In this document: positions 1-64,000 of the stretch, piece after piece
How positions within the stretch are numbered: position 1 is the stretch's first letter
Layout of the letters: the number at the start of each line of letters is the position of its first letter
Source: an uncultured Pseudomonadota bacterium
GTDB taxonomy: Bacteria > Oederibacteriota > Muellerivitia > Muellerivitales > Muellerivitaceae
DNA length: 64,000 bases
Reading direction: 5' to 3'
NCBI GenBank assembly: GCA_963836235.1
Contig: CAWIIP010000002.1
Span: 736,001-800,000 of the forward strand
Program-made: the position numbers and the translations under genes
The notes under the pieces: generated by a model
Database searches by the model: none
What the model was told of the DNA's origin: nothing
What the model saw: the letters and a program-made list of their open reading frames with translations, nothing else

Positions 1-391
1 TCTCGTCCCAGAGGGCGAAAGCGAACATGCCCCTGAGTTTGGAAATAAACTTATCGCCGTATTCCTCATAGGCATGAACGAGGACTTCAATATCCGAATT
101 GCTGGAAAAACGGTGTCCGGCCTCTTCCAAAGGCCCGCGCAGTTCCTTGTGGTTGTAGATTTCCCCATTACCAACCACCCATATATTGCCCCGCTCATTG
201 GAGATGGGCTGGGCTCCGCCCGCGACGTCGACAATGGCCAAGCGGGTCATGCCAAGCCCCACCGGACCCTTTTGGTAAATGCCCTTGTCGTCCGGACCCC
301 GGTGCTTGATGGATTCGGTCATGTCCTCGAGATGCTTCATCTTCAAGGGCAGGCCCGGCTTAAATTGGCAGAAACCCGCTATACCACACAT
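1..391 (-). CDS. asnB: asparagine synthase (glutamine-hydrolysing), N-terminal part; truncated by window start
   Basis: Not in the ORF track. Manual minus-strand translation from ATG at 391 gives MCGIAGFC...HRGPDD...RLAIVD...GAQP...NGEIYNH...SDIEV...LRGMFAFALWD, a class II glutamine amidotransferase signature. Confidence 0.95.
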   Translation of the reverse strand, partial: MCGIAGFCQFKPGLPLKMKHLEDMTESIKHRGPDDKGIYQKGPVGLGMTRLAIVDVAGGAQPISNERGNIWVVGNGEIYNHKELRGPLEEAGHRFSSNSDIEVLVHAYEEYGDKFISKLRGMFAFALWDE

Positions 392-409
392 AATGACCCC
401 AGTTCACAG

Positions 410-1639
410 TTAAAGCTTGTTCGTCTTGGCCGCCTGCTTCAAAACAGCTTCAAGTTTTTTTCCCGATACATTCCATTGGTAGTTTTTCAGGATGAACCGC
501 TGCCCTTTTTTCGCCCAGGCCTTCCCCGCTTTGGGTTTCAAAAGAACTTCAGCCACTTCCTGGGCGAACTGCTCCTCGTTTCCGACTACTATAACGCCAT
601 CCCGCCCTTTCAACGGCATCCAGGAAACCGCCTGGGGGGTGGCCACGACGGGAACGCCTAAAGCTAATGACAATGCCACCTTATTTTGCATGCCCGCCGC
701 CACCCGCAAAGGCGCGATGGAAACATTCGCTTGGACTAAATAAGGTTCGATCTCCGGCACCCACCCGGTGATGAAAACATCCTGACCATTGTGATGCCGC
801 AAGAGGGCCTTCTGGGGATGCCCTCCCACCGCCGCGAAAACCGTAGAGGGGGCTTGCTCTTTTAACTTGGGCCAGACTTTTTTTAGGAACCAAAGGGCGC
901 CGTCCTCATTGGCGGCATAACCCATATTGCCTACAAAGCAAACCACAGGCTTACCCTTGGGGTAAACCCCCAGCTTTTTGGCCTTGGAGACCCGCTTAAA
1001 TTCCACACCGTTGGGAATAACGGCGACCTTGTCGATCGGAGCTCCCAATTCCCTCAAAATCTGGGCATCCGACTCGGAAATGATCGTGGATTGGAAAGCC
1101 CTCTCTGACCATTCCGCTTCTTCCCTTCGGAGAAACCAGTAATCCCACCAGGCCGCCAATCGCCGGGAGAACCGCGCCACGTTTTTCTCCTTCAGTTGTT
1201 GGGCGTAAGCCGTCAGACAATCCGTTAGTTCCAAAACCACCGGCTTTCCAGGATTTCCCTCAAAAGCCGCGGGAGCCATCCGAAGCCGGTGGGCGAGAAC
1301 AACATCAATACCCTGACCGTCAGCCGTTTGCCAATAACTCTTCAGATGATCCCGGAACTTCGGGGAAAAGTAGCTTGAAACATTTAAGGACTGACCGATC
1401 AAAACCCCGCCTACCAAGTTGAAGAAAAGGTCCGAGTGGGTTAAATGCTCCAGATAAAAATGACGGCAGAGGGCGCGAAGGTCTTCGCCATAAGGGAAGT
1501 CGGACTTCACGCGAGACAGGCAAAAAAGATCGATCTTGTGGCCCCGATTCTTCAGGTGTTTAAGGAAATGATAAAGACGAAGTTTGTCACCGTCGTGCGG
1601 CGGATAAGGAACCAGGGGCGTGAGAACGAGGATGTTCAA
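410..1639 (-). CDS. glycosyltransferase family 4 (GT-B)
   Basis: PYPPHDGDKLR N-terminus, VIPNGV, FVGNMGYAAN, GMQNKV...GVPVVAT. Confidence 0.9.
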   Translation of the reverse strand: MNILVLTPLVPYPPHDGDKLRLYHFLKHLKNRGHKIDLFCLSRVKSDFPYGEDLRALCRHFYLEHLTHSDLFFNLVGGVLIGQSLNVSSYFSPKFRDHLKSYWQTADGQGIDVVLAHRLRMAPAAFEGNPGKPVVLELTDCLTAYAQQLKEKNVARFSRRLAAWWDYWFLRREEAEWSERAFQSTIISESDAQILRELGAPIDKVAVIPNGVEFKRVSKAKKLGVYPKGKPVVCFVGNMGYAANEDGALWFLKKVWPKLKEQAPSTVFAAVGGHPQKALLRHHNGQDVFITGWVPEIEPYLVQANVSIAPLRVAAGMQNKVALSLALGVPVVATPQAVSWMPLKGRDGVIVVGNEEQFAQEVAEVLLKPKAGKAWAKKGQRFILKNYQWNVSGKKLEAVLKQAAKTNKL

Positions 1640-1652
1640 GCGTTGTTGTCCT

Positions 1653-3281
1653 TTATTTATTTAAAACTTTTTTCTCTTTCAAAAACCATAAGCTTAAACC
1701 AAGGGTCACCGCCATTGTCAAACCACTCATAAGATAGCTTTTCATCTCGACCACGGGCGCTTGGAAAGCCGGATTCATTTCTGTCAGGGGAAGATGAAGA
1801 AAAGAACCAGCTATCTTTAAAATCCAGTTTTCCCCATTTAGTTTGTTATACCGCAACCAAGGGATCGCCGCCAAAAGCCAATTGACCCCCACCCCAATTG
1901 CCAGGGAAAAGCCGGCCAACTTCGTCCAAATGTCCCCCGCTTTCATTCTTTCAATAGAGGGATAAATGGTCAGCAACAAAAGGGGCGTCACCCCCACCCA
2001 ATAGCGGGTGGCTGGGGTCAGCCCGAGGTTCTCATAGAAGGACATGAACAGGTAATAAAAGAGAAGAGTCCCCGCCACCAAAAGGCCCAGCGAGCTTTTG
2101 GATCGCCACAACAAAAACCCGCCGGTCACGACCAGCCCGAAGATGGGGAAATGGAACCATAATCCACATTCCTGATCTAGTAGCAGACCAAAGAACCCGT
2201 CCCAAAAATGGCTTAATCGAAATAAGGATGTGAAAGGTTCATTGTGGGCCCCTAGGGGCGTCAATACTCCATAAAGGCTGTAAAAATAGAGGACCAGAAA
2301 CAAAACTGGAATTCCAAAACAAACCCCAAATTTTCCGGCTTGCGACAAACGGTATTTCTTGTCTTTCCAAATCTCGTACGCGGCGAACAAAAGGAAAGGA
2401 AAAAAAATTAAAACGTTGCGGTTATGCATCCAAATCATCAATCCCAGGCATAATCCCAGCCAGGCCCGTCGCTTCTTAATTACGAGAAGAAGGCTTAACG
2501 CCACCAGACAAGCGGTTGGAATTTCAGGGAAGATAAGACCGGAGAAAAGAAGTAACGGGCTGGAGAAAAGGCCGACTATTCCCGTCGCATGAAGCGCCCA
2601 ACCCTCCGCACCCATTTCTTCCAACACACGCATCGTCAGATAAAGGGCCAACGCGGCTAACAGGGCCATGGTCACTGCCGCCCCAATCCGCCCGGCGATG
2701 AGGAATCCTGGCAGTATCAGCAATACCGGCCCCAAAGGATGATGGCTGTATCTTTTACCGTCCACCACATGTTCCAACCCTTGGGGTTCCAACACACCCC
2801 GTTGATAAAATTGTTCGTAATCTTTATTGGCGTAATTGTTCGCAAGGTCCAAATCCCCGTCATGGATCAGACTGTAGGCCATCAACAAATAATGGGGTTC
2901 GTCCCCGCTCAGCTCGCAAACCGAAGCCGTCCAAAGAGTGGTTCCCACAAAGAGAAAAAGGGCCACGCACCCGAAGATTTTGGAATCCTTCCATCCTCTC
3001 CTTTGCGATTTTTTTAGGAGAAGCCGGGAAAACAAGAACAAATGGGTCATCCAAAGGAGTCCCAAGAGGATTTGCATTTTGCGCTCGGTGAAATTATGAG
3101 GATCGGGAAGGTTCAGCTTTTCAACCAAGGGCCAGCAAAAACCGAGAAACCAGGGGAGATGGGTGAAAAGGATGTCCTTCATGAGGATAGGGAAGGATTT
3201 TTCAACGGTCATCCATCGCGCCAGGATTATTTCAACCGTTCCTAAGGCGACAGCAAAAGATAAAAGTTCGATGAGCGTCAT
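1653..3281 (-). CDS. polytopic membrane protein, probable GT-C glycosyltransferase
   Basis: Many TM segments; SGDEPHYLLMAYSLIHDGDLDL acidic loop motif typical of GT-C; lies in a glycosylation operon. Confidence 0.7.
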   Translation of the reverse strand: MTLIELLSFAVALGTVEIILARWMTVEKSFPILMKDILFTHLPWFLGFCWPLVEKLNLPDPHNFTERKMQILLGLLWMTHLFLFSRLLLKKSQRRGWKDSKIFGCVALFLFVGTTLWTASVCELSGDEPHYLLMAYSLIHDGDLDLANNYANKDYEQFYQRGVLEPQGLEHVVDGKRYSHHPLGPVLLILPGFLIAGRIGAAVTMALLAALALYLTMRVLEEMGAEGWALHATGIVGLFSSPLLLFSGLIFPEIPTACLVALSLLLVIKKRRAWLGLCLGLMIWMHNRNVLIFFPFLLFAAYEIWKDKKYRLSQAGKFGVCFGIPVLFLVLYFYSLYGVLTPLGAHNEPFTSLFRLSHFWDGFFGLLLDQECGLWFHFPIFGLVVTGGFLLWRSKSSLGLLVAGTLLFYYLFMSFYENLGLTPATRYWVGVTPLLLLTIYPSIERMKAGDIWTKLAGFSLAIGVGVNWLLAAIPWLRYNKLNGENWILKIAGSFLHLPLTEMNPAFQAPVVEMKSYLMSGLTMAVTLGLSLWFLKEKKVLNK

Positions 3282-4411
3282 AACGCCTGGCCGACCCTCT
3301 CATAAACTTTCAACGTCAACCGCGCGGTTTTTTCCCAAGTAAAAAGTTTGGCGCGTTTTAACCCCCGTTGGATATAGCGCCGCCTCAACACGGACCCTTC
3401 CATCATTTGTTTCACGGCCTTAGCGATAGCTTGTGGGCTTTCCGGGTCGATCAGAAGGGCCGCGTCCCCCGCCACCTCAGGCAAGGACGTGGTATTGGAG
3501 GCGATCACCGGCACCCCGCAGGCGAAGGCCTCCAATACCGGCAGGCCAAAACCTTCCAAACGCGAGGGATAAAGAAAAAGGTCCGATTCCGCGTAAACAC
3601 GGCTCAACATTTCAGACGGCACGTTCCCCGCCCATTCCAAAAGATTCCCGATTCCCAAAGAAACAACCTGGTTCATGTAGTTCGTGCATTTCAATTCCGC
3701 CTCATCCATGCCCAAGATGATCACTTGGAACTTCTTGCCGCGATCCGCGAGAATTTTCACCGCCTTCAGGATATTGGGAATATTTTTCCGCTCGTCCGCC
3801 GCTCCATGCGCCAAAATCTTGAAAAGTTTGGAAGGTTTGCGTGAAACCTTTTTAAACAGCCGTCGATCCACTCCCTCCGGTGTTACGAAAACCCGGGTCC
3901 CGTCGATTTTCATGTTTTTGAGAATCTCACCTTTCGAAAATTCAGATACGGTCAAAACAGCCTTAGCCCGGGAAGTTGAACGGCTGATGGCCCATTTTTT
4001 ATAGGCGTCAATCAACCTGTGTCGAAACGCGGCCTTGGGCCTCACTTGGGCCAGCGGCCGGGTGTGCATCGTGTCATGGAGCGTTACCACAAAGGGGATG
4101 GGGTCAAGGGCCGTGGCCGAATTATCGGTATAGTGAAGAAGTTGCACCCCTTGTTCCCGGGCCGCGCGCGGGAGCAGCACCTGCTCGTAATAAGCGGCAT
4201 TGGAAAAAGGCACGGTAACCCAGCTAAAACGGGAGGAGGAAATTTGGCTTCTCAATACGTGAGGGGCATTAAAAATCGAATAGTGGTTTTTCCGGTCAAT
4301 CTTCGAAAGGGCAAGGATCAGGTTGGCGGCATAGGTACCGACACCACGCCGGTAAGCCAAGCGGGTGTCGATACCGATATGAAGAGATTTATTTCTTGGG
4401 CTTTTCCGCAC
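3278..4411 (-). CDS. glycosyltransferase family 4 (WbpY/mannosyltransferase-like)
   Basis: IGIDTR...GVGTY, TLHD, YPSRLEGFGLPVLEAFACGVPVIASN (EX7E motif). Confidence 0.95.
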   Translation of the reverse strand: MRKSPRNKSLHIGIDTRLAYRRGVGTYAANLILALSKIDRKNHYSIFNAPHVLRSQISSSRFSWVTVPFSNAAYYEQVLLPRAAREQGVQLLHYTDNSATALDPIPFVVTLHDTMHTRPLAQVRPKAAFRHRLIDAYKKWAISRSTSRAKAVLTVSEFSKGEILKNMKIDGTRVFVTPEGVDRRLFKKVSRKPSKLFKILAHGAADERKNIPNILKAVKILADRGKKFQVIILGMDEAELKCTNYMNQVVSLGIGNLLEWAGNVPSEMLSRVYAESDLFLYPSRLEGFGLPVLEAFACGVPVIASNTTSLPEVAGDAALLIDPESPQAIAKAVKQMMEGSVLRRRYIQRGLKRAKLFTWEKTARLTLKVYERVGQAL

Positions 4412-4595
4412 GGTCAGCGAGCATCACGGGTATACCATTCTCAATGGGATAACGCTTCTTACAGGCGGTACATTCGATGGCGTTATCCTTCTCCCGCACG
4501 GCCGATCCGCAGGCGGGACAGATCAGGATATTCAATAAATCTTGTGAGATCACGGTTTCCCCTTTGTTTCAGGATTTAAGCTGTTTTATTCGAAA

Positions 4596-5378
4596 TTAAG
4601 GCTTCTTTGTAGCTTTGAGGATGATCCCCCCACCCAACCCAGGTAAGAGGGCTTTACCTATCGCATCCGTCACGTTGAGAATCGACCGATTAATAGACGG
4701 GCCGAAGAGACTTACAACTTGTTCAAGGATTCGCGGTAATTTTAAGTAATTATAGGTTTCGATGGAGACCCTGTCAAACTTGGCCTCTTCCGCTAGTTTT
4801 CTTAATTTGCCAGGCCCGAAAAAGAAAAGGTGATCGGTTTGTTTGGACTTTCGCCCTTTGTTTACGAAAGGCAAAAGCCGTTTGAAATAGGATTTATCGT
4901 TGGTGACCGACACCACGAGCACTCCTCCCGGCTTCAATAACCGTTTGGCCTCGGAAAAAACTTTCGCCGGCTCATAGCAATGGTCGATGGCTTCTTTCAC
5001 GACCACTCCATGGGCGACCATGTCCTGGACAGGTACCTGCTCGGCCATACCCCGCACGAACCCCATGCCGTATTCCAAAATATCCCGTTGCTTCAACTGT
5101 TCGCCGGAAGGCTCGAATCCCAAATAATTCCAGACCCTTGCCCTTCCCCGGCCTTGCAGGAATAGCGCGAATTCCCCTCGTCCCGCGCCAATATCCAAAA
5201 GAAGCGGCCGACCCTTGAAGGCCCCCGTTTCATGAAAGTTTTCATCAATCATGGCCTCGACCTTCTCGTCCAACCGCTTATATCGGAGCTTCATTAGGGG
5301 AGTGAGGGACTTAAGGTACTCGTCGTCATCCCAATGGGACTGAAGTAATTTCCATTTTTCAAAATTTGCTTCGCTCAA
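4596..5378 (-). CDS. class I SAM-dependent methyltransferase
   Basis: LLDIGAGRG motif I, RLLKPGG; start placed at TTG 5378 behind an AAGGA RBS rather than at 5447. Confidence 0.8.
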   Translation of the reverse strand: MSEANFEKWKLLQSHWDDDEYLKSLTPLMKLRYKRLDEKVEAMIDENFHETGAFKGRPLLLDIGAGRGEFALFLQGRGRARVWNYLGFEPSGEQLKQRDILEYGMGFVRGMAEQVPVQDMVAHGVVVKEAIDHCYEPAKVFSEAKRLLKPGGVLVVSVTNDKSYFKRLLPFVNKGRKSKQTDHLFFFGPGKLRKLAEEAKFDRVSIETYNYLKLPRILEQVVSLFGPSINRSILNVTDAIGKALLPGLGGGIILKATKKP

Positions 5379-5391
5379 ATGTCCGTTCCTT

Positions 5392-5967
5392 TCACTTAAA
5401 AAACGGGAAACTCCAAAAAACGCAGCTGATGAGCAAAAGAATAGCATAGACAGCGTAAAAGAGGAGCCAAAGCGGTTCCAACAGAAAATGTAATATCACC
5501 ATAAGCGCCCATTGGGTGGTGGGCTTTTCGTCTTCACCCCTTTTTTTCGCCTTTTCCAGGGCCCGGTTAATCCGTCCGTAATCCTCAAACCGCAGGATAA
5601 AAATCCACTCGATGAACTTTCGAAAGAAACCAGGGAAGGGTTGAATAATCTCCCGGAAAAAAGCTTCCATCTTCTTTGCCCACTCTTCTCCAATTATCAG
5701 AGCGGACAAAGGAACGAGGTCGGCCACCTTCATGAAAAGGGAAGCTAAGAGGTTACCCAAAATCATTTGAAGTGAAAAACACCATCCGCCAAACAAACCC
5801 ATCACGACACCAACAACGAAAAAATAAACGGTGGTATGCCCCGGATTGAACCCCAGGGTTCCGCTATGAACCGCCCGATAAGTCATTCCCGCGAACCCGG
5901 CCAGACAAAGACCGATCCCTAGACCCAAACCCATTCCCTTGAGGAAAAGAAGGATAAACTTCTTCAT
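5392..5967 (-). CDS. hypothetical membrane protein
   Basis: 191-aa ORF with about 3 hydrophobic segments and AGGAG RBS; co-oriented with the downstream operon. Confidence 0.7.
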   Translation of the reverse strand: MKKFILLFLKGMGLGLGIGLCLAGFAGMTYRAVHSGTLGFNPGHTTVYFFVVGVVMGLFGGWCFSLQMILGNLLASLFMKVADLVPLSALIIGEEWAKKMEAFFREIIQPFPGFFRKFIEWIFILRFEDYGRINRALEKAKKRGEDEKPTTQWALMVILHFLLEPLWLLFYAVYAILLLISCVFWSFPFFK

Positions 5968-6122
5968 TGACCGCTCCTTTGAAGGCCCATCTTAATCTAT
6001 GCCAAAGCGCGCCGCTGAAAACAACCGGTCTTGTTCAATTAACAATTTTGTGTGCGAAAACCAAAATTGTCCGCTTGATGTTTTATAAACAGCGGATTTA
6101 AGGCCATTTTTAAAGACCATTT

Positions 6123-6137
6123 TGGCCCTTTAATTGC
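6123..6137 (+). promoter_or_regulatory. sigma54 (-24/-12) promoter of the ATP-grasp/Anbu operon
   Basis: TGGCCC-TTTAA-TTGC, i.e. GG-N10-GC spacing, 40 nt upstream of ATG 6177. Confidence 0.65.
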
Positions 6138-6176
6138 CTTATATCTGAGGTTCAGGCGGCGAAAAAGGAGACTCTG

Positions 6177-7625
6177 ATGGATTTCCAAAATTACGATACC
6201 GGTCCATTTTATGATGAACTTTTCGAAAATTCCGGCAAGCCCCGCTCCATGGTGGCACCCCTCATCCAGCGCCTTAAGGACATGTCCCACAGCGATTTAA
6301 TCCGCCAGCAAAAAGCCGCTGAATCCGAATTTCTCCAAATGGGCATTACCTTCACGGTGTACGGCAACAAGGAGGGTACGGAGAAAATTTTTCCCTTCGA
6401 CATTATTCCCCGCATCGTCCCCAATTCGGAATGGCAGGTCATCGAGAAGGGCCTGATCCAACGCATCCAGGCTCTGAACCTTTTCATCGACGATATTTAC
6501 CACGGCCAGCAGATTCTAAAGGATAAGGCCATTCCAAAAGATGTCGTGCTTTCTTCTTTCGGTTACCGAAGCCAATGCGTGGGGCTCACTCCCCCACGCC
6601 GAATTTGGATTCATATCACGGGTACAGACTTGGTCCGGGACAAGGACGGTCACTACTACGTGCTGGAGGACAACCTTCGTTGTCCCTCAGGTGTATCTTA
6701 TGTGTTGGAAAACCGTAATGTTCTCAAGCGAACCCTGCCCCAGGCCTTTCAAGATATGTCGGTCAAGCCTGTGGAGGACTATCCTCTGCGCCTGTTGGAC
6801 ACCTTGCGTTACTCAGCCCCGAACGATTCCGCCTCTCCCCGGGTAGTGGTCCTGACCCCCGGTCCCTATAACTCGGCCTATTTCGAGCACGCTTTCCTGG
6901 CCCAGCAAATGGGCGCCCAATTGGTGGAAGGCCGGGACCTGGTCGTCTCCGACGGCTATGTGAAACTCCGCACCACCAGGGGTTATGAGCGGGTGGATGT
7001 CATTTACCGCCGGGTGGACGACGAATTCATCGATCCGCTGGCTTTCAAGCCCGATTCCACCCTGGGAGTACCCGGTCTCATGGAAGTCTACCGCAAGGGA
7101 CGGGTGGCCCTGGCCAACGCCATCGGCACGGGGATAGCCGACGACAAGGGCATCTACGCCTATGTACCCAACATGATCAAATTTTATCTACAGGAAGATC
7201 CCATCCTTCCCAACGTTCCCACCTATGTTTGCTGGGAGGCGGACCAGCGAAAATACGTCCTTGAAAACCTGGATAAAGTAGTGGTCAAGGCCGTCAACCA
7301 GGCGGGGGGCTATGGCATGCTGGTGGGTCCCCACTCCACCAAGGAAGAACAGGAAAAGTTCGCCAAACTTATCACGGCGCACCCGAGGGAATATATCGCC
7401 CAACCCACGTTGGCGCTCTCCCGGGTGCCGGTCATCGTGGACGACCATTTTGAGGGCCGCCACGTGGACTTACGGCCCTATGTTCTTTACGGGCGAAGCG
7501 TTTATGTTCTTCCCGGCGGGCTGACAAGGGTGGCATTGAAGAAGGGTTCACTGGTCGTGAATTCATCACAGGGCGGCGGCAGCAAAGATACCTGGGTTCT
7601 CGGTGAATCTCCCACTCCGGTTTAA
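6177..7625 (+). CDS. circularly permuted type 2 ATP-grasp protein
   Basis: [53 protein letters not shown]...[13 protein letters not shown]. Confidence 0.95.
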
Positions 7626-7671
7626 AGAAAGAGGCCTCGATCAATGATTCACGGAAAACTTTGGTTAAAAA

Positions 7672-7771
7672 AGTTCGAAGTTATGAGTTTTGAGTTAGGA
7701 GTTAATAAAAATTTGAGACTCGTATCGAAAATGGACAACAACTTAAAACTTAAAGCCACGAACTCGAAACC
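7672..7771. repeat. heptamer-periodic inverted repeat element (AGTTNNN)n...(NNNAACT)n, copy 1
   Basis: AGTT at 7672, 7679, 7686, 7693, 7700; AACT-like at 7740, 7747, 7761, 7768. Confidence 0.75.
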
Positions 7772-7783
7772 GGGGTGTTTTTC

Positions 7784-8779
7784 ATGTTAAGCCGTTTGGC
7801 CGATTCACTTTTCTGGACAGGCCGTTACGTGGAACGCGCCGAAAACGTCGCCCGCTTCATCGGGGTGAACTTGAACTTGATCTTGGATACGCCCTTGAGC
7901 GGCCAGCAACAATGGCAGCCCCTGGTGGTGACCAGCGGCGACTATCAGGATTTCGAATTGCGCTACGGCGAGCCAACCCGCGACAATGTCATCCAGTTCC
8001 TGATGTTCGACCCCGACAATCGCAACTCTATTTATTCCAGCATCCTAAAGGCCCGGGAAAACGCTCGTACCATGCGGGAGATCATCTCCTCGGAAATGTG
8101 GGAGCAGTTGAACAGTTTTTACCTGATGGTGCAAGGCGCCGTCCATAGTCCGGGCACGGGAGTCGATTCCCTGAACACCTTTTGCCGCAACGTGAAAATC
8201 TTGAGTCATCTTTTTTCCGGGGTGACGGACGCCACCATGTCCCACGGGGAGGCCTGGCACTTCTTCAACATGGGACGCCTTCTGGAACGGGCGGACAAGA
8301 CCGCCCGCATTCTGGACGTGAAATATTTCATCCTCCTGCCCAAAGTGGAGGATGTGGGCACCCCCTACGACGACATCCTTTGGACCGCCCTGTTGAAATC
8401 CGCCAGCGCCAGCGAGATGTTTCGAAAAAAGCACAGCTATATTCATCCCCTGCGGGTCGCTGAATTCCTCTTGCTGGACAGGGAATTTCCCCGCTCAGTG
8501 CGCTATTGCATTACCCAGGCCGAGGTGTCCATGCGCTCCATTACCGGGTCCCTTCCCGGCACCTATTCCAACCCGGTGGAACAGCAATTGGGCCGCCTGC
8601 GTTCCGAGTTGGATTACGCCGACATCGGCGGGATGGCCGCCTTCGGGTTGCATGAGTACCTCGACAGCTTCGAGGCCAAGTTGAACGCGGTGGGCGAAGC
8701 CCTTTTCGCCATTTATTTCTCGAACCAGCCGGGGGCCGAGATGGCCGCCGAGCCCTTGCCCGAAAGGAACAACCAATGA
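7784..8779 (+). CDS. alpha-E domain-containing protein
   Basis: MLSRLADSLFWTGRYVERAENVAR, ARENAR...ISSEMWE, GRLLERADKTARILDVKY, FPRSV. Confidence 0.95.
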   Translation: MLSRLADSLFWTGRYVERAENVARFIGVNLNLILDTPLSGQQQWQPLVVTSGDYQDFELRYGEPTRDNVIQFLMFDPDNRNSIYSSILKARENARTMREIISSEMWEQLNSFYLMVQGAVHSPGTGVDSLNTFCRNVKILSHLFSGVTDATMSHGEAWHFFNMGRLLERADKTARILDVKYFILLPKVEDVGTPYDDILWTALLKSASASEMFRKKHSYIHPLRVAEFLLLDREFPRSVRYCITQAEVSMRSITGSLPGTYSNPVEQQLGRLRSELDYADIGGMAAFGLHEYLDSFEAKLNAVGEALFAIYFSNQPGAEMAAEPLPERNNQ

Positions 8780-9528
8780 CTTTTTGCCTTGCCATGAAAA
8801 TAAAAGAGGGGTTGGTGGCCCTGGCCGACACCCGCATCACCAGCGGCACCGAGCAGATCACGGGCCGGAAGGTTTCCATCCACGAGAATCACGGCCAGCC
8901 TTTTTTCCTGATGACCTCCGGGCTCCGCTCCGCCCGCGATAAGGCGATTACCTATTTCAACGAACGCTTGGAAAACGAGAAGGAAACCTACCCGCATCTT
9001 TATAAGGCCGTGAATGTCTTCGCGGAGCAGGTAAGGCGGGTCATCAAGGAAGACAAGGAGGCCTTGGGGGAGGCAGGCTATAGCTTCAATCTCTTTTCCA
9101 TCATCGGGGGCCAGATGCCCAGCGACACGGAACACAAACTTTACCTCATTTATCCTCAGGGCAACTGGGTGGAAGTGACGGAAAGCACCCCCTATTACGC
9201 CATCGGCGAATCCGCCTATGGAAAGCCGTTGTTGGACCGGGCCTTGCGTTATGAAACGACCATGGAAGTGGCGATGAAGGTGGGATACCTGGCCTTTGAG
9301 GCCACCCGCACCAGCGCCACGGACGTGGACTTTCCCATCGATATGGTGCTGTACCGCAAGGATACCAACCGGATGACCGAAACGCGCTACGAGCGGGAAG
9401 ACCTTAAGGAAGTCACGGACTGGTGGAAGGTACGTGTCCGAGAAACGGTGGAGCTTTGTCCCTCCCAATGGGCGGAAACCGCCATGGGAAAGTTGCCCCG
9501 TAAATGGGGGGAGAGCCATGCGGTTTGA
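8776..9528 (+). CDS. Anbu proteasome-like Ntn peptidase
   Basis: N-terminal MTFC (Thr nucleophile after Met removal), ADTR, LYLIYPQGN, IGESAYGKPLLDR; operon context. Confidence 0.9.
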   Translation: MTFCLAMKIKEGLVALADTRITSGTEQITGRKVSIHENHGQPFFLMTSGLRSARDKAITYFNERLENEKETYPHLYKAVNVFAEQVRRVIKEDKEALGEAGYSFNLFSIIGGQMPSDTEHKLYLIYPQGNWVEVTESTPYYAIGESAYGKPLLDRALRYETTMEVAMKVGYLAFEATRTSATDVDFPIDMVLYRKDTNRMTETRYEREDLKEVTDWWKVRVRETVELCPSQWAETAMGKLPRKWGESHAV

Positions 9529-10387
9529 GATACGCCATAAGGTTCGTTATACCTACAGCAAGGAAGTTTTCCTCGAGCCAACCTCCATCCATTTAAAGCC
9601 CCGAAACGACTTCAGCCAGAGGGTGGATTTTTTTGAGCTAAAGGTGGAACCCACGCCCGTGGGACTCTCCGAATCCTTGGACCTATTTAACAACCACGAG
9701 GTCATGGCCTGGTTCTCCGGTAAACATTCCAGCTTCTGCGTCCAAACTCGCTCTCGGGTGGAAACGACCTTAAGCAACCCTTTCAACTACCTTATTACCG
9801 ATCCCATGGTTTTGCGGCTTCCTGGCAAATATGGAACCGAGCATTCTGTTTTGGCCTCCTACCTCAAACCCGCGCCGGACCCTTCGGTGGAAAATCTCGC
9901 CCAGGAATTGTTGAATGAAAGCGACGATAACGCCATCAACTTCCTCTTCCACGCCACCGATTATCTCCACCGCGAGTTCAAGCATGTGATCCGTTCCCAG
10001 GGGGATGCCTTGCCCGCCTTCAAGACCCTGCGCCGCCGCGAGGGGGCCTGCCGGGACTTGGCGGTTTTGCTGGTGGAGATTTGCCGGTCCATGGGCTTGG
10101 CCGCGCGGTTCGTCAGCGGTTACAAATACGACCCCGGTTCCAAGGACGCCAATGAATTGCATGCTTGGGCGGAAGTCTACCTGCCGGGCGCGGGTTGGAG
10201 GGGCTATGACCCCACTTGGGGACTGGCGGTGGCGGACTTGCACGTTCCCCTGGCGGCGGGCCCTACACCCCTTGAGGCGGCCCCGGTTTCCGGCACTTTC
10301 CGTGGAACGGATGTTCTTTCCAAGCTGGATTACCAGGTGGAAGTGGAATCCCTGGACGAGGCTCCTAAGCTGAATTCACCCCGTTAA
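9518..10387 (+). CDS. transglutaminase family protein
   Basis: MRFEIRH N-domain; catalytic triad GACRD, HAWAE, GYDPT; start ATG 9518. Confidence 0.95.
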   Translation: MRFEIRHKVRYTYSKEVFLEPTSIHLKPRNDFSQRVDFFELKVEPTPVGLSESLDLFNNHEVMAWFSGKHSSFCVQTRSRVETTLSNPFNYLITDPMVLRLPGKYGTEHSVLASYLKPAPDPSVENLAQELLNESDDNAINFLFHATDYLHREFKHVIRSQGDALPAFKTLRRREGACRDLAVLLVEICRSMGLAARFVSGYKYDPGSKDANELHAWAEVYLPGAGWRGYDPTWGLAVADLHVPLAAGPTPLEAAPVSGTFRGTDVLSKLDYQVEVESLDEAPKLNSPR

Positions 10388-10467
10388 GGCGAAGAAGCCT
10401 TCCCTCTTGTGACGCTGGGGCCCCGCTTCTATAGATTTACGGTCCTTTGACTTTTATACTGCCTTCC

Positions 10468-12408
10468 ATGGCCGCCCCCACCCCTATCGAAACAGAAATG
10501 CAGGGATTCAACGGTTTGACCGTCGCGGCTTTTGAAAGCCGCATGGCCAAGGAAATGGAAGATCTCATTTCCCGCCACGGAGGCCTGCCCCGAGTGGCTC
10601 CCTCCATGCGAGAAATTCCCCTTTCGGAAAATAAGCTAGCCTTCAATTTTTTCGAGAATCTACAACAAGGCCATATTGATCTCGTCATTTTTATGACCGG
10701 TGTGGGGACTCGGACTCTTTTCCAAGCCCTGGAAGCCCACTATGCTCCCAGCCGTATCCAGAAAGCCTTCAAACACGCTTCCCTGGTGGCCCGCGGGCCC
10801 AAATCGGTAAAGGCTTTGACGGAAAAAAATATGCGGTCCTCGGTGGTCGTCCCCGAGCCCAATACTTGGCGGGAAGTCCTGGAAGCCTTGGACGGGCAAA
10901 GGCCCGTCAAGGGCTTGAAGATCGCCGTGCAGGAATATGGCGTCGCCAACCCCGAATTTCTCACGGCCTTGTTGGAAAGAGGGGCCAAGGAAGTTACCAG
11001 CGTACCCGTCTATCGTTGGGCCTTGCCCGAGGACACGAAGCCCCTGACCCACTTGATCGAATCCATTTTGGACGGCGAGGTGTCGGTAGCCCTTTTTACC
11101 AGCGCCCAACAGATTCGGAATATCTTTGAGTTGGCCAAGGGACTCGGCAAAAACCATGAACTCCAGGAAGCCCTCGGCCGGATAGTTATCGGTTCCATCG
11201 GATCGGTGTGCAGCGAGGCCCTCAAGGAATTCGGCCTAGGGCCCGACTTGGAACCGGAGCATCCCAAAATGGGATTCCTGGTCAAAGAAGTGGCCGAAAA
11301 ATCTTTCGAACTTTGCCAAAAGAAAGCCGCGGAGGCCGTGCGGATCAAACCCCGGGAACCCAAAACCCTCCCGGCCACCCCGAAGGACAGCCTCTTCCTG
11401 AAGGCCTGCCGCAAGGAACCGGTCACCAGTACGCCCCTTTGGATCATGCGCCAGGCGGGGCGGTATCTGCCTTCATATCGGGATATCCGCTCCAAGGTTT
11501 CCTTTTTGGAACTCTGCAAAACTCCTGAACTAGCCGCCGAAGTTACTGTAACCGCCCAGGAAACCCTGGGCGTGGACGCGGCCATCCTTTTCGCCGATAT
11601 CCTGCTGATCGCCGAACCCCTGGGTTTCGAATTATCCTTCGCCGAAAGCGGCGGACCCGTCATCCACAACCCTTTTAGGTCCGGCGAGGACCTGAAGCGG
11701 ATGGAAAACGTGGAAGCCGATTTCGATTTGAGTTACGTCATGAAAGCCATTCATTTAATCCGTTCCGGCCTCAAGCCTCATATTCCCCTCATCGGTTTTG
11801 CTGGGGCGCCTTTCACGCTGGCTTCCTATTTAATCGAGGGAGGAGGTTCCAAGGACTACCACAAAACTCGTTCCGTCCTGTCGGACATCAAGGTTTGGGA
11901 CGAACTCATGAAAAAACTGGTCGCGGCCACGGTTTCTTATCTCAATGCCCAGGTCCTAGCCGGGGCGCAAGCCGTGCAGTTGTTCGATTCTTGGGTGGGT
12001 ATCCTGGCACCCGAGGAGTTCCAGCGCCTAGTCCTTCCTTATTTAAAGTTTTTGATTCTGCACTTCAAACGCTTGCAGCCGGATATTCCCGTGATTTATT
12101 TCGGCACCCAGACCGCTCCCTTTTACTCTTGGTTCAAGCAAATCGGCGCGACCGTCATCGGAGTGGATTGGCGGATGGATTTGGATAAAGCCTGGAAGGA
12201 ATTGGGCGATGTGGCCATCCAGGGCAACCTGAATCCCGAGGTGCTGTTGACCAATCCCGCGACCGTTTGCGAGGAAACTGAAAAAATCCTTCGCCTCGTG
12301 AACGGCCGCCCCGGCCACATCTTCAACTTAGGCCACGGTATCCTGCCCCAGACACCCATGGAAAACGTCCAGGCGATGATCGAAACCGTCAAAAATTGGA
12401 AAATCTGA
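10468..12408 (+). CDS. hemE: fused uroporphyrinogen-III synthase (HemD) - uroporphyrinogen decarboxylase (HemE)
   Basis: N-half FESR...MTGVG...ARGPK...VYRW...FTSAQQ (HemD); C-half PLWIMRQAGRYLP, GFAGAPFTLASY, QLFDSW, HIFNLGHGI (HemE); start uncertain (10447/10468/10498). Confidence 0.92.
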   Translation: MAAPTPIETEMQGFNGLTVAAFESRMAKEMEDLISRHGGLPRVAPSMREIPLSENKLAFNFFENLQQGHIDLVIFMTGVGTRTLFQALEAHYAPSRIQKAFKHASLVARGPKSVKALTEKNMRSSVVVPEPNTWREVLEALDGQRPVKGLKIAVQEYGVANPEFLTALLERGAKEVTSVPVYRWALPEDTKPLTHLIESILDGEVSVALFTSAQQIRNIFELAKGLGKNHELQEALGRIVIGSIGSVCSEALKEFGLGPDLEPEHPKMGFLVKEVAEKSFELCQKKAAEAVRIKPREPKTLPATPKDSLFLKACRKEPVTSTPLWIMRQAGRYLPSYRDIRSKVSFLELCKTPELAAEVTVTAQETLGVDAAILFADILLIAEPLGFELSFAESGGPVIHNPFRSGEDLKRMENVEADFDLSYVMKAIHLIRSGLKPHIPLIGFAGAPFTLASYLIEGGGSKDYHKTRSVLSDIKVWDELMKKLVAATVSYLNAQVLAGAQAVQLFDSWVGILAPEEFQRLVLPYLKFLILHFKRLQPDIPVIYFGTQTAPFYSWFKQIGATVIGVDWRMDLDKAWKELGDVAIQGNLNPEVLLTNPATVCEETEKILRLVNGRPGHIFNLGHGILPQTPMENVQAMIETVKNWKI

Positions 12409-12498
12409 TAATCTCCAAAAGTTCTTCAATAACTCCCTGCTTTTGGAGTAACTTAGTGCGTTTTTGAAATCTCCCTATCTGTTTATCACGAGGACCCC

Positions 12499-13440
12499 TT
12501 GAACCATTCTTACGATGCTGTTTTATTGATCGGCTTCGGCGGCCCGGAAAAACCCGAGGATGTCGTTCCTTTCTTAGAGGACGTGACCGCGGGCCGGGGC
12601 ATCCCCATCGAGCGGCTCAAACTGGTGGCGAAGCAATACGAAAAAATCGGGGGGGTCTCTCCCTATAACAGGCTCACCCGTGAACAGGGTGATGCCCTGG
12701 AGAAACTCCTGAAATCCCGGGGACTCGATATTCCGGTGGTTTTAGGATTCGCCCACTATGCCCCCCGAATCGCCGACACCCTCACCGAACTGGCCAAGCA
12801 AAACAAAACCAAAGTCTTCGCCATCGTCATGGCGCCCCATCGCAGCCCCGCTTCCTTTGACAAATACGTGAACAAGGCTCAGGAAGCCCTGGAGTCCATC
12901 AAAGCGCTAGGATTGCCGGTCCCGGAAATAACTTATGCCCCCGAATGGCACACCCGGCCCGGCTTCATCAACGCGATTGCCCATCATATTCAAGAAGCCT
13001 TTGCCCAATTGACTCCTGGGGAAAAAGAACGCCATCGGGCGGAGCTGATCTTTACCACCCATAGCATCCCAAGGGCGATGGCCCACAAATCCCCCTATTC
13101 ACTTCAGTTCGAGGAAACCTGTCAGCAGGTCATGCCCAAGGTGGAAGTTCCTTATTACCAAACAGCCTATACCAGCCGCAGCGGCAGGCCTGAGGAAGCC
13201 TGGCTGGAGCCGGACCTGGGGGACTTTATCGAGCGGCGCACTTATGAAACCCTCTCCGCCTGCGTGGTGGCTCCCATCGGTTTTTTGGTGGATCACGTGG
13301 AAGTGCTTTACGATATCGACGTCCTGGCCCAAGAAAAGGCCAAATGGAAGAGTCTGCATTTGGTGCGCGCCAAGACCGTCGGCACCCATCCTTCCTTTAT
13401 TGCTATGCTGGCTTCCTTGGTGGAAGAAGCTATAAGTTAG
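12499..13440 (+). CDS. hemH: ferrochelatase (coproporphyrin ferrochelatase-like)
   Basis: FGGPE, GGVSP, FTTHSIP, SRSG...WLEPD, PIGFLVDHVEVLYDID. Confidence 0.95.
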   Translation: MNHSYDAVLLIGFGGPEKPEDVVPFLEDVTAGRGIPIERLKLVAKQYEKIGGVSPYNRLTREQGDALEKLLKSRGLDIPVVLGFAHYAPRIADTLTELAKQNKTKVFAIVMAPHRSPASFDKYVNKAQEALESIKALGLPVPEITYAPEWHTRPGFINAIAHHIQEAFAQLTPGEKERHRAELIFTTHSIPRAMAHKSPYSLQFEETCQQVMPKVEVPYYQTAYTSRSGRPEEAWLEPDLGDFIERRTYETLSACVVAPIGFLVDHVEVLYDIDVLAQEKAKWKSLHLVRAKTVGTHPSFIAMLASLVEEAIS

Positions 13441-13475
13441 GTGTCATTAATTTTTTCAAATAAGGACCAATTGAA

Positions 13476-14888
13476 ATGTTCAGGGTAACCATCATCGGCG
13501 CGGGCGTCAGCGGCCTGGCCGCGGCCCATCGTCTATTGGAACTTTCCAAGGAGAAAAATTTCCCGTTGGAATTAAACATCCTGGACGCGGGTGAAAAAGC
13601 CGGGGGCACGTTAAGCACGGTCGAAGATAATGGCTTTGTGATGGAAGAAGGCCCCGATTGTTTTATCACCGAAAAACCGGCGGCATTGGAACTCTGCAAA
13701 AAACTGGGCCTGGAAGACCAACTCATCAAGACCAACCAGTCCCTCAAGCAATCCTTCATCTTAAAAGGCACGAAGCTCTACCCCATTCCGGAGGGCTTTT
13801 ACATGCTGGCCCCCTCCCGTTTAATGCCGCTCATGACGACCTCCCTGCTATCCCCCCTTGGAAAGTTACGGGCGGCCTTGGAGCCTTTTGTGAAGGTTCG
13901 CCGGGACCCCCAGGATGAAAGCGTGGGCCATTTCGTCCGGCGCCGCCTGGGAAACGAGGTATTTGAGGCCCTGGCCCAGCCCTTGATTGGCGGGGTCTAT
14001 AACGCCGATCCGGACGACCTGAGTTTGAACGCCTGCGTGCCCCGCTTCAAGGAAATGGAACTGAAGTACGGTTCCCTCCTCAAGGCCTTGGCCGCCCGGC
14101 GCCTGAACTCCCAGGCCCAGGTTTCCGGTGCCCGCTATTCCCTCTTCGTGAGTTTCAAAAAAGGCATGCAAACCTTGGCTGAAGCCTTGGCCGCGAAAAT
14201 ACCGGCCGAATCCCTATGGCTTCAAAGCCCCGTGGAATCCCTGAAACCCACGGACAAGGGAACTTGGGAAATAGCCGCCAATGGCCGGACCCAAGAAGTG
14301 GACGCCGTTGTCCTGGCTATTCAACCTTCTAAAATGCGTCCCTTGATCGGCCAGTTGGACAAGGAGTGGGATAAGCTTTTGTCGGGTATCCCCGCCCATG
14401 ATTCGGCAACCCTGAACCTGGGCTTCCGCCGCCAGGACGTGGATCACCCTCTGGATGGTTTCGGTTTCGTGGTTCCCTCCCGGGAGAAAAAACTGATCGT
14501 AGGTTGTACTTTCGCCAGTCAAAAATTTGAGGGCCGCGCTTTGGAGGGCAATGTGCTCTTAAGGGCTTTTCTAGGCTCGGAAGCGGTCCAGCAATTAAAA
14601 GCGGGTGGCGAATCCAGCCTGTTGGAAAAAGTCCTGGATGAATTGAAACCCATCTTAAACCTGCGAGGCCGGCCTATCGCCCACCATTTGGCGTCTTATA
14701 ATGCCTCCATGTCCTACTTCAGGCCCGGTCATTTAAGCCAGGCTTCCCGCCTCGAGCAAAAAGCCTCGGAGTCCAAGGGCCTTTATCTCGCGGGCAACGG
14801 CCTCAAGGGCGTCGGCATCCCCGACACGATCGCTTCCGGCCAATCCGCCGCCGAAAAAATATTTCAAACCATTTCAGCCGGGAGTTAA
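13476..14888 (+). CDS. hemY: HemY-type protoporphyrinogen/coproporphyrinogen oxidase
   Basis: IIGAGVSGLAAA FAD motif, EEGPDCF, GFGFVVP, GVGIPD. Confidence 0.93.
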   Translation: MFRVTIIGAGVSGLAAAHRLLELSKEKNFPLELNILDAGEKAGGTLSTVEDNGFVMEEGPDCFITEKPAALELCKKLGLEDQLIKTNQSLKQSFILKGTKLYPIPEGFYMLAPSRLMPLMTTSLLSPLGKLRAALEPFVKVRRDPQDESVGHFVRRRLGNEVFEALAQPLIGGVYNADPDDLSLNACVPRFKEMELKYGSLLKALAARRLNSQAQVSGARYSLFVSFKKGMQTLAEALAAKIPAESLWLQSPVESLKPTDKGTWEIAANGRTQEVDAVVLAIQPSKMRPLIGQLDKEWDKLLSGIPAHDSATLNLGFRRQDVDHPLDGFGFVVPSREKKLIVGCTFASQKFEGRALEGNVLLRAFLGSEAVQQLKAGGESSLLEKVLDELKPILNLRGRPIAHHLASYNASMSYFRPGHLSQASRLEQKASESKGLYLAGNGLKGVGIPDTIASGQSAAEKIFQTISAGS

Positions 14889-14893
14889 ATCAA

Positions 14894-15466
14894 ATGCCAA
14901 GCGAAAAAGTCCAGAGTGAGCAAGCCAAACTTCTCATGTTGAACAAGCCCAAGGGCTACATCGTGACCCGTTCCGATGAGGAAGACCGAAAGACGGTCTA
15001 TACCCTCCTTCCCGATTGGGCCTATGAGAAAAACTGGAAACCCGTGGGACGGTTGGACCTGGATTCCAAAGGCCTTCTACTCTTTACCCGCAATGACAAG
15101 CTGGCCGACCGCATCACCCAGCCAGGTTCTTGCCTGAAAACCTACGAGGTCTGGGTGCGAGGCCTGGTCACCCAAACCCACATCAAGCAAGCCCTCAAGG
15201 GCGTGGAAAATTCGGGGGAATTGCTGAAAGCCTTCCAAGTTGAAATTAAGGGTGGCGCGGGCCACAAGACAAAGCTGGAAGTGGTTCTCGACGAGGGCAA
15301 AAACCGCCACATCCGCCGTTTATTTGGGAGCCTAAAGGACACTAAGTTTGGAACGCCTCTGAAGGTTTTGGAGTTGAAGCGAATCCGCATTGGCGGTTTG
15401 AACTTGGATGTGGAGTCAGGCAAGTGGAGGTTTCTGAACCAGGATGAGGAATTGTTGCTCTCTTAA
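14894..15466 (+). CDS. RsuA/RluE-family pseudouridine synthase lacking S4 domain
   Basis: LNKPKGY, VGRLDLDSKGLLL (catalytic Asp), EGKNRHIRR. Confidence 0.9.
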   Translation: MPSEKVQSEQAKLLMLNKPKGYIVTRSDEEDRKTVYTLLPDWAYEKNWKPVGRLDLDSKGLLLFTRNDKLADRITQPGSCLKTYEVWVRGLVTQTHIKQALKGVENSGELLKAFQVEIKGGAGHKTKLEVVLDEGKNRHIRRLFGSLKDTKFGTPLKVLELKRIRIGGLNLDVESGKWRFLNQDEELLLS

Positions 15467-15481
15467 AACATCTTGGCTTTT

Positions 15482-16123
15482 CTAGGCTTTGTTTTTCTCT
15501 AAGGCCATCTTCTTTATCTTTTCAATTAACAAAGGCCGTTCCGAATCCCAACCATCCAAAAACTCTTTAAACAAAAGGTCAGGCGGTAGTTTGTCAGGGT
15601 CGGCCCCTAGTCTAAAAAATATCGACCGAACCGCATTGTAACGAACCAAACGGTCCTTATCGGATCTAACAGCTTTCATCAACGCCTCAAAAGATAAATT
15701 ATCATCAAAGTTCCGGAGACCAAGCGCCGCGTTTATTCTCGTTGTCCAACCCACCGTTGAATCAAGAACACCAGCAATAATTTTAGAGGAATCCTGATAT
15801 TTCTCTATTTCCCATAAGGCTTCAGCGGCACAAACAACGATATTTTTGTCTAAGTGAGCCCGTAAGGAATTTAAAAGAGATTTTAACTTTTCAGAAGCCT
15901 TGATTGACTTCAATACTCCCAATGCTTTGATTGGTCGTTGGTCGTACCAAACAAGCCGCCAACTGCCGAGGCGTTTAATAAAAACATTTTCAAAATATTC
16001 TTTTTCTTCTCTGCTCAATGATTGCAGTTCCTCTTTCGGAAAATAAAGGTCCCGCCAACTTTCGGGCCAATCCACTAAACCTTCTTGAACTTTATTGAAA
16101 TTTGAACTTTTTACGAGATCCAA
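15482..16123 (-). CDS. HEAT-repeat-like protein
   Basis: AAEALWEI, RINAALGLRNF, VRYNAVRSI helical repeats; visibly AT-richer than neighbours; start uncertain. Confidence 0.6.
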   Translation of the reverse strand: MDLVKSSNFNKVQEGLVDWPESWRDLYFPKEELQSLSREEKEYFENVFIKRLGSWRLVWYDQRPIKALGVLKSIKASEKLKSLLNSLRAHLDKNIVVCAAEALWEIEKYQDSSKIIAGVLDSTVGWTTRINAALGLRNFDDNLSFEALMKAVRSDKDRLVRYNAVRSIFFRLGADPDKLPPDLLFKEFLDGWDSERPLLIEKIKKMALEKNKA

Positions 16124-16157
16124 GCTTGGCTTCTTTCACATGAATTCGAAATCAGTA

Positions 16158-17201
16158 TTAACGTTGTTCTTCCAAAAACGCCTTCACTTCCGCCACCACA
16201 TCCTCCACCTTGATTTCCGCCATGCAGAAATAGCCGTCGGTTCTCAGGCACTCGTGGCTCTTGCAGGGCGAGCACGTGGGATGGCGGGTGAGGACTTTCA
16301 CTTTCGTTCCCCAGGGCTTCCACACTTCCACCTCGTTGGCCGCCGAGAAAAGGCTGACCACGGGGATGCCGCAGGCGGCGGCCAAATGGCTGGCCCCCGA
16401 ATCGCAGCCGATGAAAACCCGACAATCCGTCATCAAGGCCGCCATCTGCCGCAATGAAAGCTTTCCCACTAAGTTGATGATCGGGCATTCCAGGCCATCC
16501 ACCACCTCTTGGGCGAACCCCAAATCGTACTCGCCCCCTAAAATAAGGATATCGGCTTGGGTGTTGGCGTGGAGCTCATGGATAAGCACCTCAAAACTTT
16601 CTTCCCGCCATCTTTTGGAAGGCGTGGCCGCACCGATATGGATGGCAATGCGGGGCATGGCGGGCAAAAGCTCCTGGGTGGGCAGGTGCTTTTCGGCTTC
16701 CTTACGGTCCTTTTCCTCAAACCACATTTCCAGCTTGCGATCCTCCGTCGTCACGCCGATAGCGTGGAGAAATTGAAGATTGCGGTCCACTTGGTGGATT
16801 TCGGAAGCGGGTTGGACCACTTTCTTCGTTAAAAAAGAGCTGACCCATCCCAGGTCCACCCCCACCCTTTCCTTAGCCCCGGAAAGCCCCGCTACCAGGG
16901 GGTCCAACCGGCTTTGATAACGAAAATCCAACAGTAAGTCGATGGTCTTGGATCGTAGGAATCGAATCAGTTTCCAGGCCGATTTCCATCGGTCCAGTGG
17001 CTTCTGTCCGGGTAAAAGCCAGAGGGCGTCAAAGAGATAAACCTCATCGAAATAAGGGCAAACCTTGGCCAGCTCTCCAACGGGCGAGGAAACCATGACC
17101 GAAATATGGGCGTCGGGATAGGCCTGGCGAAGGGCCCGGTAGGCGGGAATCCCCAAGATAAAATCCCCGATTCGGTCCAGCCTTAAGAGAAGAATTTCCA
17201 T
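16158..17201 (-). CDS. glycosyltransferase family 9 (LPS heptosyltransferase-like)
   Basis: LRLDRIGDFIL, SKRW, LVGKLSLRQ, GCDSGASHLAAACG, CSPC. Confidence 0.93.
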   Translation of the reverse strand: MEILLLRLDRIGDFILGIPAYRALRQAYPDAHISVMVSSPVGELAKVCPYFDEVYLFDALWLLPGQKPLDRWKSAWKLIRFLRSKTIDLLLDFRYQSRLDPLVAGLSGAKERVGVDLGWVSSFLTKKVVQPASEIHQVDRNLQFLHAIGVTTEDRKLEMWFEEKDRKEAEKHLPTQELLPAMPRIAIHIGAATPSKRWREESFEVLIHELHANTQADILILGGEYDLGFAQEVVDGLECPIINLVGKLSLRQMAALMTDCRVFIGCDSGASHLAAACGIPVVSLFSAANEVEVWKPWGTKVKVLTRHPTCSPCKSHECLRTDGYFCMAEIKVEDVVAEVKAFLEEQR

Positions 17202-17421
17202 AACGGGAACATCTTAACCGTGAAGCTACGAAGAAAAACCTGAAAAAAGCTCAAACGGCAAACGGGCCGCAAATCAGCTCAAATTTTCGCGGATTTAAGA
17301 GGCGAATCAAAAGAACTTCAAGAAAAGGCATCTCATCTTTTGGGTGAGGTTGTTGAATATTGTTTTTGTTTTAAAATCAGCGTCAATTTGCGCAAATTCG
17401 CGGCAAATGCCTTTTTTAGGT

Positions 17422-20400
17422 TTACCTCAAAACAACCACCTTGATGACTTTTCGAGCCGGGGTTCCGGTTTGGGGAGCCACCGTATCCAGGACAATCAAG
17501 TAAAGCCCGGAGGCGACTTCCTGGCCGGCGGCGTTGGTCAAATCCCAAACCACTTGGCCGGCGGACATATCCAAGGTTTTCACCAATTCCCGGCTGGTAT
17601 CGTAAAGTTTAAGGACGTGGCTCCCCGTCACCGGGATGCCGTCCACCATCGCCAAAAGACGGATGGTGCCACCGGAGTAAGTGATATTCGGTTGGGCGGA
17701 CAATTGAACTTGCACGGTCTGTGAAAGGGTCCCCACATAAACGGTGGTTTGCATCTGGGCGCTGGTCCCATCCGTAAAAATTTGGATCACCACCAGATGA
17801 TAAAACCCGTTGGGTACTATCTTGCCGCTGTTGTTCGTCGTGTCCCAGGTGGCCAGGATTTTTCCGTTCAGGAAGAGGGTCACAGTGCCTCCCCATCCCG
17901 AGGAGTTGGGAACAAACCTTGAAACTGTCAGGTTCAAATTTTGGGGATTCAGTACCCCCAGCGTTCCACACAGGCTTTTCACTAATTCGCCCTGCTGGTC
18001 GAATAGATTGACCGTTTCAAAAGCGCAGGAAGCGGCCGCCAAAGGCGTCCGGGTTCCCGTGGGGCTATAGGTCGGAGTCGAAGTGAAGATCGGCGTGGCG
18101 CTATAGGAAGGGGTAGGGGTGTAGCTGGGCGTAAAGCTATGGGTAGCGGCGGGGGTAAAAGTAAATGTGCCGAGCGGTAGTGTGTTGGTGGGTGATGGGG
18201 TAAAGGTCGGCGTATAGGTGGGGGTGTAGGTGTAAGTGGCGGTGGAACTAAACGTTGGAGTAAAAGAATAAGTAAATGTCATGGTTGGCACGGGTGTAAA
18301 GGTGGAGGTTCCCGCCGGCAAAGTACTGGTGGGGCTTGGAGTGGAGGTAGAGGTATAGGTGCTCGTGACCGTATAAGTCAAAGTCGGGGTATAGGAGGGC
18401 GTGTAGGAATAAGTAAACGTGGGCGTGTAGGTGAAGGTATCCGTCTCACCGGTGTCGGTGGGCGTAACGGTAGCCGTCGGGGTGGCTGTCCCTGTGGTCG
18501 TGGAAGTCGGAGTGTTCGTCGCGGTTTCGGCGAAGGTAGCGGTGGGCGTGGCCGTAACCGTGGTAGTGCCCGTATCAGTCACGGTTGAAGTAGAACTAGA
18601 TGTCGCCGAATTGGTAATCGTGGGAGTAACCGTATTCGAAGGTGTATCCGTGGGAGTGAAGGTCAGGGAACTGGTTGGCGTATCGGTCGTCGTTAAAGTT
18701 GGGGTTCCCGTGGGAGTTGAGGTTGGGGTATACGTCGCGGTATCGACGAAGGTAGCGGTAGCCGACCCGGTTGCCGTGTTCGTCCCGGTCATGGATGCGG
18801 TGGCCGTGGGGGAATCAGTGGTCGTATTCGTCGTCGTGCTGGTCGCGCTATTCGTGGCGGTTAGAGTCGCCGTTCCCGTAGGGGTGAAGGTCGCCGTATT
18901 TGTAGCGGTGTCGACAAAAGTATCGGTGGGAGTAAATGTAGGGGTGTAAGTGCCCGTATCAGTCGGGGTTGAGGTGAGAGTGGATGTCGCTGTACTGGTG
19001 GCGGTTGAAGTCGCCGTATTGGTTGCCGTCAAAGTAGCTGTTTCCGTGGCGGTTGAAGTTGTTGTGGAAGTAACCGTATAAGTCGCGGTCGAAGTAGGGG
19101 TGGATGTCGCCGTTGAAGTTGTGCTATTCGTCGCTGTCCCGGTGGCCGTATCTGTCGCTGTCTTTGTCGGAGTAGCCGTGGCCGTGGCGGTAGGGGTGTT
19201 CGTGGTCGAACTGGTAGCCGTGTTGGTAGCGGTATTTGTAGCCGTTAAAGTCGCCGTTCCCGTAGCGGTAAAGGTGGCGGTTTTGGTCGCTGTGGAAGTC
19301 GCCGTACTCGATGCTGTATTCGTAGCCGAACTGGTAGGACTGTCAGTTGGGGTATTCGTTGCCGTCAGGGTAGCCGTTCCCGTGGCGGTGGAGGTGGCTG
19401 TCTTGGTGGCTGTGAAGGTCGCTGTACCGGTTGCCGTATTTGTTCCCGTATTGGTGGCGGTGGCGGTAGGGCTGTTCGTCGCCGTAAAAGTGGCGGTCTT
19501 AGTTGGTGAGGAAGTGGCTGAGAGGGTAGGGCTAAAAGTCGGCGTCAGGGTGGGCGTGGCGGTAGGGGTATTCGTGGGCGTCGGGGTGCAGGCGGCGATA
19601 GTGGTAGTAACCGCCGATGAAATCACGCTGGCCAGGGGAATGGAGCTATTCGCTTCCCCGGTGTTGGCCAAGGTGATACCGCAATTGTTGACCGTCCCTG
19701 AAACCGTGAGGGCGCCGGAGGCCCCGCTCGCCAGGTTGCCCAAGCTCCAAACCACCTGCTGGCCTGTGACCAATGGTGAGCCGCTGGAAGAGACATAAGT
19801 CAGCCCCGCCGGGAGGGTATCGGTCACCGTGACGTTATAGGCCGGAGCGAGCTTGACGATGGAAACATTATCAAACTCCACGGTCGAACTACTGTTCACC
19901 TGAAGGCCCGCCTGTCCCGAACCGATGGCGAAATTGGCGGCCGTGGGGGCGATCACCTGGGTGCCGTTGACGGAAAGGGACAAGGTGGCCGTCGTTCCCG
20001 AACCGGATACCTGAAAAAGAACCGTTATCCAGGTCCCCGCGGTGATATTGGCGCTGCCCGTCGCCACGTTATGGAAAGTAGCGGTGCCGTTGTCGTAATA
20101 ATTCACCGAAACGTTGTTGGCGGTTCCCGTCGTCAGGTCGGCTTGATAGTTCGAACCGTTCGCCACCGTCGGTGTGTTGGTGCCCGTAAAACGCCAAAGA
20201 AGCACGCCCGATTGACCGGCGGTGGGGATCTTCATGTCCGCTTGGATGGAGCCATCCCCCACCTGGCCCGCGCAAGTATTGAGAAGGTTCGGATACTGGC
20301 CGTTGGGCGCGACGCCTTGGACCGCCTTGGTTCCAGGGTCGCTGGGGCCGTTATCGGCAAACGTCGTCCAGGTTCCACCTGAATCGGTCCAGCCGGTTGG

Positions 20401-20619
20401 CTGGGCCCCTAAAGTATCTCCCTCGAAAGTATCCGAACAGATCGTGTTGCTATTAGCGTTGGCGTAATTAAGGATATAAGTAATGGGGCTGCCCGAGGCG
20501 GCGGAAGCGACGTTGACGGACTTGGTCAAGGTGATTTGGGCGGAAAGGGGCGAGGCCCCCAAGAGTAAAAAGGCGGATAGAACAGAAAGAAGATAAACGA
20601 AACTTTTTAATCGACCCAC
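17422..20619 (-). CDS. large secreted protein: split DUF11-like domain with inserted lectin-like domain, (Thr-X)n stalk, FlgD-Ig/T9SS-CTD-like C-terminus
   Basis: Signal peptide (..LSA/Q), TKSV...[10 protein letters not shown], more than 500 aa of TxTxT repeats, C-terminal AQPN...[10 protein letters not shown]...WDLT...ASGLYL...KVVVLR. Confidence 0.85.
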
Positions 20620-20957
20620 AATACGGCTGCTCCGATAGTGTTGAGAGATGTTGTTTTTTGGCCGGGGACTACGACGAACCGGCTTCTTTTAAAAGAATGC
20701 CCAAATTATACCTATTTATAGCTTTATCACCACTGGGAGGAGGATGAATCCCCTGGGGGGCTTGTCCCTGGTAGGGATCGCCCGGACCCGCCCCAAGATA
20801 TGGATTTAAGGAAGGGAGAATAGGATTTTAAGCTGGCGGGATTGGATTCCTCGAATCGGCATGGCAGGGGCGCCCTGGAGGGTTATTGGAACGGTCTCTA
20901 ACCCGCCGCCTTCAAAGACTCTCACGCTAGATATTTTTCGGTTTTTTCGCCACCACT

Positions 20958-21527
20958 TCAAAACTTGACTTGCGGAACTTCCTTATCCGAATCGGCGGCC
21001 TTCATGAATTCCCTTTGGGAAAAGCCAAAGGACCCGGCGATCATATTGGAGGGAAACTGCTGGGTGAGGGAATTGTAATTGGCCACCGTATCATTGTAGC
21101 GGCCGCGCACATCGGCGATTTTATTCTCCGTAGAGGTCAATTCCGCTTGGAGTTGGCTGGCGTTCTCGTTGGACTTCAATGTGGGATAGTTTTCCCAGAC
21201 AGCCAGAAGGCGGCCCAAGCCCGAGGTGATATCATTTTCGGCCTTTATCCGGTCCGATGGATTGGTGGCCCCCATGGCGGCGGCCCGGGCCTGCATCACT
21301 TGGGTAAGGGTGTTCTTCTCGAAATTCATGACCCCTTTCACGGTTTCCACCAAGTTGGGGATGAGGTCGTGACGCCGTTTCAACTGGACGTCGATTTGGC
21401 TCCAGGAATTGTCTACTTCCACCCGGTAACGAACCAGGGAGTTGTAAACGGAAACAAGGTAAATGGCCACTAAAAGGCCGATCCCAAGGAAAAACAAAAG
21501 AACGAGGAGCGCGATACCCATGGCCAT
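20958..21527 (-). CDS. lemA: LemA family protein
   Basis: YNSLV...WSQIDVQLKRRHDLIPNLVETVKG, ENYPTLKS, QQFPSN; start ATG 21527 with AAGGAG RBS. Confidence 0.95.
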   Translation of the reverse strand: MAMGIALLVLLFFLGIGLLVAIYLVSVYNSLVRYRVEVDNSWSQIDVQLKRRHDLIPNLVETVKGVMNFEKNTLTQVMQARAAAMGATNPSDRIKAENDITSGLGRLLAVWENYPTLKSNENASQLQAELTSTENKIADVRGRYNDTVANYNSLTQQFPSNMIAGSFGFSQREFMKAADSDKEVPQVKF

Positions 21528-21669
21528 CAAAATCTCCTTTTCCGACGGATGAAGGACATCCAAGTATAGGGTTCTCATCGTCTTACGGACAGGGGGAAGG
21601 TTAAAAAGCAGGTTTCCACTCACCTGCTTTATTTCCTTAAATTTCAAGGGAATTCCTCGCCCTTTATTC

Positions 21670-21698
21670 TTGACAGTTTTTCAGCCCTTCGATACTCT
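21670..21698 (+). promoter_or_regulatory. sigma70 promoter for the dksA-like gene
   Basis: TTGACA-N17-TACTCT. Confidence 0.65.
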
Positions 21699-21756
21699 TC
21701 TATCCTTTTCAACGCCCAAAAGATTCATAACGAACCATCAATATCAGGAGGAAACC

Positions 21757-22239
21757 ATGTCTCCCAAGAAAAAAATCACCAAGAAAAAAATCGCGAAAAA
21801 ACAAAAACCTGTCGCTAAAAAATCAGCCGCGAAATCCTCAAAACCCGTTTTCATCGCGAAGCCGGTTATAAAGAAAAAGATCCGCATCGATCCCGCCTTC
21901 CAGCCTCTCCTCGAAAAGCTCCAGCACCGCCGCAATGAAATCCGGGGCCAAGTGAATCACCTGGAACAGGACCTCAAGGAAGAAATCGCCGATAACCAGA
22001 ATATGCCGGGCGACATGGCGGACCACGGTTCGGGCGAGTTGAACCAGCATCTTTCCGTCACCCTCATGGAAAACGACCGTGTCGAACTGGAACGTATTGA
22101 AAAAGCCATCGTGATGATTGAAGCCGGCTCTTACGGCAAATGCGAGGTCTGCTCAAAATCCATCCCCATGGCCCGTTTGAAAGCCCTCCCCTGGGCCACC
22201 CGCTGTATTAACTGCCAGAGCCGAGCGGAAAGCGCCTAA
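21757..22239 (+). CDS. dksA: TraR/DksA C4-type zinc finger protein
   Basis: Lys-rich N-terminus, coiled coil with DMADHG, YGKCEVC...RLKALPWATRCINC; AGGAGG RBS. Confidence 0.88.
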   Translation: MSPKKKITKKKIAKKQKPVAKKSAAKSSKPVFIAKPVIKKKIRIDPAFQPLLEKLQHRRNEIRGQVNHLEQDLKEEIADNQNMPGDMADHGSGELNQHLSVTLMENDRVELERIEKAIVMIEAGSYGKCEVCSKSIPMARLKALPWATRCINCQSRAESA

Positions 22240-22305
22240 GACGCAAAACTCAAAAGGGGAAGAATTCCTTTTTCCCAAATAGGGAAAAAGGGCGCCTAAA
22301 ACTTC

Positions 22306-22398
22306 AGTTTTTAGTTCGTAGTTCTAAGGTTTAACTTAAATTTTTCACTTCGTGAAAAGAACAGAAACTCAAAACTCAACACTTAGAACTTACAACTT
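22306..22398. repeat. heptamer-periodic inverted repeat element, copy 2
   Basis: AGTT at 22306, 22313, 22320; AACT/CACT at 22366, 22373, 22380, 22387, 22394. Confidence 0.75.
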
Positions 22399-22431
22399 GT
22401 GTTTGCCTATTCTCCCCGATAGCATTGATCC

Positions 22432-23592
22432 ATGAACTTTCAGCGTTTGTCCCTCGCGGTTCTGCTCTTCACGGTCTTTACCTGCCCTTCCGACCTTTGG
22501 GCGAGAAAGCACCACAAGGCGAAACCCACCACGACTCCGACTGAAACTCCCACTCAAACCCCCACCGCAACGCCAACGCCGGTTCCCTACAATGGTCCCA
22601 AACTCTATACCTTCGACGCCATGTGGGGCTCCAAGGGAACCAACAACAATCAATTGAACGACCCGGAAGGCATCGACATTTCCCCCGGCGGTAAAATGGT
22701 CATCGCTGACACCGGCAACAGCCGCGTTGTCGTTTGGGATTTGAACGGCAAGCCGGTCACTACCTTCGGAAGTTTCGGCACCCGGGCGGACTGGCGCAAT
22801 CCGCCGCAGTTCAACCATCCCACTGCGGTTTTCGTCCATCCCACCCATAAGCTCTACGTGGCCGACACCTTGAACCAGCGCGTCGTGGTTTTGGATGAGC
22901 ACGGCCTGGTTCTTTCGACCTGGGGGGCCCAGGGATCGGACAACGGCAACTTCAACCTTCCCCGGTCCATCGCCAAGGACCATTTCGGCAATATTTGGGT
23001 GTTGGATTCGGGCAATTCCCGGATTGAGATTTTCAGTGAGTTGGGCCAGTTCAATTCCACCTGGGGGGCCTTTGGGGACCCCACCTCCTCCACGATCACG
23101 GCCATGATGAATGTTCCTTTGGCAATGACCGTCAACACCACGGACCAGGGCTTGGTCGCCGATACGGGCAATTTCCGGTTCCAGGTTTTTAACAATGGCG
23201 GGGTGCCAGTTACCTATGAAGGCTGGTTTGGGGACGGCCCGGACCAATTCAAGGAACCCGGGGGAATCGCCATCACCAGGGACGGAAACGGGATCATTGC
23301 CATCACCGACGGCATGACGGGCCGCGTCGAATTTTTCAACCACCGTTTCGACTTCATCGGGCAATGGACGGCCAAGGACGATATCCTCAACGAAAATTAC
23401 CATCCCCACTTCAGGGGTATCGCGGCGGATGTGGAAGGCCGCCTTTATCTCACCGACACACAAAACGACGTCATCGTCCGCATCAAACCGGTCAAAGCTC
23501 CGGAAGTTATCGATACCCCGACGCCCCTGACTCCCACTCCGACCCCGCAGGAAACCGATCCTTATGGGGGCCAAGGCTTTCCCATCCGCTAA
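22432..23592 (+). CDS. secreted NHL-repeat beta-propeller protein with short Thr/Pro linkers
   Basis: Signal peptide; repeated (F/L)xxPxGI...V(A/L)DxxNxR; TPTETPTQTPT and TPTPLTPTPTP. Confidence 0.9.
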   Translation: MNFQRLSLAVLLFTVFTCPSDLWARKHHKAKPTTTPTETPTQTPTATPTPVPYNGPKLYTFDAMWGSKGTNNNQLNDPEGIDISPGGKMVIADTGNSRVVVWDLNGKPVTTFGSFGTRADWRNPPQFNHPTAVFVHPTHKLYVADTLNQRVVVLDEHGLVLSTWGAQGSDNGNFNLPRSIAKDHFGNIWVLDSGNSRIEIFSELGQFNSTWGAFGDPTSSTITAMMNVPLAMTVNTTDQGLVADTGNFRFQVFNNGGVPVTYEGWFGDGPDQFKEPGGIAITRDGNGIIAITDGMTGRVEFFNHRFDFIGQWTAKDDILNENYHPHFRGIAADVEGRLYLTDTQNDVIVRIKPVKAPEVIDTPTPLTPTPTPQETDPYGGQGFPIR

Positions 23593-23668
23593 GCTTATCG
23601 GAAAAGCCTGCCTCTCGTTTTAGGTTGTTTCTTATGGTAAGCTTTTCAAAACCCAGACAGGATTCGAC

Positions 23669-25123
23669 ATGTCCAGCGTCCTTTTAACCGTTTCCAATCT
23701 AAGGTCCATCTTCGGCGACCCCAACGCCATTCCCGGCCATCCCCACACGGGCGTAGCTTATCTTTCCTCTTTCCTCAAATCCAAAGGGGTCCATGTTGAC
23801 CTTTACGACGAGCGCATGGACGGCGCCGAGAAACTGCCCGAGCTTTTGAAAAACAATTACGACCTCGTGGGCATCACGGCCTTTAGCTACTCCCTGAGAA
23901 ATGTCTATTCCCTCATCGACCGGATCAAGTCCCACACCAAGACCCCGGTGATGATCGGCGGACCCCATGTGTCCGTTTCCCGGCTTCAAATCCTCAAGGA
24001 CACGCCGGTCGACTTCGCTATCAAGAACGAGGGCGAGTACACCGTCTTGGAGCTTTTGGACGCGCTGAAATCCCCCAAGCCGGACTTCGCGAAGGTCCGT
24101 GGCCTCCTCTGGCGCAACGGCCTCGAAAACGTCGAGAATGAAGCCCGTCCCTTGATCGACAACATCGACGAGCTCCCTTACCCGGATTACGAATCCTTCG
24201 GCATTGAGCGTTACCCCTGCTGGCAGGCCCGGGCCATTCCCTTTATCACCCAAAGGGGCTGTCCCTATAAGTGCAACTTCTGCTCCGTGCCTGTTTCCAT
24301 GGGCGGCGGTTTCCGCGCCCGCACCCCCGAAAACACCGTGAAGGAAATGGAATATTGGCATGCCAAGGGTTTCCGCCATTTCCAAATTAACGACGACGTC
24401 TTCAATCTGCATCCGGAAAGGGTCGTAGAAATCTGCAAGCTCATCGTCGAAAAGAACCTGGGGATCACTTGGGAGCTCTACAACGGCATGCGGGTCAATG
24501 CCGTCAACGAGGAACTTTTGGACTGGATGAAAAGGGCCGGGTGCCGCCTCATTTCCTATGGCTGCGAGTCGGGGAACCCGCGCATCTTGAAGCTCATCCG
24601 TAAAGGGTTGACCAAAGAGATGGTCTCCAAGGCCGTGAATTTAACTTATAAGGCCGGCATCCCCTGCTCGGTCAATTTCATCGTGGGCCATCCCACCGAA
24701 ACCTTCGAGGAAGCCAAGGAAAGCCTGGCTTTCGCCTCCAGCCTTCCGGCCAGCTTCATCAATTTTTACAACGACACTCCCTACCCCGGCACCGAGCTTT
24801 TCGAGTGGGTGAAGGGGAACGCCCAAATCCTGAACCCCGATTACCTCACCGACATGTCCTACAATTCCCGGGAGCCCATTTACGTGACGCCCGAGTTCCC
24901 TAAGGAACAGCGCATGTGGATTTTGGAAAAGGGCCGCAACCTTTACGAGCGCAGCGTCCTGCGCTACCGCTTGGGGCCCTTCTTCGGAGCCATCGCTTAT
25001 TTCCTCAGCCGCCTGCCCGCCATCAACAAATTCGGCCGCAGTTTCGTCACCAACACCAAACTGGGCCACTACATTTTCAGCAAGTTCAGCGTGAAGTTCG
25101 GCGGCATGGTCTGGGTGCGCTGA
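23669..25123 (+). CDS. B12-binding domain radical SAM protein
   Basis: N-terminal B12-binding domain (GGPH), RGCPYKCNFC, DDVF, GCESG, PYPGT. Confidence 0.93.
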   Translation: MSSVLLTVSNLRSIFGDPNAIPGHPHTGVAYLSSFLKSKGVHVDLYDERMDGAEKLPELLKNNYDLVGITAFSYSLRNVYSLIDRIKSHTKTPVMIGGPHVSVSRLQILKDTPVDFAIKNEGEYTVLELLDALKSPKPDFAKVRGLLWRNGLENVENEARPLIDNIDELPYPDYESFGIERYPCWQARAIPFITQRGCPYKCNFCSVPVSMGGGFRARTPENTVKEMEYWHAKGFRHFQINDDVFNLHPERVVEICKLIVEKNLGITWELYNGMRVNAVNEELLDWMKRAGCRLISYGCESGNPRILKLIRKGLTKEMVSKAVNLTYKAGIPCSVNFIVGHPTETFEEAKESLAFASSLPASFINFYNDTPYPGTELFEWVKGNAQILNPDYLTDMSYNSREPIYVTPEFPKEQRMWILEKGRNLYERSVLRYRLGPFFGAIAYFLSRLPAINKFGRSFVTNTKLGHYIFSKFSVKFGGMVWVR

Positions 25124-25165
25124 CCGATTGAAAAAAATTTAATAACTCCATAAACAATCGGTCTG

Positions 25166-25264
25166 CACCCAAAGTCCATTGGAGTTTGGGTGAATAAGCG
25201 GTAAAAAATCAAAATTTCTCCATTACCCGCTTATCGGTGCCCAAGGTCCTTCGGAGCTTGGGTA
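25166..25264. repeat. two related REP-like hairpins flanking a third inverted repeat
   Basis: CACCCAAAGTCC-ATT-GGAGTTTGGGTG (25166-25192) and TGCCCAAGGTCC-TTC-GGAGCTTGGGTA (25238-25264); ATAAGCGGTAA/TTACCCGCTTAT between them. Confidence 0.6.
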
Positions 25265-25400
25265 CGGTAAAAACCGTTTTGAATCCCCGTTAATCACGCA
25301 ATCCGTTTAAAATTCCCGCCTCCGATTTCGGATTTTGCCCTTACAATAACCCAGGCTTTTCGATCTAGACTTCGTCATAAAATTTTTCGAGGATTTTGAA

Positions 25401-26402
25401 ATGAAGCGCGTCCATTCCCTGGTGACCGGCGGAGCGGGTTTCGTCGGCTCCCACCTTTGCGATTACCTCATCTCCCTGGACCACCAGGTAGTCTGCGTGG
25501 ACAATCTCATCACGGGAAAATTGGAAAACATCGCCCACCTGCGCCGCCACCCCCGCTTCCGTTTCATCAACCAGGACATCATCAAGGGCCTGCCCCGCTT
25601 CCTGGGACTTCCGCGATTTTTGAAGGACGTGACGAGGGGATTTCCCCGTTTCCTGCCCAAGGCGGATTATGTGTTCCACCTGGCTTCCCCCGCCTCCCCC
25701 ATTGGCTACATGAAAAATTCGATCGAGACGATCCTCACCAATTCCATCGGCACCTACCGTCTTTTGGAATACTGCAAGAAAAAGGGGGCCAAGTTCCTTT
25801 TCGCCTCCACCTCCGAGGTTTATGGCAACCCTAAGGTCCATCCCCAAGTCGAAAGCTATTGGGGCAACGTGAATTCCTTCGGGCCCCGCTCCTGCTACGA
25901 CGAGAGCAAGCGCCTCGGCGAGGCCCTGGTTTACGAGTACCACCATAAATATAAGGTGAACGCACGGCTGATTCGCATCTTCAATACTTACGGGCCGCGT
26001 TTGAACGAGAACGACGGACGGGTGGTTTCCAACTTGATCAACCAAGCCCTCCAAGGCGAGCCCCTCACCATTTACGGCGACGGATCCCAAACCCGGAGCT
26101 TTTGCTATGTGGCCGACCTGGTTCAGGGAATTTGGAAAGCTATCTCCACTCCCCATACCGAAGGAGATGTCTTCAATTTGGGCAATCCCCAGGAAACCAC
26201 GATCCTCCAATTCGCCAAGGTCGTGAAAGAATTATGCGGCAAACCGGACGCTAAAATCGTCAAGAAGCCCCTTCCCCAGGACGATCCCATCAAGCGCAAA
26301 CCCGATATTTCCAAAGCCAAAAAAATCCTTCACTGGGAGCCCAAAGTCCCGTTAAAAGAAGGCTTAAAGCAGACCATCGATTACTATCGCGGTAGAATAT
26401 AA
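25401..26402 (+). CDS. UDP-glucuronic acid decarboxylase (UDP-xylose synthase) family SDR
   Basis: VTGGAGFVGSH, HLASPASP, ASTSEVYG, GPRSCYDESKR, RIFNTYGP, QTRSFCYV. Confidence 0.95.
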   Translation: MKRVHSLVTGGAGFVGSHLCDYLISLDHQVVCVDNLITGKLENIAHLRRHPRFRFINQDIIKGLPRFLGLPRFLKDVTRGFPRFLPKADYVFHLASPASPIGYMKNSIETILTNSIGTYRLLEYCKKKGAKFLFASTSEVYGNPKVHPQVESYWGNVNSFGPRSCYDESKRLGEALVYEYHHKYKVNARLIRIFNTYGPRLNENDGRVVSNLINQALQGEPLTIYGDGSQTRSFCYVADLVQGIWKAISTPHTEGDVFNLGNPQETTILQFAKVVKELCGKPDAKIVKKPLPQDDPIKRKPDISKAKKILHWEPKVPLKEGLKQTIDYYRGRI

Positions 26403-26555
26403 GAGGGTTTGAAACTCTTTCAGCCCGCTTCCACCGTCTAATATCCAGGGAATCCGTGAGATGAGAGCTAAAAGTGAGTCCTTGGAACTTTTTCCCTAAA
26501 TTTGATAGACTTGACCCTCTCGGAAAAGCATCGTATTAAAAATGAAGAGGTCTTT

Positions 26556-28094
26556 ATGAAAGCCGCTGTTTTATACCCTCCCTTCCGCAAGGACGGCGAG
26601 CTTCCCCTTTTAACCCAAAACCGCCATTTAAAATTCTCTAAAACCTTGGAAGTCCGTATCTTTCCCTTGGTTCCCGGCCACTTGGCCACCAACCTCAAGC
26701 ATCTAGGCCATGAGGTGTTATGGCTGGACGGCATCAACCGCCGCATGTCCGACGAGGAGTTCGACAAGTACCTGACCGATTTCGCCCCCGAAGTCGTCTT
26801 TCTCGAAACCAAGGCTCCGGTCGTGAAGCGCCATTGGAAATATATAGAAGAGTTGAAAGCTCGTTTCCCCAAAATGAAAATTGCCTTGATGGGCGACCAT
26901 GTCAGTTACTTCCCCGAGGAATCGGTCGTGAACTCGAAGGTGGATTACGTGATGACCGGCGGCGATTACGATATCGTTGGCCGCAACCTTGTCCAGCATT
27001 TGGCGGGCAAGGAACCGCTAGGCCCCGGGATTTGGTACCGCGACGCGGAAGGCAAAACCGCCACCACCGGCCCCCACAAGCTGACCGACGCCTTGGATTC
27101 CCTTCCCTTCATCGACCGGGTCTTGACCCGCTTCCAGGATTACGGCGAAGCCTATCTGCTTCGCCCCACCGCCTATATCCTCACCGGCCGGGGCTGTGGC
27201 GCCTCGGACGCTTCCCCCAACAGCGTGGGGGTTTGCACCTTCTGCATTTGGCAGCACGCCCTCTGGGGCAAGACCGCGCGCCTCCGTTCCCCCGCCAACG
27301 TGGCGGAGGAAATGCAGATTTGCGTTGAGAAGCACGGGGTCTGGGAATTCTTCGACGACAACGAGTCCGGCCCCATCTACAACATCGAATGGCTCAAGGA
27401 ATTTTACAAGGAACTCACCGCCCGCAAATTGCTGGGACGCTTCCAGTTTTCCTCTAACTGCCGCGCCGATACATTGAATGAAGAAGTGGTCGACCTGCTG
27501 GTCAAGTGCGGCTGGCGGCTTTTGAAGATCGGGCTGGAGTCCGGCTCCGATTACAGCATCAAGCACCTGGCCAAGTGCGAAACCGTGGATTTGATCGGCA
27601 ACGGGGTCAAGATGGCCAAGGACAGGGGGCTGGTGGTGCTCCTGACCACGATGATGGGATACCCTTGGGAAACCGAGGAGGATGTCCGTAAGACGTACGA
27701 GGTGACGAAGGAGCTGTTGCTTTACAAAGTCAGGGTGGGCGATTGCATGCAGGCTTCCGTGGTCGTCGCTTATCCCGGGTCTCCCCTCTGGCGCGAGTCC
27801 GTGAACAAGGGCTGGCTGCTGGTGGGAGAAAAAGATTATGAGAATTACGACATGAGTCATCCGATTTTGAAGACAACCATCAATGCGAGTGAGTGGGCGA
27901 CCAAAACCTGGAACCTGATGAAAACCCCGAAATTCGTTTTTCGGCAATTGATCACGGTCCGGTCCCTGAGGGAAGTGGACCTTCTCTGGCGGGGATTAAA
28001 ATCCCTCTTGGGCCACGTTCAGGATTACGGCGATCCACTCCCGGAAAGCGCGACATCCAATGCCAACACGCCTCAAACAGCCGCCAGCCACTAA
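26556..28094 (+). CDS. B12-binding domain radical SAM protein with extended CX12CX2C motif
   Basis: GDH in B12 domain, TGRGCGASDASPNSVGVCTFC, FFDDNE, IGLESG, YPGS; start ATG 26556. Confidence 0.88.
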   Translation: MKAAVLYPPFRKDGELPLLTQNRHLKFSKTLEVRIFPLVPGHLATNLKHLGHEVLWLDGINRRMSDEEFDKYLTDFAPEVVFLETKAPVVKRHWKYIEELKARFPKMKIALMGDHVSYFPEESVVNSKVDYVMTGGDYDIVGRNLVQHLAGKEPLGPGIWYRDAEGKTATTGPHKLTDALDSLPFIDRVLTRFQDYGEAYLLRPTAYILTGRGCGASDASPNSVGVCTFCIWQHALWGKTARLRSPANVAEEMQICVEKHGVWEFFDDNESGPIYNIEWLKEFYKELTARKLLGRFQFSSNCRADTLNEEVVDLLVKCGWRLLKIGLESGSDYSIKHLAKCETVDLIGNGVKMAKDRGLVVLLTTMMGYPWETEEDVRKTYEVTKELLLYKVRVGDCMQASVVVAYPGSPLWRESVNKGWLLVGEKDYENYDMSHPILKTTINASEWATKTWNLMKTPKFVFRQLITVRSLREVDLLWRGLKSLLGHVQDYGDPLPESATSNANTPQTAASH

Positions 28095-28725
28095 AGTAGA
28101 GGCTCCGAAGCCGACCGCCCCTTCCCTTCCGACCCCCGGAAAATGGAAAGGCAAGGCGATCGCTTTTATCTTCGCCCTAATAATTTTAACGGCCATCTGG
28201 AGCACCGGCGCTTTCAACAGCCTTTTTGCCGGGCCCAAAATACCGCTTCCCCGCCAGGTCAACAATCTGGCCTTGGGGGACAACATGACGGATGTGCTTC
28301 AAAAATATCCCAAAGCCAAGGATAAGCTCCGGCCTTTCAACAACGACCCCCAGTTCCAGATTGTCACCCTGGGCCCTTCCGAGGGTGTGAACGGTCCCTC
28401 CTCCGTGGACCTTCTTTTTTACATCCCCAACAGCAAACTTTATTTCATGTCCAGCATGTGGGAAGCGGAGGGCGCCAAGACGATCCCCGTGGATGAGTGG
28501 GCCCACCAATACCGCCGCTGGAACAAGAATGTTGTCACCAATCCCGAGCCCCTGGGCAACGATGTGCTTCTGAAGGAATGGCACTTTAACGACGGCCAAA
28601 CCGAGATGACCTTGAGGGATTTGAACTACACAACCCACCTTCAACGGTGGGAAGACATCCGGGACGCCAGTAACGAGGCCGCCCAGGACGCATTCGCCAA
28701 ATACCGCCTGGACGCGGGAAGCTGA
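28060..28725 (+). CDS. hypothetical single-pass membrane-anchored exported protein
   Basis: 221 aa, one TM helix (AIAFIFALIILTAIW), host-like codon usage, overlaps end of the upstream gene. Confidence 0.7.
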   Translation: MPTRLKQPPATKVEAPKPTAPSLPTPGKWKGKAIAFIFALIILTAIWSTGAFNSLFAGPKIPLPRQVNNLALGDNMTDVLQKYPKAKDKLRPFNNDPQFQIVTLGPSEGVNGPSSVDLLFYIPNSKLYFMSSMWEAEGAKTIPVDEWAHQYRRWNKNVVTNPEPLGNDVLLKEWHFNDGQTEMTLRDLNYTTHLQRWEDIRDASNEAAQDAFAKYRLDAGS

Positions 28726-28732
28726 GAAGGAA

Positions 28733-28813
28733 AGTTAGGAGTTTTCGGTCTTTCCTGATGAATTTTGCTGTAAAGCCTTGCAATTCCTAACTCCTCACTC
28801 CTAACTTCTAACT
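28733..28813. repeat. heptamer-periodic inverted repeat element, copy 3
   Basis: AGTT at 28733, 28740; AACT/CACT at 28789, 28796, 28803, 28810. Confidence 0.7.
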
Positions 28814-28866
28814 AGCACTAAAGTTTATAGACAACTGATATACTTAGTGGCAGGAGAACCCCTTTA

Positions 28867-30345
28867 ATGAAATTACGAGTCTTGTTAATCAATCCCCCGC
28901 GGGTCAAAAACCTTCCGGTCGTGCGTGAGGAACGCTACGAACACCGGGACGTGGGTTCGGTTTATCCCCCTCTATCCATCCTCCAGGGCGCCGCTTCCCT
29001 TCGTCATGCCGGTTTCGACGTCAAGGTCATGGACGCCAACGGCTTCGACCTGAAACTGGAGCATGTCGGCCGCCTCTTGAGCGATTTTCAGCCCCACATG
29101 GTCGTGGCCCGCATGGCCTTCGACTGCCAGGAAGAGGACTTGAAGGTTTTGCAACTGGCCAAGGCCACCAACCCCAACTGCGTCACGGTTATCCGCAACA
29201 AGATCATCTCCGAGGTTCCCTGGTTCCTCGAGGATGTGGTCAAGAACCATCCCGAAATCGACCTTTACCTGATGGGTGAGCTGGACGCCATCCTGCCGTC
29301 CCTGGCCAAGCGGCTGGAATCCGAATTAAGCCCCATGGGCAACATGCCACCCAAATCCAACAGCTGGTTTTCCGGCATCAACGGCCTGACCTACTACACC
29401 GAAAAAGAGGGAATGGTGAAGACCCCTCCCCCGATGCTGATGGACGTGAGCATGGCCCCCTTCCCAGCCTACGACATGTTGCCCTCGATCGCCCCTTACC
29501 ACACGGGGGTCTTCCAAGACCATTTCGTGATGATCCAGACTTCTAGGGGCTGTCCCTTCGGCTGTACCTTCTGCGCCTACGCTTTGGAAAAATACCGCCC
29601 CCGCCCCCACAAGCAAGTGGCGGAGGAATTGATTTGGCTGAAGGAAAACTTCGGCGCCAAGAACGTCCTCTTCTTTGATGACCTCTTAGCCTTGAACTCC
29701 GACCGCACCGCCGACCTGGCTGAGGCCTTAATTAAGGACGAAGTGAATATGGAATGGGTCTGCTGTACCCGGGCCAACCTGACCGACGTTCCCTCGCTGA
29801 AGATGATGCGCAAATCCGGCTGCCGTGAGCTGGCCGTGGGTATCGAAAGCGGAGACGAGGGTATCCTGGAACGCATCAACAAGGGCGTGAGCAAGGAAGA
29901 CATCGCCAAATGCGCCTCCGCCTGCAAGGAAGCGGACATTCTTTTCTACGGCATGACCATCTGCGGCCTGCCCGGCGAAACCGAGGAAACCTGGCGCCGC
30001 ACCATCAACTTCATCAAAGAAATCGACCCCTTCTATACCCAGTTCTGCTTTAGCACGCCCTTCCCCAACACCGAGATGTACCCCTTTTACGAGAAGAACG
30101 GCTACCTGAACCATAAGGATTGGTCGCAATATTCGCCCCTGGCCCCTACGCCGGTCATCCGCACCGAAGCCCTCACCACCCAGGATTTAATCCGCCTGCG
30201 CCGAGAAGCCTACCGTGAAGTGCTCTTCCGCCCCAAGTATCTGCTCTCCAAAATCCGTCTCACCGACCCCATGTGGAACCTCAAGGGCGGCTGGGAACTC
30301 GCCAAGCGCGGCGCCGCCGTGCTGACCGGGCGGGATGTTCGGTAA
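28867..30345 (+). CDS. B12-binding domain radical SAM protein
   Basis: LLINPP...YPPLS, TSRGCPFGCTFC, FFDD, VGIESG, PFPNT. Confidence 0.93.
   Translation: MKLRVLLINPPRVKNLPVVREERYEHRDVGSVYPPLSILQGAASLRHAGFDVKVMDANGFDLKLEHVGRLLSDFQPHMVVARMAFDCQEEDLKVLQLAKATNPNCVTVIRNKIISEVPWFLEDVVKNHPEIDLYLMGELDAILPSLAKRLESELSPMGNMPPKSNSWFSGINGLTYYTEKEGMVKTPPPMLMDVSMAPFPAYDMLPSIAPYHTGVFQDHFVMIQTSRGCPFGCTFCAYALEKYRPRPHKQVAEELIWLKENFGAKNVLFFDDLLALNSDRTADLAEALIKDEVNMEWVCCTRANLTDVPSLKMMRKSGCRELAVGIESGDEGILERINKGVSKEDIAKCASACKEADILFYGMTICGLPGETEETWRRTINFIKEIDPFYTQFCFSTPFPNTEMYPFYEKNGYLNHKDWSQYSPLAPTPVIRTEALTTQDLIRLRREAYREVLFRPKYLLSKIRLTDPMWNLKGGWELAKRGAAVLTGRDVR
30283..30345 (+). repeat. direct repeat copy A (last 21 codons of the radical SAM gene)
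   Basis: AAGGGCGGCTGGGAACTCGCC...CGGGATGTTCGGTAA; 56/63 identical to 31245-31307. Confidence 0.95.
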
Positions 30346-30428
30346 CTCAACCGTTGCTTTTGTAACTGGTCTATATTCCAGATGATTCCTTTCACAACCC
30401 TTACTCCGCACCGTGTTAAAATCCTCCC

Positions 30429-30977
30429 ATGAATGAACAGATAGAACTGATCAAACTCGTGGCCAGCCGCCTCGAAGAAGCCGGAATTTCTTACATGCTT
30501 ACCGGCTCAGCCGCTCTGGATTTCTACGCCACACCCCGCATGACGAGGGACATCGACTTAGTCGTGGAATTGAACCCCTCCGACACTCAAAAACTGCGTC
30601 AACTATTCTCGTCCGACTTTTATCTGGATGAACAAGCGGTAACGACGGCCGTTCAACAGCGGACTATGTTCAACGCCATTCACCAGGGATGGATGATCAA
30701 AGTTGATTTCATCGTTCGAAAAGATTTGGAATACCGGAAAGTCGAGTTTAATCGGCGCCAAGCCATGAAATTGCAGGACGGCTCAACTGTGTTTGTCGCG
30801 TCCCCCGAGGACCTGATTCTTTCCAAGCTGGACTGGTCGAAGGAAACTCACTCGGAAGTCCAGAAAAAGGACATCCGAAGCCTCCTGTCCTTAACTCCCG
30901 GCCTGGACTATACTTACCTCAAGAAATGGGCTTTAGCGCTGGGCGTTTCCAAGCAGCTTGAGGAGTTGAAACCGTGA
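30429..30977 (+). CDS. nucleotidyltransferase superfamily protein (putative toxin/antitoxin component)
   Basis: YMLTGSAAL...PRMTRDIDLVV (GS + DxD), KVDF, PEDLILSKL. Confidence 0.8.
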   Translation: MNEQIELIKLVASRLEEAGISYMLTGSAALDFYATPRMTRDIDLVVELNPSDTQKLRQLFSSDFYLDEQAVTTAVQQRTMFNAIHQGWMIKVDFIVRKDLEYRKVEFNRRQAMKLQDGSTVFVASPEDLILSKLDWSKETHSEVQKKDIRSLLSLTPGLDYTYLKKWALALGVSKQLEELKP

Positions 30978-31234
30978 CCGACACATCCCCCGAAATCGAA
31001 ACCGTTTGGCTGGAAATGTGGAAAAAAGTCCCACCTGCGGAGCGTTTTCGGATGGGATGCGAGATGTTTTCAACCGCCAAGGAGCTTGCCCTGGTCGGCA
31101 TTCGCAAGGAACTCGGCCGGGACGACCCGAAGGAGATGCGCCATAGGCTTTTCATGAGGTTTTATGGAGCCGATTTCACCCCGGAAGAATCGGCGCGGAT
31201 ACTGCAACACCTGGATAAAACCAACCCAGTTTAA
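30974..31234 (+). CDS. small helical partner protein of the nucleotidyltransferase
   Basis: MTDTSPEIE...ERFRMGCEMF...RLFMRFYG; GTGA overlap with the upstream gene. Confidence 0.75.
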   Translation: MTDTSPEIETVWLEMWKKVPPAERFRMGCEMFSTAKELALVGIRKELGRDDPKEMRHRLFMRFYGADFTPEESARILQHLDKTNPV

Positions 31235-31244
31235 TTTCGGACGA

Positions 31245-31307
31245 AAGGGTGGCTGGGAACTCGCAAAGCGCGGCGCTGCCGTCTTGACGGGGCGGGATGT
31301 TCGATAA
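31245..31307 (+). pseudogene. direct repeat copy B: orphan 3' end of the radical SAM gene (KGGWELAKRGAAVLTGRDVR*)
   Basis: Same peptide as 30283-30345, with 7 nucleotide differences, all synonymous. Confidence 0.9.
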
Positions 31308-31367
31308 ATCCTTATCTTCATTCTTTTAAAACAAATCAAACCAATAACTAAAACCATATTTTTGTTT

Positions 31368-31376
31368 TGTTATAAT
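31368..31376 (+). promoter_or_regulatory. extended -10 promoter for the DUF262-HEPN pair
   Basis: TGTTATAAT followed by AAGGAG RBS and ATG 31399. Confidence 0.6.
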
Positions 31377-31398
31377 CTGATTTTCAATAAGGAGCCCT

Positions 31399-32424
31399 AT
31401 GCAACCCCCAAGCCCAAAACCGTATTCCATTAACGATTTCATCGAATGGTATGCCCGCGGAGAGATTGTTTTATCCCCCAAATATCAAAGAAGGGCTGTT
31501 TGGTCAGAAAAAGCTCAGTCTTATCTCATGGATACAATAGTTAGAGGCTTTCCCATTCCAAAAATCTTCATTCGACATGACGTAAATATGACCACCAAAA
31601 AGTCATACCGAGAAATCGTCGATGGACAACAACGCATCAGAACCATTTTGTCATTTATAAAAGATGGTTTCAAAATTATGAAAGTTCACAATAAGGATTT
31701 CGGCGGTTTATATTTCAGTGAATTGCCGGGACCAATTCAAAAAAAGATTTTGATATACGACATATCCGTGGATGTTCTAAACGAAGCGACCGACGCAGAA
31801 ATATTAGAGATGTTCGCTCGCATCAACACCTACACGGTAGTTCTCAAAAAACAGGAACTGCTAAACGCAAATTATTTTGGCCATTTCAAAACCGCAGCTT
31901 ATTCATTGGGATTTGAATTTTCCAAATTTTATCTTGCCAACAAAATCCTTAAAGAAAAAGACATCACGAGAATGGCTGAGGCTGAATTAACATCGGAGTT
32001 ATTAATTGTGATTCTTGATGGGATCCAAGACAAAAAGGTTATAGAAAGCTATTACAAAAAATATGATGATACTTTTGACAAAAAGGAAAAGGTCATCAAC
32101 CGCTTCAAAGAAAACATTGATACAATTTCCCAACTCTTCGATGGAAATTTATCGAATACACACTTCTCATCAAAACCTCTTTTTTATTCTTTGTTTTCCG
32201 CCATTAACTCTTTTAAAGATAAAACAAACCTGAGTAAAAATTTATTCTCAAAAATATCTGCTGCGTTAACTGAAATTGACTCCGTATTGGAAAATCCGCC
32301 CGATTTAGTTTCTTCTCGCCTAAGACTATTCATTGATGCTTGCACCAAACATGTAACGGATTTGGAAGCTCGCAAAATTAGATACCAATACATTCTTTCC
32401 GAGATAGAAAAAAGACTTAATTAG
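31399..32424 (+). CDS. DUF262 (GmrSD N-terminal/ParB-like) domain protein
   Basis: PKYQRRAVW, GFPIPKIF, IVDGQQR, MFARINT; AT-rich. Confidence 0.9.
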   Translation: MQPPSPKPYSINDFIEWYARGEIVLSPKYQRRAVWSEKAQSYLMDTIVRGFPIPKIFIRHDVNMTTKKSYREIVDGQQRIRTILSFIKDGFKIMKVHNKDFGGLYFSELPGPIQKKILIYDISVDVLNEATDAEILEMFARINTYTVVLKKQELLNANYFGHFKTAAYSLGFEFSKFYLANKILKEKDITRMAEAELTSELLIVILDGIQDKKVIESYYKKYDDTFDKKEKVINRFKENIDTISQLFDGNLSNTHFSSKPLFYSLFSAINSFKDKTNLSKNLFSKISAALTEIDSVLENPPDLVSSRLRLFIDACTKHVTDLEARKIRYQYILSEIEKRLN

Positions 32425-32431
32425 GCGCCGA

Positions 32432-33049
32432 ATGCCAAGTTTAAAAGTTGTTAAACAAACGTTCCATCGCGCCTTAAATGAATCGTTCGGTTTAATTCGA
32501 AAAGCCAATACAATTACCGCCCAATCTCCTTCAATTTTTTCGCCAAAAGACCTCGATTATATTTATGAGATTTCATTTATTAAAATGCTTACAAGTTTCG
32601 AGATTTATTTAGAAACTTCCTTTATCGGTTATCTCGAAGGTAAATCAACACGCGTGTTTAGACCCAAAAAAATCACAAAATCCCTCTCAAACGAGAAAGC
32701 TTATTTATTAGTGAAAAGAGGAAGAAAATATCCTGATTGGACCACCGTTTCGGAAGTAAAAGGAATGGCGGAAATATTCTTCGATAACGGAGAACCTTAT
32801 TCCAACGCGTTTGTTGGAACTGAAACTCGATTCAACGACATGAAAACCACTCGCAATGCAATTGCTCATACTTCTAGAAACGCGATAAATTTTTTTGAAA
32901 CTTTAGTTAGAACAGAACTCCCCACATTGGCTTCTAATATTTCTCCAGGTCAATTTCTACGTTCTAATGAAACAACTACAAGTACAACCTACATTGAATT
33001 CTATTCCAACTGTCTTAGGTTAGCCTCAGACCAAATTGTTCGTACATGA
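32432..33049 (+). CDS. HEPN-domain putative RNase
   Basis: SFEIYLE helix and RNAIAH (RX4H) motif; AT-rich, coupled to the DUF262 gene. Confidence 0.75.
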   Translation: MPSLKVVKQTFHRALNESFGLIRKANTITAQSPSIFSPKDLDYIYEISFIKMLTSFEIYLETSFIGYLEGKSTRVFRPKKITKSLSNEKAYLLVKRGRKYPDWTTVSEVKGMAEIFFDNGEPYSNAFVGTETRFNDMKTTRNAIAHTSRNAINFFETLVRTELPTLASNISPGQFLRSNETTTSTTYIEFYSNCLRLASDQIVRT

Positions 33050-33221
33050 AATCAATTTCCTGACTCGCGAGAACAGAAAGATGGGTCAAGCTACCATCGT
33101 CCATTTCTCCGAGCCATCCTTTTTTCTTCACTCTTGTGCACAAGGAGCCTGTCTTTTTCGGCTATTGCATCCGTGACTTTTCTCATGCTTGAATGTCTTT
33201 AATTTCCAAGGAGGTGTGCCC

Positions 33222-33701
33222 ATGCCGAAAATGACGACCTGCCTGTGGTTTAATAACGAAGCGGAGGAAGCCGCGCGCTTTTATTGCGGGGTTTTCAAGA
33301 AGTCCAAGATCCTGGACATCGCCTACTACGGGCCGGGGATGCCCAAACCCGAGGGGTCCGTGCTGACTGTGCGGTTTCGGATCAACGGGCAGGAATTCCT
33401 GGCCCTCAACGGTGGCACCGAATTCCGCTTCAATATGTCCATCTCCCTTATGGTGCCCTGCAAGACCCAAAAAGAGATCGACACCCTCTGGGAAAAACTC
33501 ACCGACGGCGGGAAGGAAGTTCAATGCGGGTGGCTTACGGACAAATACGGCCTTTCCTGGCAGATCGTCCCCGCGATCCTGGGCAAGCTGGTATCCGGCA
33601 AGGACAAGGCCAGGACCAACCGGGTCATGCAAGCCGTCATGAGCATGGTGAAACTGGACCTCAAGACGCTCAAACAGGCCTATGCCGGGAAGGGGAAATA
33701 A
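33222..33701 (+). CDS. VOC/PhnB-like (3-demethylubiquinone-9 3-methyltransferase-like) protein
   Basis: TCLWFNNEAEEAARFY, ALNGG, QCGWLTDKYGLSWQIVP; AAGGAGG RBS. Confidence 0.93.
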   Translation: MPKMTTCLWFNNEAEEAARFYCGVFKKSKILDIAYYGPGMPKPEGSVLTVRFRINGQEFLALNGGTEFRFNMSISLMVPCKTQKEIDTLWEKLTDGGKEVQCGWLTDKYGLSWQIVPAILGKLVSGKDKARTNRVMQAVMSMVKLDLKTLKQAYAGKGK

Positions 33702-33741
33702 CGCGTGTCCGAATTGGGTAGTGTATCGGGTTGAAAAAATC

Positions 33742-33862
33742 CGTCATTGCGAGGAGGCCGTAGTAAGGCCGACGTGGCAATCCAAACGTTCCAGAAATTG
33801 CAGTTTTTTGATTGCTTTGGGTTGCCACGTCGCCCGAAAGTCATGGGCTCCTCGCAACGACG
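33742..33862. repeat. palindromic MITE/RPE-like element between convergent genes
   Basis: CGTCATTGCGAGGAG...GACGTGGCAATCC / GGGTTGCCACGTC...CTCCTCGCAACGACG nested inverted repeats. Confidence 0.8.
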
Positions 33863-33910
33863 AATCTAAAATCAAATTTGCAAAAGTCGAGCGTTAGCTA
33901 GTCCTCAACC

Positions 33911-34945
33911 TTAAGGCCGTTCGACGCGGAAGTCCGCGTGCTTGGCAAAACGGGTTTCTCCACGGGGATGAACCGGGTCGTCCGACATCCAAGGCCATCC
34001 GCCGAACTGGGTACGTTGGTAGTCCTCGAAAGCCTGCTGAATCTCTTCCCGGGTATTCATCACGAAAGGCCCGTACTGGGACACCGGCTCGCCGATGGGG
34101 CGGCCTTGCAAGAGAAGCAGTTCGGCCTCTTGGCCGCCGTTCTCCAATAAAACATCCATGTCCGGCTCCAGTTCGACCCCGTGGCGGAGCTTCACCGGCA
34201 CGCCGCCGATAACCATAAAATCCCCCCGGAAGAAATAGAGAGTACGGTTGGTTCCTTTCTTGGCCCTCGGCAAAACCCACCGGGCCTTCGGCTCCATCTT
34301 AAGGGTCCAAATGGCCAGATCGCTTTCCGGCTTGGAAGCCCAGGAATCGGGCGGCGGAGGCAGGGCCTTCTGATCCCCCAGTTGCCCGGCAATGAGGGTC
34401 ACTTCGGTCTTTCTCCCAGCCTCGTCTTTGGCCGTCACTTTTGGAATCTTCTCCGCCCATTGCATGGAAAAATAAGGCGCGACCATCTTCCCCGCCTTGG
34501 GCAGGTTCAGCCAGATTTGGAAAAGCTCGAGCGGGTTGGGATTCTTAGGGTCGAGCAAGGGGAACATTTCCGAATGGTTGATGCCCTTGCCGGCGGTCAG
34601 CCACTGGGCGTCGCCCTGGCCGAACCGGGCGGTGGCGCCAAGGGAATCCGAATGGTCGATGAAGCCACGATTCACGACGGTCACGGTCTCGAAGCCCCGG
34701 TGGGGGTGCTGGGGAAAACCCGGCACGGTATCCCCGTGGTACATGCGCCAGCCGTCCTTGCCCTCAAAGTCGTTTCCGAGGTTACGGCCCTTCAGGTAAG
34801 CCTGGGGACCCAGCCGGTCGTTGCCCGCCGGATAGGCATCGTCGTGGTGCGCGCAAAAAAGAAAGGGATCGGCCGTTTCCCAGGGAAACCCCAGGGGTTG
34901 CACCCGCTTCACAGCTTCGGTTGTTTCTGTCTTTTTGGTTTTCAT
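33911..34945 (-). CDS. pirin family protein
   Basis: DPFLFCAHH, GFPQHPHRGFETVT, AGKGINHSE, QIWLNLP, YGPFVMNT. Confidence 0.95.
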   Translation of the reverse strand: MKTKKTETTEAVKRVQPLGFPWETADPFLFCAHHDDAYPAGNDRLGPQAYLKGRNLGNDFEGKDGWRMYHGDTVPGFPQHPHRGFETVTVVNRGFIDHSDSLGATARFGQGDAQWLTAGKGINHSEMFPLLDPKNPNPLELFQIWLNLPKAGKMVAPYFSMQWAEKIPKVTAKDEAGRKTEVTLIAGQLGDQKALPPPPDSWASKPESDLAIWTLKMEPKARWVLPRAKKGTNRTLYFFRGDFMVIGGVPVKLRHGVELEPDMDVLLENGGQEAELLLLQGRPIGEPVSQYGPFVMNTREEIQQAFEDYQRTQFGGWPWMSDDPVHPRGETRFAKHADFRVERP

Positions 34946-35034
34946 GCCGACCCTCCTGGACTTTCGATGACTCTATCATTAGGTCGTCCGCTCCCGGGAG
35001 GCAAGGAGTTACGCGGCGGAAACCAAGGCATTGA

Positions 35035-35143
35035 ACCACCAAGGCACCAAGGGCACCAAGAAAAGCCAAACCAAGCCTTGGATCAAAACTTAGAATCTCC
35101 TTAAGGCCTTTTTCGTTCTTGGTGCCCTTGGTGCCTTGGTGGT
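35035..35143. repeat. CACCAAG-repeat inverted element, copy 1
   Basis: Perfect 28-bp IR: ACCACCAAGGCACCAAGGGCACCAAGAA (35035-35062) and its reverse complement (35116-35143). Confidence 0.85.
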
Positions 35144-35164
35144 AAAAATGGATTTTTCCTTGCC

Positions 35165-35566
35165 TTACATCCAGCCGGTTTTCCACTGGCGGTGGGAAAT
35201 AAGCACCAAAACGAAAAGCACCAGGGGGGCGATCATATGGAAAAGGGCGCCGTCGTGGAGGGCATAAGAGGCCGAGGCGCCGAGTAAATCAAAGGAGATA
35301 CCCGCGTAGGCCCATTCCTTGAGGGTCGGGAACTTGCCGCCAAAAAGGATCGCGATGGAGCCCAATATCTTGGCCACACCCAGGATGGTGCAAAGATAGG
35401 CCGGATAGCCCAGGTCCGTGATCCCTTTGACATTCTCGGGATTGCCGATGAGCATCATCACCCCGCCCGAACCGATTGCCGATACGAAGAGAAGGGTCAC
35501 CGTCCAATAAATCACCTTGGCGGTTTTCATCCACTTCGCTTTCTTTTCAGCCACGGAAATTGCCAT
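35165..35566 (-). CDS. DoxX family membrane protein
   Basis: IYWTVT, LGYPAY, LGVAKILG, LKEWAYAG. Confidence 0.92.
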   Translation of the reverse strand: MAISVAEKKAKWMKTAKVIYWTVTLLFVSAIGSGGVMMLIGNPENVKGITDLGYPAYLCTILGVAKILGSIAILFGGKFPTLKEWAYAGISFDLLGASASYALHDGALFHMIAPLVLFVLVLISHRQWKTGWM

Positions 35567-35660
35567 TTCGAGTCTCCTTTTAGGAATTGATACACCTCTA
35601 TACTATACGACGAACAAAAAATCCAAAACTGGACATCACAAAAATGAAAAACGAAAGAAA

Positions 35661-35758
35661 TTTGAACCACCAAGACACCAAGAACAACGAAAGACAAAGG
35701 TTTAAACGATATCGAAAGTCGTCATTTTTCGCTTTTCTTGGTGTCTTGGTGGTTCAAA
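35661..35758. repeat. CACCAAG-repeat inverted element, copy 2
   Basis: Perfect 24-bp IR: TTTGAACCACCAAGACACCAAGAA (35661-35684) and 35735-35758. Confidence 0.85.
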
Positions 35759-35768
35759 AGTGTTTTTT

Positions 35769-36299
35769 TTATACTATTTGAATAATCTTGCTGACCGTAT
35801 TCCAATTCCTCGTGGTAGCGGAAACCTTGAACTGCTTTTCGATGAAGGCGTTGGGGAAGCCCCAGCGGCCTCCCTTGAGGGGCAGGGCTTCGCAAAAGAT
35901 ATCGGCCTTCCTCATGCCCAAAACCTTCACCCCGTCCTTTTCCGATACCAGGGGGAGTTTGGGTTTTTCCTTTAGTTCCTCGGCGATCAGAACGACGTAA
36001 GTTTTGGCGTCGGGCTTCATTCCCTTAAAGGGATTGAGTTTGAGGAGGGCCTGGAGTTCTTCCTCCGTCCTCAATAACGCCGGTACCTCATAACCCAGTT
36101 CCTTTAAGAGTTTTTTCTCAATCTTTCCCGCGAGAGTTTTCTGGTCTTTATCCGGGGACTCGAAAATCACGTTGCCGCTTTGGATGAAGGTTTTGACGTT
36201 CTTGAGCTTCAAGGCAACGAACATCTCGGTCAGGGCGTCCATCTTGACCACCCGGCCGCCCACGTTGATGCCGCGAAGGAAGGCGTAGTATTTGATCAT
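35769..36299 (-). CDS. DUF1697 domain protein
   Basis: YYAFLRGINVGG, VKTFIQSGNVIF, TTRNWNT. Confidence 0.92.
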   Translation of the reverse strand: MIKYYAFLRGINVGGRVVKMDALTEMFVALKLKNVKTFIQSGNVIFESPDKDQKTLAGKIEKKLLKELGYEVPALLRTEEELQALLKLNPFKGMKPDAKTYVVLIAEELKEKPKLPLVSEKDGVKVLGMRKADIFCEALPLKGGRWGFPNAFIEKQFKVSATTRNWNTVSKIIQIV

Positions 36300-36308
36300 T
36301 TGATTTCC

Positions 36309-36890
36309 CTAGGGATGAAGTTTCTCGCCCTTGGCGAGCATGGCGAGGAATTGCTTAAACCGCTTTTCCCGTGTTTCCGGCTTTTTAGCGGTTTGAAGCC
36401 GGTAAATGATGGCGTAAACATTCACCCGGTTCAAGCTTTCCAGAAAGGCTTTGGCCTTCTTGTTTTTATTTACTTCTTTCAGGAAATCCTCGGGCAGGGT
36501 GGCCGTGCTTGGGGGGTGGTAGGCCTTGGCCCAACGCCCGTCCTTCTTCGCCGCCTTGATTTGCCGGCGCCCCGCGGGCTTCATCCGGCCCGCTTTAATC
36601 AACCTTTCCGCGTGGACTGTATTGTTCTTGGACCATCCGCTCTTGGGACCCCGGGAAGTGAATTTCTGAAGCCAGACCTTTTCATCATAGCGGTCCTTCT
36701 GTCCGTCGATCCAGCCATAGCAGAGGGCGCCTTCCAAAGCTTCAGCGTAGGTAACCGAACCCGCACCTGAATCTTTTTTAAAAATCTTGAGCCAAATTCC
36801 CGGAGAAGCGGAATGGTTCTGGGCCAGCCAATTTTCCCATTCCCGGAGTGACTTAAAAGGCAGAATAGCCAAGCCCTTTAGCTTTTCCAT
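36309..36890 (-). CDS. YdeI/OmpD-associated family protein
   Basis: WENWLAQNH, ALCYGWIDG, AKKPETREKR; start ATG 36890 with AGGAGG RBS. Confidence 0.92.
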   Translation of the reverse strand: MEKLKGLAILPFKSLREWENWLAQNHSASPGIWLKIFKKDSGAGSVTYAEALEGALCYGWIDGQKDRYDEKVWLQKFTSRGPKSGWSKNNTVHAERLIKAGRMKPAGRRQIKAAKKDGRWAKAYHPPSTATLPEDFLKEVNKNKKAKAFLESLNRVNVYAIIYRLQTAKKPETREKRFKQFLAMLAKGEKLHP

Positions 36891-36908
36891 ACCGGTTCCT
36901 CCTGCCAT

Positions 36909-37013
36909 TTAAACGGGAATAAGAATTTGGGTGACTAATTTTCCCTCGGGGGTAATTCGAGGGTCGTTCATGTAGTTCTCAATACACCAGCCAGGTACTT
37001 TCGTCAATTTCAT
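36909..37013 (-). pseudogene. 34-aa remnant resembling the C-terminus of a GyrI-like domain protein
   Basis: AAGGAGG RBS + MKLTKVPGWCIENYMNDPRITPEGKLVTQILIPV*; the E-x-Y-x-N-D-P...T-x-I-x-I-P pattern is the GyrI-like C-terminal strand. Confidence 0.55.
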
Positions 37014-37180
37014 GATGCCTCCTTGTTTTCATTTTATCCGTCGTGGCGAGGAGGCTTATTTTAAGCCGACGCGGCCATCCAATGTCTTCCAAAAACCGCG
37101 GTTTATGGCCTGGTAGGGTTTGCTTCCTCCGACTAAAACCGGGCTTCTTAGGGAGGCTATCCGGGCGCTATTCCCGGATC

Positions 37181-37217
37181 TTGACAGATGCATACGAAAA
37201 GGCCATATTGATGCATA
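37181..37217 (+). promoter_or_regulatory. vapBC promoter with two GATGCATA operator-like boxes
   Basis: TTGACA-N17-CATATT; GATGCATA at 37187 and 37210. Confidence 0.7.
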
Positions 37218-37417
37218 TGAGAACAACCCTGAATATTGACGATCAACTGCTCAAAACAGCATCCCAAATGACCGGTGTTGAGGAAAAAACCTCACTCGTC
37301 CGCATGGGCTTGGAATCCCTGATTCGCAGCGAGGCCGCCAAAAGGCTCGCCGCCATGGGCGGCAGTGACCCCCATGCCTCCGCCGCACCCCGCGGGCGCA
37401 GGACTCCTAAAGCGTGA
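37217..37417 (+). CDS. vapB: VapB family antitoxin
   Basis: MRTTLNIDDQLL...EKTSLVRMGLESLI...RLAAMGGS; start 37211 or 37217. Confidence 0.9.
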   Translation: MRTTLNIDDQLLKTASQMTGVEEKTSLVRMGLESLIRSEAAKRLAAMGGSDPHASAAPRGRRTPKA

Positions 37418-37782
37418 TTTTGGTCGACACCTCCGTTTGGATCGACCATTTCCATTCTCCCGATAAGAACCTGATTTCCCTTCTGGAAAAACAAGAGGTC
37501 CTCGTTCATCCTTTCGTGATCGGGGAATTATCCCTGGGCCACTTGAAACACCGGGACCAAATTCTGCGTGACCTCCAATTGCTGTCCCGGATACCCCCCG
37601 CCCCGGACTCGGAAGTGTTGGGCTGGGTGGAGAAACAACGGCTTTTCGGAAAGGGAATCAATTGGGTGGATGCCCATCTTTTGCTGTCCTGCCTTTTGAA
37701 TGGTTCCGAATTTTGGACTAGGGACAAGATACTGCTGGTGACGGGCCGCACAACGGGCGTTAAGGCTCATTCGGGCCGTTGA
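37414..37782 (+). CDS. vapC: VapC PIN-domain toxin
   Basis: MILVDTSVWIDH, HPFVIGEL, WVDAHLL, WTRD; GTGA overlap. Confidence 0.93.
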   Translation: MILVDTSVWIDHFHSPDKNLISLLEKQEVLVHPFVIGELSLGHLKHRDQILRDLQLLSRIPPAPDSEVLGWVEKQRLFGKGINWVDAHLLLSCLLNGSEFWTRDKILLVTGRTTGVKAHSGR

Positions 37783-38882
37783 AGTTTCAAAGGAAATCAA
37801 CCTTGAAAAAAACAACACTCAAAATCGTCGTCTTCTCCGCCAAGGGCGGGGGAACGGGCTGCGCCCTGCGGGCCCGCTATATCGCCGAGGCCTTTCGCAA
37901 GCGGGGCCACCAAGCTCTCTTCGTCAAACCCATCCCCTCGCTCCCCCTTTGGTTCGACATGGTTCTGTCCCTCCCCTATTATTTCCTCGTATCCCTTTTC
38001 TCCCGTTTTGACGCGGCCATGGTCATCAAGCCTTACCCCATGGCGGTCCCGGCCCTTTGGTTGCAACGCTTGAAAGGCGCCAAGATTGTGATCGACGTGG
38101 ATGACTTGGATTACGACTATAGCCGCGGGCTTTTCCGGGCCTTCCACCGGTGGCTCCAAAAGCGCTGGCCCGTCTGGGCGGACCTCGTCACCTACCACAA
38201 TCCCGAGCTCTTGACCCCCATCCGGGAATTCTTCAAGGTTCCTTCCGAGAAGCTTGTCCAATTAGCCCAGGGAGTGGATACCGATCTCTTCCGCCTGGAA
38301 AAGCCGAGATTCGAGAACCTTCCCCCCGCCGCCGCCCAACTTCAAAGCCAAAAGGACCGGGGACCCATCCTGGCCTTTACCGCCCACCTGAACGTGGCCT
38401 GCGATTTGGAACCCGTCTTGGAATCCTTCAAACTCTTGCGCCAAACCCTGCCCAAGGTCCAATTGCTGATAGCGGGGGGCGGCCCGGACGAGACCCGCTT
38501 TAAAAGGCTGGCCGGGGAACTGGGGATTGCCGAATCAGTCCATTTCACCGGCATGGTGACGCCCGAACAGGTGGCCGCCTGTTTGGGGCTGGCTGGTACC
38601 GCCCTGGTTTATTACCGGGATACCCCGGTCAACCGGCACCGGGCCTCCATGAAACTGCGGGAAGCCCTGGCCTGCGGTTGTAAGGTGGTGGCCACCGACG
38701 TGGGCGAAGCCGCCCGGTTCAAAAAGGCCCTCTTTCTTTCGAAACCGGACCCCAAATCCTACGCAAAGGCGGTTTTAGGTGCGCTGAAAGCCAAAAAATC
38801 CCCCCAAGCGGGCGCCTTACTGGTAAAAAAGTGGGACTGGATACGTTGCGTGGAACCCCTTGAAAAGGAACTTTCGAAATAA
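37779..38882 (+). CDS. glycosyltransferase family 4
   Basis: DVDD, QGVD, IAGGG, MKLREALACGCKVVATDVGE; start uncertain. Confidence 0.85.
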   Translation: MKFQRKSTLKKTTLKIVVFSAKGGGTGCALRARYIAEAFRKRGHQALFVKPIPSLPLWFDMVLSLPYYFLVSLFSRFDAAMVIKPYPMAVPALWLQRLKGAKIVIDVDDLDYDYSRGLFRAFHRWLQKRWPVWADLVTYHNPELLTPIREFFKVPSEKLVQLAQGVDTDLFRLEKPRFENLPPAAAQLQSQKDRGPILAFTAHLNVACDLEPVLESFKLLRQTLPKVQLLIAGGGPDETRFKRLAGELGIAESVHFTGMVTPEQVAACLGLAGTALVYYRDTPVNRHRASMKLREALACGCKVVATDVGEAARFKKALFLSKPDPKSYAKAVLGALKAKKSPQAGALLVKKWDWIRCVEPLEKELSK

Positions 38883-39847
38883 TGCGACGCCTAGGCTCCT
38901 TCATTTTCCTCTTCGGCATCCTTTTGTTTCTACTTCTATTAAGGATGGTCGACCTGCCCGCCACCTGGAAGCTCCTGGAATCGGCCCAACTTTCCTGGGT
39001 CGCGGCGGCTTTCCTTTTCATTATTCCCGAGGTCGTGATCAAGGGCTTTAGGCTCATCGCCCTGACCCGGGTTTTCGGGTCCCACCTGACCTTCAAGAAC
39101 TCCATTTGGATTTACCTCTCCGGACAGCCCCTAGGCGCCGTCACCCCGGCCAAGCTGGGGGATATTGTTCGTGTCTTGGGCATCGGCAAGTGGGGAAAGC
39201 TCCGGCCCCACTCGGCTTTCGCGGTGCACGTGGCGGACAAGGTTTACGACCTCTTGGCCCTGGTTCTCCTGGCGGCCACCGGCCTCATCACCCTCATCGC
39301 CCAAAGCGAATTCAAGGGCCCGGCGGTGGCGGCCCTGATGGGCATCGGCATGGGCGTCCTTTTAATGGCGCTTTTCCTGAACCCCCAATGGATGCGCTAT
39401 ATCCTCAAGCCCCTGCTTCTCTTCCTGGCCCCCCAAAAGCTGGCGGAGCAATTGAGCGCCCATGGCCGGGAATTCTATAAAGACCTCCTAACCCTCTTCC
39501 AGCCTTCCCACCGCCTGGTTTGGCCCTTCTTTCTTTCCCTGAGCGCCTGGACGGTGGTTTTGGTCCGCACTTATTTTTGCTCCCTGGCGGTGGGCTTGCC
39601 CCTTTCTTTCATCACCATCGCCCTGCTTTTGCCCATCGTCATTGTGATAGAATTCCTGCCGATCACCATTTTGGGTTTCGGAACCCGGGAGGCCGCCTTG
39701 TTCTTCCTATTCGCCACGCCGCAGGTTTCCACCGCCGGACTGCTTTCCTTTTCCTTGATGACCGTCCTGGCCGGGCCCCTTTTGACTTCCCTGGTCGGTA
39801 TCCCTTGCGCCATGCGGCTGGGTTCCGCCGTGGGGGCCAAATCATGA
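38882..39847 (+). CDS. lysylphosphatidylglycerol synthase TM domain / flippase-like protein
   Basis: VTPAKLGDIVR, DKVYD, LPITILGFGTREAA; multiple TM helices. Confidence 0.88.
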   Translation: MRRLGSFIFLFGILLFLLLLRMVDLPATWKLLESAQLSWVAAAFLFIIPEVVIKGFRLIALTRVFGSHLTFKNSIWIYLSGQPLGAVTPAKLGDIVRVLGIGKWGKLRPHSAFAVHVADKVYDLLALVLLAATGLITLIAQSEFKGPAVAALMGIGMGVLLMALFLNPQWMRYILKPLLLFLAPQKLAEQLSAHGREFYKDLLTLFQPSHRLVWPFFLSLSAWTVVLVRTYFCSLAVGLPLSFITIALLLPIVIVIEFLPITILGFGTREAALFFLFATPQVSTAGLLSFSLMTVLAGPLLTSLVGIPCAMRLGSAVGAKS

Positions 39848-40878
39848 GCCTTTCCTATAGCGTGGTCATCGCCGTGGACCGCACCGACAAGCCCCTTCCC
39901 GTTTTGGAAGGCTTGAAACAACTGCCACCCAGTGAAAAGCCACGGGAGATCTACGCCTGCGTGGGCAAGAATCCTTCCCTCCAGAGAAACCTGGGCGTCC
40001 AGCAATGCAAAACCGACCTGGTTTATTTTTTGGATGACGACAGTTTCGTTTGCTCCGGTACCGTCAAGCACCTTTCCTCCCACTTTGAGGACAATCGCAC
40101 CGCGGTGGCGGGCGGTCCCAACCTGGTCCCTCCCGACGCCATCTCCTTCGAGAAGACCGTCAACGCGGTTTTGGCCTCCTGGATGGGCAGCTTCAAGGTG
40201 AGAAACCGCTACGCCGCCATCGGTTCCGTCAAGGAAGCCACGGAGAAGGACCTGATCCTTTGCAACATGATGGTGCGCCGGAAGGCCTTTTTAACCGAGA
40301 GCGGTTTTCGGGTCGATCTTTATCCCAACGAGGAAAATGAGTTCTTGAACCGGCTTCTCCACAAGGGCTATCGGCTGGTTTATGACCCCCGCGGGGCCGT
40401 CTACCGTTCCCGCCGGAAGTCCCTGGGGGCCTTTTGCTGGCAGGCCTTCCGCTATGGCCGGGGCCGGGCCCGGCAAATGAAGATTTATCCCTGCTTCTCG
40501 GACATCGTGCACCTGGCCCCCGCATTTTTGCTTTTTTACCTGGTGACCCTGGTCTCGGCCTTTATCCCGAATCTTCCCGCCCTCTATAGTTCGGTTGTCC
40601 GTTCCCCTCTTTGGTGGTTGCCCATGGGGCTCTTTCTTTTGGGCGCCATTGGAACAGGCGTTTCGGCGGCTTCCTGGCACCGGCGTTTCATGGACTCCTT
40701 CAAGGTTCCGATCCTGATTTTCCTCAGGCACTTCTTTTACGGATGGGGCCTCATCGCCGGTTTCTTCACCTCCATCCCCAAACCACCCCTTGACGTGAAG
40801 GTCTTCAAGATTCAAAAGGGGCCCAAGGGAAGCCGGTTTGTTCCCCTTTCCCCAAGGTCTCCCAAGCGCAACCCTTAA
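39844..40878 (+). CDS. glycosyltransferase family 2 with C-terminal TM helices
   Basis: QRNLG, YFLDDD, GGP, CNM, PNEENE, QAFRYGRGR; start ATG 39844. Confidence 0.9.
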   Translation: MSLSYSVVIAVDRTDKPLPVLEGLKQLPPSEKPREIYACVGKNPSLQRNLGVQQCKTDLVYFLDDDSFVCSGTVKHLSSHFEDNRTAVAGGPNLVPPDAISFEKTVNAVLASWMGSFKVRNRYAAIGSVKEATEKDLILCNMMVRRKAFLTESGFRVDLYPNEENEFLNRLLHKGYRLVYDPRGAVYRSRRKSLGAFCWQAFRYGRGRARQMKIYPCFSDIVHLAPAFLLFYLVTLVSAFIPNLPALYSSVVRSPLWWLPMGLFLLGAIGTGVSAASWHRRFMDSFKVPILIFLRHFFYGWGLIAGFFTSIPKPPLDVKVFKIQKGPKGSRFVPLSPRSPKRNP

Positions 40879-40914
40879 CAGCATGCTGAAAAAATCCGAA
40901 AGGCGGCCCCACTT

Positions 40915-43188
40915 ATGGAATTAACCACCCACCGAAAAACGGCCCTGACGTCCCTGGGACTTTACCTAGCCGTCGCCTTTGTGGCCTTTTTTCCTTCCCT
41001 GATCCTGGGCAAAGTCTACTTCGCCAACGACCTTTTAAACCAATACAGCCATTTCCGGGCCCTCTTGAAAAGCCAGCTGGCCATGGGCCACTTCCCCCTT
41101 TGGAACCCCTATTTTTTCGGGGGCCAGCCCTTCTTCGCCGACCCCAACGTGATGATGTGCTATCCCCTAACCTATCTCACCCTGATCTTTCCCATTCCCT
41201 ACGGTTTGGGTGTCTTTTTTTTCCTGCATATGTTCCTCGCGGCCTGGGGAATGCATCTTTGGCTTAAAAGCCTGCGCTTATCCGCGGGCGCTTGCCGCCT
41301 GGGCGCCCTGACCTTCGCCCTTTCCGGAGTTTTCTGGTGGGAATTGATCCATCCCCCCATCCTGGCCGCCTATACCTGGTTTCCCTGGCTTCTCTTGACC
41401 CTGGAACACTTGGCCCAAAAGCTGGAAAAGGGCTGGGCCTTCCTTTCCGGCCTTTGTTTCGCGGTCATCTTCTGTTGCGGGAATTTCCAATCGACGACTT
41501 GCGTTCTCTATACCGCCTTGCTTTATTTCTTTTTCCGTTTTTGGACAAGGGATGAAGCCACCCCCCTTTGGCCCTGGAAGAAGTTAGTGGCGGCCTTCCT
41601 ATTTATCCTTTGGGGTGGATTGCCCCTGGCTTGCCATTTCATACCTGCTTATGAATTTTCAAAATACACCAACCGTCAGGACGCCAACCAGACCTACGAT
41701 CACTTCAACGGGCAATTTTCCATGGTTCCCTCGACAAGCTATGAGTTCCTTTATCCCAGCCTGGGAGTTCCACCCGGAAGCAACATTGAGCTGGCGATCC
41801 AGCAAATTACCGACCAGGTCAATGTCGGGAACGACTTCCTCGGAGCCTTCGGCTACTTGGGAATCTGGGCGCCTTTCCTCATGGCATTAGCTTTCAAGCG
41901 GAAGGAGAAAAAATTCCTCATCTTCCTGGCAGGAGTGGCTTTTTTATCCGTCCTGACCGCCTGGGGGCGCTATACGCCCTTGCACCGCCTGGAATGCCTC
42001 TTGATGCCGGGAGTCAACTTGAGCCGGGCGCCTTTCCGCTTTGTCCAGGCCTACCTGCTTTTCGCCTGTGTCCTCCTGGCCTTCGGTTACCAGACCCTGG
42101 AAAGGGGATTCGCCGAAACGGGCCGCCGTTCCAACGCGGTTTGGTTTGCCTTGATTTACGCCTTTTTGCTTTTCGTCCCAACCTTCGTGAATCCCGGCCA
42201 AACTTGGCGTGAAATGCTGGCCCTGGGGCTAGGGCTGGGAGGCTTCCTTTTAATATTTTTAACGGAGTCCTGGAAACCCTTGGGCAAAAGCCTTCTCCAA
42301 GGCGCCTTGCTTTTTCCCCTTCTGCTCACCGGTTGGTCCGATTTCAGTTTGGGGCCCGCCTCCAATTTCAATTACGAGGAAAATTTCCCCGCTTTTACCT
42401 ATCTCAAGCAGAACTCAAGCCTGGGCCGCTACGATTTTGACCAAAGCCTGTTCTATCCCGTGCAAATGGGCAACGCCAATTACCGTTGGACCTTTCCCCA
42501 GGACGCTCCCATGGAATTCGGAATCCGGGACAGCGGCGGCTATAACCCGATTTACCTCCTCAAACCCATGACCCTCAAGTCCCTGCCCCTTCAAAATTTC
42601 GTGAGGCTTATGGCCATCCGCGGTTTTCTTCTGGGCCGGGACGCGGGCGAGATGAAAGGTTTTGACCGCCAGGTGATGGGAGAGGTTTACTATTACGGGG
42701 TGCAGGTCCCCTCCAGTTTCGTCACGGCTCCTTTCCAATGGAAAGTCGTTCCCGACGATCAGGCCATGATCACGGAAATGAAAAACCCGGATTTCGATCC
42801 GGCGAACCAAGTGTTTTTATCCGAAACGCCTCCCCCCGACATAGCCGCCAAACTAACGGGCCAAAAGGCCTCCCTTCAATATGACTGGGTGAAAAACGAC
42901 ATGAACGAGGAATCGTTCCAGATTCGCCTGGACCGGGATAGTTGGGTATTTTTCTCGGAAGTCATGTTTCCCGGATGGAAGGCGAAAGTGGATGGAAACC
43001 CATCGGAAATTTTCACCGGCAATTCCACCTTCCGGACCTTGTTCATTCCGGCCGGGGAACACTTGGCCGAATTTTATTATGAGCCCGTCTGGGCCCAACC
43101 GCTTCTGGTGGGATTTATTCTTTGGTTGATTTCAGCCCTGGGTTACGCCTTTTATTCCATGCGGGCCAAACCCGCCGCAAATGCTTAA
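40915..43188 (+). CDS. YfhO-like GT-C membrane protein
   Basis: ND...PLWNPYFFGGQPFFAD, YLG, RAPFRF, GYNP, SEVMFPGWKAKVDG C-terminal motif. Confidence 0.88.
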   Translation: MELTTHRKTALTSLGLYLAVAFVAFFPSLILGKVYFANDLLNQYSHFRALLKSQLAMGHFPLWNPYFFGGQPFFADPNVMMCYPLTYLTLIFPIPYGLGVFFFLHMFLAAWGMHLWLKSLRLSAGACRLGALTFALSGVFWWELIHPPILAAYTWFPWLLLTLEHLAQKLEKGWAFLSGLCFAVIFCCGNFQSTTCVLYTALLYFFFRFWTRDEATPLWPWKKLVAAFLFILWGGLPLACHFIPAYEFSKYTNRQDANQTYDHFNGQFSMVPSTSYEFLYPSLGVPPGSNIELAIQQITDQVNVGNDFLGAFGYLGIWAPFLMALAFKRKEKKFLIFLAGVAFLSVLTAWGRYTPLHRLECLLMPGVNLSRAPFRFVQAYLLFACVLLAFGYQTLERGFAETGRRSNAVWFALIYAFLLFVPTFVNPGQTWREMLALGLGLGGFLLIFLTESWKPLGKSLLQGALLFPLLLTGWSDFSLGPASNFNYEENFPAFTYLKQNSSLGRYDFDQSLFYPVQMGNANYRWTFPQDAPMEFGIRDSGGYNPIYLLKPMTLKSLPLQNFVRLMAIRGFLLGRDAGEMKGFDRQVMGEVYYYGVQVPSSFVTAPFQWKVVPDDQAMITEMKNPDFDPANQVFLSETPPPDIAAKLTGQKASLQYDWVKNDMNEESFQIRLDRDSWVFFSEVMFPGWKAKVDGNPSEIFTGNSTFRTLFIPAGEHLAEFYYEPVWAQPLLVGFILWLISALGYAFYSMRAKPAANA

Positions 43189-45481
43189 TCCCTTCGGCCA
43201 AGACGGGAACGAAGAATCCGCTCTTCCCCGAAAAAGCTTTTTTCTTTATCTCGTGCTTTCCCTTCTGGCTTTTTACCCTTGTCTTTTTCAAGGAAAAGCC
43301 TATTTCGACAACGATCTTTTGGCCCAATTTGGGCCCTGGAGGGCCTTTTTAAGGGATCAATTGGCCCATGGCCATTTCCCCCTCTGGAACCCCTATTCCC
43401 TGGGCGGGCAGCCCTTTTTCGCCGACCTCCAAAACATGATGCTCTATCCTTTCAATTACCTGACCCTTCCCTTTTCCATACCTGTGGGTCTAAGCCTTTT
43501 TTTCCTGATTCATCTTCTTTGGGCGGCCTTCGGCATGCATTTATGGCTGAAGTCCATGGGCCTATCCGAAAACTCCTGCCGGGTCGGCGCCCTTTTGTTT
43601 TCCCTTTCGGGTTTTTTTTGGCTGGAGCTGATCCATCCGCCGGTTCTGGCGGCTTTCGCCTGGCTTCCTTGGCTTTTTTACCGCCTCGAACAATTGGCCA
43701 AAAACCAGAAACCGTCGAACGCTTTCGGGGCGGGTTTTGGCTTGGCCATGCTTTTTCTTTGCGGCAGTTTCCAGGTAACCGTGGGGGCCTTTTACGGCGG
43801 GCTGGCTTACTTTCTTTTCCGCTTCCTTTCGAATCATCAAAAAAGCGTGGCCCGATTATCCGTAAAGTCGCATTTGCTTTTTGGATTTTTTCTTCTTTGG
43901 GGGGCCTTACCCCTCTTGGGCCAGTTGATTCCAAGCCTGGAATTTTCCGCGCTCACCGACCGCCGCGCGCCGGGCCAAACCTACGAGCAATCTAACAGCC
44001 GTCTGCCCTTGAACCCCGCCACCCTTTACCAGTTTTTCCTCCCCCGCCTTACCGTTCCCGAGGGCAAGGAGATGGCCGAGGCCATCCAGTTCGGCAACAC
44101 GAATGGGGAGACCCACCTGGCCGCGAATTTAGGTTACCTGGGTATTTGGCTTCCTCTTTTTATTTTTTGGGCTTTCGGGCACAAGGAAAAGAACTTGGTG
44201 CGCTATCTGGGAGGTTTCGCCCTCTTTTCGCTGTTGCTTTGTTTCGGCGGCTATACTCCTCTTCACCGGATTCTTTGCGACCTCTTACCCGGGCTTTCGA
44301 TCATCCGGGTTCCCTATCGTTTCTTGTTTCTTTACGTCCTTGCCGCCTCGGCTTTGGCGGCTTTTGGTTTTGAGCAACGCTTATCGGAAGACCCGCCAAA
44401 AACCGAAATCTTTCACCGCCTGAAAACCCCGCTCGTCTATGCCTTTGTCTTGTACTTGGCGGCCCTTTGGAGGCCTTCCATGAACTGGAGGGAAATTCTG
44501 GGGCTGACCCTGGGGACTATCGCCCTTTTCCTACCGGCCTTCACCATTCCAAAATTAAAAACCCTCTCGTCTCTCTTGTGGGCGGGCGCCCTGGTCCTGC
44601 CCTTACTCTTGAGCGGCTTGGATGACTTCAAACCCGCGTCCGCGTCCAATTTCGATTTCGCCCAAAATTCCAAGGGGCTGGTGGAGGGCGCCCTCCGCTT
44701 GGGACCCTACCGGCTCATTTTCTATAATTCGACCATGGGATATCCCATCGAAGTGGGCGGGCGGGATTACATCCTGAATTATCCCCAAAACGCCGCCTGC
44801 GCCCTCCAAATCAAAAACTTCGGGGGCTACAATCCCTTAATGCTTCAAACCAAAAAGGACATCGGCACCCTCCCCTTGGGGCCTTTGGTTCAACTGGGGG
44901 CGATTCAAGGAGTTGTGACGGGAACCGCCAAAGGACCCTTGCCCGGTTTCAAACGGGAGTCCTTTCCCCCTTATTTTCTTTATGAATACGAAAAACCCTT
45001 GTCCTACGCTTATGCCCCCCAAAAACTGGTGATGGAACCTGATCCCCATCGCCGCTTGGCCCTATTGCAAAACCCGGGCTTTGACGCGGCCCAAACCGGG
45101 CTCCTCCCGGGGCCTTTTCCCGCCGAATGGACAAGCTCTTTGGAAAGCGGAAAACCCGCCGGGCTTCAATGCCGCTTTGAAAAGGATGAGGCGGACTTCC
45201 AAGCTTTTTCCCTGAACCTGGATCGCGCGAGCCTGGTCGTTTTTTGCGAGGTGATGTACCCGGGTTGGAAGGCTTTCATCGATGGACAAGCGGCGCCCCT
45301 TTACAATGCCGACTATTTTTTAAGAAGCGTTTACGTTCCTTCCGGGCAACACCGGGTGGAATTCCGGTTGGATCCCGCCTGGTGGCTTCCTCTTCGCGTC
45401 GGCTTGGCGATTTGGCTTTTGGTAACCCTGATGGGCCTTCTTTATATGGGACGTCCGGGCAAAGGAATCCAACGTGCGTAA
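43181..45481 (+). CDS. YfhO-like GT-C membrane protein (paralog of the upstream gene)
   Basis: ND...PLWNPYSLGGQPFFAD, RVPYRF, GYNP, EVMYPGWKAFIDG. Confidence 0.88.
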   Translation: MLNPFGQDGNEESALPRKSFFLYLVLSLLAFYPCLFQGKAYFDNDLLAQFGPWRAFLRDQLAHGHFPLWNPYSLGGQPFFADLQNMMLYPFNYLTLPFSIPVGLSLFFLIHLLWAAFGMHLWLKSMGLSENSCRVGALLFSLSGFFWLELIHPPVLAAFAWLPWLFYRLEQLAKNQKPSNAFGAGFGLAMLFLCGSFQVTVGAFYGGLAYFLFRFLSNHQKSVARLSVKSHLLFGFFLLWGALPLLGQLIPSLEFSALTDRRAPGQTYEQSNSRLPLNPATLYQFFLPRLTVPEGKEMAEAIQFGNTNGETHLAANLGYLGIWLPLFIFWAFGHKEKNLVRYLGGFALFSLLLCFGGYTPLHRILCDLLPGLSIIRVPYRFLFLYVLAASALAAFGFEQRLSEDPPKTEIFHRLKTPLVYAFVLYLAALWRPSMNWREILGLTLGTIALFLPAFTIPKLKTLSSLLWAGALVLPLLLSGLDDFKPASASNFDFAQNSKGLVEGALRLGPYRLIFYNSTMGYPIEVGGRDYILNYPQNAACALQIKNFGGYNPLMLQTKKDIGTLPLGPLVQLGAIQGVVTGTAKGPLPGFKRESFPPYFLYEYEKPLSYAYAPQKLVMEPDPHRRLALLQNPGFDAAQTGLLPGPFPAEWTSSLESGKPAGLQCRFEKDEADFQAFSLNLDRASLVVFCEVMYPGWKAFIDGQAAPLYNADYFLRSVYVPSGQHRVEFRLDPAWWLPLRVGLAIWLLVTLMGLLYMGRPGKGIQRA

Positions 45482-46334
45482 TCCCTTGTTTTCGTTACTC
45501 CAAAAAGTTTATTACGGCATCGGCGGGCATGGCTTGGGCCGGATCAAGCCCCTACGCTGGGCTTATGGGATCCTTTTTGGGCTTTTAAAACCCCGTTCGG
45601 TGATGGTCCAGGGCCACCGTATGTGGCTGGATGACAAGGACACCCTGGAGTTGGCGAATCACGAGGTTTATGAACCAGTTGAAACTGAAATTTTTAAAGG
45701 GGAGATCAAGGCCGGGGACAGGGTTTTGGACATCGGCGCCAATATCGGCTACTACACCCTCATTGCCGCCCATCTGGTAGGCCCCCAGGGCAAGGTTTAC
45801 GCCTTTGAACCCGATCCCGCTAATTTCCGCCTTCTCCAAAAAAACGTGGAAGCCAACGGCTATACCAATGTCGTTTTAGTGAACAAGGCCCTCTCGAACA
45901 AAAACGGAAAGATCCGCCTTTACTTGAATCCTTCCAACCGGGGTGACCACCGGGTTTACGACTCGAAAGACGGGCGTTCCTCCATAGAAATTGAAACGGT
46001 GGCCCTCGACCGTTTTTTTAAACCCTTGGACAAGAAAATTCATTTCATTAAAATGGATATCCAAGGAGCCGAAGCTTTGGCGCTGGCGGGCATGAAGGGA
46101 TTGATCCGAAGAAATAAGGGATTAAAGCTCGTCACCGAATTTTCCCCCGCTTCCCTTAAACTGGCCGGAAGCCGTCCCGAGAATTATTTAAACAGCCTCA
46201 AGTCCATGGGGTTCGGTTTTTTCGAGATATCCGAGAGGAAAAAGTCGGTCCAGCCGGTGAAAGCTAACCAGTTGTTGAAACGCTCCTGGGGCGGGAGTGA
46301 GGATTACACCAATTTGTTTTGCGTGAAAAAATAG
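45474..46334 (+). CDS. FkbM family methyltransferase
   Basis: VLDIGANIGYY, YAFEP, IKMDIQGAE. Confidence 0.93.
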   Translation: MRNPLFSLLQKVYYGIGGHGLGRIKPLRWAYGILFGLLKPRSVMVQGHRMWLDDKDTLELANHEVYEPVETEIFKGEIKAGDRVLDIGANIGYYTLIAAHLVGPQGKVYAFEPDPANFRLLQKNVEANGYTNVVLVNKALSNKNGKIRLYLNPSNRGDHRVYDSKDGRSSIEIETVALDRFFKPLDKKIHFIKMDIQGAEALALAGMKGLIRRNKGLKLVTEFSPASLKLAGSRPENYLNSLKSMGFGFFEISERKKSVQPVKANQLLKRSWGGSEDYTNLFCVKK

Positions 46335-46346
46335 CCAAGGACTTCC

Positions 46347-47249
46347 ATGCTCTCTAAAAACCAATTCGTCCGTTCCCATGGTTTGGGAAACGACTATCTC
46401 GTGATGGACCCGGCCTCCCTTTCCTTTGATTTAACCCCCCAGAACATCATCCGGGTTTGTAACCGTAATACCGGCGTGGGTTCGGACGGCATCCTAGCCC
46501 TGGAGAAATCCGATTCTTCCCTGGCCCGCCTGCGGATTTATAACCCGGATGGAAGCGAAGCCGAAAAGAGCGGCAACGGCCTGAGGATTTTTTGCAAATT
46601 TCTCTTCGAGCATGGTTACACCGAGAAAACTTATTTCGAGATCGAGACGGCCGGAGGCAAGGTCCAGGCCCAACTGCACTTGGTGGTGGGCAAAGCCGCG
46701 GCGGTAACCGTGGATATGGGCAAGGCCGAATTCGCCGCCGGGAAGATTCCGGTGAATGTTCCTAATAGCGAAGCGGAAGTCATCGATAAGCTGATTCCTC
46801 CCATCAAGCCGGGCGACAGTTTCCGGATTAACTGCGTTTCCATGGGAAATCCTCACTGCGTGGTTTTCGTAGGCAATATCGAGGAAGCTGAATCCCTGGC
46901 CCACGAATATGGCCCTTTGTTCGAAAATCATCCCCTCTTCCCGAACCGCACCAACGTCCAATTCGCCGTGGTCAACAACCGTAAAGAGGTTAGTATCCGC
47001 ATTTGGGAAAGGGGTGCCGGCTATACCCTGGCTTCCGGTTCTTCCTCCTGCGCCGTGGCCGCTGTTTGCGTGAAAACGGGCAAAACCGACAGGGAATTGA
47101 CCCTTCATATGCCCGGAGGTGACCTGGCCTTGAAGGTCAACGATAACTTTGATTTGACCATGCGCGGACCCGTGGAGGAAATCTGCTTGGGAACGGTGAC
47201 CGGAGAATTACTCCAATTCCTTGAAAAAAACGCCCATCGAAAAGTCTAG
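46347..47249 (+). CDS. dapF: diaminopimelate epimerase family protein (Ser/Ser active-site variant)
   Basis: HGLGNDY, GVGSDG, NPDGSEAEKSGNG, SMGNPH, WERGAGYTLASGSSSC. Confidence 0.85.
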   Translation: MLSKNQFVRSHGLGNDYLVMDPASLSFDLTPQNIIRVCNRNTGVGSDGILALEKSDSSLARLRIYNPDGSEAEKSGNGLRIFCKFLFEHGYTEKTYFEIETAGGKVQAQLHLVVGKAAAVTVDMGKAEFAAGKIPVNVPNSEAEVIDKLIPPIKPGDSFRINCVSMGNPHCVVFVGNIEEAESLAHEYGPLFENHPLFPNRTNVQFAVVNNRKEVSIRIWERGAGYTLASGSSSCAVAAVCVKTGKTDRELTLHMPGGDLALKVNDNFDLTMRGPVEEICLGTVTGELLQFLEKNAHRKV

Positions 47250-49545
47250 TTCTCTCTCCCTAACCCCAAAGACCTTTTGGCGCCAAGAAGGCCCTCCGCT
47301 TCTCTTTTTAACCGCCGCTTTCCTATTATTTTTTAAGGAATGGTCCCATCCCTTCACCCGATTTTTTCTCTCCCTGGACCTGAGCGTTTTATACGAACCG
47401 GTTTATTTTTGGGTTCACCAGCATCTCTCCCAGGGTAAATTACCCCTCATTTGTGACAACGCCATGCATGGGGCCCCGATCGCCGCTTATTCGATGGCGG
47501 GTGTCTTGTCCCCTTTTCTTTGGTTGTTCCACTGGTTTTCATCTTATGTCTTAGTATTCAACCTTCTCTTCCTGTCTCCCCAAGCTATCTATTTATTCGG
47601 AACATATTTTTTGGGACGCCAACTGAACTTGTCGCGGTCCGCTGCCTTACTATTGGCCTTCTTTTGGTCTTTCAACGGCCATCAAATGGCCCAACTGGAC
47701 CACTTAAATGTGGCTTGGGCCCATGCCTTTTTTCCCTGGGCGTTCCTGGCCCTGTTACGTCACTTGGAAACCCGACGAGCCTTCTGGATTTTTCTTTCAT
47801 CTCTTTTGATGGGTTTGAACTTGCTCTCGGGCCATCCTCAGGTTTTCTTTTTGGAGTGTCTTTTTTTCCTTTTCCGGGCGCTTTTCTTCGACGCTTATAA
47901 GCTTAAAACGCGGTTGGGTTCCACGATCCTGATGGGCCTGGGATCTCTGATCGTAGCCTCACCCCTTATTCTCTTTACCGCCGAATGTTTGAAGGGTGAT
48001 TTTCAAACTCAATGGAGTGTTATTGATCGTTTTTATCACTCCTGGACACCGATGAATTTCCTCACCCTTTTCTTCCCTTGGTTCTTTGGAAAGACTCAAT
48101 ATGACCGCGCGGGAATGGACTATTGGTGGCAGTATCAGTTTGTGGAAATGCAGGTGGCCTTCTCCATTGTTGCCCTGTTCTTCATCGTCTTTTTCTTTTC
48201 CCGCAAAGATCCGCGAAGGAAATGGATCGCCTGGACTTTCGTCTTCGCTCTGGCCATGTCCATGGGCAAATTCACCTTCTTTTATTCCCTGGTCCAATCC
48301 CTCCCAGTCTTTTCCTTCTTCCGCGACCCGGCCCGTTATTGGTTCTTAGCCACTTGGGTCCTTGGGATAGGCGCGGCGACGGGTTGGGACCTCTGGTTTG
48401 AGGAAAGAGACCATGGGGTCCAAGGTAAAAAAATAACTCTTTGGATCGCTGGGGCGACAATTGGAATACCCCTGATGGGACTGGCCCTTTTGTCATTCGG
48501 ACGGCCTCTTTTGGAATCCTCCGCCGACTTCTTTATCCGCCATTTCCTTTTAGGGGATGCGGCCCATTTCCAGTCCCTTTCCTTTTACTTGAGCCGCGTT
48601 CCGCAAAAATTGGAGGCGCTTGCCGTTAATTTGAACCCCATCCGTCCCAGGGTTTTCCTCCCTATTCTCTTTTTAGGCGGTTTGCTGGCCGCTGTTTGGG
48701 GCCGCCCTCGATGGAATCTGACCTGTCTCAAGATTTTTCTTCTCTTTTTGGTTTTGGCCGACCTTTATGCTTTTCGCATGCCCTTGGGGAACGCTTTTTA
48801 TAATCCGTCGGATATTACCGCTCCTCAAGTTCCCGCGCCGGAAAATCGAACTCTCACTCTTCTTTACAACACTCCTTCGCCCCTTCCTAACCAATATCGG
48901 GAAATGGCCTATCCCAACATGAACTTGATGTTCAACCGGCCCAACCTAGTTTTCGACGCCAACCCCACCCCCCGGCGCTACGCCGACATCTGGGCCAAAC
49001 TAGGTTGGTTTTCATGGGTATATAAAGACCGGGATCCTATGGGCTTTTCCAACAATATCGATCTTCTTCGGATGATGGGTGTGGACCAGATTGTTTCTGA
49101 TATTCCTTTAAAACTTCCCCCGATTTTCACCGTGACTCAAAACCATTACCCCTTTGTTTATCACTTAGGATCAGCTATGCCCAAAGCCTATCTAGGGATT
49201 ACCCATGGAAAAGCGATGTTATTAAATCCCCCTGAATTTAAGCCGGATATATCCGAATGGAGCGAAACACGCCTTTTGTTGTCCGCCCGCAATAATAAAT
49301 CGGATTATGGATCCAATTTATTGTTTCTCCAGAAGACCTGCCTTCCTGGATGGAAAGCCAACATCAATGGAAACCCGGTTCAGATCCAAACCGAGGACGA
49401 GGTATTAACCGCCCTTCCTCTGGAAACAGGCGATAACCGAATCGAGCTTCATTTCGATCCCACCGGTCTGCGCCTGGGCTTTTTCCTGTTTTTCGCCTTT
49501 TCCGGGCTCTTTTCCTTCTTCCTGATTCGCCGCATCCTCGCTTGA
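47221..49545 (+). CDS. YfhO-like GT-C membrane protein (divergent)
   Basis: GKLPL...HGAP, SGHPQ, FRDPARY, PGWKANING. Confidence 0.8.
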   Translation: MKKTPIEKSSSLSLTPKTFWRQEGPPLLFLTAAFLLFFKEWSHPFTRFFLSLDLSVLYEPVYFWVHQHLSQGKLPLICDNAMHGAPIAAYSMAGVLSPFLWLFHWFSSYVLVFNLLFLSPQAIYLFGTYFLGRQLNLSRSAALLLAFFWSFNGHQMAQLDHLNVAWAHAFFPWAFLALLRHLETRRAFWIFLSSLLMGLNLLSGHPQVFFLECLFFLFRALFFDAYKLKTRLGSTILMGLGSLIVASPLILFTAECLKGDFQTQWSVIDRFYHSWTPMNFLTLFFPWFFGKTQYDRAGMDYWWQYQFVEMQVAFSIVALFFIVFFFSRKDPRRKWIAWTFVFALAMSMGKFTFFYSLVQSLPVFSFFRDPARYWFLATWVLGIGAATGWDLWFEERDHGVQGKKITLWIAGATIGIPLMGLALLSFGRPLLESSADFFIRHFLLGDAAHFQSLSFYLSRVPQKLEALAVNLNPIRPRVFLPILFLGGLLAAVWGRPRWNLTCLKIFLLFLVLADLYAFRMPLGNAFYNPSDITAPQVPAPENRTLTLLYNTPSPLPNQYREMAYPNMNLMFNRPNLVFDANPTPRRYADIWAKLGWFSWVYKDRDPMGFSNNIDLLRMMGVDQIVSDIPLKLPPIFTVTQNHYPFVYHLGSAMPKAYLGITHGKAMLLNPPEFKPDISEWSETRLLLSARNNKSDYGSNLLFLQKTCLPGWKANINGNPVQIQTEDEVLTALPLETGDNRIELHFDPTGLRLGFFLFFAFSGLFSFFLIRRILA

Positions 49546-49599
49546 GTCCCTGACCCGCCCGCACTAAAATGCCCCCTCATTTCATTGAAGGAGGGTCTC

Positions 49600-50040
49600 A
49601 TGCCGCTTCAAGAAGGTAGCCCCGCTCCCGATTTCAGCCTGAAGTCCACCGACGGAAGCACTGTCCAATTGTCCCGCTTTAAGGGAAAGAAAAACGTCAT
49701 CGTTTATTTTTACCCCAAGGACGACACGCCGGGCTGTACCAAGGAAGCCTGCAGCTTCCGGGACGACGTCTCCCAGTTATTGGCCAAGGACACGGTGGTC
49801 TTCGGTGTTTCCACCGATAACCTGCAAAGTCACAACGAGTTCACTAAGAAATTTAGCCTGAATTTTCCCCTTCTTTCCGATCCCGATGGTTCCGTTTCCA
49901 AGTCTTACGACGGGTTTAATCCCGAAAAAGGAACCAGCCGCCGGGTCACTGCCGTTATCGATAAGGAAGGCAAGATTAAAAAGTACTTCGCCCAAGTCAA
50001 TCCTGAGGGCCACAGCAAGGAAGTATTGTCGTTTCTGTAA
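49600..50040 (+). CDS. bcp: peroxiredoxin (BCP/PrxQ)
   Basis: [20 protein letters not shown]; AAGGAGG RBS. Confidence 0.95.
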
Positions 50041-50089
50041 AGGTTTCTTGCGTACTCGTTCCACCATTCCAAGCGCGAAAGGCATTTCA

Positions 50090-51778
50090 ATGACAAAAAA
50101 ACTCAATCAAAGGTCTTCCATGATGACAGAGGGGGACAATCGGGCTCCCAACCGGGCCATGCTGAGGGCCGTTGGCTTCACGGACGCGGATTTCCAGAAA
50201 CCCATCATCGGCATCGCCTCTCCCTGGAGCGAAATCACGCCTTGCAACATGCATTTGAACGAACTGGCCGAAAGGGCTAAGCAAGGAATCCAAAAGGCCC
50301 AGGGAATGGGGCAAACCTTCGGTACTATAACGGTCTCGGACGGCATTTCGATGGGTCATGAGGGAATGAAATTCTCATTGGTGTCCCGTGAGGTGATCGC
50401 CGATTCCATTGAGGTCGTTTCCAGCGCCCAGCGCTTCGACGGCTTGGTAGCTATCGGCGGCTGTGACAAAAACATGCCGGGTGCCCTCATGGGTATCGGG
50501 CGTCTGAACATTCCGTCCGTCTTCATCTATGGCGGTACCATCCTGCCGGGCAAGTACAACGGCAAGGATATTGACATCGTTTCGATTTTCGAGGCGGTCG
50601 GCCAATACAGCGCGGGCAAAATCAATAAGGAACAGCTTAAAGGCGTTGAATGCAACGCCTGCCCCACCGCCGGTTCCTGCGGCGGCATGTACACCGCCAA
50701 CACCATGGCCTCGGCCATTGAGGCGATGGGCATGGCCCTTCCCCACGATTCTTGCCAGCCCGCCGTGGGTGAGCCCAAGAGGCTTTTGTGCGACCAAGCT
50801 GGCGCCGCGGTGGTGGAAATGATCAAAAAAGGCACGCGCCCCAAAGACATCATGACCAAGAAAGCCTTCGAAAATGCCATCACGGTGGCCTTTGCCCTGG
50901 GGGGTTCCACCAACGTCGTCTTGCACTTGATCGCCATCGCCAAGTCCGTCGGCGTGAAGCTGACGATCGATGATTTCGACCGCCTTAGCGCCAAGGTTCC
51001 CCACTTGGCGGATTTAAAACCCAGCGGTAAATACGTTGCGGCCGACCTGGACCGCATTGGCGGCATTCCGGCCGTCATGAAAATGCTCTTGGAAGCCAAA
51101 TTGATCCACGGGGATTGCTTGACCGTTACCGGAAAAACGGTCAGGGAAAATCTCAAAGAGGCGGCTCCCCTTTCTAAGAACCAACCGATTATCCGGCACA
51201 TCAATAACCCCCTTTACCCTACCGCGCCCATGGTGATTTTGAAGGGCAATTTGGCGCCTGAGGGAGCCGTGGCAAAAATCTCCGGGCTGAAAGTCATCAC
51301 CCATACCGGTCCCGCCAAGGTTTTCAACGGTGAGGAGGCGGCTTTCGCCGCCATTCAAAAGAAGAAAATCAAAGCCGGCGACGTGGTGGTGATTCGCTAC
51401 GAGGGACCCAAAGGCGGGCCTGGAATGCGGGAAATGCTGGCAATAACGGCGGCCCTGGTGGGCCAGGGGCTGGGTGAAAAAGTCGGTTTGATTACGGACG
51501 GAAGGTTCAGCGGGGGTACCCACGGTTTGGTCGTGGGCCATATCGCCCCAGAAGCTCAAGTCGGGGGGCCTATCGGGTTGATAAAGGATGGCGACCTGAT
51601 CACCATTGACGCCAAGAAAAAAAAGCTGGATTTGCTTGTCAGCGGGGCTGAACTTCAAAAACGGAAAGCCAAATGGAAGCCGATTACCAATCCCTATCCT
51701 AAAGGGGTCCTGGGAAAATATACCCACTTGGTTTCATCCGCCAGCCAAGGCGCCGTCACTGACGAGTTTTCGAAATAA
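50090..51778 (+). CDS. ilvD: dihydroxy-acid dehydratase
   Basis: [47 protein letters not shown]; start ATG 50090. Confidence 0.97.
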
Positions 51779-51786
51779 TTCAAGGC

Positions 51787-51820
51787 AAAAAAAATCGGGT
51801 GGACCCTAAGGCCCACCCGA
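51787..51820 (-). terminator. rho-independent terminator between convergent genes
   Basis: TCGGGTGG/CCACCCGA stem with an 8-nt A-run (U-tail on minus strand). Confidence 0.75.
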
Positions 51821-51875
51821 CATGAGGAAGTTTCAGGCGGTTAAACCCGAAACCCCAACAGACTTGGCGCCGTTA

Positions 51876-52085
51876 TTACTTGGCGGCCGGAGTCGTGGAA
51901 GCAGCAGCCGGAGCAGCAGCGGCATCGGCTGACTTCTTCATTTTCTTGGCCTTCTTGTGCTTCTTCTTCATCGGAGCAGCGGCAGCCGGAGCAGCAGCAG
52001 CCGGAGCAGCAGCATCATCAGCCAAAACAACACCGGTTGCTCCGAGGAACAACACGGTCATCAACGCAGCAAAAAAACGCTTCAT
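51876..52085 (-). CDS. small secreted Ala/Pro/Lys-rich protein
   Basis: Signal peptide (..VLA/DD), AAAP repeats, KKKHKKAKK; AGGAGG RBS, own promoter and terminator. Confidence 0.85.
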   Translation of the reverse strand: MKRFFAALMTVLFLGATGVVLADDAAAPAAAAPAAAAPMKKKHKKAKKMKKSADAAAAPAAASTTPAAK

Positions 52086-52175
52086 TAGAAGCCTCCTTGA
52101 AATTAAAACAGTGGTCGACCACTATTTCACAATTCCAACTCCCCACGCCGAAGCAGAAGGTCGTTGAAAGCCGGT

Positions 52176-52204
52176 ATTGTAAGCACAGCCACTCCCAAGT
52201 GCAA
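52176..52204 (-). promoter_or_regulatory. sigma70 promoter of the small secreted protein
   Basis: TTGCAC-N17-TACAAT on minus strand with an A-rich upstream tract. Confidence 0.65.
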
Positions 52205-52252
52205 CTTTTTTTATTGGAAAGAAAGGGCAAAGCGGCTTGTTTTGTTGAGTTT

Positions 52253-53245
52253 TTAGGCTTTTGGGATGGATTGCCAGGCCAGCCGGGCAGCGCCGACGGC
52301 GCCCATATTATCCCCCAGCTTTGCCATTCGGAACTTTAATCCCTTCATATGGGACTTAAAGCAGCGCTTTTGAAGTTCTTTCCTCATGGGTTTCATCAAA
52401 AGATCTCCCGCTCCGGCCACCCCACCGCTAAAGATGATCATTCCGGGGTTCAAAAGATGGATCGCTGAGGTGAGTCCCACTCCCAATAGACGTCCCGCCT
52501 TTTCATAAACATTCAGGGCCTTTTTATTCCCGGCTTCGGCCATTTTCTGGAAGGAATAAGCTTCCCGGGGTTGGCCGGGGGCAAGCTTGAGCCCCGCTTC
52601 GGTGGCCAAACGGATAATTCCCGTGGCTGAAACATATTGTTCGAGGATGCCGCTATTGCCATAAGGGGTTGGAGGTCCATCGGGGATGACGACCATGTGG
52701 CCGATATGGTTGCTGACACCGGTTGCTCCCTCATAAATTTTTCCATCCAAGATAAGCCCGCCACCCACTCCCGTCCCCAAGGTCACGCACAAAACCACCT
52801 TCTCACCCTTGCCCGCGCCCACCCAGCTTTCGCCCAAGGCCGCCAGGTTGGCGTCATTTTCAAGGGCGACTTTTTTATGAAGTTTTTTTCTCAAATAATC
52901 AACGATATGAACATTTTTCCAATTGAGATTGGGGGTATAGAGAATGATCCCCTTTTTGGGGTCTAGCGGTCCGGGGGAGCCAATTCCCACCGCCAAGTGG
53001 GAAACCCAAGGTTGTCCGCTATTGGTGGAAGCAGCCCGCGCGCTTTCGACGATCCGGTTCATGACGCCCATCGCGCCCAGGGAGGCCATGGTCTTGCGTT
53101 TGTCCTTGCCGAGGACTTTTCCTTTATCATCCACGACAGCCGACACGATATTGGTTCCGCCCAGGTCCACGCCGATCACGGTTTTCAAGATACTTCTCCC
53201 GATGGAAAGTGGCGTTATTGTAGCCTTGGCTTTAGGATTAGGCAA
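52253..53245 (-). CDS. ROK family sugar kinase (glucokinase-like)
   Basis: IGVDLGGT, GIGSPG, ENDANLAALGE, TLGTGVGGG; start may be further downstream. Confidence 0.92.
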   Translation of the reverse strand: MPNPKAKATITPLSIGRSILKTVIGVDLGGTNIVSAVVDDKGKVLGKDKRKTMASLGAMGVMNRIVESARAASTNSGQPWVSHLAVGIGSPGPLDPKKGIILYTPNLNWKNVHIVDYLRKKLHKKVALENDANLAALGESWVGAGKGEKVVLCVTLGTGVGGGLILDGKIYEGATGVSNHIGHMVVIPDGPPTPYGNSGILEQYVSATGIIRLATEAGLKLAPGQPREAYSFQKMAEAGNKKALNVYEKAGRLLGVGLTSAIHLLNPGMIIFSGGVAGAGDLLMKPMRKELQKRCFKSHMKGLKFRMAKLGDNMGAVGAARLAWQSIPKA

Positions 53246-53278
53246 AAAGATAAAAGCAAGCGGAAGGACTTTTTTCCC

Positions 53279-54910
53279 TTATTTCACCGGGCTTTGATAG
53301 AAGTGATAGTCCATTTGGGGAAACAGGTTATCCTTTTCTTCCAAATCCGAAAGAAATCGTTGATCCACTTTGTTTTCACGGACCTGTTCCAATAACTGGT
53401 TGAACCGGCTGAGATGGATTTTGATCCGGCGTTCCGCGTAAAGACCGTGGTTTCCGTTATACAGCATAAAGGCCCAATCACTGGACTGGGCCAAAAGCAA
53501 TTCACGGGCGGCCTGGTCCATGGCGCGTCGGTTTAACGGACCTTCCCCTTCTTCCCTATCCGCCAGGGCCTGTATTTCATCGCAGGCCGAGCTTAAGAGT
53601 GGATAAATCCAATCGTTCGTTTGGTTGAGCCAAACTTCCGAATAGCCACCCAAACCCCAGGAAGAAAAAACCGGTTGCGTGGGCTGGATTTCAGGGAAAC
53701 GCTTCAAATAACCGGAAGGGGTGATAAAAGAAAGGGATTCACCCCTTTGGTGGTTGAGTTCAAAAAGAAAATAGAGAAAATCCGGGCCTTCGTACCACCA
53801 ATGGCCAAATAGCTCGGCATCGTACAGGCAGTTCACTAGCGGGGTGCGTGTCATTAAGGGCCCCACTTTCCCTATTTGAGTTTGGCGGTTGGAAAGGAAG
53901 TCGAGCGCGTGTTGCCTGGCTTTCAGGCGGGCTCGCTCCGGTTGATAGGGTTCCTTTTGGTCCCCGGAACCCGTTACACGATAGTATTTAAGACCGGTAA
54001 ACCTCCGGATTCCTTCCGGTTGAAGGTAAGGATGAAGTTCTTTCTCATCTAAATCGAACCCCACATCCCGGTAAAATTCCCGGTAATCCGGATCGCCCGG
54101 ATAGCCTTCCTTTGAACTCCAAACCTGTTTGGAACTCTCCTGATCCCTTCCAAACGCGGCTAATCCCGACGGACATCGGATGGGGGCGAAAGTCCCGTAT
54201 TGGGGCCTTGGCGTCGCCTGAAGCAGCCCATGGGACTCGACAAAAAAATATTTCAATCCATAGTCTTTTAAGATTTCATCCTGGCCCGGCTGATAACCGC
54301 ATTCTGGCAGCCAAAAACCCTCAGGTTTTCCGCCAAAAAAACTTTCATGAAGTTGAAGGGCCGCTTGTATTTGGGCCCGGACAGCCGTTTCACGGACTCC
54401 CAGGATTGGCAGAAAGCCATGGGTGGCCGCGCAGGTAATAATTTCCACTTTTCCCAAAGCTTGGAATTTTTTAAACCCTATCGCGATATTACATTGATAT
54501 TGCTCGATAAAGGCCCGGCGATACTTCCCCAGTTTTTCAAGATACATCTGGAGTACCGGCTCGAACTCCGGATGATTTCGGATTCGTCCTTTTTCTTTTT
54601 CAGCCAGGGCGACGAGCTGGTCCACGTAACGAACGGCTCTTTTTTGCAAAAGCGGATCCAAGCACATGGAGAGAAGTGTGGGCGAAACGGATAAAGTAAT
54701 TTGAAAAGGGATATTCTTTTGGGATAACTCCTCAAAAACACAAAGTAAAGGAAGATAGGTCTCAAAAAGCGCCTCGTAATACCAATTTTCTTCCAAAAAA
54801 TAATCATGTTCGGGATGGCGCACATAAGGAAGATGACAGTGGAGGACCAGGGAAAGAAATCCGGAATGATTCCCTTGATCCTTGGCGACAGCGGAGGAAG
54901 AATTGGACAA
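53279..54910 (-). CDS. GH57 1,4-alpha-glucan branching enzyme (DUF1957)
   Basis: HCHLPYV, ETYLPL, FWLPECG, YDAELFGHWWYEG, RELLLAQSSDW. Confidence 0.95.
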   Translation of the reverse strand: MSNSSSAVAKDQGNHSGFLSLVLHCHLPYVRHPEHDYFLEENWYYEALFETYLPLLCVFEELSQKNIPFQITLSVSPTLLSMCLDPLLQKRAVRYVDQLVALAEKEKGRIRNHPEFEPVLQMYLEKLGKYRRAFIEQYQCNIAIGFKKFQALGKVEIITCAATHGFLPILGVRETAVRAQIQAALQLHESFFGGKPEGFWLPECGYQPGQDEILKDYGLKYFFVESHGLLQATPRPQYGTFAPIRCPSGLAAFGRDQESSKQVWSSKEGYPGDPDYREFYRDVGFDLDEKELHPYLQPEGIRRFTGLKYYRVTGSGDQKEPYQPERARLKARQHALDFLSNRQTQIGKVGPLMTRTPLVNCLYDAELFGHWWYEGPDFLYFLFELNHQRGESLSFITPSGYLKRFPEIQPTQPVFSSWGLGGYSEVWLNQTNDWIYPLLSSACDEIQALADREEGEGPLNRRAMDQAARELLLAQSSDWAFMLYNGNHGLYAERRIKIHLSRFNQLLEQVRENKVDQRFLSDLEEKDNLFPQMDYHFYQSPVK

Positions 54911-54948
54911 TCGAATCCTTTTTCAACGATCAATTAAAAAGGGGCCTT

Positions 54949-55686
54949 TTAGTTAATTCTAGACGCGGAATATCGGTCCAACTTTTTCTTTTCCAAATTC
55001 TTCCGATAGGCTTCCGCGGAAGAAATTCCCGGAATAGGCGTGGAAGTTTCGGTTTCTTCCGCGTCCGAGAAATATTCCAAAAGGCCTTCCGGGGTTTCCC
55101 ATTTGGACCCCGTCCGCGCCGCGGAACCAACGGGTGTTTCCGAAGAGATCCCGGTTATGAGTTTACTGGAACGGGCGTAAACGACAACGCGGCCGGAAGG
55201 GGCTTTTTGGGCGATTTCGACGAAATAACTTCCATAAGCTTCTTTTAACTGGACATAACGGTTCATTTCGCCGGGTTCCACTCTGATTTCCTCAATTAAT
55301 TCGGTTTCTCCGTCCGATCCGGTTTTAAAAACACGTAAAACCATCGAGCTGTCTTTGTATTCGGCCGCCAATTGCTGTTTCATGGCTTCGATGCTCTCCG
55401 GCGTAACTTCCCAATAAGTAAAGATACAGCGCGGATCCCGGATAAAAGCGACCATCTGGGTCTCTCCCTGGCGTTTGCTCTTTTTTTGAATGGGCTCTCC
55501 CGAAGTCGCGGACAGTTTTGAAGTTTTGGTCCGAGCCACGGTCTTCTTGGCTTTGGCGCCCAAAGGCTTGGAGAGTGGCGTCTTCTTGGGCTTTGTTGGA
55601 TTTTTTTTGGGAACTTTCGTTCCTACGGACCGTTTGGGTTTCTTGGAAGAGGTAGATTCGGTTTCTTTCTTTTTTTTGCCGGGCAT
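54949..55686 (-). CDS. DUF4912 domain protein
   Basis: Lys-rich N-terminus; RDPRCIFTYWE, YFVEI, ARS; usual neighbour of GH57. Confidence 0.8.
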   Translation of the reverse strand: MPGKKKKETESTSSKKPKRSVGTKVPKKNPTKPKKTPLSKPLGAKAKKTVARTKTSKLSATSGEPIQKKSKRQGETQMVAFIRDPRCIFTYWEVTPESIEAMKQQLAAEYKDSSMVLRVFKTGSDGETELIEEIRVEPGEMNRYVQLKEAYGSYFVEIAQKAPSGRVVVYARSSKLITGISSETPVGSAARTGSKWETPEGLLEYFSDAEETETSTPIPGISSAEAYRKNLEKKKLDRYSASRIN

Positions 55687-55881
55687 GGGTCCCCCTCTAA
55701 AAATGAAGATGTCGGTGCTTTATCTTCCATTTTTTAACCGGAAATGGCAAGCCGTGACTATGGGCTTGATCCGTCGCCGACAAAAATGTATCCGTAAGAT
55801 TTCCTAAAAGGTCGGGTAAACGTAACTGAAGCCCTCATCCGCCTTTTCACGCTTATCACAAAGGTGTTTTGGGTGGAAATC

Positions 55882-56907
55882 TCACGGTTTCGACGCGGAA
55901 TTCCTGACGATGAGTTCTACCGGCACTTCCTGCCGCTTAGGGGGGGTATCTTTGTTTTCAATCATTTCCAGCACCCGGGAAACAGCCAACTTTCCCATAT
56001 ATTCCTTAGCCGCGCTCACGGTAGTCAAGGGCGGATCGGTATAATTGCTCATGGTGATGTTATCAAACCCGACAACACTTAAATCCGAAGGCACAGACCG
56101 GCCCATTTCACGGGCGGCCCTCAAGGCGCCCGCCGCCATTTCATCATTGACGCAAAAAAGGGCCGTCATCTTCTTATTCTTCCTCAAAATTTCCTTTGTT
56201 TTCTCATAGCCCCCTTGGAACGATAGGGACTGGCTCTCAAAGGAAAATGCGTCCTGGGCGGGCAAATCATATTTGGTGAGGGCGTTTTTCCAGCCTTCTT
56301 TTCGTTCCTCAATGCTGGGGCGGCCCTTGGCGATGCTTAAAAGACCGATATTTTTGTGGCCCAACCCTATCAAATGTTCCACCGCGATCAGCCCTCCCTG
56401 CTTATTGTCGATCTGAATGGTGTCGACTCCCTTCAGGGACGGATAATTGTCGATCGCCAACAGCGAAAGGCGGCGCTCCTGTATGTCTTTCACCATTTCG
56501 GCTTCCACCCGCCCGATTAAGAGAACTCCATCCACGTTCTTTTCCCGAATGATGAGGGGAAGGCTTTGGTAACCCTTGTAGGCCTTTTCCACGTATGAAA
56601 AAAGAAGGTTGAAATTTTTATCCACCGCTTCTTTGACCATTCCTTCGATGACAAAGGAATAAAACTGGTTGGAGATAATTTTGTCTTCCTGGTAAAAAAC
56701 CACTCCCAGGTTGCGGGTTCGGCGTCCGGCCAACCCCGCCGCCATGGCGCTGGGGTGATAATCCATTTCCCTGGCCACGTTCAAAACCCGTTTTTTGACT
56801 CCCTCGCTGATGGTCACGTTTGTCCGGTTGTTCAGGACGAACGAAACGGTGGTAATGGAGACTCCCGCTTTTTTCGCGACATCCTTGATGGTGGGGTGGG
56901 AACCCAT
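55882..56907 (-). CDS. LacI family transcriptional regulator
   Basis: TIKDVAKKAGVSITTVSFVLN, YHPS, NDEMA, SVVGFDN, PLTTV. Confidence 0.95.
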   Translation of the reverse strand: MGSHPTIKDVAKKAGVSITTVSFVLNNRTNVTISEGVKKRVLNVAREMDYHPSAMAAGLAGRRTRNLGVVFYQEDKIISNQFYSFVIEGMVKEAVDKNFNLLFSYVEKAYKGYQSLPLIIREKNVDGVLLIGRVEAEMVKDIQERRLSLLAIDNYPSLKGVDTIQIDNKQGGLIAVEHLIGLGHKNIGLLSIAKGRPSIEERKEGWKNALTKYDLPAQDAFSFESQSLSFQGGYEKTKEILRKNKKMTALFCVNDEMAAGALRAAREMGRSVPSDLSVVGFDNITMSNYTDPPLTTVSAAKEYMGKLAVSRVLEMIENKDTPPKRQEVPVELIVRNSASKP

Positions 56908-57206
56908 GAATAACTCCAATGGATGAGTCTTGGTCCGGAAGGATTTGGACTTCATCGCGATTAAATCCAGCAAGGCGTCAAAGCCAAAGCCTTCTTCGGC
57001 GGAATTTATTTTACTAAAAATTTTACTAAAAAAGTAAAAACCCCGGTTTGCCCCGGATCTTTCAAAACTCCGAAACCGAGAAAACCTTTATTTTGCATAA
57101 ACCATTTTTGTGCGTTTGTTGGGGAAGGGACGGCCTGGACTAGAAAGATCGGTGGCGACCACTAGGTGAATCGTAGAATCCCGTTAAAATGAAAAAAGGC
57201 TAAATA

Positions 57207-60200
57207 TTAGTGAACGACCAGCAGTTTGAGGGTTTGACGGCCCATAAGGCCTCCCCCGTTCGGGTTCGTTAATTCCACCACCGCCAGGTAGACGCCGCTG
57301 GCCACATGGGAAGCGTCCCAGGAAACAAGGCCGGTTCCGGCGTCGCCGCTATTCACTTGGACCAATTCCCCCGCAAGCGTGTAAATGGACACCTGTAAGG
57401 TCAGGCTCAAGGACGAGTTAGTGTGGAAGGTCGTCGTCATTGATCCCTTGGAAGCGTTCAACACATTGGGCCAAGCCGTCACCACGCCCATCCCGCTGGC
57501 CGTATTGCGGTCTTCCACCGAAACTTCCTTAATCACCGTGGTTTCCCCGCCGCTCCCGTCCACCGTATGCACTTCCACCAGGTACTGCCCGCTTTGCACA
57601 TAGGAGCCGTCGTCGCTGGTCCCGTTCCATACCATCGTCGTTCCGTTGCTCAGCGTGATCGTCAACTGACTGGGCGCGCCGGGGCTGGGCGCCAGTCCAG
57701 GTTCGATGACGGTGGAAGACAGGTTCACCGAGGCTACCCCCACCTGGCCGGGATCGTCAGTATAGGCATAAAGGTGCTTCACCACTTCCCCCGCCTCGTT
57801 ATAAATGAGGATGGTCGAGGTATAGAGCGTCCGGTTGACCATCACCTCCTGGGTCGTGCTCACCTCGGACCCCAAACTACTGAGGCTGTCCACCTTCACG
57901 TAATAGGCCCCATTGGCCGCCAGGGTTCCACTGGAAGTCGTCCCGTTCCAACTGCCCAGGGGCATACCGTCGTAATAAATCGTCACGGCGTTATTGGGCC
58001 CGTTCAGGCTGGTGATGGCGTTGCTGGACGCAAGCGTGATGTTCTCGACCGGTTGGGATAGTTGTTCCGTCAGGATCGTATCCACCAACTCACCCGCTTC
58101 GTTGTAAACCCCGATTTTGACCGAGTATTGGCCCGTCACCAGCACGCTCACGCTGGCCGTGACGGGAGCCCCTTCCGCATAGATCAATAGGGCGTTATTG
58201 GTGATGGTACTTCCGGAGGTCAGAAGGTTATTCAATTGTGCCTGGTAGACCAGCTGGTAATTCCCAGTCGCAAGGGGCGAGGGTAAAGTCCAAGTCAATA
58301 AGCTCCCAGCTGAGCTGGTGGCGGTTCCAGGCGGGCTGGAGACGAAATCAACAAAGGTTTCACTGGCAGGCAAAGGGTCGTTTACTACTAAGTTCTGGGC
58401 GCTGTTGCCCGTAACCACCAAGTTAAGGGTATAAGTCAAGGTGTTGCCCGATTGGGCCGAGGTGGCGGTAACCTGCTTGTTCATCGAAACCGAAGTCGGG
58501 GGTGTGGGAGTGGCGGTGTAAGTAGGGGTCAATGTCGGGGTAGTGGTTGAAGTGTTGGTCGGGGTCAATGTCGCGGTCCTGGTCGAAGTGTTGGTGGCGC
58601 TATTGGTCGCGGTAAAGGTCGCGGTCGCGGTGCGGCTATTGGTAGGCGAACTGGTGGGAGTGGCGGTAGCCGTGTTGGTGGTCGTGGAAGTGGGGGTATA
58701 GGTGGGAGTATCCGTGGCGGTGTTCGCCAAAGTGTTCGTGGCTGTGGCGGTGGGCGTATTGGTCAAGGAGTTCGTCGGAGTGTTCGTAGCGGTATCCGTG
58801 GCGGTATTGGCCAAAGTGTTCGTCGCCGTGGCGGTGGCCGTATTAGTCGGGGTGCCTGTCGCTGTGTTCGTTGGAGTGTTCGTGGCGGTGTTCGCCAAAG
58901 TATTCGTGGCTGTGGCGGTGGCGGTATTGGTCGGAGTGCCTGTCGCTGTGTTCGTTGGAGTGTTCGTGGCGCTATTCGCCAGGGTTTCCGTAGGGGTGAA
59001 AGTAGCCGTATTGCTGGGCGTGGCGGTCGAGGTATTAGTCGGGGTATTGGTGGCGGTGTTCGCCAAAGTGTTCGTTGGCGTGTTAGTGGCGGTGGAAGTT
59101 GGAGTGCGGGTGAAGGTATAGGTCGCCGTGTTCGTGAGCGTGCTGGTGGATGTGAAGGTGGGCGTGTTGGTGGGGGTACTGGTCGCTGTGGGCGTAATGA
59201 CATTGGTATTGGTCGGGGTCATCGTAATCGTGGCTGTGGCGGTGTTCGTGGGGGTATTGGTAGGTGAAGCGGTTGGGGTTTTCGTCATGGTATTGGTGAG
59301 CGTGTTGGTTTGTGTCGAAGTGGCGGTATTAGTCGGGGTGTTCGTCGCCGTGGGCGTATTGACGAAAGTATTGGTGGGCGTCGTGGTGGGAGTGTTGGTG
59401 GCCGTGGAGGTCGGCGTTTTAGTGGGGGTGATGGTGGCGGTATTGGTGGGCGTGTTCGTGAGGGTGTTGGTAATCGTAGGTGTGGGGGTTTTAGTGGGTG
59501 TGCTTGTGGCTGTTGGCGTAATGACGTTGGTGTTCGTCGGCGTCATGGTAATGGTATTGGTAGCCGTGTTCGTGGCCGTGTTCGTGGGAGTTGGGCTTGG
59601 CGTACGGGTCGGGGTGTTGGTGAGCGTGTTGGTGGCCGTAGCGGTATCAGTGTTAGTGGGGGTATTGGTCACCGTATTCGTGGGAGTATTCGTGCGCGTG
59701 GGAGTGGGCGTATTGGTAAGTGTCGGGGTGGCGGTATTGGTCGGAGTATTCGTTACCGTATTGGTAGGGGTATTCGTGCGGGTGGCAGTGGGCGTATTCG
59801 TAGCGGTATTCGTAAGCGTGTTCGCTATTGTGTTGGTGGGCGTGGGAGTCACCGTATTGGTCGGAGTGTTGGTGTGCGTGGGAGTGGGGGTGTTGGTCGC
59901 AGTATTCGTCACCGTATTGGTGGCTGTATTCGTGTGAGTGGGCGTGGGGGTGTTGGTCGGAGTGGGGGTGTACGTATTGGTTGGGGTATTGGTATTGGTT
60001 TTGGTGGGGGTATTAGTGGGCGTATTGACGACCGTATTGGTCGGAGTATTGGTTTGCGTATTGGTGGGAGTGTTAGTCCGAGTGGGGGTTTGGGTATTGG
60101 TGGGTGTGAAAGTGGGAGTCTTTGTTGGTGTGTTCGTGGGCGTATTGACGACGGTATTAGTTGGAGTGAGGGTGAAAGTGTGGGTAGGTGTATTCGTGGG

Positions 60201-61502
60201 TGTATTCGTGAATGTATTCGTGTGAGTATTGGTGTTGGTGGGGGTAGGAGTGCTGACTGGGGTTGTAGGCGTCGGTGTAGGGGTGAAAGTGCGAGTCCAA
60301 GTGGGGGTGGGCGTGTTGGTATAAGTGGGCGAATTGGTAAAAGTGAAGGTATTCGTAAAGGTGGGCGTAAAGCAGGGAATGCCGACGGTAAACTGGGCGG
60401 AAGGCCCCGCATGGCCGGCACCCCATGAAACGCTGGCATCGTCCACCACCGTCTGGCATTGGTTGTTGGGCCAATAATTCTGCACGAAAGCGAAACCGAC
60501 GGTAACGCAAGAGGAGCCCGGTAGCCCTGACGGAAAGGCTACATAGGCGGGCTGTCCCTGGCCGAATGTCGGGTCGTCACCTACTCCAAAGGTGGGACTG
60601 TAGCTCCAAGTGTAGGGATTGTTCCCAAAATTATCCCATCCAAAGCCCGAGACTTGAAAACCGGCGGTTCCATTGGCTCCCGTTCCCCAATTGTCGAAAA
60701 CCGTCACGGGGCCCGTCGTTATCGGCCCACCCGTATTGCAAACCGCCACCATGAAAGTGACGGCAATGGTATTCCCGGAAGTCACTCCACCACTGTAAGT
60801 CTTGGTGATACTAAGATTCGGGGGCCCAATGGTAGGTTCAGGGGTGGGGATGGTGGTGCATTGGCGCCAAAAAAGGGCGCCAGTGGAGGTGCCGTAGTCA
60901 CCCGAACAATTGTTGGAGGCGAAAGGAAGAGTCTTACCAGTGACCGGATTATACAATTGATTGGCCCAGGTGGAAGCCGTCACCCCGCTGGAACAATAGG
61001 CAGAACTAAAAGCGCCTCCCCCATAGGTTGGGCTGTACCAAGGATTGCCGCTGGAGTCGTTTGCGGGACCAGTGCAAGGATTACAATTGGAGGCATTGGT
61101 ATAATAATTTGAGATGCCACTTCCCGTACTGGTGATTTCAGAGTGCTGGCCGCCGGTGCAGGTAATATCCAGGTCCCAGGAGGTGAAGGTGTCTTGGGGG
61201 GCGGTATTTTGGGTGTAAATTCCCAAACAGACTTGCGCGCCCGTCAAGAGGGATGTCGATACGCTGATGCAAGTGGGACTTCCGGCTCCACCCGTTCCGG
61301 GAGCGCCGGCATAAGGAAAGGTTCCGATTAAAGTTCCGCCGACATAAGCTTGAGAAAAGTCATCGCTGGAGATACAGAGTGTCGCGGACTGAGGGGTACA
61401 TTGGGCCATAGCCTGGTTCGCGGGTATCGAAAGAAAACACAAAACCGCGAGCCCGGAAACCCAAAAACGATTTAAATTATTTTTTAATGTCTTGATGAAC
61501 AT
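57207..61502 (-). CDS. very large secreted protein: Cys-rich N-terminal domains, (Thr-X)n stalk, DUF11-like domain, three FlgD-Ig-like modules, T9SS-CTD-like end
   Basis: Signal peptide (..AMA/Q), more than 600 aa TNTPT repeats, YNEAGE(L/V)V twice, AWPN...IYTLAGELV...ASGVYL...KLLVVH; start ATG 61502. Confidence 0.88.
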
Positions 61503-61916
61503 TTCTTGTCTTTCTCGAAAAATAAACAACAACCGATAGTAAGCAAAACCCATCTGGCCTTCTATGATTGCCATCAGGTCACGATTTTTGAATCTTAGCT
61601 AAAGAAGTACCAAAAGCTCGAAACCGTCTATTAAACCGGTACCATTCCAAATCACTTAAAAAATACCCTCCAACCACTCAGCATTTGTGGTCGTTCAGGC
61701 GTTGGAAAACTATTACCTTATAACGATATTAACGGTCAATATTGTTCCTACTTGAGGAGTATCTCATACTTTTTTGATTTTAAAGAGGGTCTTGAACAAA
61801 AAAATAGGGGGATTTTGCCACATTATTGAGCCAAATTCCCTTTTAAGCCGGAAAGAGGTTTAAGTCTAACAAGTGGTTGCAGGGCTAAGTCCAAAGATTG
61901 AAAGCGTTGAAACCGT

Positions 61917-64000
61917 TCAGGGGTTTATCTCCGCCGACATAGCCCGAGCCTTGGCCATACATTCTTGGGCTAGGCTGGCCTGCCCAAGCGTCTCAAAGTC
62001 CTCCCCTATTTGCTGAACCCATTTGGGGTTCGTCGGATTGAGGTTCCAGGCGATTCGAAGCTCTTCCAAAGCCTTTGCCTTCAGCCCCTGAGAAATGTAA
62101 ATGTCCGCCATCTTGAGGTAATAAACCGGCTCCCGGGGATGTTGGTTGATTCCCTTCCGGTATAACTCCAAAGCCTGTTCGGATTTTCCTTCCCATTGGT
62201 AAATCGTGGCGAGATTCACGAGGTACTCGGAATTATCCGGGTCCAAGCGATGGGCTTTTTCGAAAGCCGTCCGGGCTTCCCCATACTTTTTCAAAAAACC
62301 ATAACTCACTCCCAAATTATTGTAGAACAGCGATGAACTCGGCTCGATCTGGAGGGCGGCTTGCATTTGTCCAATGGCCTCCTCATGCCGCCCTTGGCGT
62401 TCGTAAATAGTCCAAAGGCTGAGGCGAGGCAAGATGAATTGAGGATTCAGCGTCAGGGCATAGTCGAATTCCTGAACCGCTTCCGGAACCCGGTCCTTGT
62501 ACAAAAGGGCCGTTCCCAGTCCGCCGAAAGTCTCCGCCAGGGGCGGGGGAATGGCCGCGGCCCGGCTATAAGCCGCCAGCGCCTCGTCATAGCGATGGGC
62601 CTTGATATAAGCCGCCCCCAATTTGGAATAAGCGGTCGGATTTTCGTCTGGGTAAACTTGCGTCACCCTTTCCCACAAGGCCTGGGAATTTTTCCAGGTT
62701 CCGATCTGGGCCATGGTTCCCACTCCCAGAAGGGGCGTGGCCAAAAAGAGTAATGCCGCGTACAAAACCCAGTGGTAAGAAAGAAGAAATGCCACTCCCG
62801 CCGAGAAAGGCAGAAAAAAACCAAGGCTGGCCAAATAGGTATAGCGATCGGCGGCCGCTTCACTTCCCGTTTGGATGATTCCCACGACCGGCAAAAGGGT
62901 GACGACGTAAAAAAGCCAGGCTGTCAAAAGATAGGGAACCTGGCGGCGGTAACGGAATAAAAGAATGAAAATCAGAACCACCGCCGCCGCCGCGCCGAAA
63001 TTCTCCAAAAGGTAAAAATCATTCATTTCCGGGGGAAAGGGATAATAGGCCGTCAGCCCCAGGGGCCATGCCATTTTCAGCGGATAAAAAACCAGCGACC
63101 GGAAAGAATTCATCACCCAATAAAACTCGACCCCGCTCTTGGCATAGGAAAGGGTATTTTTATGCGAGACCACCGTCATTAAGACGGCTCCAAAAGCGAC
63201 GATGAAAAATGCGGTTTTCTCCCGGATGATTTTGGCCAAGCCCAATCGCCACCGGCCCAAAGGCCAACCATCGAGAATCAGGAAAACTAGGGGAAGGGTG
63301 ATGGCCATGGGTTTAGCCATCAAGGCAAGCAAGTAAAGCCCCAGACAGGCCCAGTACTTGAAACCCTTTCCTTTAAAGGAAAAAGGCTCGTCCAAATAAA
63401 GCCACAGGGCCCCCAGGTAGAAAAAAGAATAAAGCACATCCTTGCGCTCCGTGGCCCAGGCCACCGATTCCACATGGATCGGATGAAGCCCGAAAAGCAG
63501 AGCCGTCATAAAGGCGATGGGCAGGCCAAAAGCTTTGGGCCCATCGGCGTTTCCGGATACGGACTTATCGGGAAAATGCCTCATCAACCGAAAACACACC
63601 AGGAAAACCAGAACGGTATTTAATACATGGAAAAGAACATTGGTGGCATGGAACATCCGGGGGTCTAACCCGGTTAGCCGATAATTAAGGGCGAAAGAAA
63701 GCCAGGTGAGGGGTATCCAATTTCCCGTGGGGAAGGTGGTAAACATCCATCGTACCGAGTTCCAATCAAGCCGCCGGATTTGGACGTTATTCGTAATGTT
63801 GTCCATATCGTCCCAATTGACGAAATCATTTTTCAGGACCGGAAGATAAAAGAAAGCCACCGCCAGGGCCAAGAATATCGCGCAAACCCAGAGGATCTCC
63901 CGACCTCCCTGGAGAAAAGGGGGTAGTGGCGCGGTTGAAACCTTATCCAGGCTTCCCTTTTCGAGAACTTGGGCGACCTCCGCCTCGGTAAGCCCCGTTT
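61917..64000 (-). CDS. TMTC-like membrane protein O-mannosyltransferase with C-terminal TPRs; 5' end beyond window
   Basis: NDFVNWDD, HPIHVESVAWATERKD, KPMA, ADRYTY, TPR repeats; frame stays open from 63872 to the window end. Confidence 0.88.
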   Translation of the reverse strand, partial: TGLTEAEVAQVLEKGSLDKVSTAPLPPFLQGGREILWVCAIFLALAVAFFYLPVLKNDFVNWDDMDNITNNVQIRRLDWNSVRWMFTTFPTGNWIPLTWLSFALNYRLTGLDPRMFHATNVLFHVLNTVLVFLVCFRLMRHFPDKSVSGNADGPKAFGLPIAFMTALLFGLHPIHVESVAWATERKDVLYSFFYLGALWLYLDEPFSFKGKGFKYWACLGLYLLALMAKPMAITLPLVFLILDGWPLGRWRLGLAKIIREKTAFFIVAFGAVLMTVVSHKNTLSYAKSGVEFYWVMNSFRSLVFYPLKMAWPLGLTAYYPFPPEMNDFYLLENFGAAAAVVLIFILLFRYRRQVPYLLTAWLFYVVTLLPVVGIIQTGSEAAADRYTYLASLGFFLPFSAGVAFLLSYHWVLYAALLFLATPLLGVGTMAQIGTWKNSQALWERVTQVYPDENPTAYSKLGAAYIKAHRYDEALAAYSRAAAIPPPLAETFGGLGTALLYKDRVPEAVQEFDYALTLNPQFILPRLSLWTIYERQGRHEEAIGQMQAALQIEPSSSLFYNNLGVSYGFLKKYGEARTAFEKAHRLDPDNSEYLVNLATIYQWEGKSEQALELYRKGINQHPREPVYYLKMADIYISQGLKAKALEELRIAWNLNPTNPKWVQQIGEDFETLGQASLAQECMAKARAMSAEINP

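Follow-up and report, generated by a model that had tools for sequence, protein, structure and literature searches.

Near the end of the 64,000-nucleotide stretch of DNA analysed here (the window), a gene for a TMTC-like glycosyltransferase lies beside a gene for a surface protein with a long Thr-rich stalk, raising the question of whether the two constitute a dedicated O-glycosylation system. A sequence-only reading of the window had proposed such a system, based on a GT-C/TPR gene co-oriented with and adjacent to a gene for a 1432-aa protein offering hundreds of Thr acceptor sites. The arrangement itself was borne out: both genes lie on the minus strand, with the stalk gene downstream of the TMTC-like gene, and are separated by an AT-rich intergenic spacer (61575..61916) that measures 342 nt when counted to the first ATG and 414 nt when counted to the probable start codon at 61502. 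A simple consensus scan of this spacer revealed neither a terminator nor a promoter.

The stalk gene (57207..61574, minus strand) is an ORF of 1455 aa, of which M25, at 61502, is the likely start; the resulting 1431-aa protein agrees with the length first reported, and a signal-peptide-like stretch, identified by eye, then follows. The protein contains 393 Thr in all, and 298 of these fall in a T-x-T stalk (58452..60401, minus strand; residues 392-1041), where Thr accounts for 46% of the 650 residues; the stalk also contains 92 Asn, 85 Pro and 55 Ala. Alternation in the stalk is strict, with a further Thr at i+2 for 91% of Thr residues and at i+1 for just 2%. The stalk is followed on the same strand by a DUF11 domain (58191..58454; residues about 1041-1128; PF01345, 25.3 bits against a cut-off of 24.6, E 2e-5), and by three FlgD_ig-like beta-sandwich domains (57216..58160; residues 1139-1246, 1250-1346 and 1366-1453; PF13860, E 6.3e-14). 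The third of these is a T9SS-type C-terminal sorting domain, as identified by TIGR04183 Por_Secre_tail (25.1 bits, cut-off 23; C2:793273-793434) and by an in-genome profile.

The TMTC-like gene (61917..64000, minus strand; 717 aa) is open at the window end; in full it spans G000:C2:797917-800070 and would end at window position 64070. Structure models delimit a GT-C membrane domain of 11 transmembrane helices (62694..63902, minus strand; residues about 57-459), followed by a C-terminal TPR domain (61929..62687, minus strand; residues about 462-714) predicted by Pfam, the model and Foldseek. Pfam detected TPR repeats only (residues about 455-715; among others TPR_1, E 2.4e-26), helical repeats are present in the AlphaFold model, and the top Foldseek matches are TPR structures. 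Because the 11 helices come after a cytoplasmic N-terminus, the TPR domain would be placed on the periplasmic side. That N-terminus is predicted to form a three-helix HTH-like module (residues 1-42; helices 3-12, 18-25 and 29-42; pLDDT 83-96), part of which lies at 63945..64000 on the minus strand, its first 24 residues being beyond the window. The module is conserved in orthologues and in the paralog of the gene, while matches to distant homologues mostly begin only at query residue about 45-75, indicating that most of them lack it. The family is very large: of 8000 candidates scored, 5934 proteins reached E<=0.001, and GTDB species genomes gave confirmation for 604 of 630 matched stretches. 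Many homologues carry the JGI label ‘protein O-mannosyl-transferase’.

AlphaFold models of the protein were confident (pLDDT 87.2, pTM 0.80; pLDDT 90.0, pTM 0.87). Structural alignment with VIA-align ranked Pmt4 first (9e61_A; Z 18.6, 330 residues aligned, rmsd 4.3), followed by Pmt1-Pmt2 (6p2r_B, Z 18.5), AglB (18.4), STT3 (17.6), ArnT (5f15_A, 17.3) and PglB (16.7), with Pmt, ArnT and the oligosaccharyltransferases tied within Z 1.3. Foldseek searches with a model restricted to the transmembrane region recovered ArnT (5f15; E 3.2e-4, 394 columns, 16% identity) and PglB (5ogl; E 9.1e-4). In the ESM-Atlas, the nearest clusters were bacterial and PMT_2-type (score 0.97), with the eukaryotic DUF1736 cluster appearing only at rank 22 (0.92). 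Some homologues score on PF13231 PMT_2. Members of the PMT family (GT39; fungal Pmt1/2/4 and actinobacterial Pmt) carry out the classical O-mannosylation of Ser/Thr-rich linkers during translocation, the type of reaction that the sequence-only reading had suggested; these best structural matches nevertheless differ from the TMTC-like protein, which has a TPR tail and no MIR domain, shows 10-14% identity in the structural alignments, and does not have PF02366/PF13231 among its reported families. In Foldseek, the membrane domain is matched best by ArnT (PDB 5f15/5ezm), the enzyme that adds 4-amino-arabinose to lipid A; ArnT differs in having 13 helices and a small domain in the periplasm, in lacking a TPR domain, and in modifying a lipid. 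Together, these models support a GT-C glycosyltransferase fold with a TPR tail, in the architecture of TMTC proteins.

Eukaryotic TMTC1-4 have the same architecture, described as a cytoplasmic N-terminus, 11 transmembrane helices and a non-cytoplasmic C-terminal TPR domain (PMC7801869), and ArnT is the nearest solved structure for both. The WDD, HPxHVESVAW and ERKD motifs noted in the initial reading were located at residues 86-88, 196-205 and 208-211, respectively. Within W86-D87-D88, in the first periplasmic loop, D87-D88 (63807..63812, minus strand) represents the candidate catalytic pair, while the second periplasmic loop contains HPIHVESVAWATERKD (63438..63485, minus strand; residues 196-211), which comprises H196-PIHVESVAW-205 and E208-R-K-D211 and includes R209-x-D211. 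Residues D87, D88, H196, P197, V200, E201, W205 and K210 show no variation in either alignment (37 and 40 homologues); D211 and R209 are invariant among the 37 and nearly invariant among the 40. With motifs assigned by loop position on the model rather than by alignment with TMTC sequences, three of the seven motifs published for TMTCs are retained in their expected loops, namely DD (M1) in loop 1, RxD (M3) in loop 2 and (D/E)RxxY in loop 5 (PMC7801869), at positions that are invariant or nearly so in both alignments. The catalytic DD and the candidate donor-binding Lys, Arg and Tyr are likewise invariant across 37-40 homologues at 35-75% identity, and an ‘LLF..HPIH’ string is shared with human TMTC3 (‘...LLFAVHPIHT’; PMC7801869). 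Conversely, the PF08409 TMTC_DUF1736 model gave no match to the gene, the conserved DW motif of loop 4 is absent, the metal-binding Glu of motif M4, KE(T/Q)xxT, is replaced by an invariant Pro (K253-P254...T258), and only the conserved Pro of the SHKSYRP motif remains. The proposed TMTC identity thus held for the predicted GT-C fold, the TPR tail, and the DD and several other motifs in their expected loops, but not for the DUF1736 signature, for which an HMM check had been suggested. Further differences from TMTC1-4 are the extra HTH-like head, the absence here of cadherin-type substrates, and a donor that would be a bacterial polyprenyl phosphate sugar.

Adjacency to a stalk gene was compared with chance in the host genome. 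The host is a member of candidate division FCPU426; of its 3213 crude genes, 116 are Thr-rich and occupy 355,650 bp (9% of the DNA), and at least 60 distinct genes encode GT-Cs. Of 3097 non-Thr genes, 172 (5.6%) touch a Thr-rich gene and 64 (2.1%) are immediately followed by one in the same orientation. Taken as a class, GT-C genes showed no enrichment beside Thr-rich genes (4/60, compared with 5.5% for the 3037 other genes; p 0.43), nor within two genes of one (8/60 against 10.4%). Both TMTC-like genes of the genome touch a Thr-rich gene, and the TMTC-like gene and its divergent paralog are flanked by Thr-rich genes on both sides, as are only 4 of 2992 adjacent pairs; this local arrangement is unusual, yet was chosen post hoc at a single locus. 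No donor-synthase or flippase gene was found beside the TMTC-like gene.

Comparisons beyond the host genome revealed no association across taxa, the finding named beforehand as counting against a dedicated system. Among 60 homologous loci outside FCPU426-labelled records (926 kb in total), a long Thr-rich neighbour was found at one (L027), and the TMTC-like orthologue is directly followed by an orthologous stalk gene only in three close relatives (L003, L004 and L005). In L004 these genes form one conserved block with LacI, DUF4912, GH57 and ROK genes, and glycogen genes belong to the block as well; L003 retains the block without a DUF4912 match, and L005 ends within the stalk gene. The two TMTC-like genes of L003 also share one block with a TMEM260-like GT-C gene, which is contiguous with the pair, and a YfhO-like GT-C gene, again with Thr-rich genes on the flanks. 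For 40 TMTC-like paralogs in four relatives, Thr-rich genes occupied 8 of 79 immediate positions compared to 8 of 213 at positions 2-4 (Fisher p 0.04, uncorrected and with paralogs not independent), and at least 32 of the 40 have no Thr-rich neighbour.

Phyletic patterns were similarly uncoupled. From a survey of 99 genomes of the phylum, counts were made on the 60 with completeness >=90%. Using a profile query, 27 of these were TxT-rich and positive for the TMTC-like gene, 25 were TxT-rich without it, 7 had the TMTC-like gene only, and 1 had neither (20, 32, 6 and 2, respectively, with a single-protein query). The TMTC-like gene is therefore missing in 25 of 52 TxT-rich genomes and present in 7 of 8 TxT-free ones. 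Genomes G087 and G088 (both 100% complete) and G094 (98%, 3 contigs) possess 1757, 4939 and 5894 TxT matches, respectively, with no TMTC-like match, and within family f1, G068 (99% complete) and G073 (98%) each have about 3080 TxT matches and no TMTC-like gene. Across family f1, genomes with higher TxT counts have more TMTC-like copies (Spearman rho 0.42, n=31, p 0.018; complete genomes, rho 0.39, n=17, p 0.13), genome size and kinship being uncorrected in both cases. Given the lack of cross-taxon association, the uncoupled phyletic patterns, and a conserved adjacency that forms part of a longer block, the proposal of a dedicated TMTC-stalk glycosylation system is not supported.

We regard the TMTC-like gene as an unexceptional representative of a large GT-C/TPR family of bacteria that is still uncharacterised. 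Our preferred reading, which we hold with moderate confidence, is that it encodes an active periplasm-facing GT-C whose adjacent stalk gene is a neighbour rather than a dedicated partner. K253 and R409/Y412 would bind a polyprenyl-phosphate-sugar donor, from which the enzyme would take one sugar, and D87/D88 would transfer it to an acceptor, most likely a protein, chosen by the periplasmic TPR domain. The downstream gene is one of the 116 encoding Thr-rich secreted proteins, most of which have a T9SS-type C-terminal domain, and its T-x-T tract acts as a stalk between domains. On this reading, the adjacency reflects both the abundance of stalk genes, at 9% of the genome, and a local gene order that close relatives have inherited. 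Since a general O-glycosylation enzyme need not adjoin its substrates, the stalks may be acceptors even where adjacency is missing; their glycosylation by this enzyme is possible but not required, and any glycosylation that the stalks do carry would not in general depend on it.

A role in stalk modification confined to one lineage appears unlikely, though it would account for several local features. Under such a scheme, the TMTC-like enzymes of FCPU426 family f1 would O-glycosylate T-x-T stalks of T9SS-type cargo crossing the periplasm, either by themselves or together with the TMEM260-like and YfhO-like GT-Cs encoded next to them, the neighbour being one of many substrates and other lineages using other GT-Cs. 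The rare flanking on both sides, the Thr-rich neighbours of both host genes, the pair retained in three relatives, the weak excess at immediate positions and the copy-number trend within f1 are all consistent with this. Precedents exist in fungal Pmt4 and in streptococci, where, according to PMC12041528, GtrB with the YfhO-type GT-C PgtC2, and the Pgf system with PgfM1/M2, O-glycosylate Ser/Thr-rich disordered regions, a GT-C and an undecaprenyl-phosphate sugar decorating extracytoplasmic tracts. YfhO-like genes also occur here (11 in the host genome, three of these in the window), although the streptococcal hosts are monoderm, their GT-C is of the YfhO rather than the TMTC-like subfamily, and they have an identified donor synthase, the gene for which has no counterpart beside the TMTC-like gene. 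Arguing further against this scheme are the TxT-rich genomes without a TMTC-like gene (G068 and G073 of f1 itself included) and the TxT-free genomes with one, the many paralogs without a Thr-rich neighbour, the lack of GT-C enrichment, and the unrelated genes of the syntenic block.

Equally improbable in our estimation is a lipid or glycan acceptor (lipid A/LPS core as for ArnT, exopolysaccharide, or another envelope polymer), with the TPR domain docking the enzyme to an envelope assembly machine. The ArnT match in Foldseek, the ESM-Atlas ranking, the PF13231 scores, the altered M4 and missing DW motifs, and the spread of the family, with no Thr-rich neighbours, over Nitrospirota, Desulfobacterota, Acidobacteriota and Planctomycetota point in this direction. 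Against it, the best VIA-align matches are protein O-mannosyltransferases, albeit by the narrow spread given above, the HPIH and RxD strings resemble TMTC3, and TMTC1-4, the GT-C enzymes that combine a TPR tail with a known substrate, modify proteins (PMC7801869). Far less probable still is a non-enzymatic, GT-C-derived membrane scaffold or sensor, in which the HTH-like head and periplasmic TPR tail would link envelope signals to gene expression. Conservation of the N-terminal module in orthologues and paralog, weak Pfam HTH matches (E 0.003-0.01) and one homologue named ‘TPR repeat protein/transcriptional regulator with XRE-family HTH domain’ by JGI would suit such a role; however, every HTH match falls under its curated cut-off, most distant homologues lack the module, and the invariant DD and donor-binding residues are the pattern expected of an active enzyme.

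TMEM260-like (PF11028/DUF2723) bacterial GT-C/TPR proteins share the general build of the TMTC-like protein but form a separate Pfam family, with no PF11028 match in the TMTC-like gene. The host genome has eight, one of which lies 18 kb off and adjoins Thr-rich genes. They occur in 92 of the 99 genomes of the phylum, and since every one of the 17 genomes in families f3-f6, which are TxT-free, has them, TMEM260-like genes do not track stalks either.

Both genes at the far end of the window, together with the motifs that the sequence-only reading had named in the upstream product, were borne out. The TMTC-like enzyme gene lies on the minus strand at window positions 61917-63998 and runs off the window; in full (C2:797917-800070, C2 being the contig from which the window is taken) it is an open frame of 717 aa carrying W86-D87-D88, H196-PIHVESVAW-205 and E208-R-K-D211. 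Downstream, on the same strand, the stalk gene (57207-61574, minus) encodes 1455 aa. The AT-rich intergenic spacer measures 342 nt up to the first ATG and 414 nt up to the likely start, and a promoter/terminator scan found no consensus terminator or promoter in it, sites being overall fewer than in shuffled sequence. In the stalk protein, a signal-peptide-like stretch was recognized by eye after an internal ATG (M25), and the N-terminal part of 330 residues has no Pfam match. The tract proper (residues 392-1041, 650 residues) contains 298 Thr, of which 91% have a further Thr at position i+2 and 2% at i+1. The protein also bears a DUF11 domain and three FlgD_ig-like domains, the last of which, at the C-terminus, matches the T9SS type A sorting family TIGR04183 (C2:793273-793434; 25.1 bits against a cut-off of 23), while a match to PF18962 (E 1.7e-5, 25.5 bits) falls slightly below its cut-off of 27. 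Genes with T-x-T tracts lie in the window at 17422-20619 and 57207-61574 (both minus), and NCBIfam returned no matches for either stalk protein.

Sequence searches of the enzyme were informative for its TPR repeats alone, which are all that Pfam and NCBIfam find (the NCBIfam TPR families all below cut-off). For the membrane part (residues 1-440) Pfam gave nothing at E ≤ 0.001, the membrane domain has 0 PDB sequence matches at E ≤ 10, and the 60 PDB matches listed for the whole enzyme are TPR proteins only. Confident AlphaFold models from alignments of 37 and 40 homologues (pLDDT 87.2, pTM 0.80 and pLDDT 90.0, pTM 0.87, respectively) consist of a three-helix head (residues 1-42), eleven long helices (57-459) and a TPR superhelix (462-714). 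Because Foldseek returned TPR structures throughout the approximately 40 matches listed for the whole model, the membrane domain was folded and searched alone. For this model Foldseek placed ArnT first (E 3.2e-4), followed by PglB, AglB and Pmt4, with nearly all of the best 20 matches being GT-C enzymes. VIA-align, searching 48,161 chains, found Pmt4 best (Z 18.6, 330 aligned residues, rmsd 4.3), with Pmt1-Pmt2 (Z 18.5), AglB (18.4), ALG12 (17.7), STT3 (17.6), ArnT (17.3) and PglB (16.7) behind it. Because these scores lie within about one Z unit of each other and count as ties, the fold identifies the superfamily and not the subfamily. The D87-D88 pair is invariant in the 37 and 40 homologues and lies between helix 57-80 and the short loop helices, and basic and aromatic residues are conserved where solved relatives bind the donor phosphate. 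The enzyme thus has the GT-C (GT-C_A) glycosyltransferase fold, with both the membrane core and the acidic pair present. The three-helix head (window 63945-64000 and beyond) is HTH-like and confidently modelled; it is common to both TMTC-like proteins of this genome and their close orthologues, is missing from most distant homologues, and gives weak Pfam HTH matches (E 0.003-0.01, below cut-offs).

To what extent the enzyme is a TMTC was judged against the seven TMTC motifs and loop positions given by Eisenhaber and co-workers (PMC7801869), with the enzyme motifs placed by loop position on the model and by the invariant residues of both alignments rather than by a TMTC alignment. Like TMTC1-4, the enzyme has eleven long TM helices followed by a TPR domain, which in its case is predicted to lie on the non-cytoplasmic side. 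Of the published motifs, it keeps the DD of loop 1 (D87, D88), the RxD motif M3 of loop 2 (R209-K-D211, both residues invariant in 37 and nearly invariant in 40 homologues) and, with E changed to D, the ERxxY motif M7 of loop 5 (D408-R409-Y-T-Y412, R409 and Y412 invariant). The KE(T/Q)xxT motif M4 of loop 3 is partly kept as K253-P254-M-A-I-T258, with the Lys invariant and the Thr nearly so, and hence what that account proposes as the metal-binding Glu of TMTCs is an invariant Pro (P254) in the enzyme. Among the remaining motifs, M2 (SHKSYRP, loop 1) retains P120 alone, within N-W-x-P-L-T, and the PxxP of helix 9 its first Pro alone (P394); for the DW motif of loop 4, neither alignment holds an invariant D-W in enzyme residues 305-350. 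The string around the HPIH of the enzyme also resembles the 'LLFAVHPIHT' of human TMTC3 quoted in the same source.

The comparison with DUF1736 (PF08409) that had been put forward as a check gave no match to the enzyme, whether hmmscan was run with the whole protein or with the membrane part, and a search of the whole genome at E ≤ 10 yielded a single, unrelated 58-aa frame on contig C4. This is consistent with the missing DW motif, as PF08409 models that loop. The proposed TMTC likeness therefore stands for the 11-TM/TPR architecture, DD, RxD and (E/D)RxxY, but not for PF08409 and DW, the Glu of M4, or M2. In our reading of the models, the enzyme would work like a TMTC in architecture and likely chemistry, with one defining feature of the TMTC family failing.

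The enzyme belongs to a very large bacterial family that is already automatically labelled O-mannosyltransferase-like: 5934 relatives were found at E ≤ 0.001 among 8000 candidates scored, and many homologues carry the automatic JGI name 'protein O-mannosyl-transferase' or the NCBI name 'tetratricopeptide repeat protein'. The membrane-domain profile matched 428 longer proteins at E ≤ 0.001; among the 120 of these listed, labels are bacterial, metagenome or none, and PF08409 is present in none. PF13231 (PMT_2) does not match the enzyme itself, which is absent from the 37 PMT_2 places of the genome, and matches several of the longer homologues. In the ESM Atlas, which we use for leads only, the membrane domain is nearest to bacterial PMT_2-type clusters (0.97), the nearest clusters having PF13231 in 27-30% of their members, and a eukaryotic DUF1736 cluster ranks 22nd (0.92). 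No characterized bacterial TMTC-like enzyme was found in the subscription-free literature searched.

On the topology suggested by the model, the head would be cytoplasmic and, with eleven helices in between, the TPR domain would share the periplasmic side with the DD loop. As donor, the enzyme would use a polyprenyl-phosphate monosaccharide, and the TPR domain would select a protein acceptor, as proposed for TMTCs. T-x-T stalks are chemically plausible acceptors. Fungal and actinobacterial PMTs are precedents for GT-C action on Ser/Thr-rich tracts. Further GT-C enzymes acting on such tracts are those of the streptococcal GtrB/PgtC2 and Pgf systems, as described in PMC12041528. Unlike three-component systems made up of a GT-A synthase, a flippase and a GT-C enzyme, the TMTC-like gene has no donor-synthase (GT2) or GtrA-type flippase gene among its neighbours, which are the stalk gene, LacI, DUF4912, GH57 and ROK genes on one side, and on the other a second, divergent TMTC-like gene (the paralog, C2:800318-802426) and a gene for a 2459-aa Thr-rich protein. 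The nearest GT2 gene (window 39520-40878) is about 21 kb off, in a separate YfhO island. This glycosylation island (37779-49545, plus strand) holds GT4, LPG_synthase_TM-like, GT2 and two YfhO-like genes, continues with FkbM methyltransferase, DapF and a third YfhO-like gene, and has no Thr-rich neighbour.

The genome (3.97 Mb, 5 contigs, 99.4% complete) is rich in both stalks and GT-C enzymes. Defining Thr-rich genes by the arbitrary threshold of 35 or more Thr within a stretch of 100 residues, we counted 116 among the 3213 genes of a crude, greedy call that took the longest ORFs from 100 aa upwards; together they occupy 355,650 bp, or 9% of the DNA. An in-genome profile located one and the same beta-sandwich domain at the very C-terminus of at least 93 proteins, including 71 of the 116 Thr-rich ones; among the carriers scanned are a GH5 cellulase, S8 proteases and a CBM3/NHL protein. 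Given this abundance, the shared C-terminal domain and the varied cargo, the T-x-T tract would seem, from sequence, to serve secreted, T9SS-type cargo generally as a stalk or linker. A search for SprA (PF14349) found no match in the genome, but the control genomes were likewise without one. The PMT_2, TMEM260-like and YfhO searches gave 37, 9 and 12 matches, and distinct GT-C genes number at least 60, comprising 37 PMT_2, 8 TMEM260-like, 11 YfhO-like, 2 TMTC-like and 2 others, these last encoding large membrane proteins that are TPR-tailed or YfhO-like. Lengths near 700 aa are common among the 60, several that were scanned have a TPR tail, and several form tandem arrays (e.g. C2:1537557-1546434 and C5:84618-97973). 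With the membrane-domain profile no TMTC-like genes are found beyond two, which form a divergent pair and are 50% identical.

Within this genome there is no excess of GT-C genes as a class beside Thr-rich genes. As a baseline, 5.6% of non-Thr genes touch a Thr-rich gene and 2.1% have a co-oriented one directly downstream; GT-C genes stand beside a Thr-rich gene in 4 of 60 cases, compared to 5.5% of 3037 other genes (p 0.43), and have one within two genes in 8 of 60, compared to 10.4% (p 0.29). Both TMTC-like genes touch a Thr-rich gene, and of 2992 adjacent gene pairs just 4 have such flanking on both sides. A local link has its best support here, from a single locus picked post hoc and lying in some 100 kb that hold seven Thr-rich genes.

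Across genomes, we surveyed 73 loci around homologues from GTDB species genomes, extending up to 10 kb on each side. In the three closest orthologues (74, 62 and 59% identity), the enzyme gene is directly followed by a co-oriented Thr-rich gene orthologous to the stalk gene. In one of these loci (L004) the block continues with LacI, DUF4912, GH57 and ROK as in the window, and in another (L003) with LacI, GH57 and ROK and no DUF4912 match; the third (L005) stops inside the stalk gene, and one more locus (L006) stops too early to judge. Since LacI, GH57 and ROK are kept beside the pair, what is conserved is general synteny rather than a specific pair. Upstream the order differs: in L003 the TMTC-like genes are in tandem and adjoin YfhO-like and TMEM260-like genes.

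We note that in this closest relative the TMEM260-like, YfhO-like and two TMTC-like genes form one Thr-rich-flanked block (L003:3379-12151), and that the same four genes are split by about 13 kb in the genome studied here (C2:797917-820199), where the YfhO-like and TMEM260-like genes lie 13-18 kb away, the intervening stretch encoding the 2459-aa Thr-rich protein, a Thr-rich S8 protease and a ParB-like protein. Also, at L006:10001-11341, in a metagenome-assembled genome of the candidate division FCPU426, to which the organism belongs, the orthologous membrane domain has an in-frame stop and the frame is apparently split, which may reflect a pseudogene or an assembly error.

Beyond the closest relatives, the neighbourhood statistics that the sequence-only reading had asked for revealed no association across taxa. 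Long Thr-rich ORFs were found in just one (L027) of the 60 loci not labelled FCPU426 (926 kb in all), and five more contained only short Ser/Thr-rich frames of 150-231 aa. The presence of Thr-rich ORFs within 10 kb in 8 of 12 FCPU426-labelled loci was set aside as evidence, since 43% of random 22-kb windows of the genome hold such an ORF. Around 40 TMTC-like paralogs sampled from four relatives with 8-19 copies each, a Thr-rich gene occupies neighbour position 1 in 8 of 79 cases, and positions 2, 3 and 4 in 1 of 75, 6 of 72 and 1 of 66, respectively. The comparison of position 1 with positions 2-4 pooled (Fisher p 0.04, uncorrected, with non-independent paralogs and crude gene calls) amounts at best to weak local enrichment; of the 40 paralogs, 32 or more lack a Thr-rich neighbour.

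Phyletic distribution was examined in 99 genomes of the phylum using the single membrane-domain protein (E ≤ 1e-10), a profile from the homologue alignment A2 (E ≤ 1e-5), and a DNA pattern of eight alternating Thr codons, which is highly specific (5109 matches in the genome studied here compared to 9 for the reversed control). The pattern occurs in 82 of the 99 genomes, typically with hundreds to thousands of matches, and in none of families f3-f6; strictly alternating T-x-T tracts are a hallmark of the phylum. Among the 60 genomes at least 90% complete, the profile, on a manual count, placed 27 in the class with both T-x-T tracts and TMTC-like genes, 25 with tracts only, 7 with TMTC-like genes only and 1 with neither; with the single protein the corresponding counts were 20, 32, 6 and 2. 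Seven families with complete genomes (f2, f11, f16, f17, f18, f20 and f22) are T-x-T-rich and have no TMTC-like match, and the five stalk-less families (f3-f7) have a TMTC-like match in 5 of 5. Although these counts ignore kinship and may overlook weak relatives, they show the reverse of an obligate coupling. TMEM260-like genes were considered as the GT-C family that follows the stalks and rejected: being present in 92 of the 99 genomes, every T-x-T-free family included, they do not discriminate.

One observation, from family f1, that of the window, runs counter to this. TMTC-like copy number rises there with T-x-T count (rho 0.42, n=31, p 0.018; complete genomes only, rho 0.39, n=17, p 0.13), a trend that may be mere genome size and shared ancestry. 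Two f1 genomes that are 99% (G068) and 98% (G073) complete have no TMTC-like gene despite about 3080 pattern matches each. Set between this trend and the flanking Thr-rich genes on the one hand and these two genomes on the other, a lineage-specific role of the enzyme in stalk glycosylation appears unlikely.

More generally, the comparative data single out nothing for the enzyme among the 60 GT-C candidates, and many stalk-rich lineages are without it. We give about an even chance to the enzyme being an active GT-C glycosyltransferase that has a protein acceptor and is no dedicated partner of the stalk gene. A non-protein acceptor we consider improbable to much the same degree as the lineage-specific role. 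A non-enzymatic role, set against the invariant acidic pair and the conserved donor-phosphate residues, seems very improbable indeed. A broader reading joins these observations into an FCPU426 coat of T9SS-type T-x-T-stalk proteins, periplasmically O-glycosylated by at least 60 GT-C enzymes, with an f1 island glycosylating its neighbours; the island, lineage-specific and bordered by stalk genes, would consist of a TMEM260-like gene, a YfhO-like gene and a pair of TMTC-like genes. As a whole we regard this as rather doubtful; if it were true, the enzyme would be the first TMTC relative in bacteria whose protein substrate is known.

Thousands of bacterial proteins are related to the human TMTCs, and a conserved enzyme-substrate pair would have made the question of their substrates directly testable. 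The pair offers no such handle, because beyond three close relatives the association is gone and the phyletic distributions of the two features are uncoupled. The dedicated O-glycosylation system of enzyme and adjacent substrate that had been proposed is accordingly not supported, the adjacency being confined to those relatives and embedded there in wider synteny. What remains is a bacterial TMTC-like enzyme with a good model, and a map, residue by residue, of the TMTC motifs kept and lost. Glycoproteomics would have a better-defined target than the gene pair in the candidate phylum as a whole, where an extreme T-x-T stalk load is joined with a GT-C repertoire of unusual size; no description of the stalks or of this phylum-wide combination was found in the literature searched, which consisted of papers free of subscription.

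A number of other loci in the window were also observed. At 6177-10387 (plus strand), genes for a circularly permuted ATP-grasp protein, an Alpha-E protein, a proteasome-type subunit and a transglutaminase-like protein stand in a row, which resembles the known Anbu-type cluster. At 10447-12408 (plus) lies a gene for a 653-aa fusion of HemD (uroporphyrinogen-III synthase) and HemE (uroporphyrinogen decarboxylase), followed by genes for ferrochelatase and a protoporphyrinogen-oxidase-like flavoprotein. Three radical-SAM genes, two with B12-binding domains, surround a gene for an NAD-dependent epimerase/dehydratase at 23669-30345 (plus), adjoining that for an NHL-repeat protein. Finally, GC content drops to 0.44-0.48 at 30000-34000, compared to about 0.53 elsewhere, and as this dip coincides with a GmrSD_N (DUF262-type) nuclease gene (31399-32424), the stretch may represent a small defence islet.
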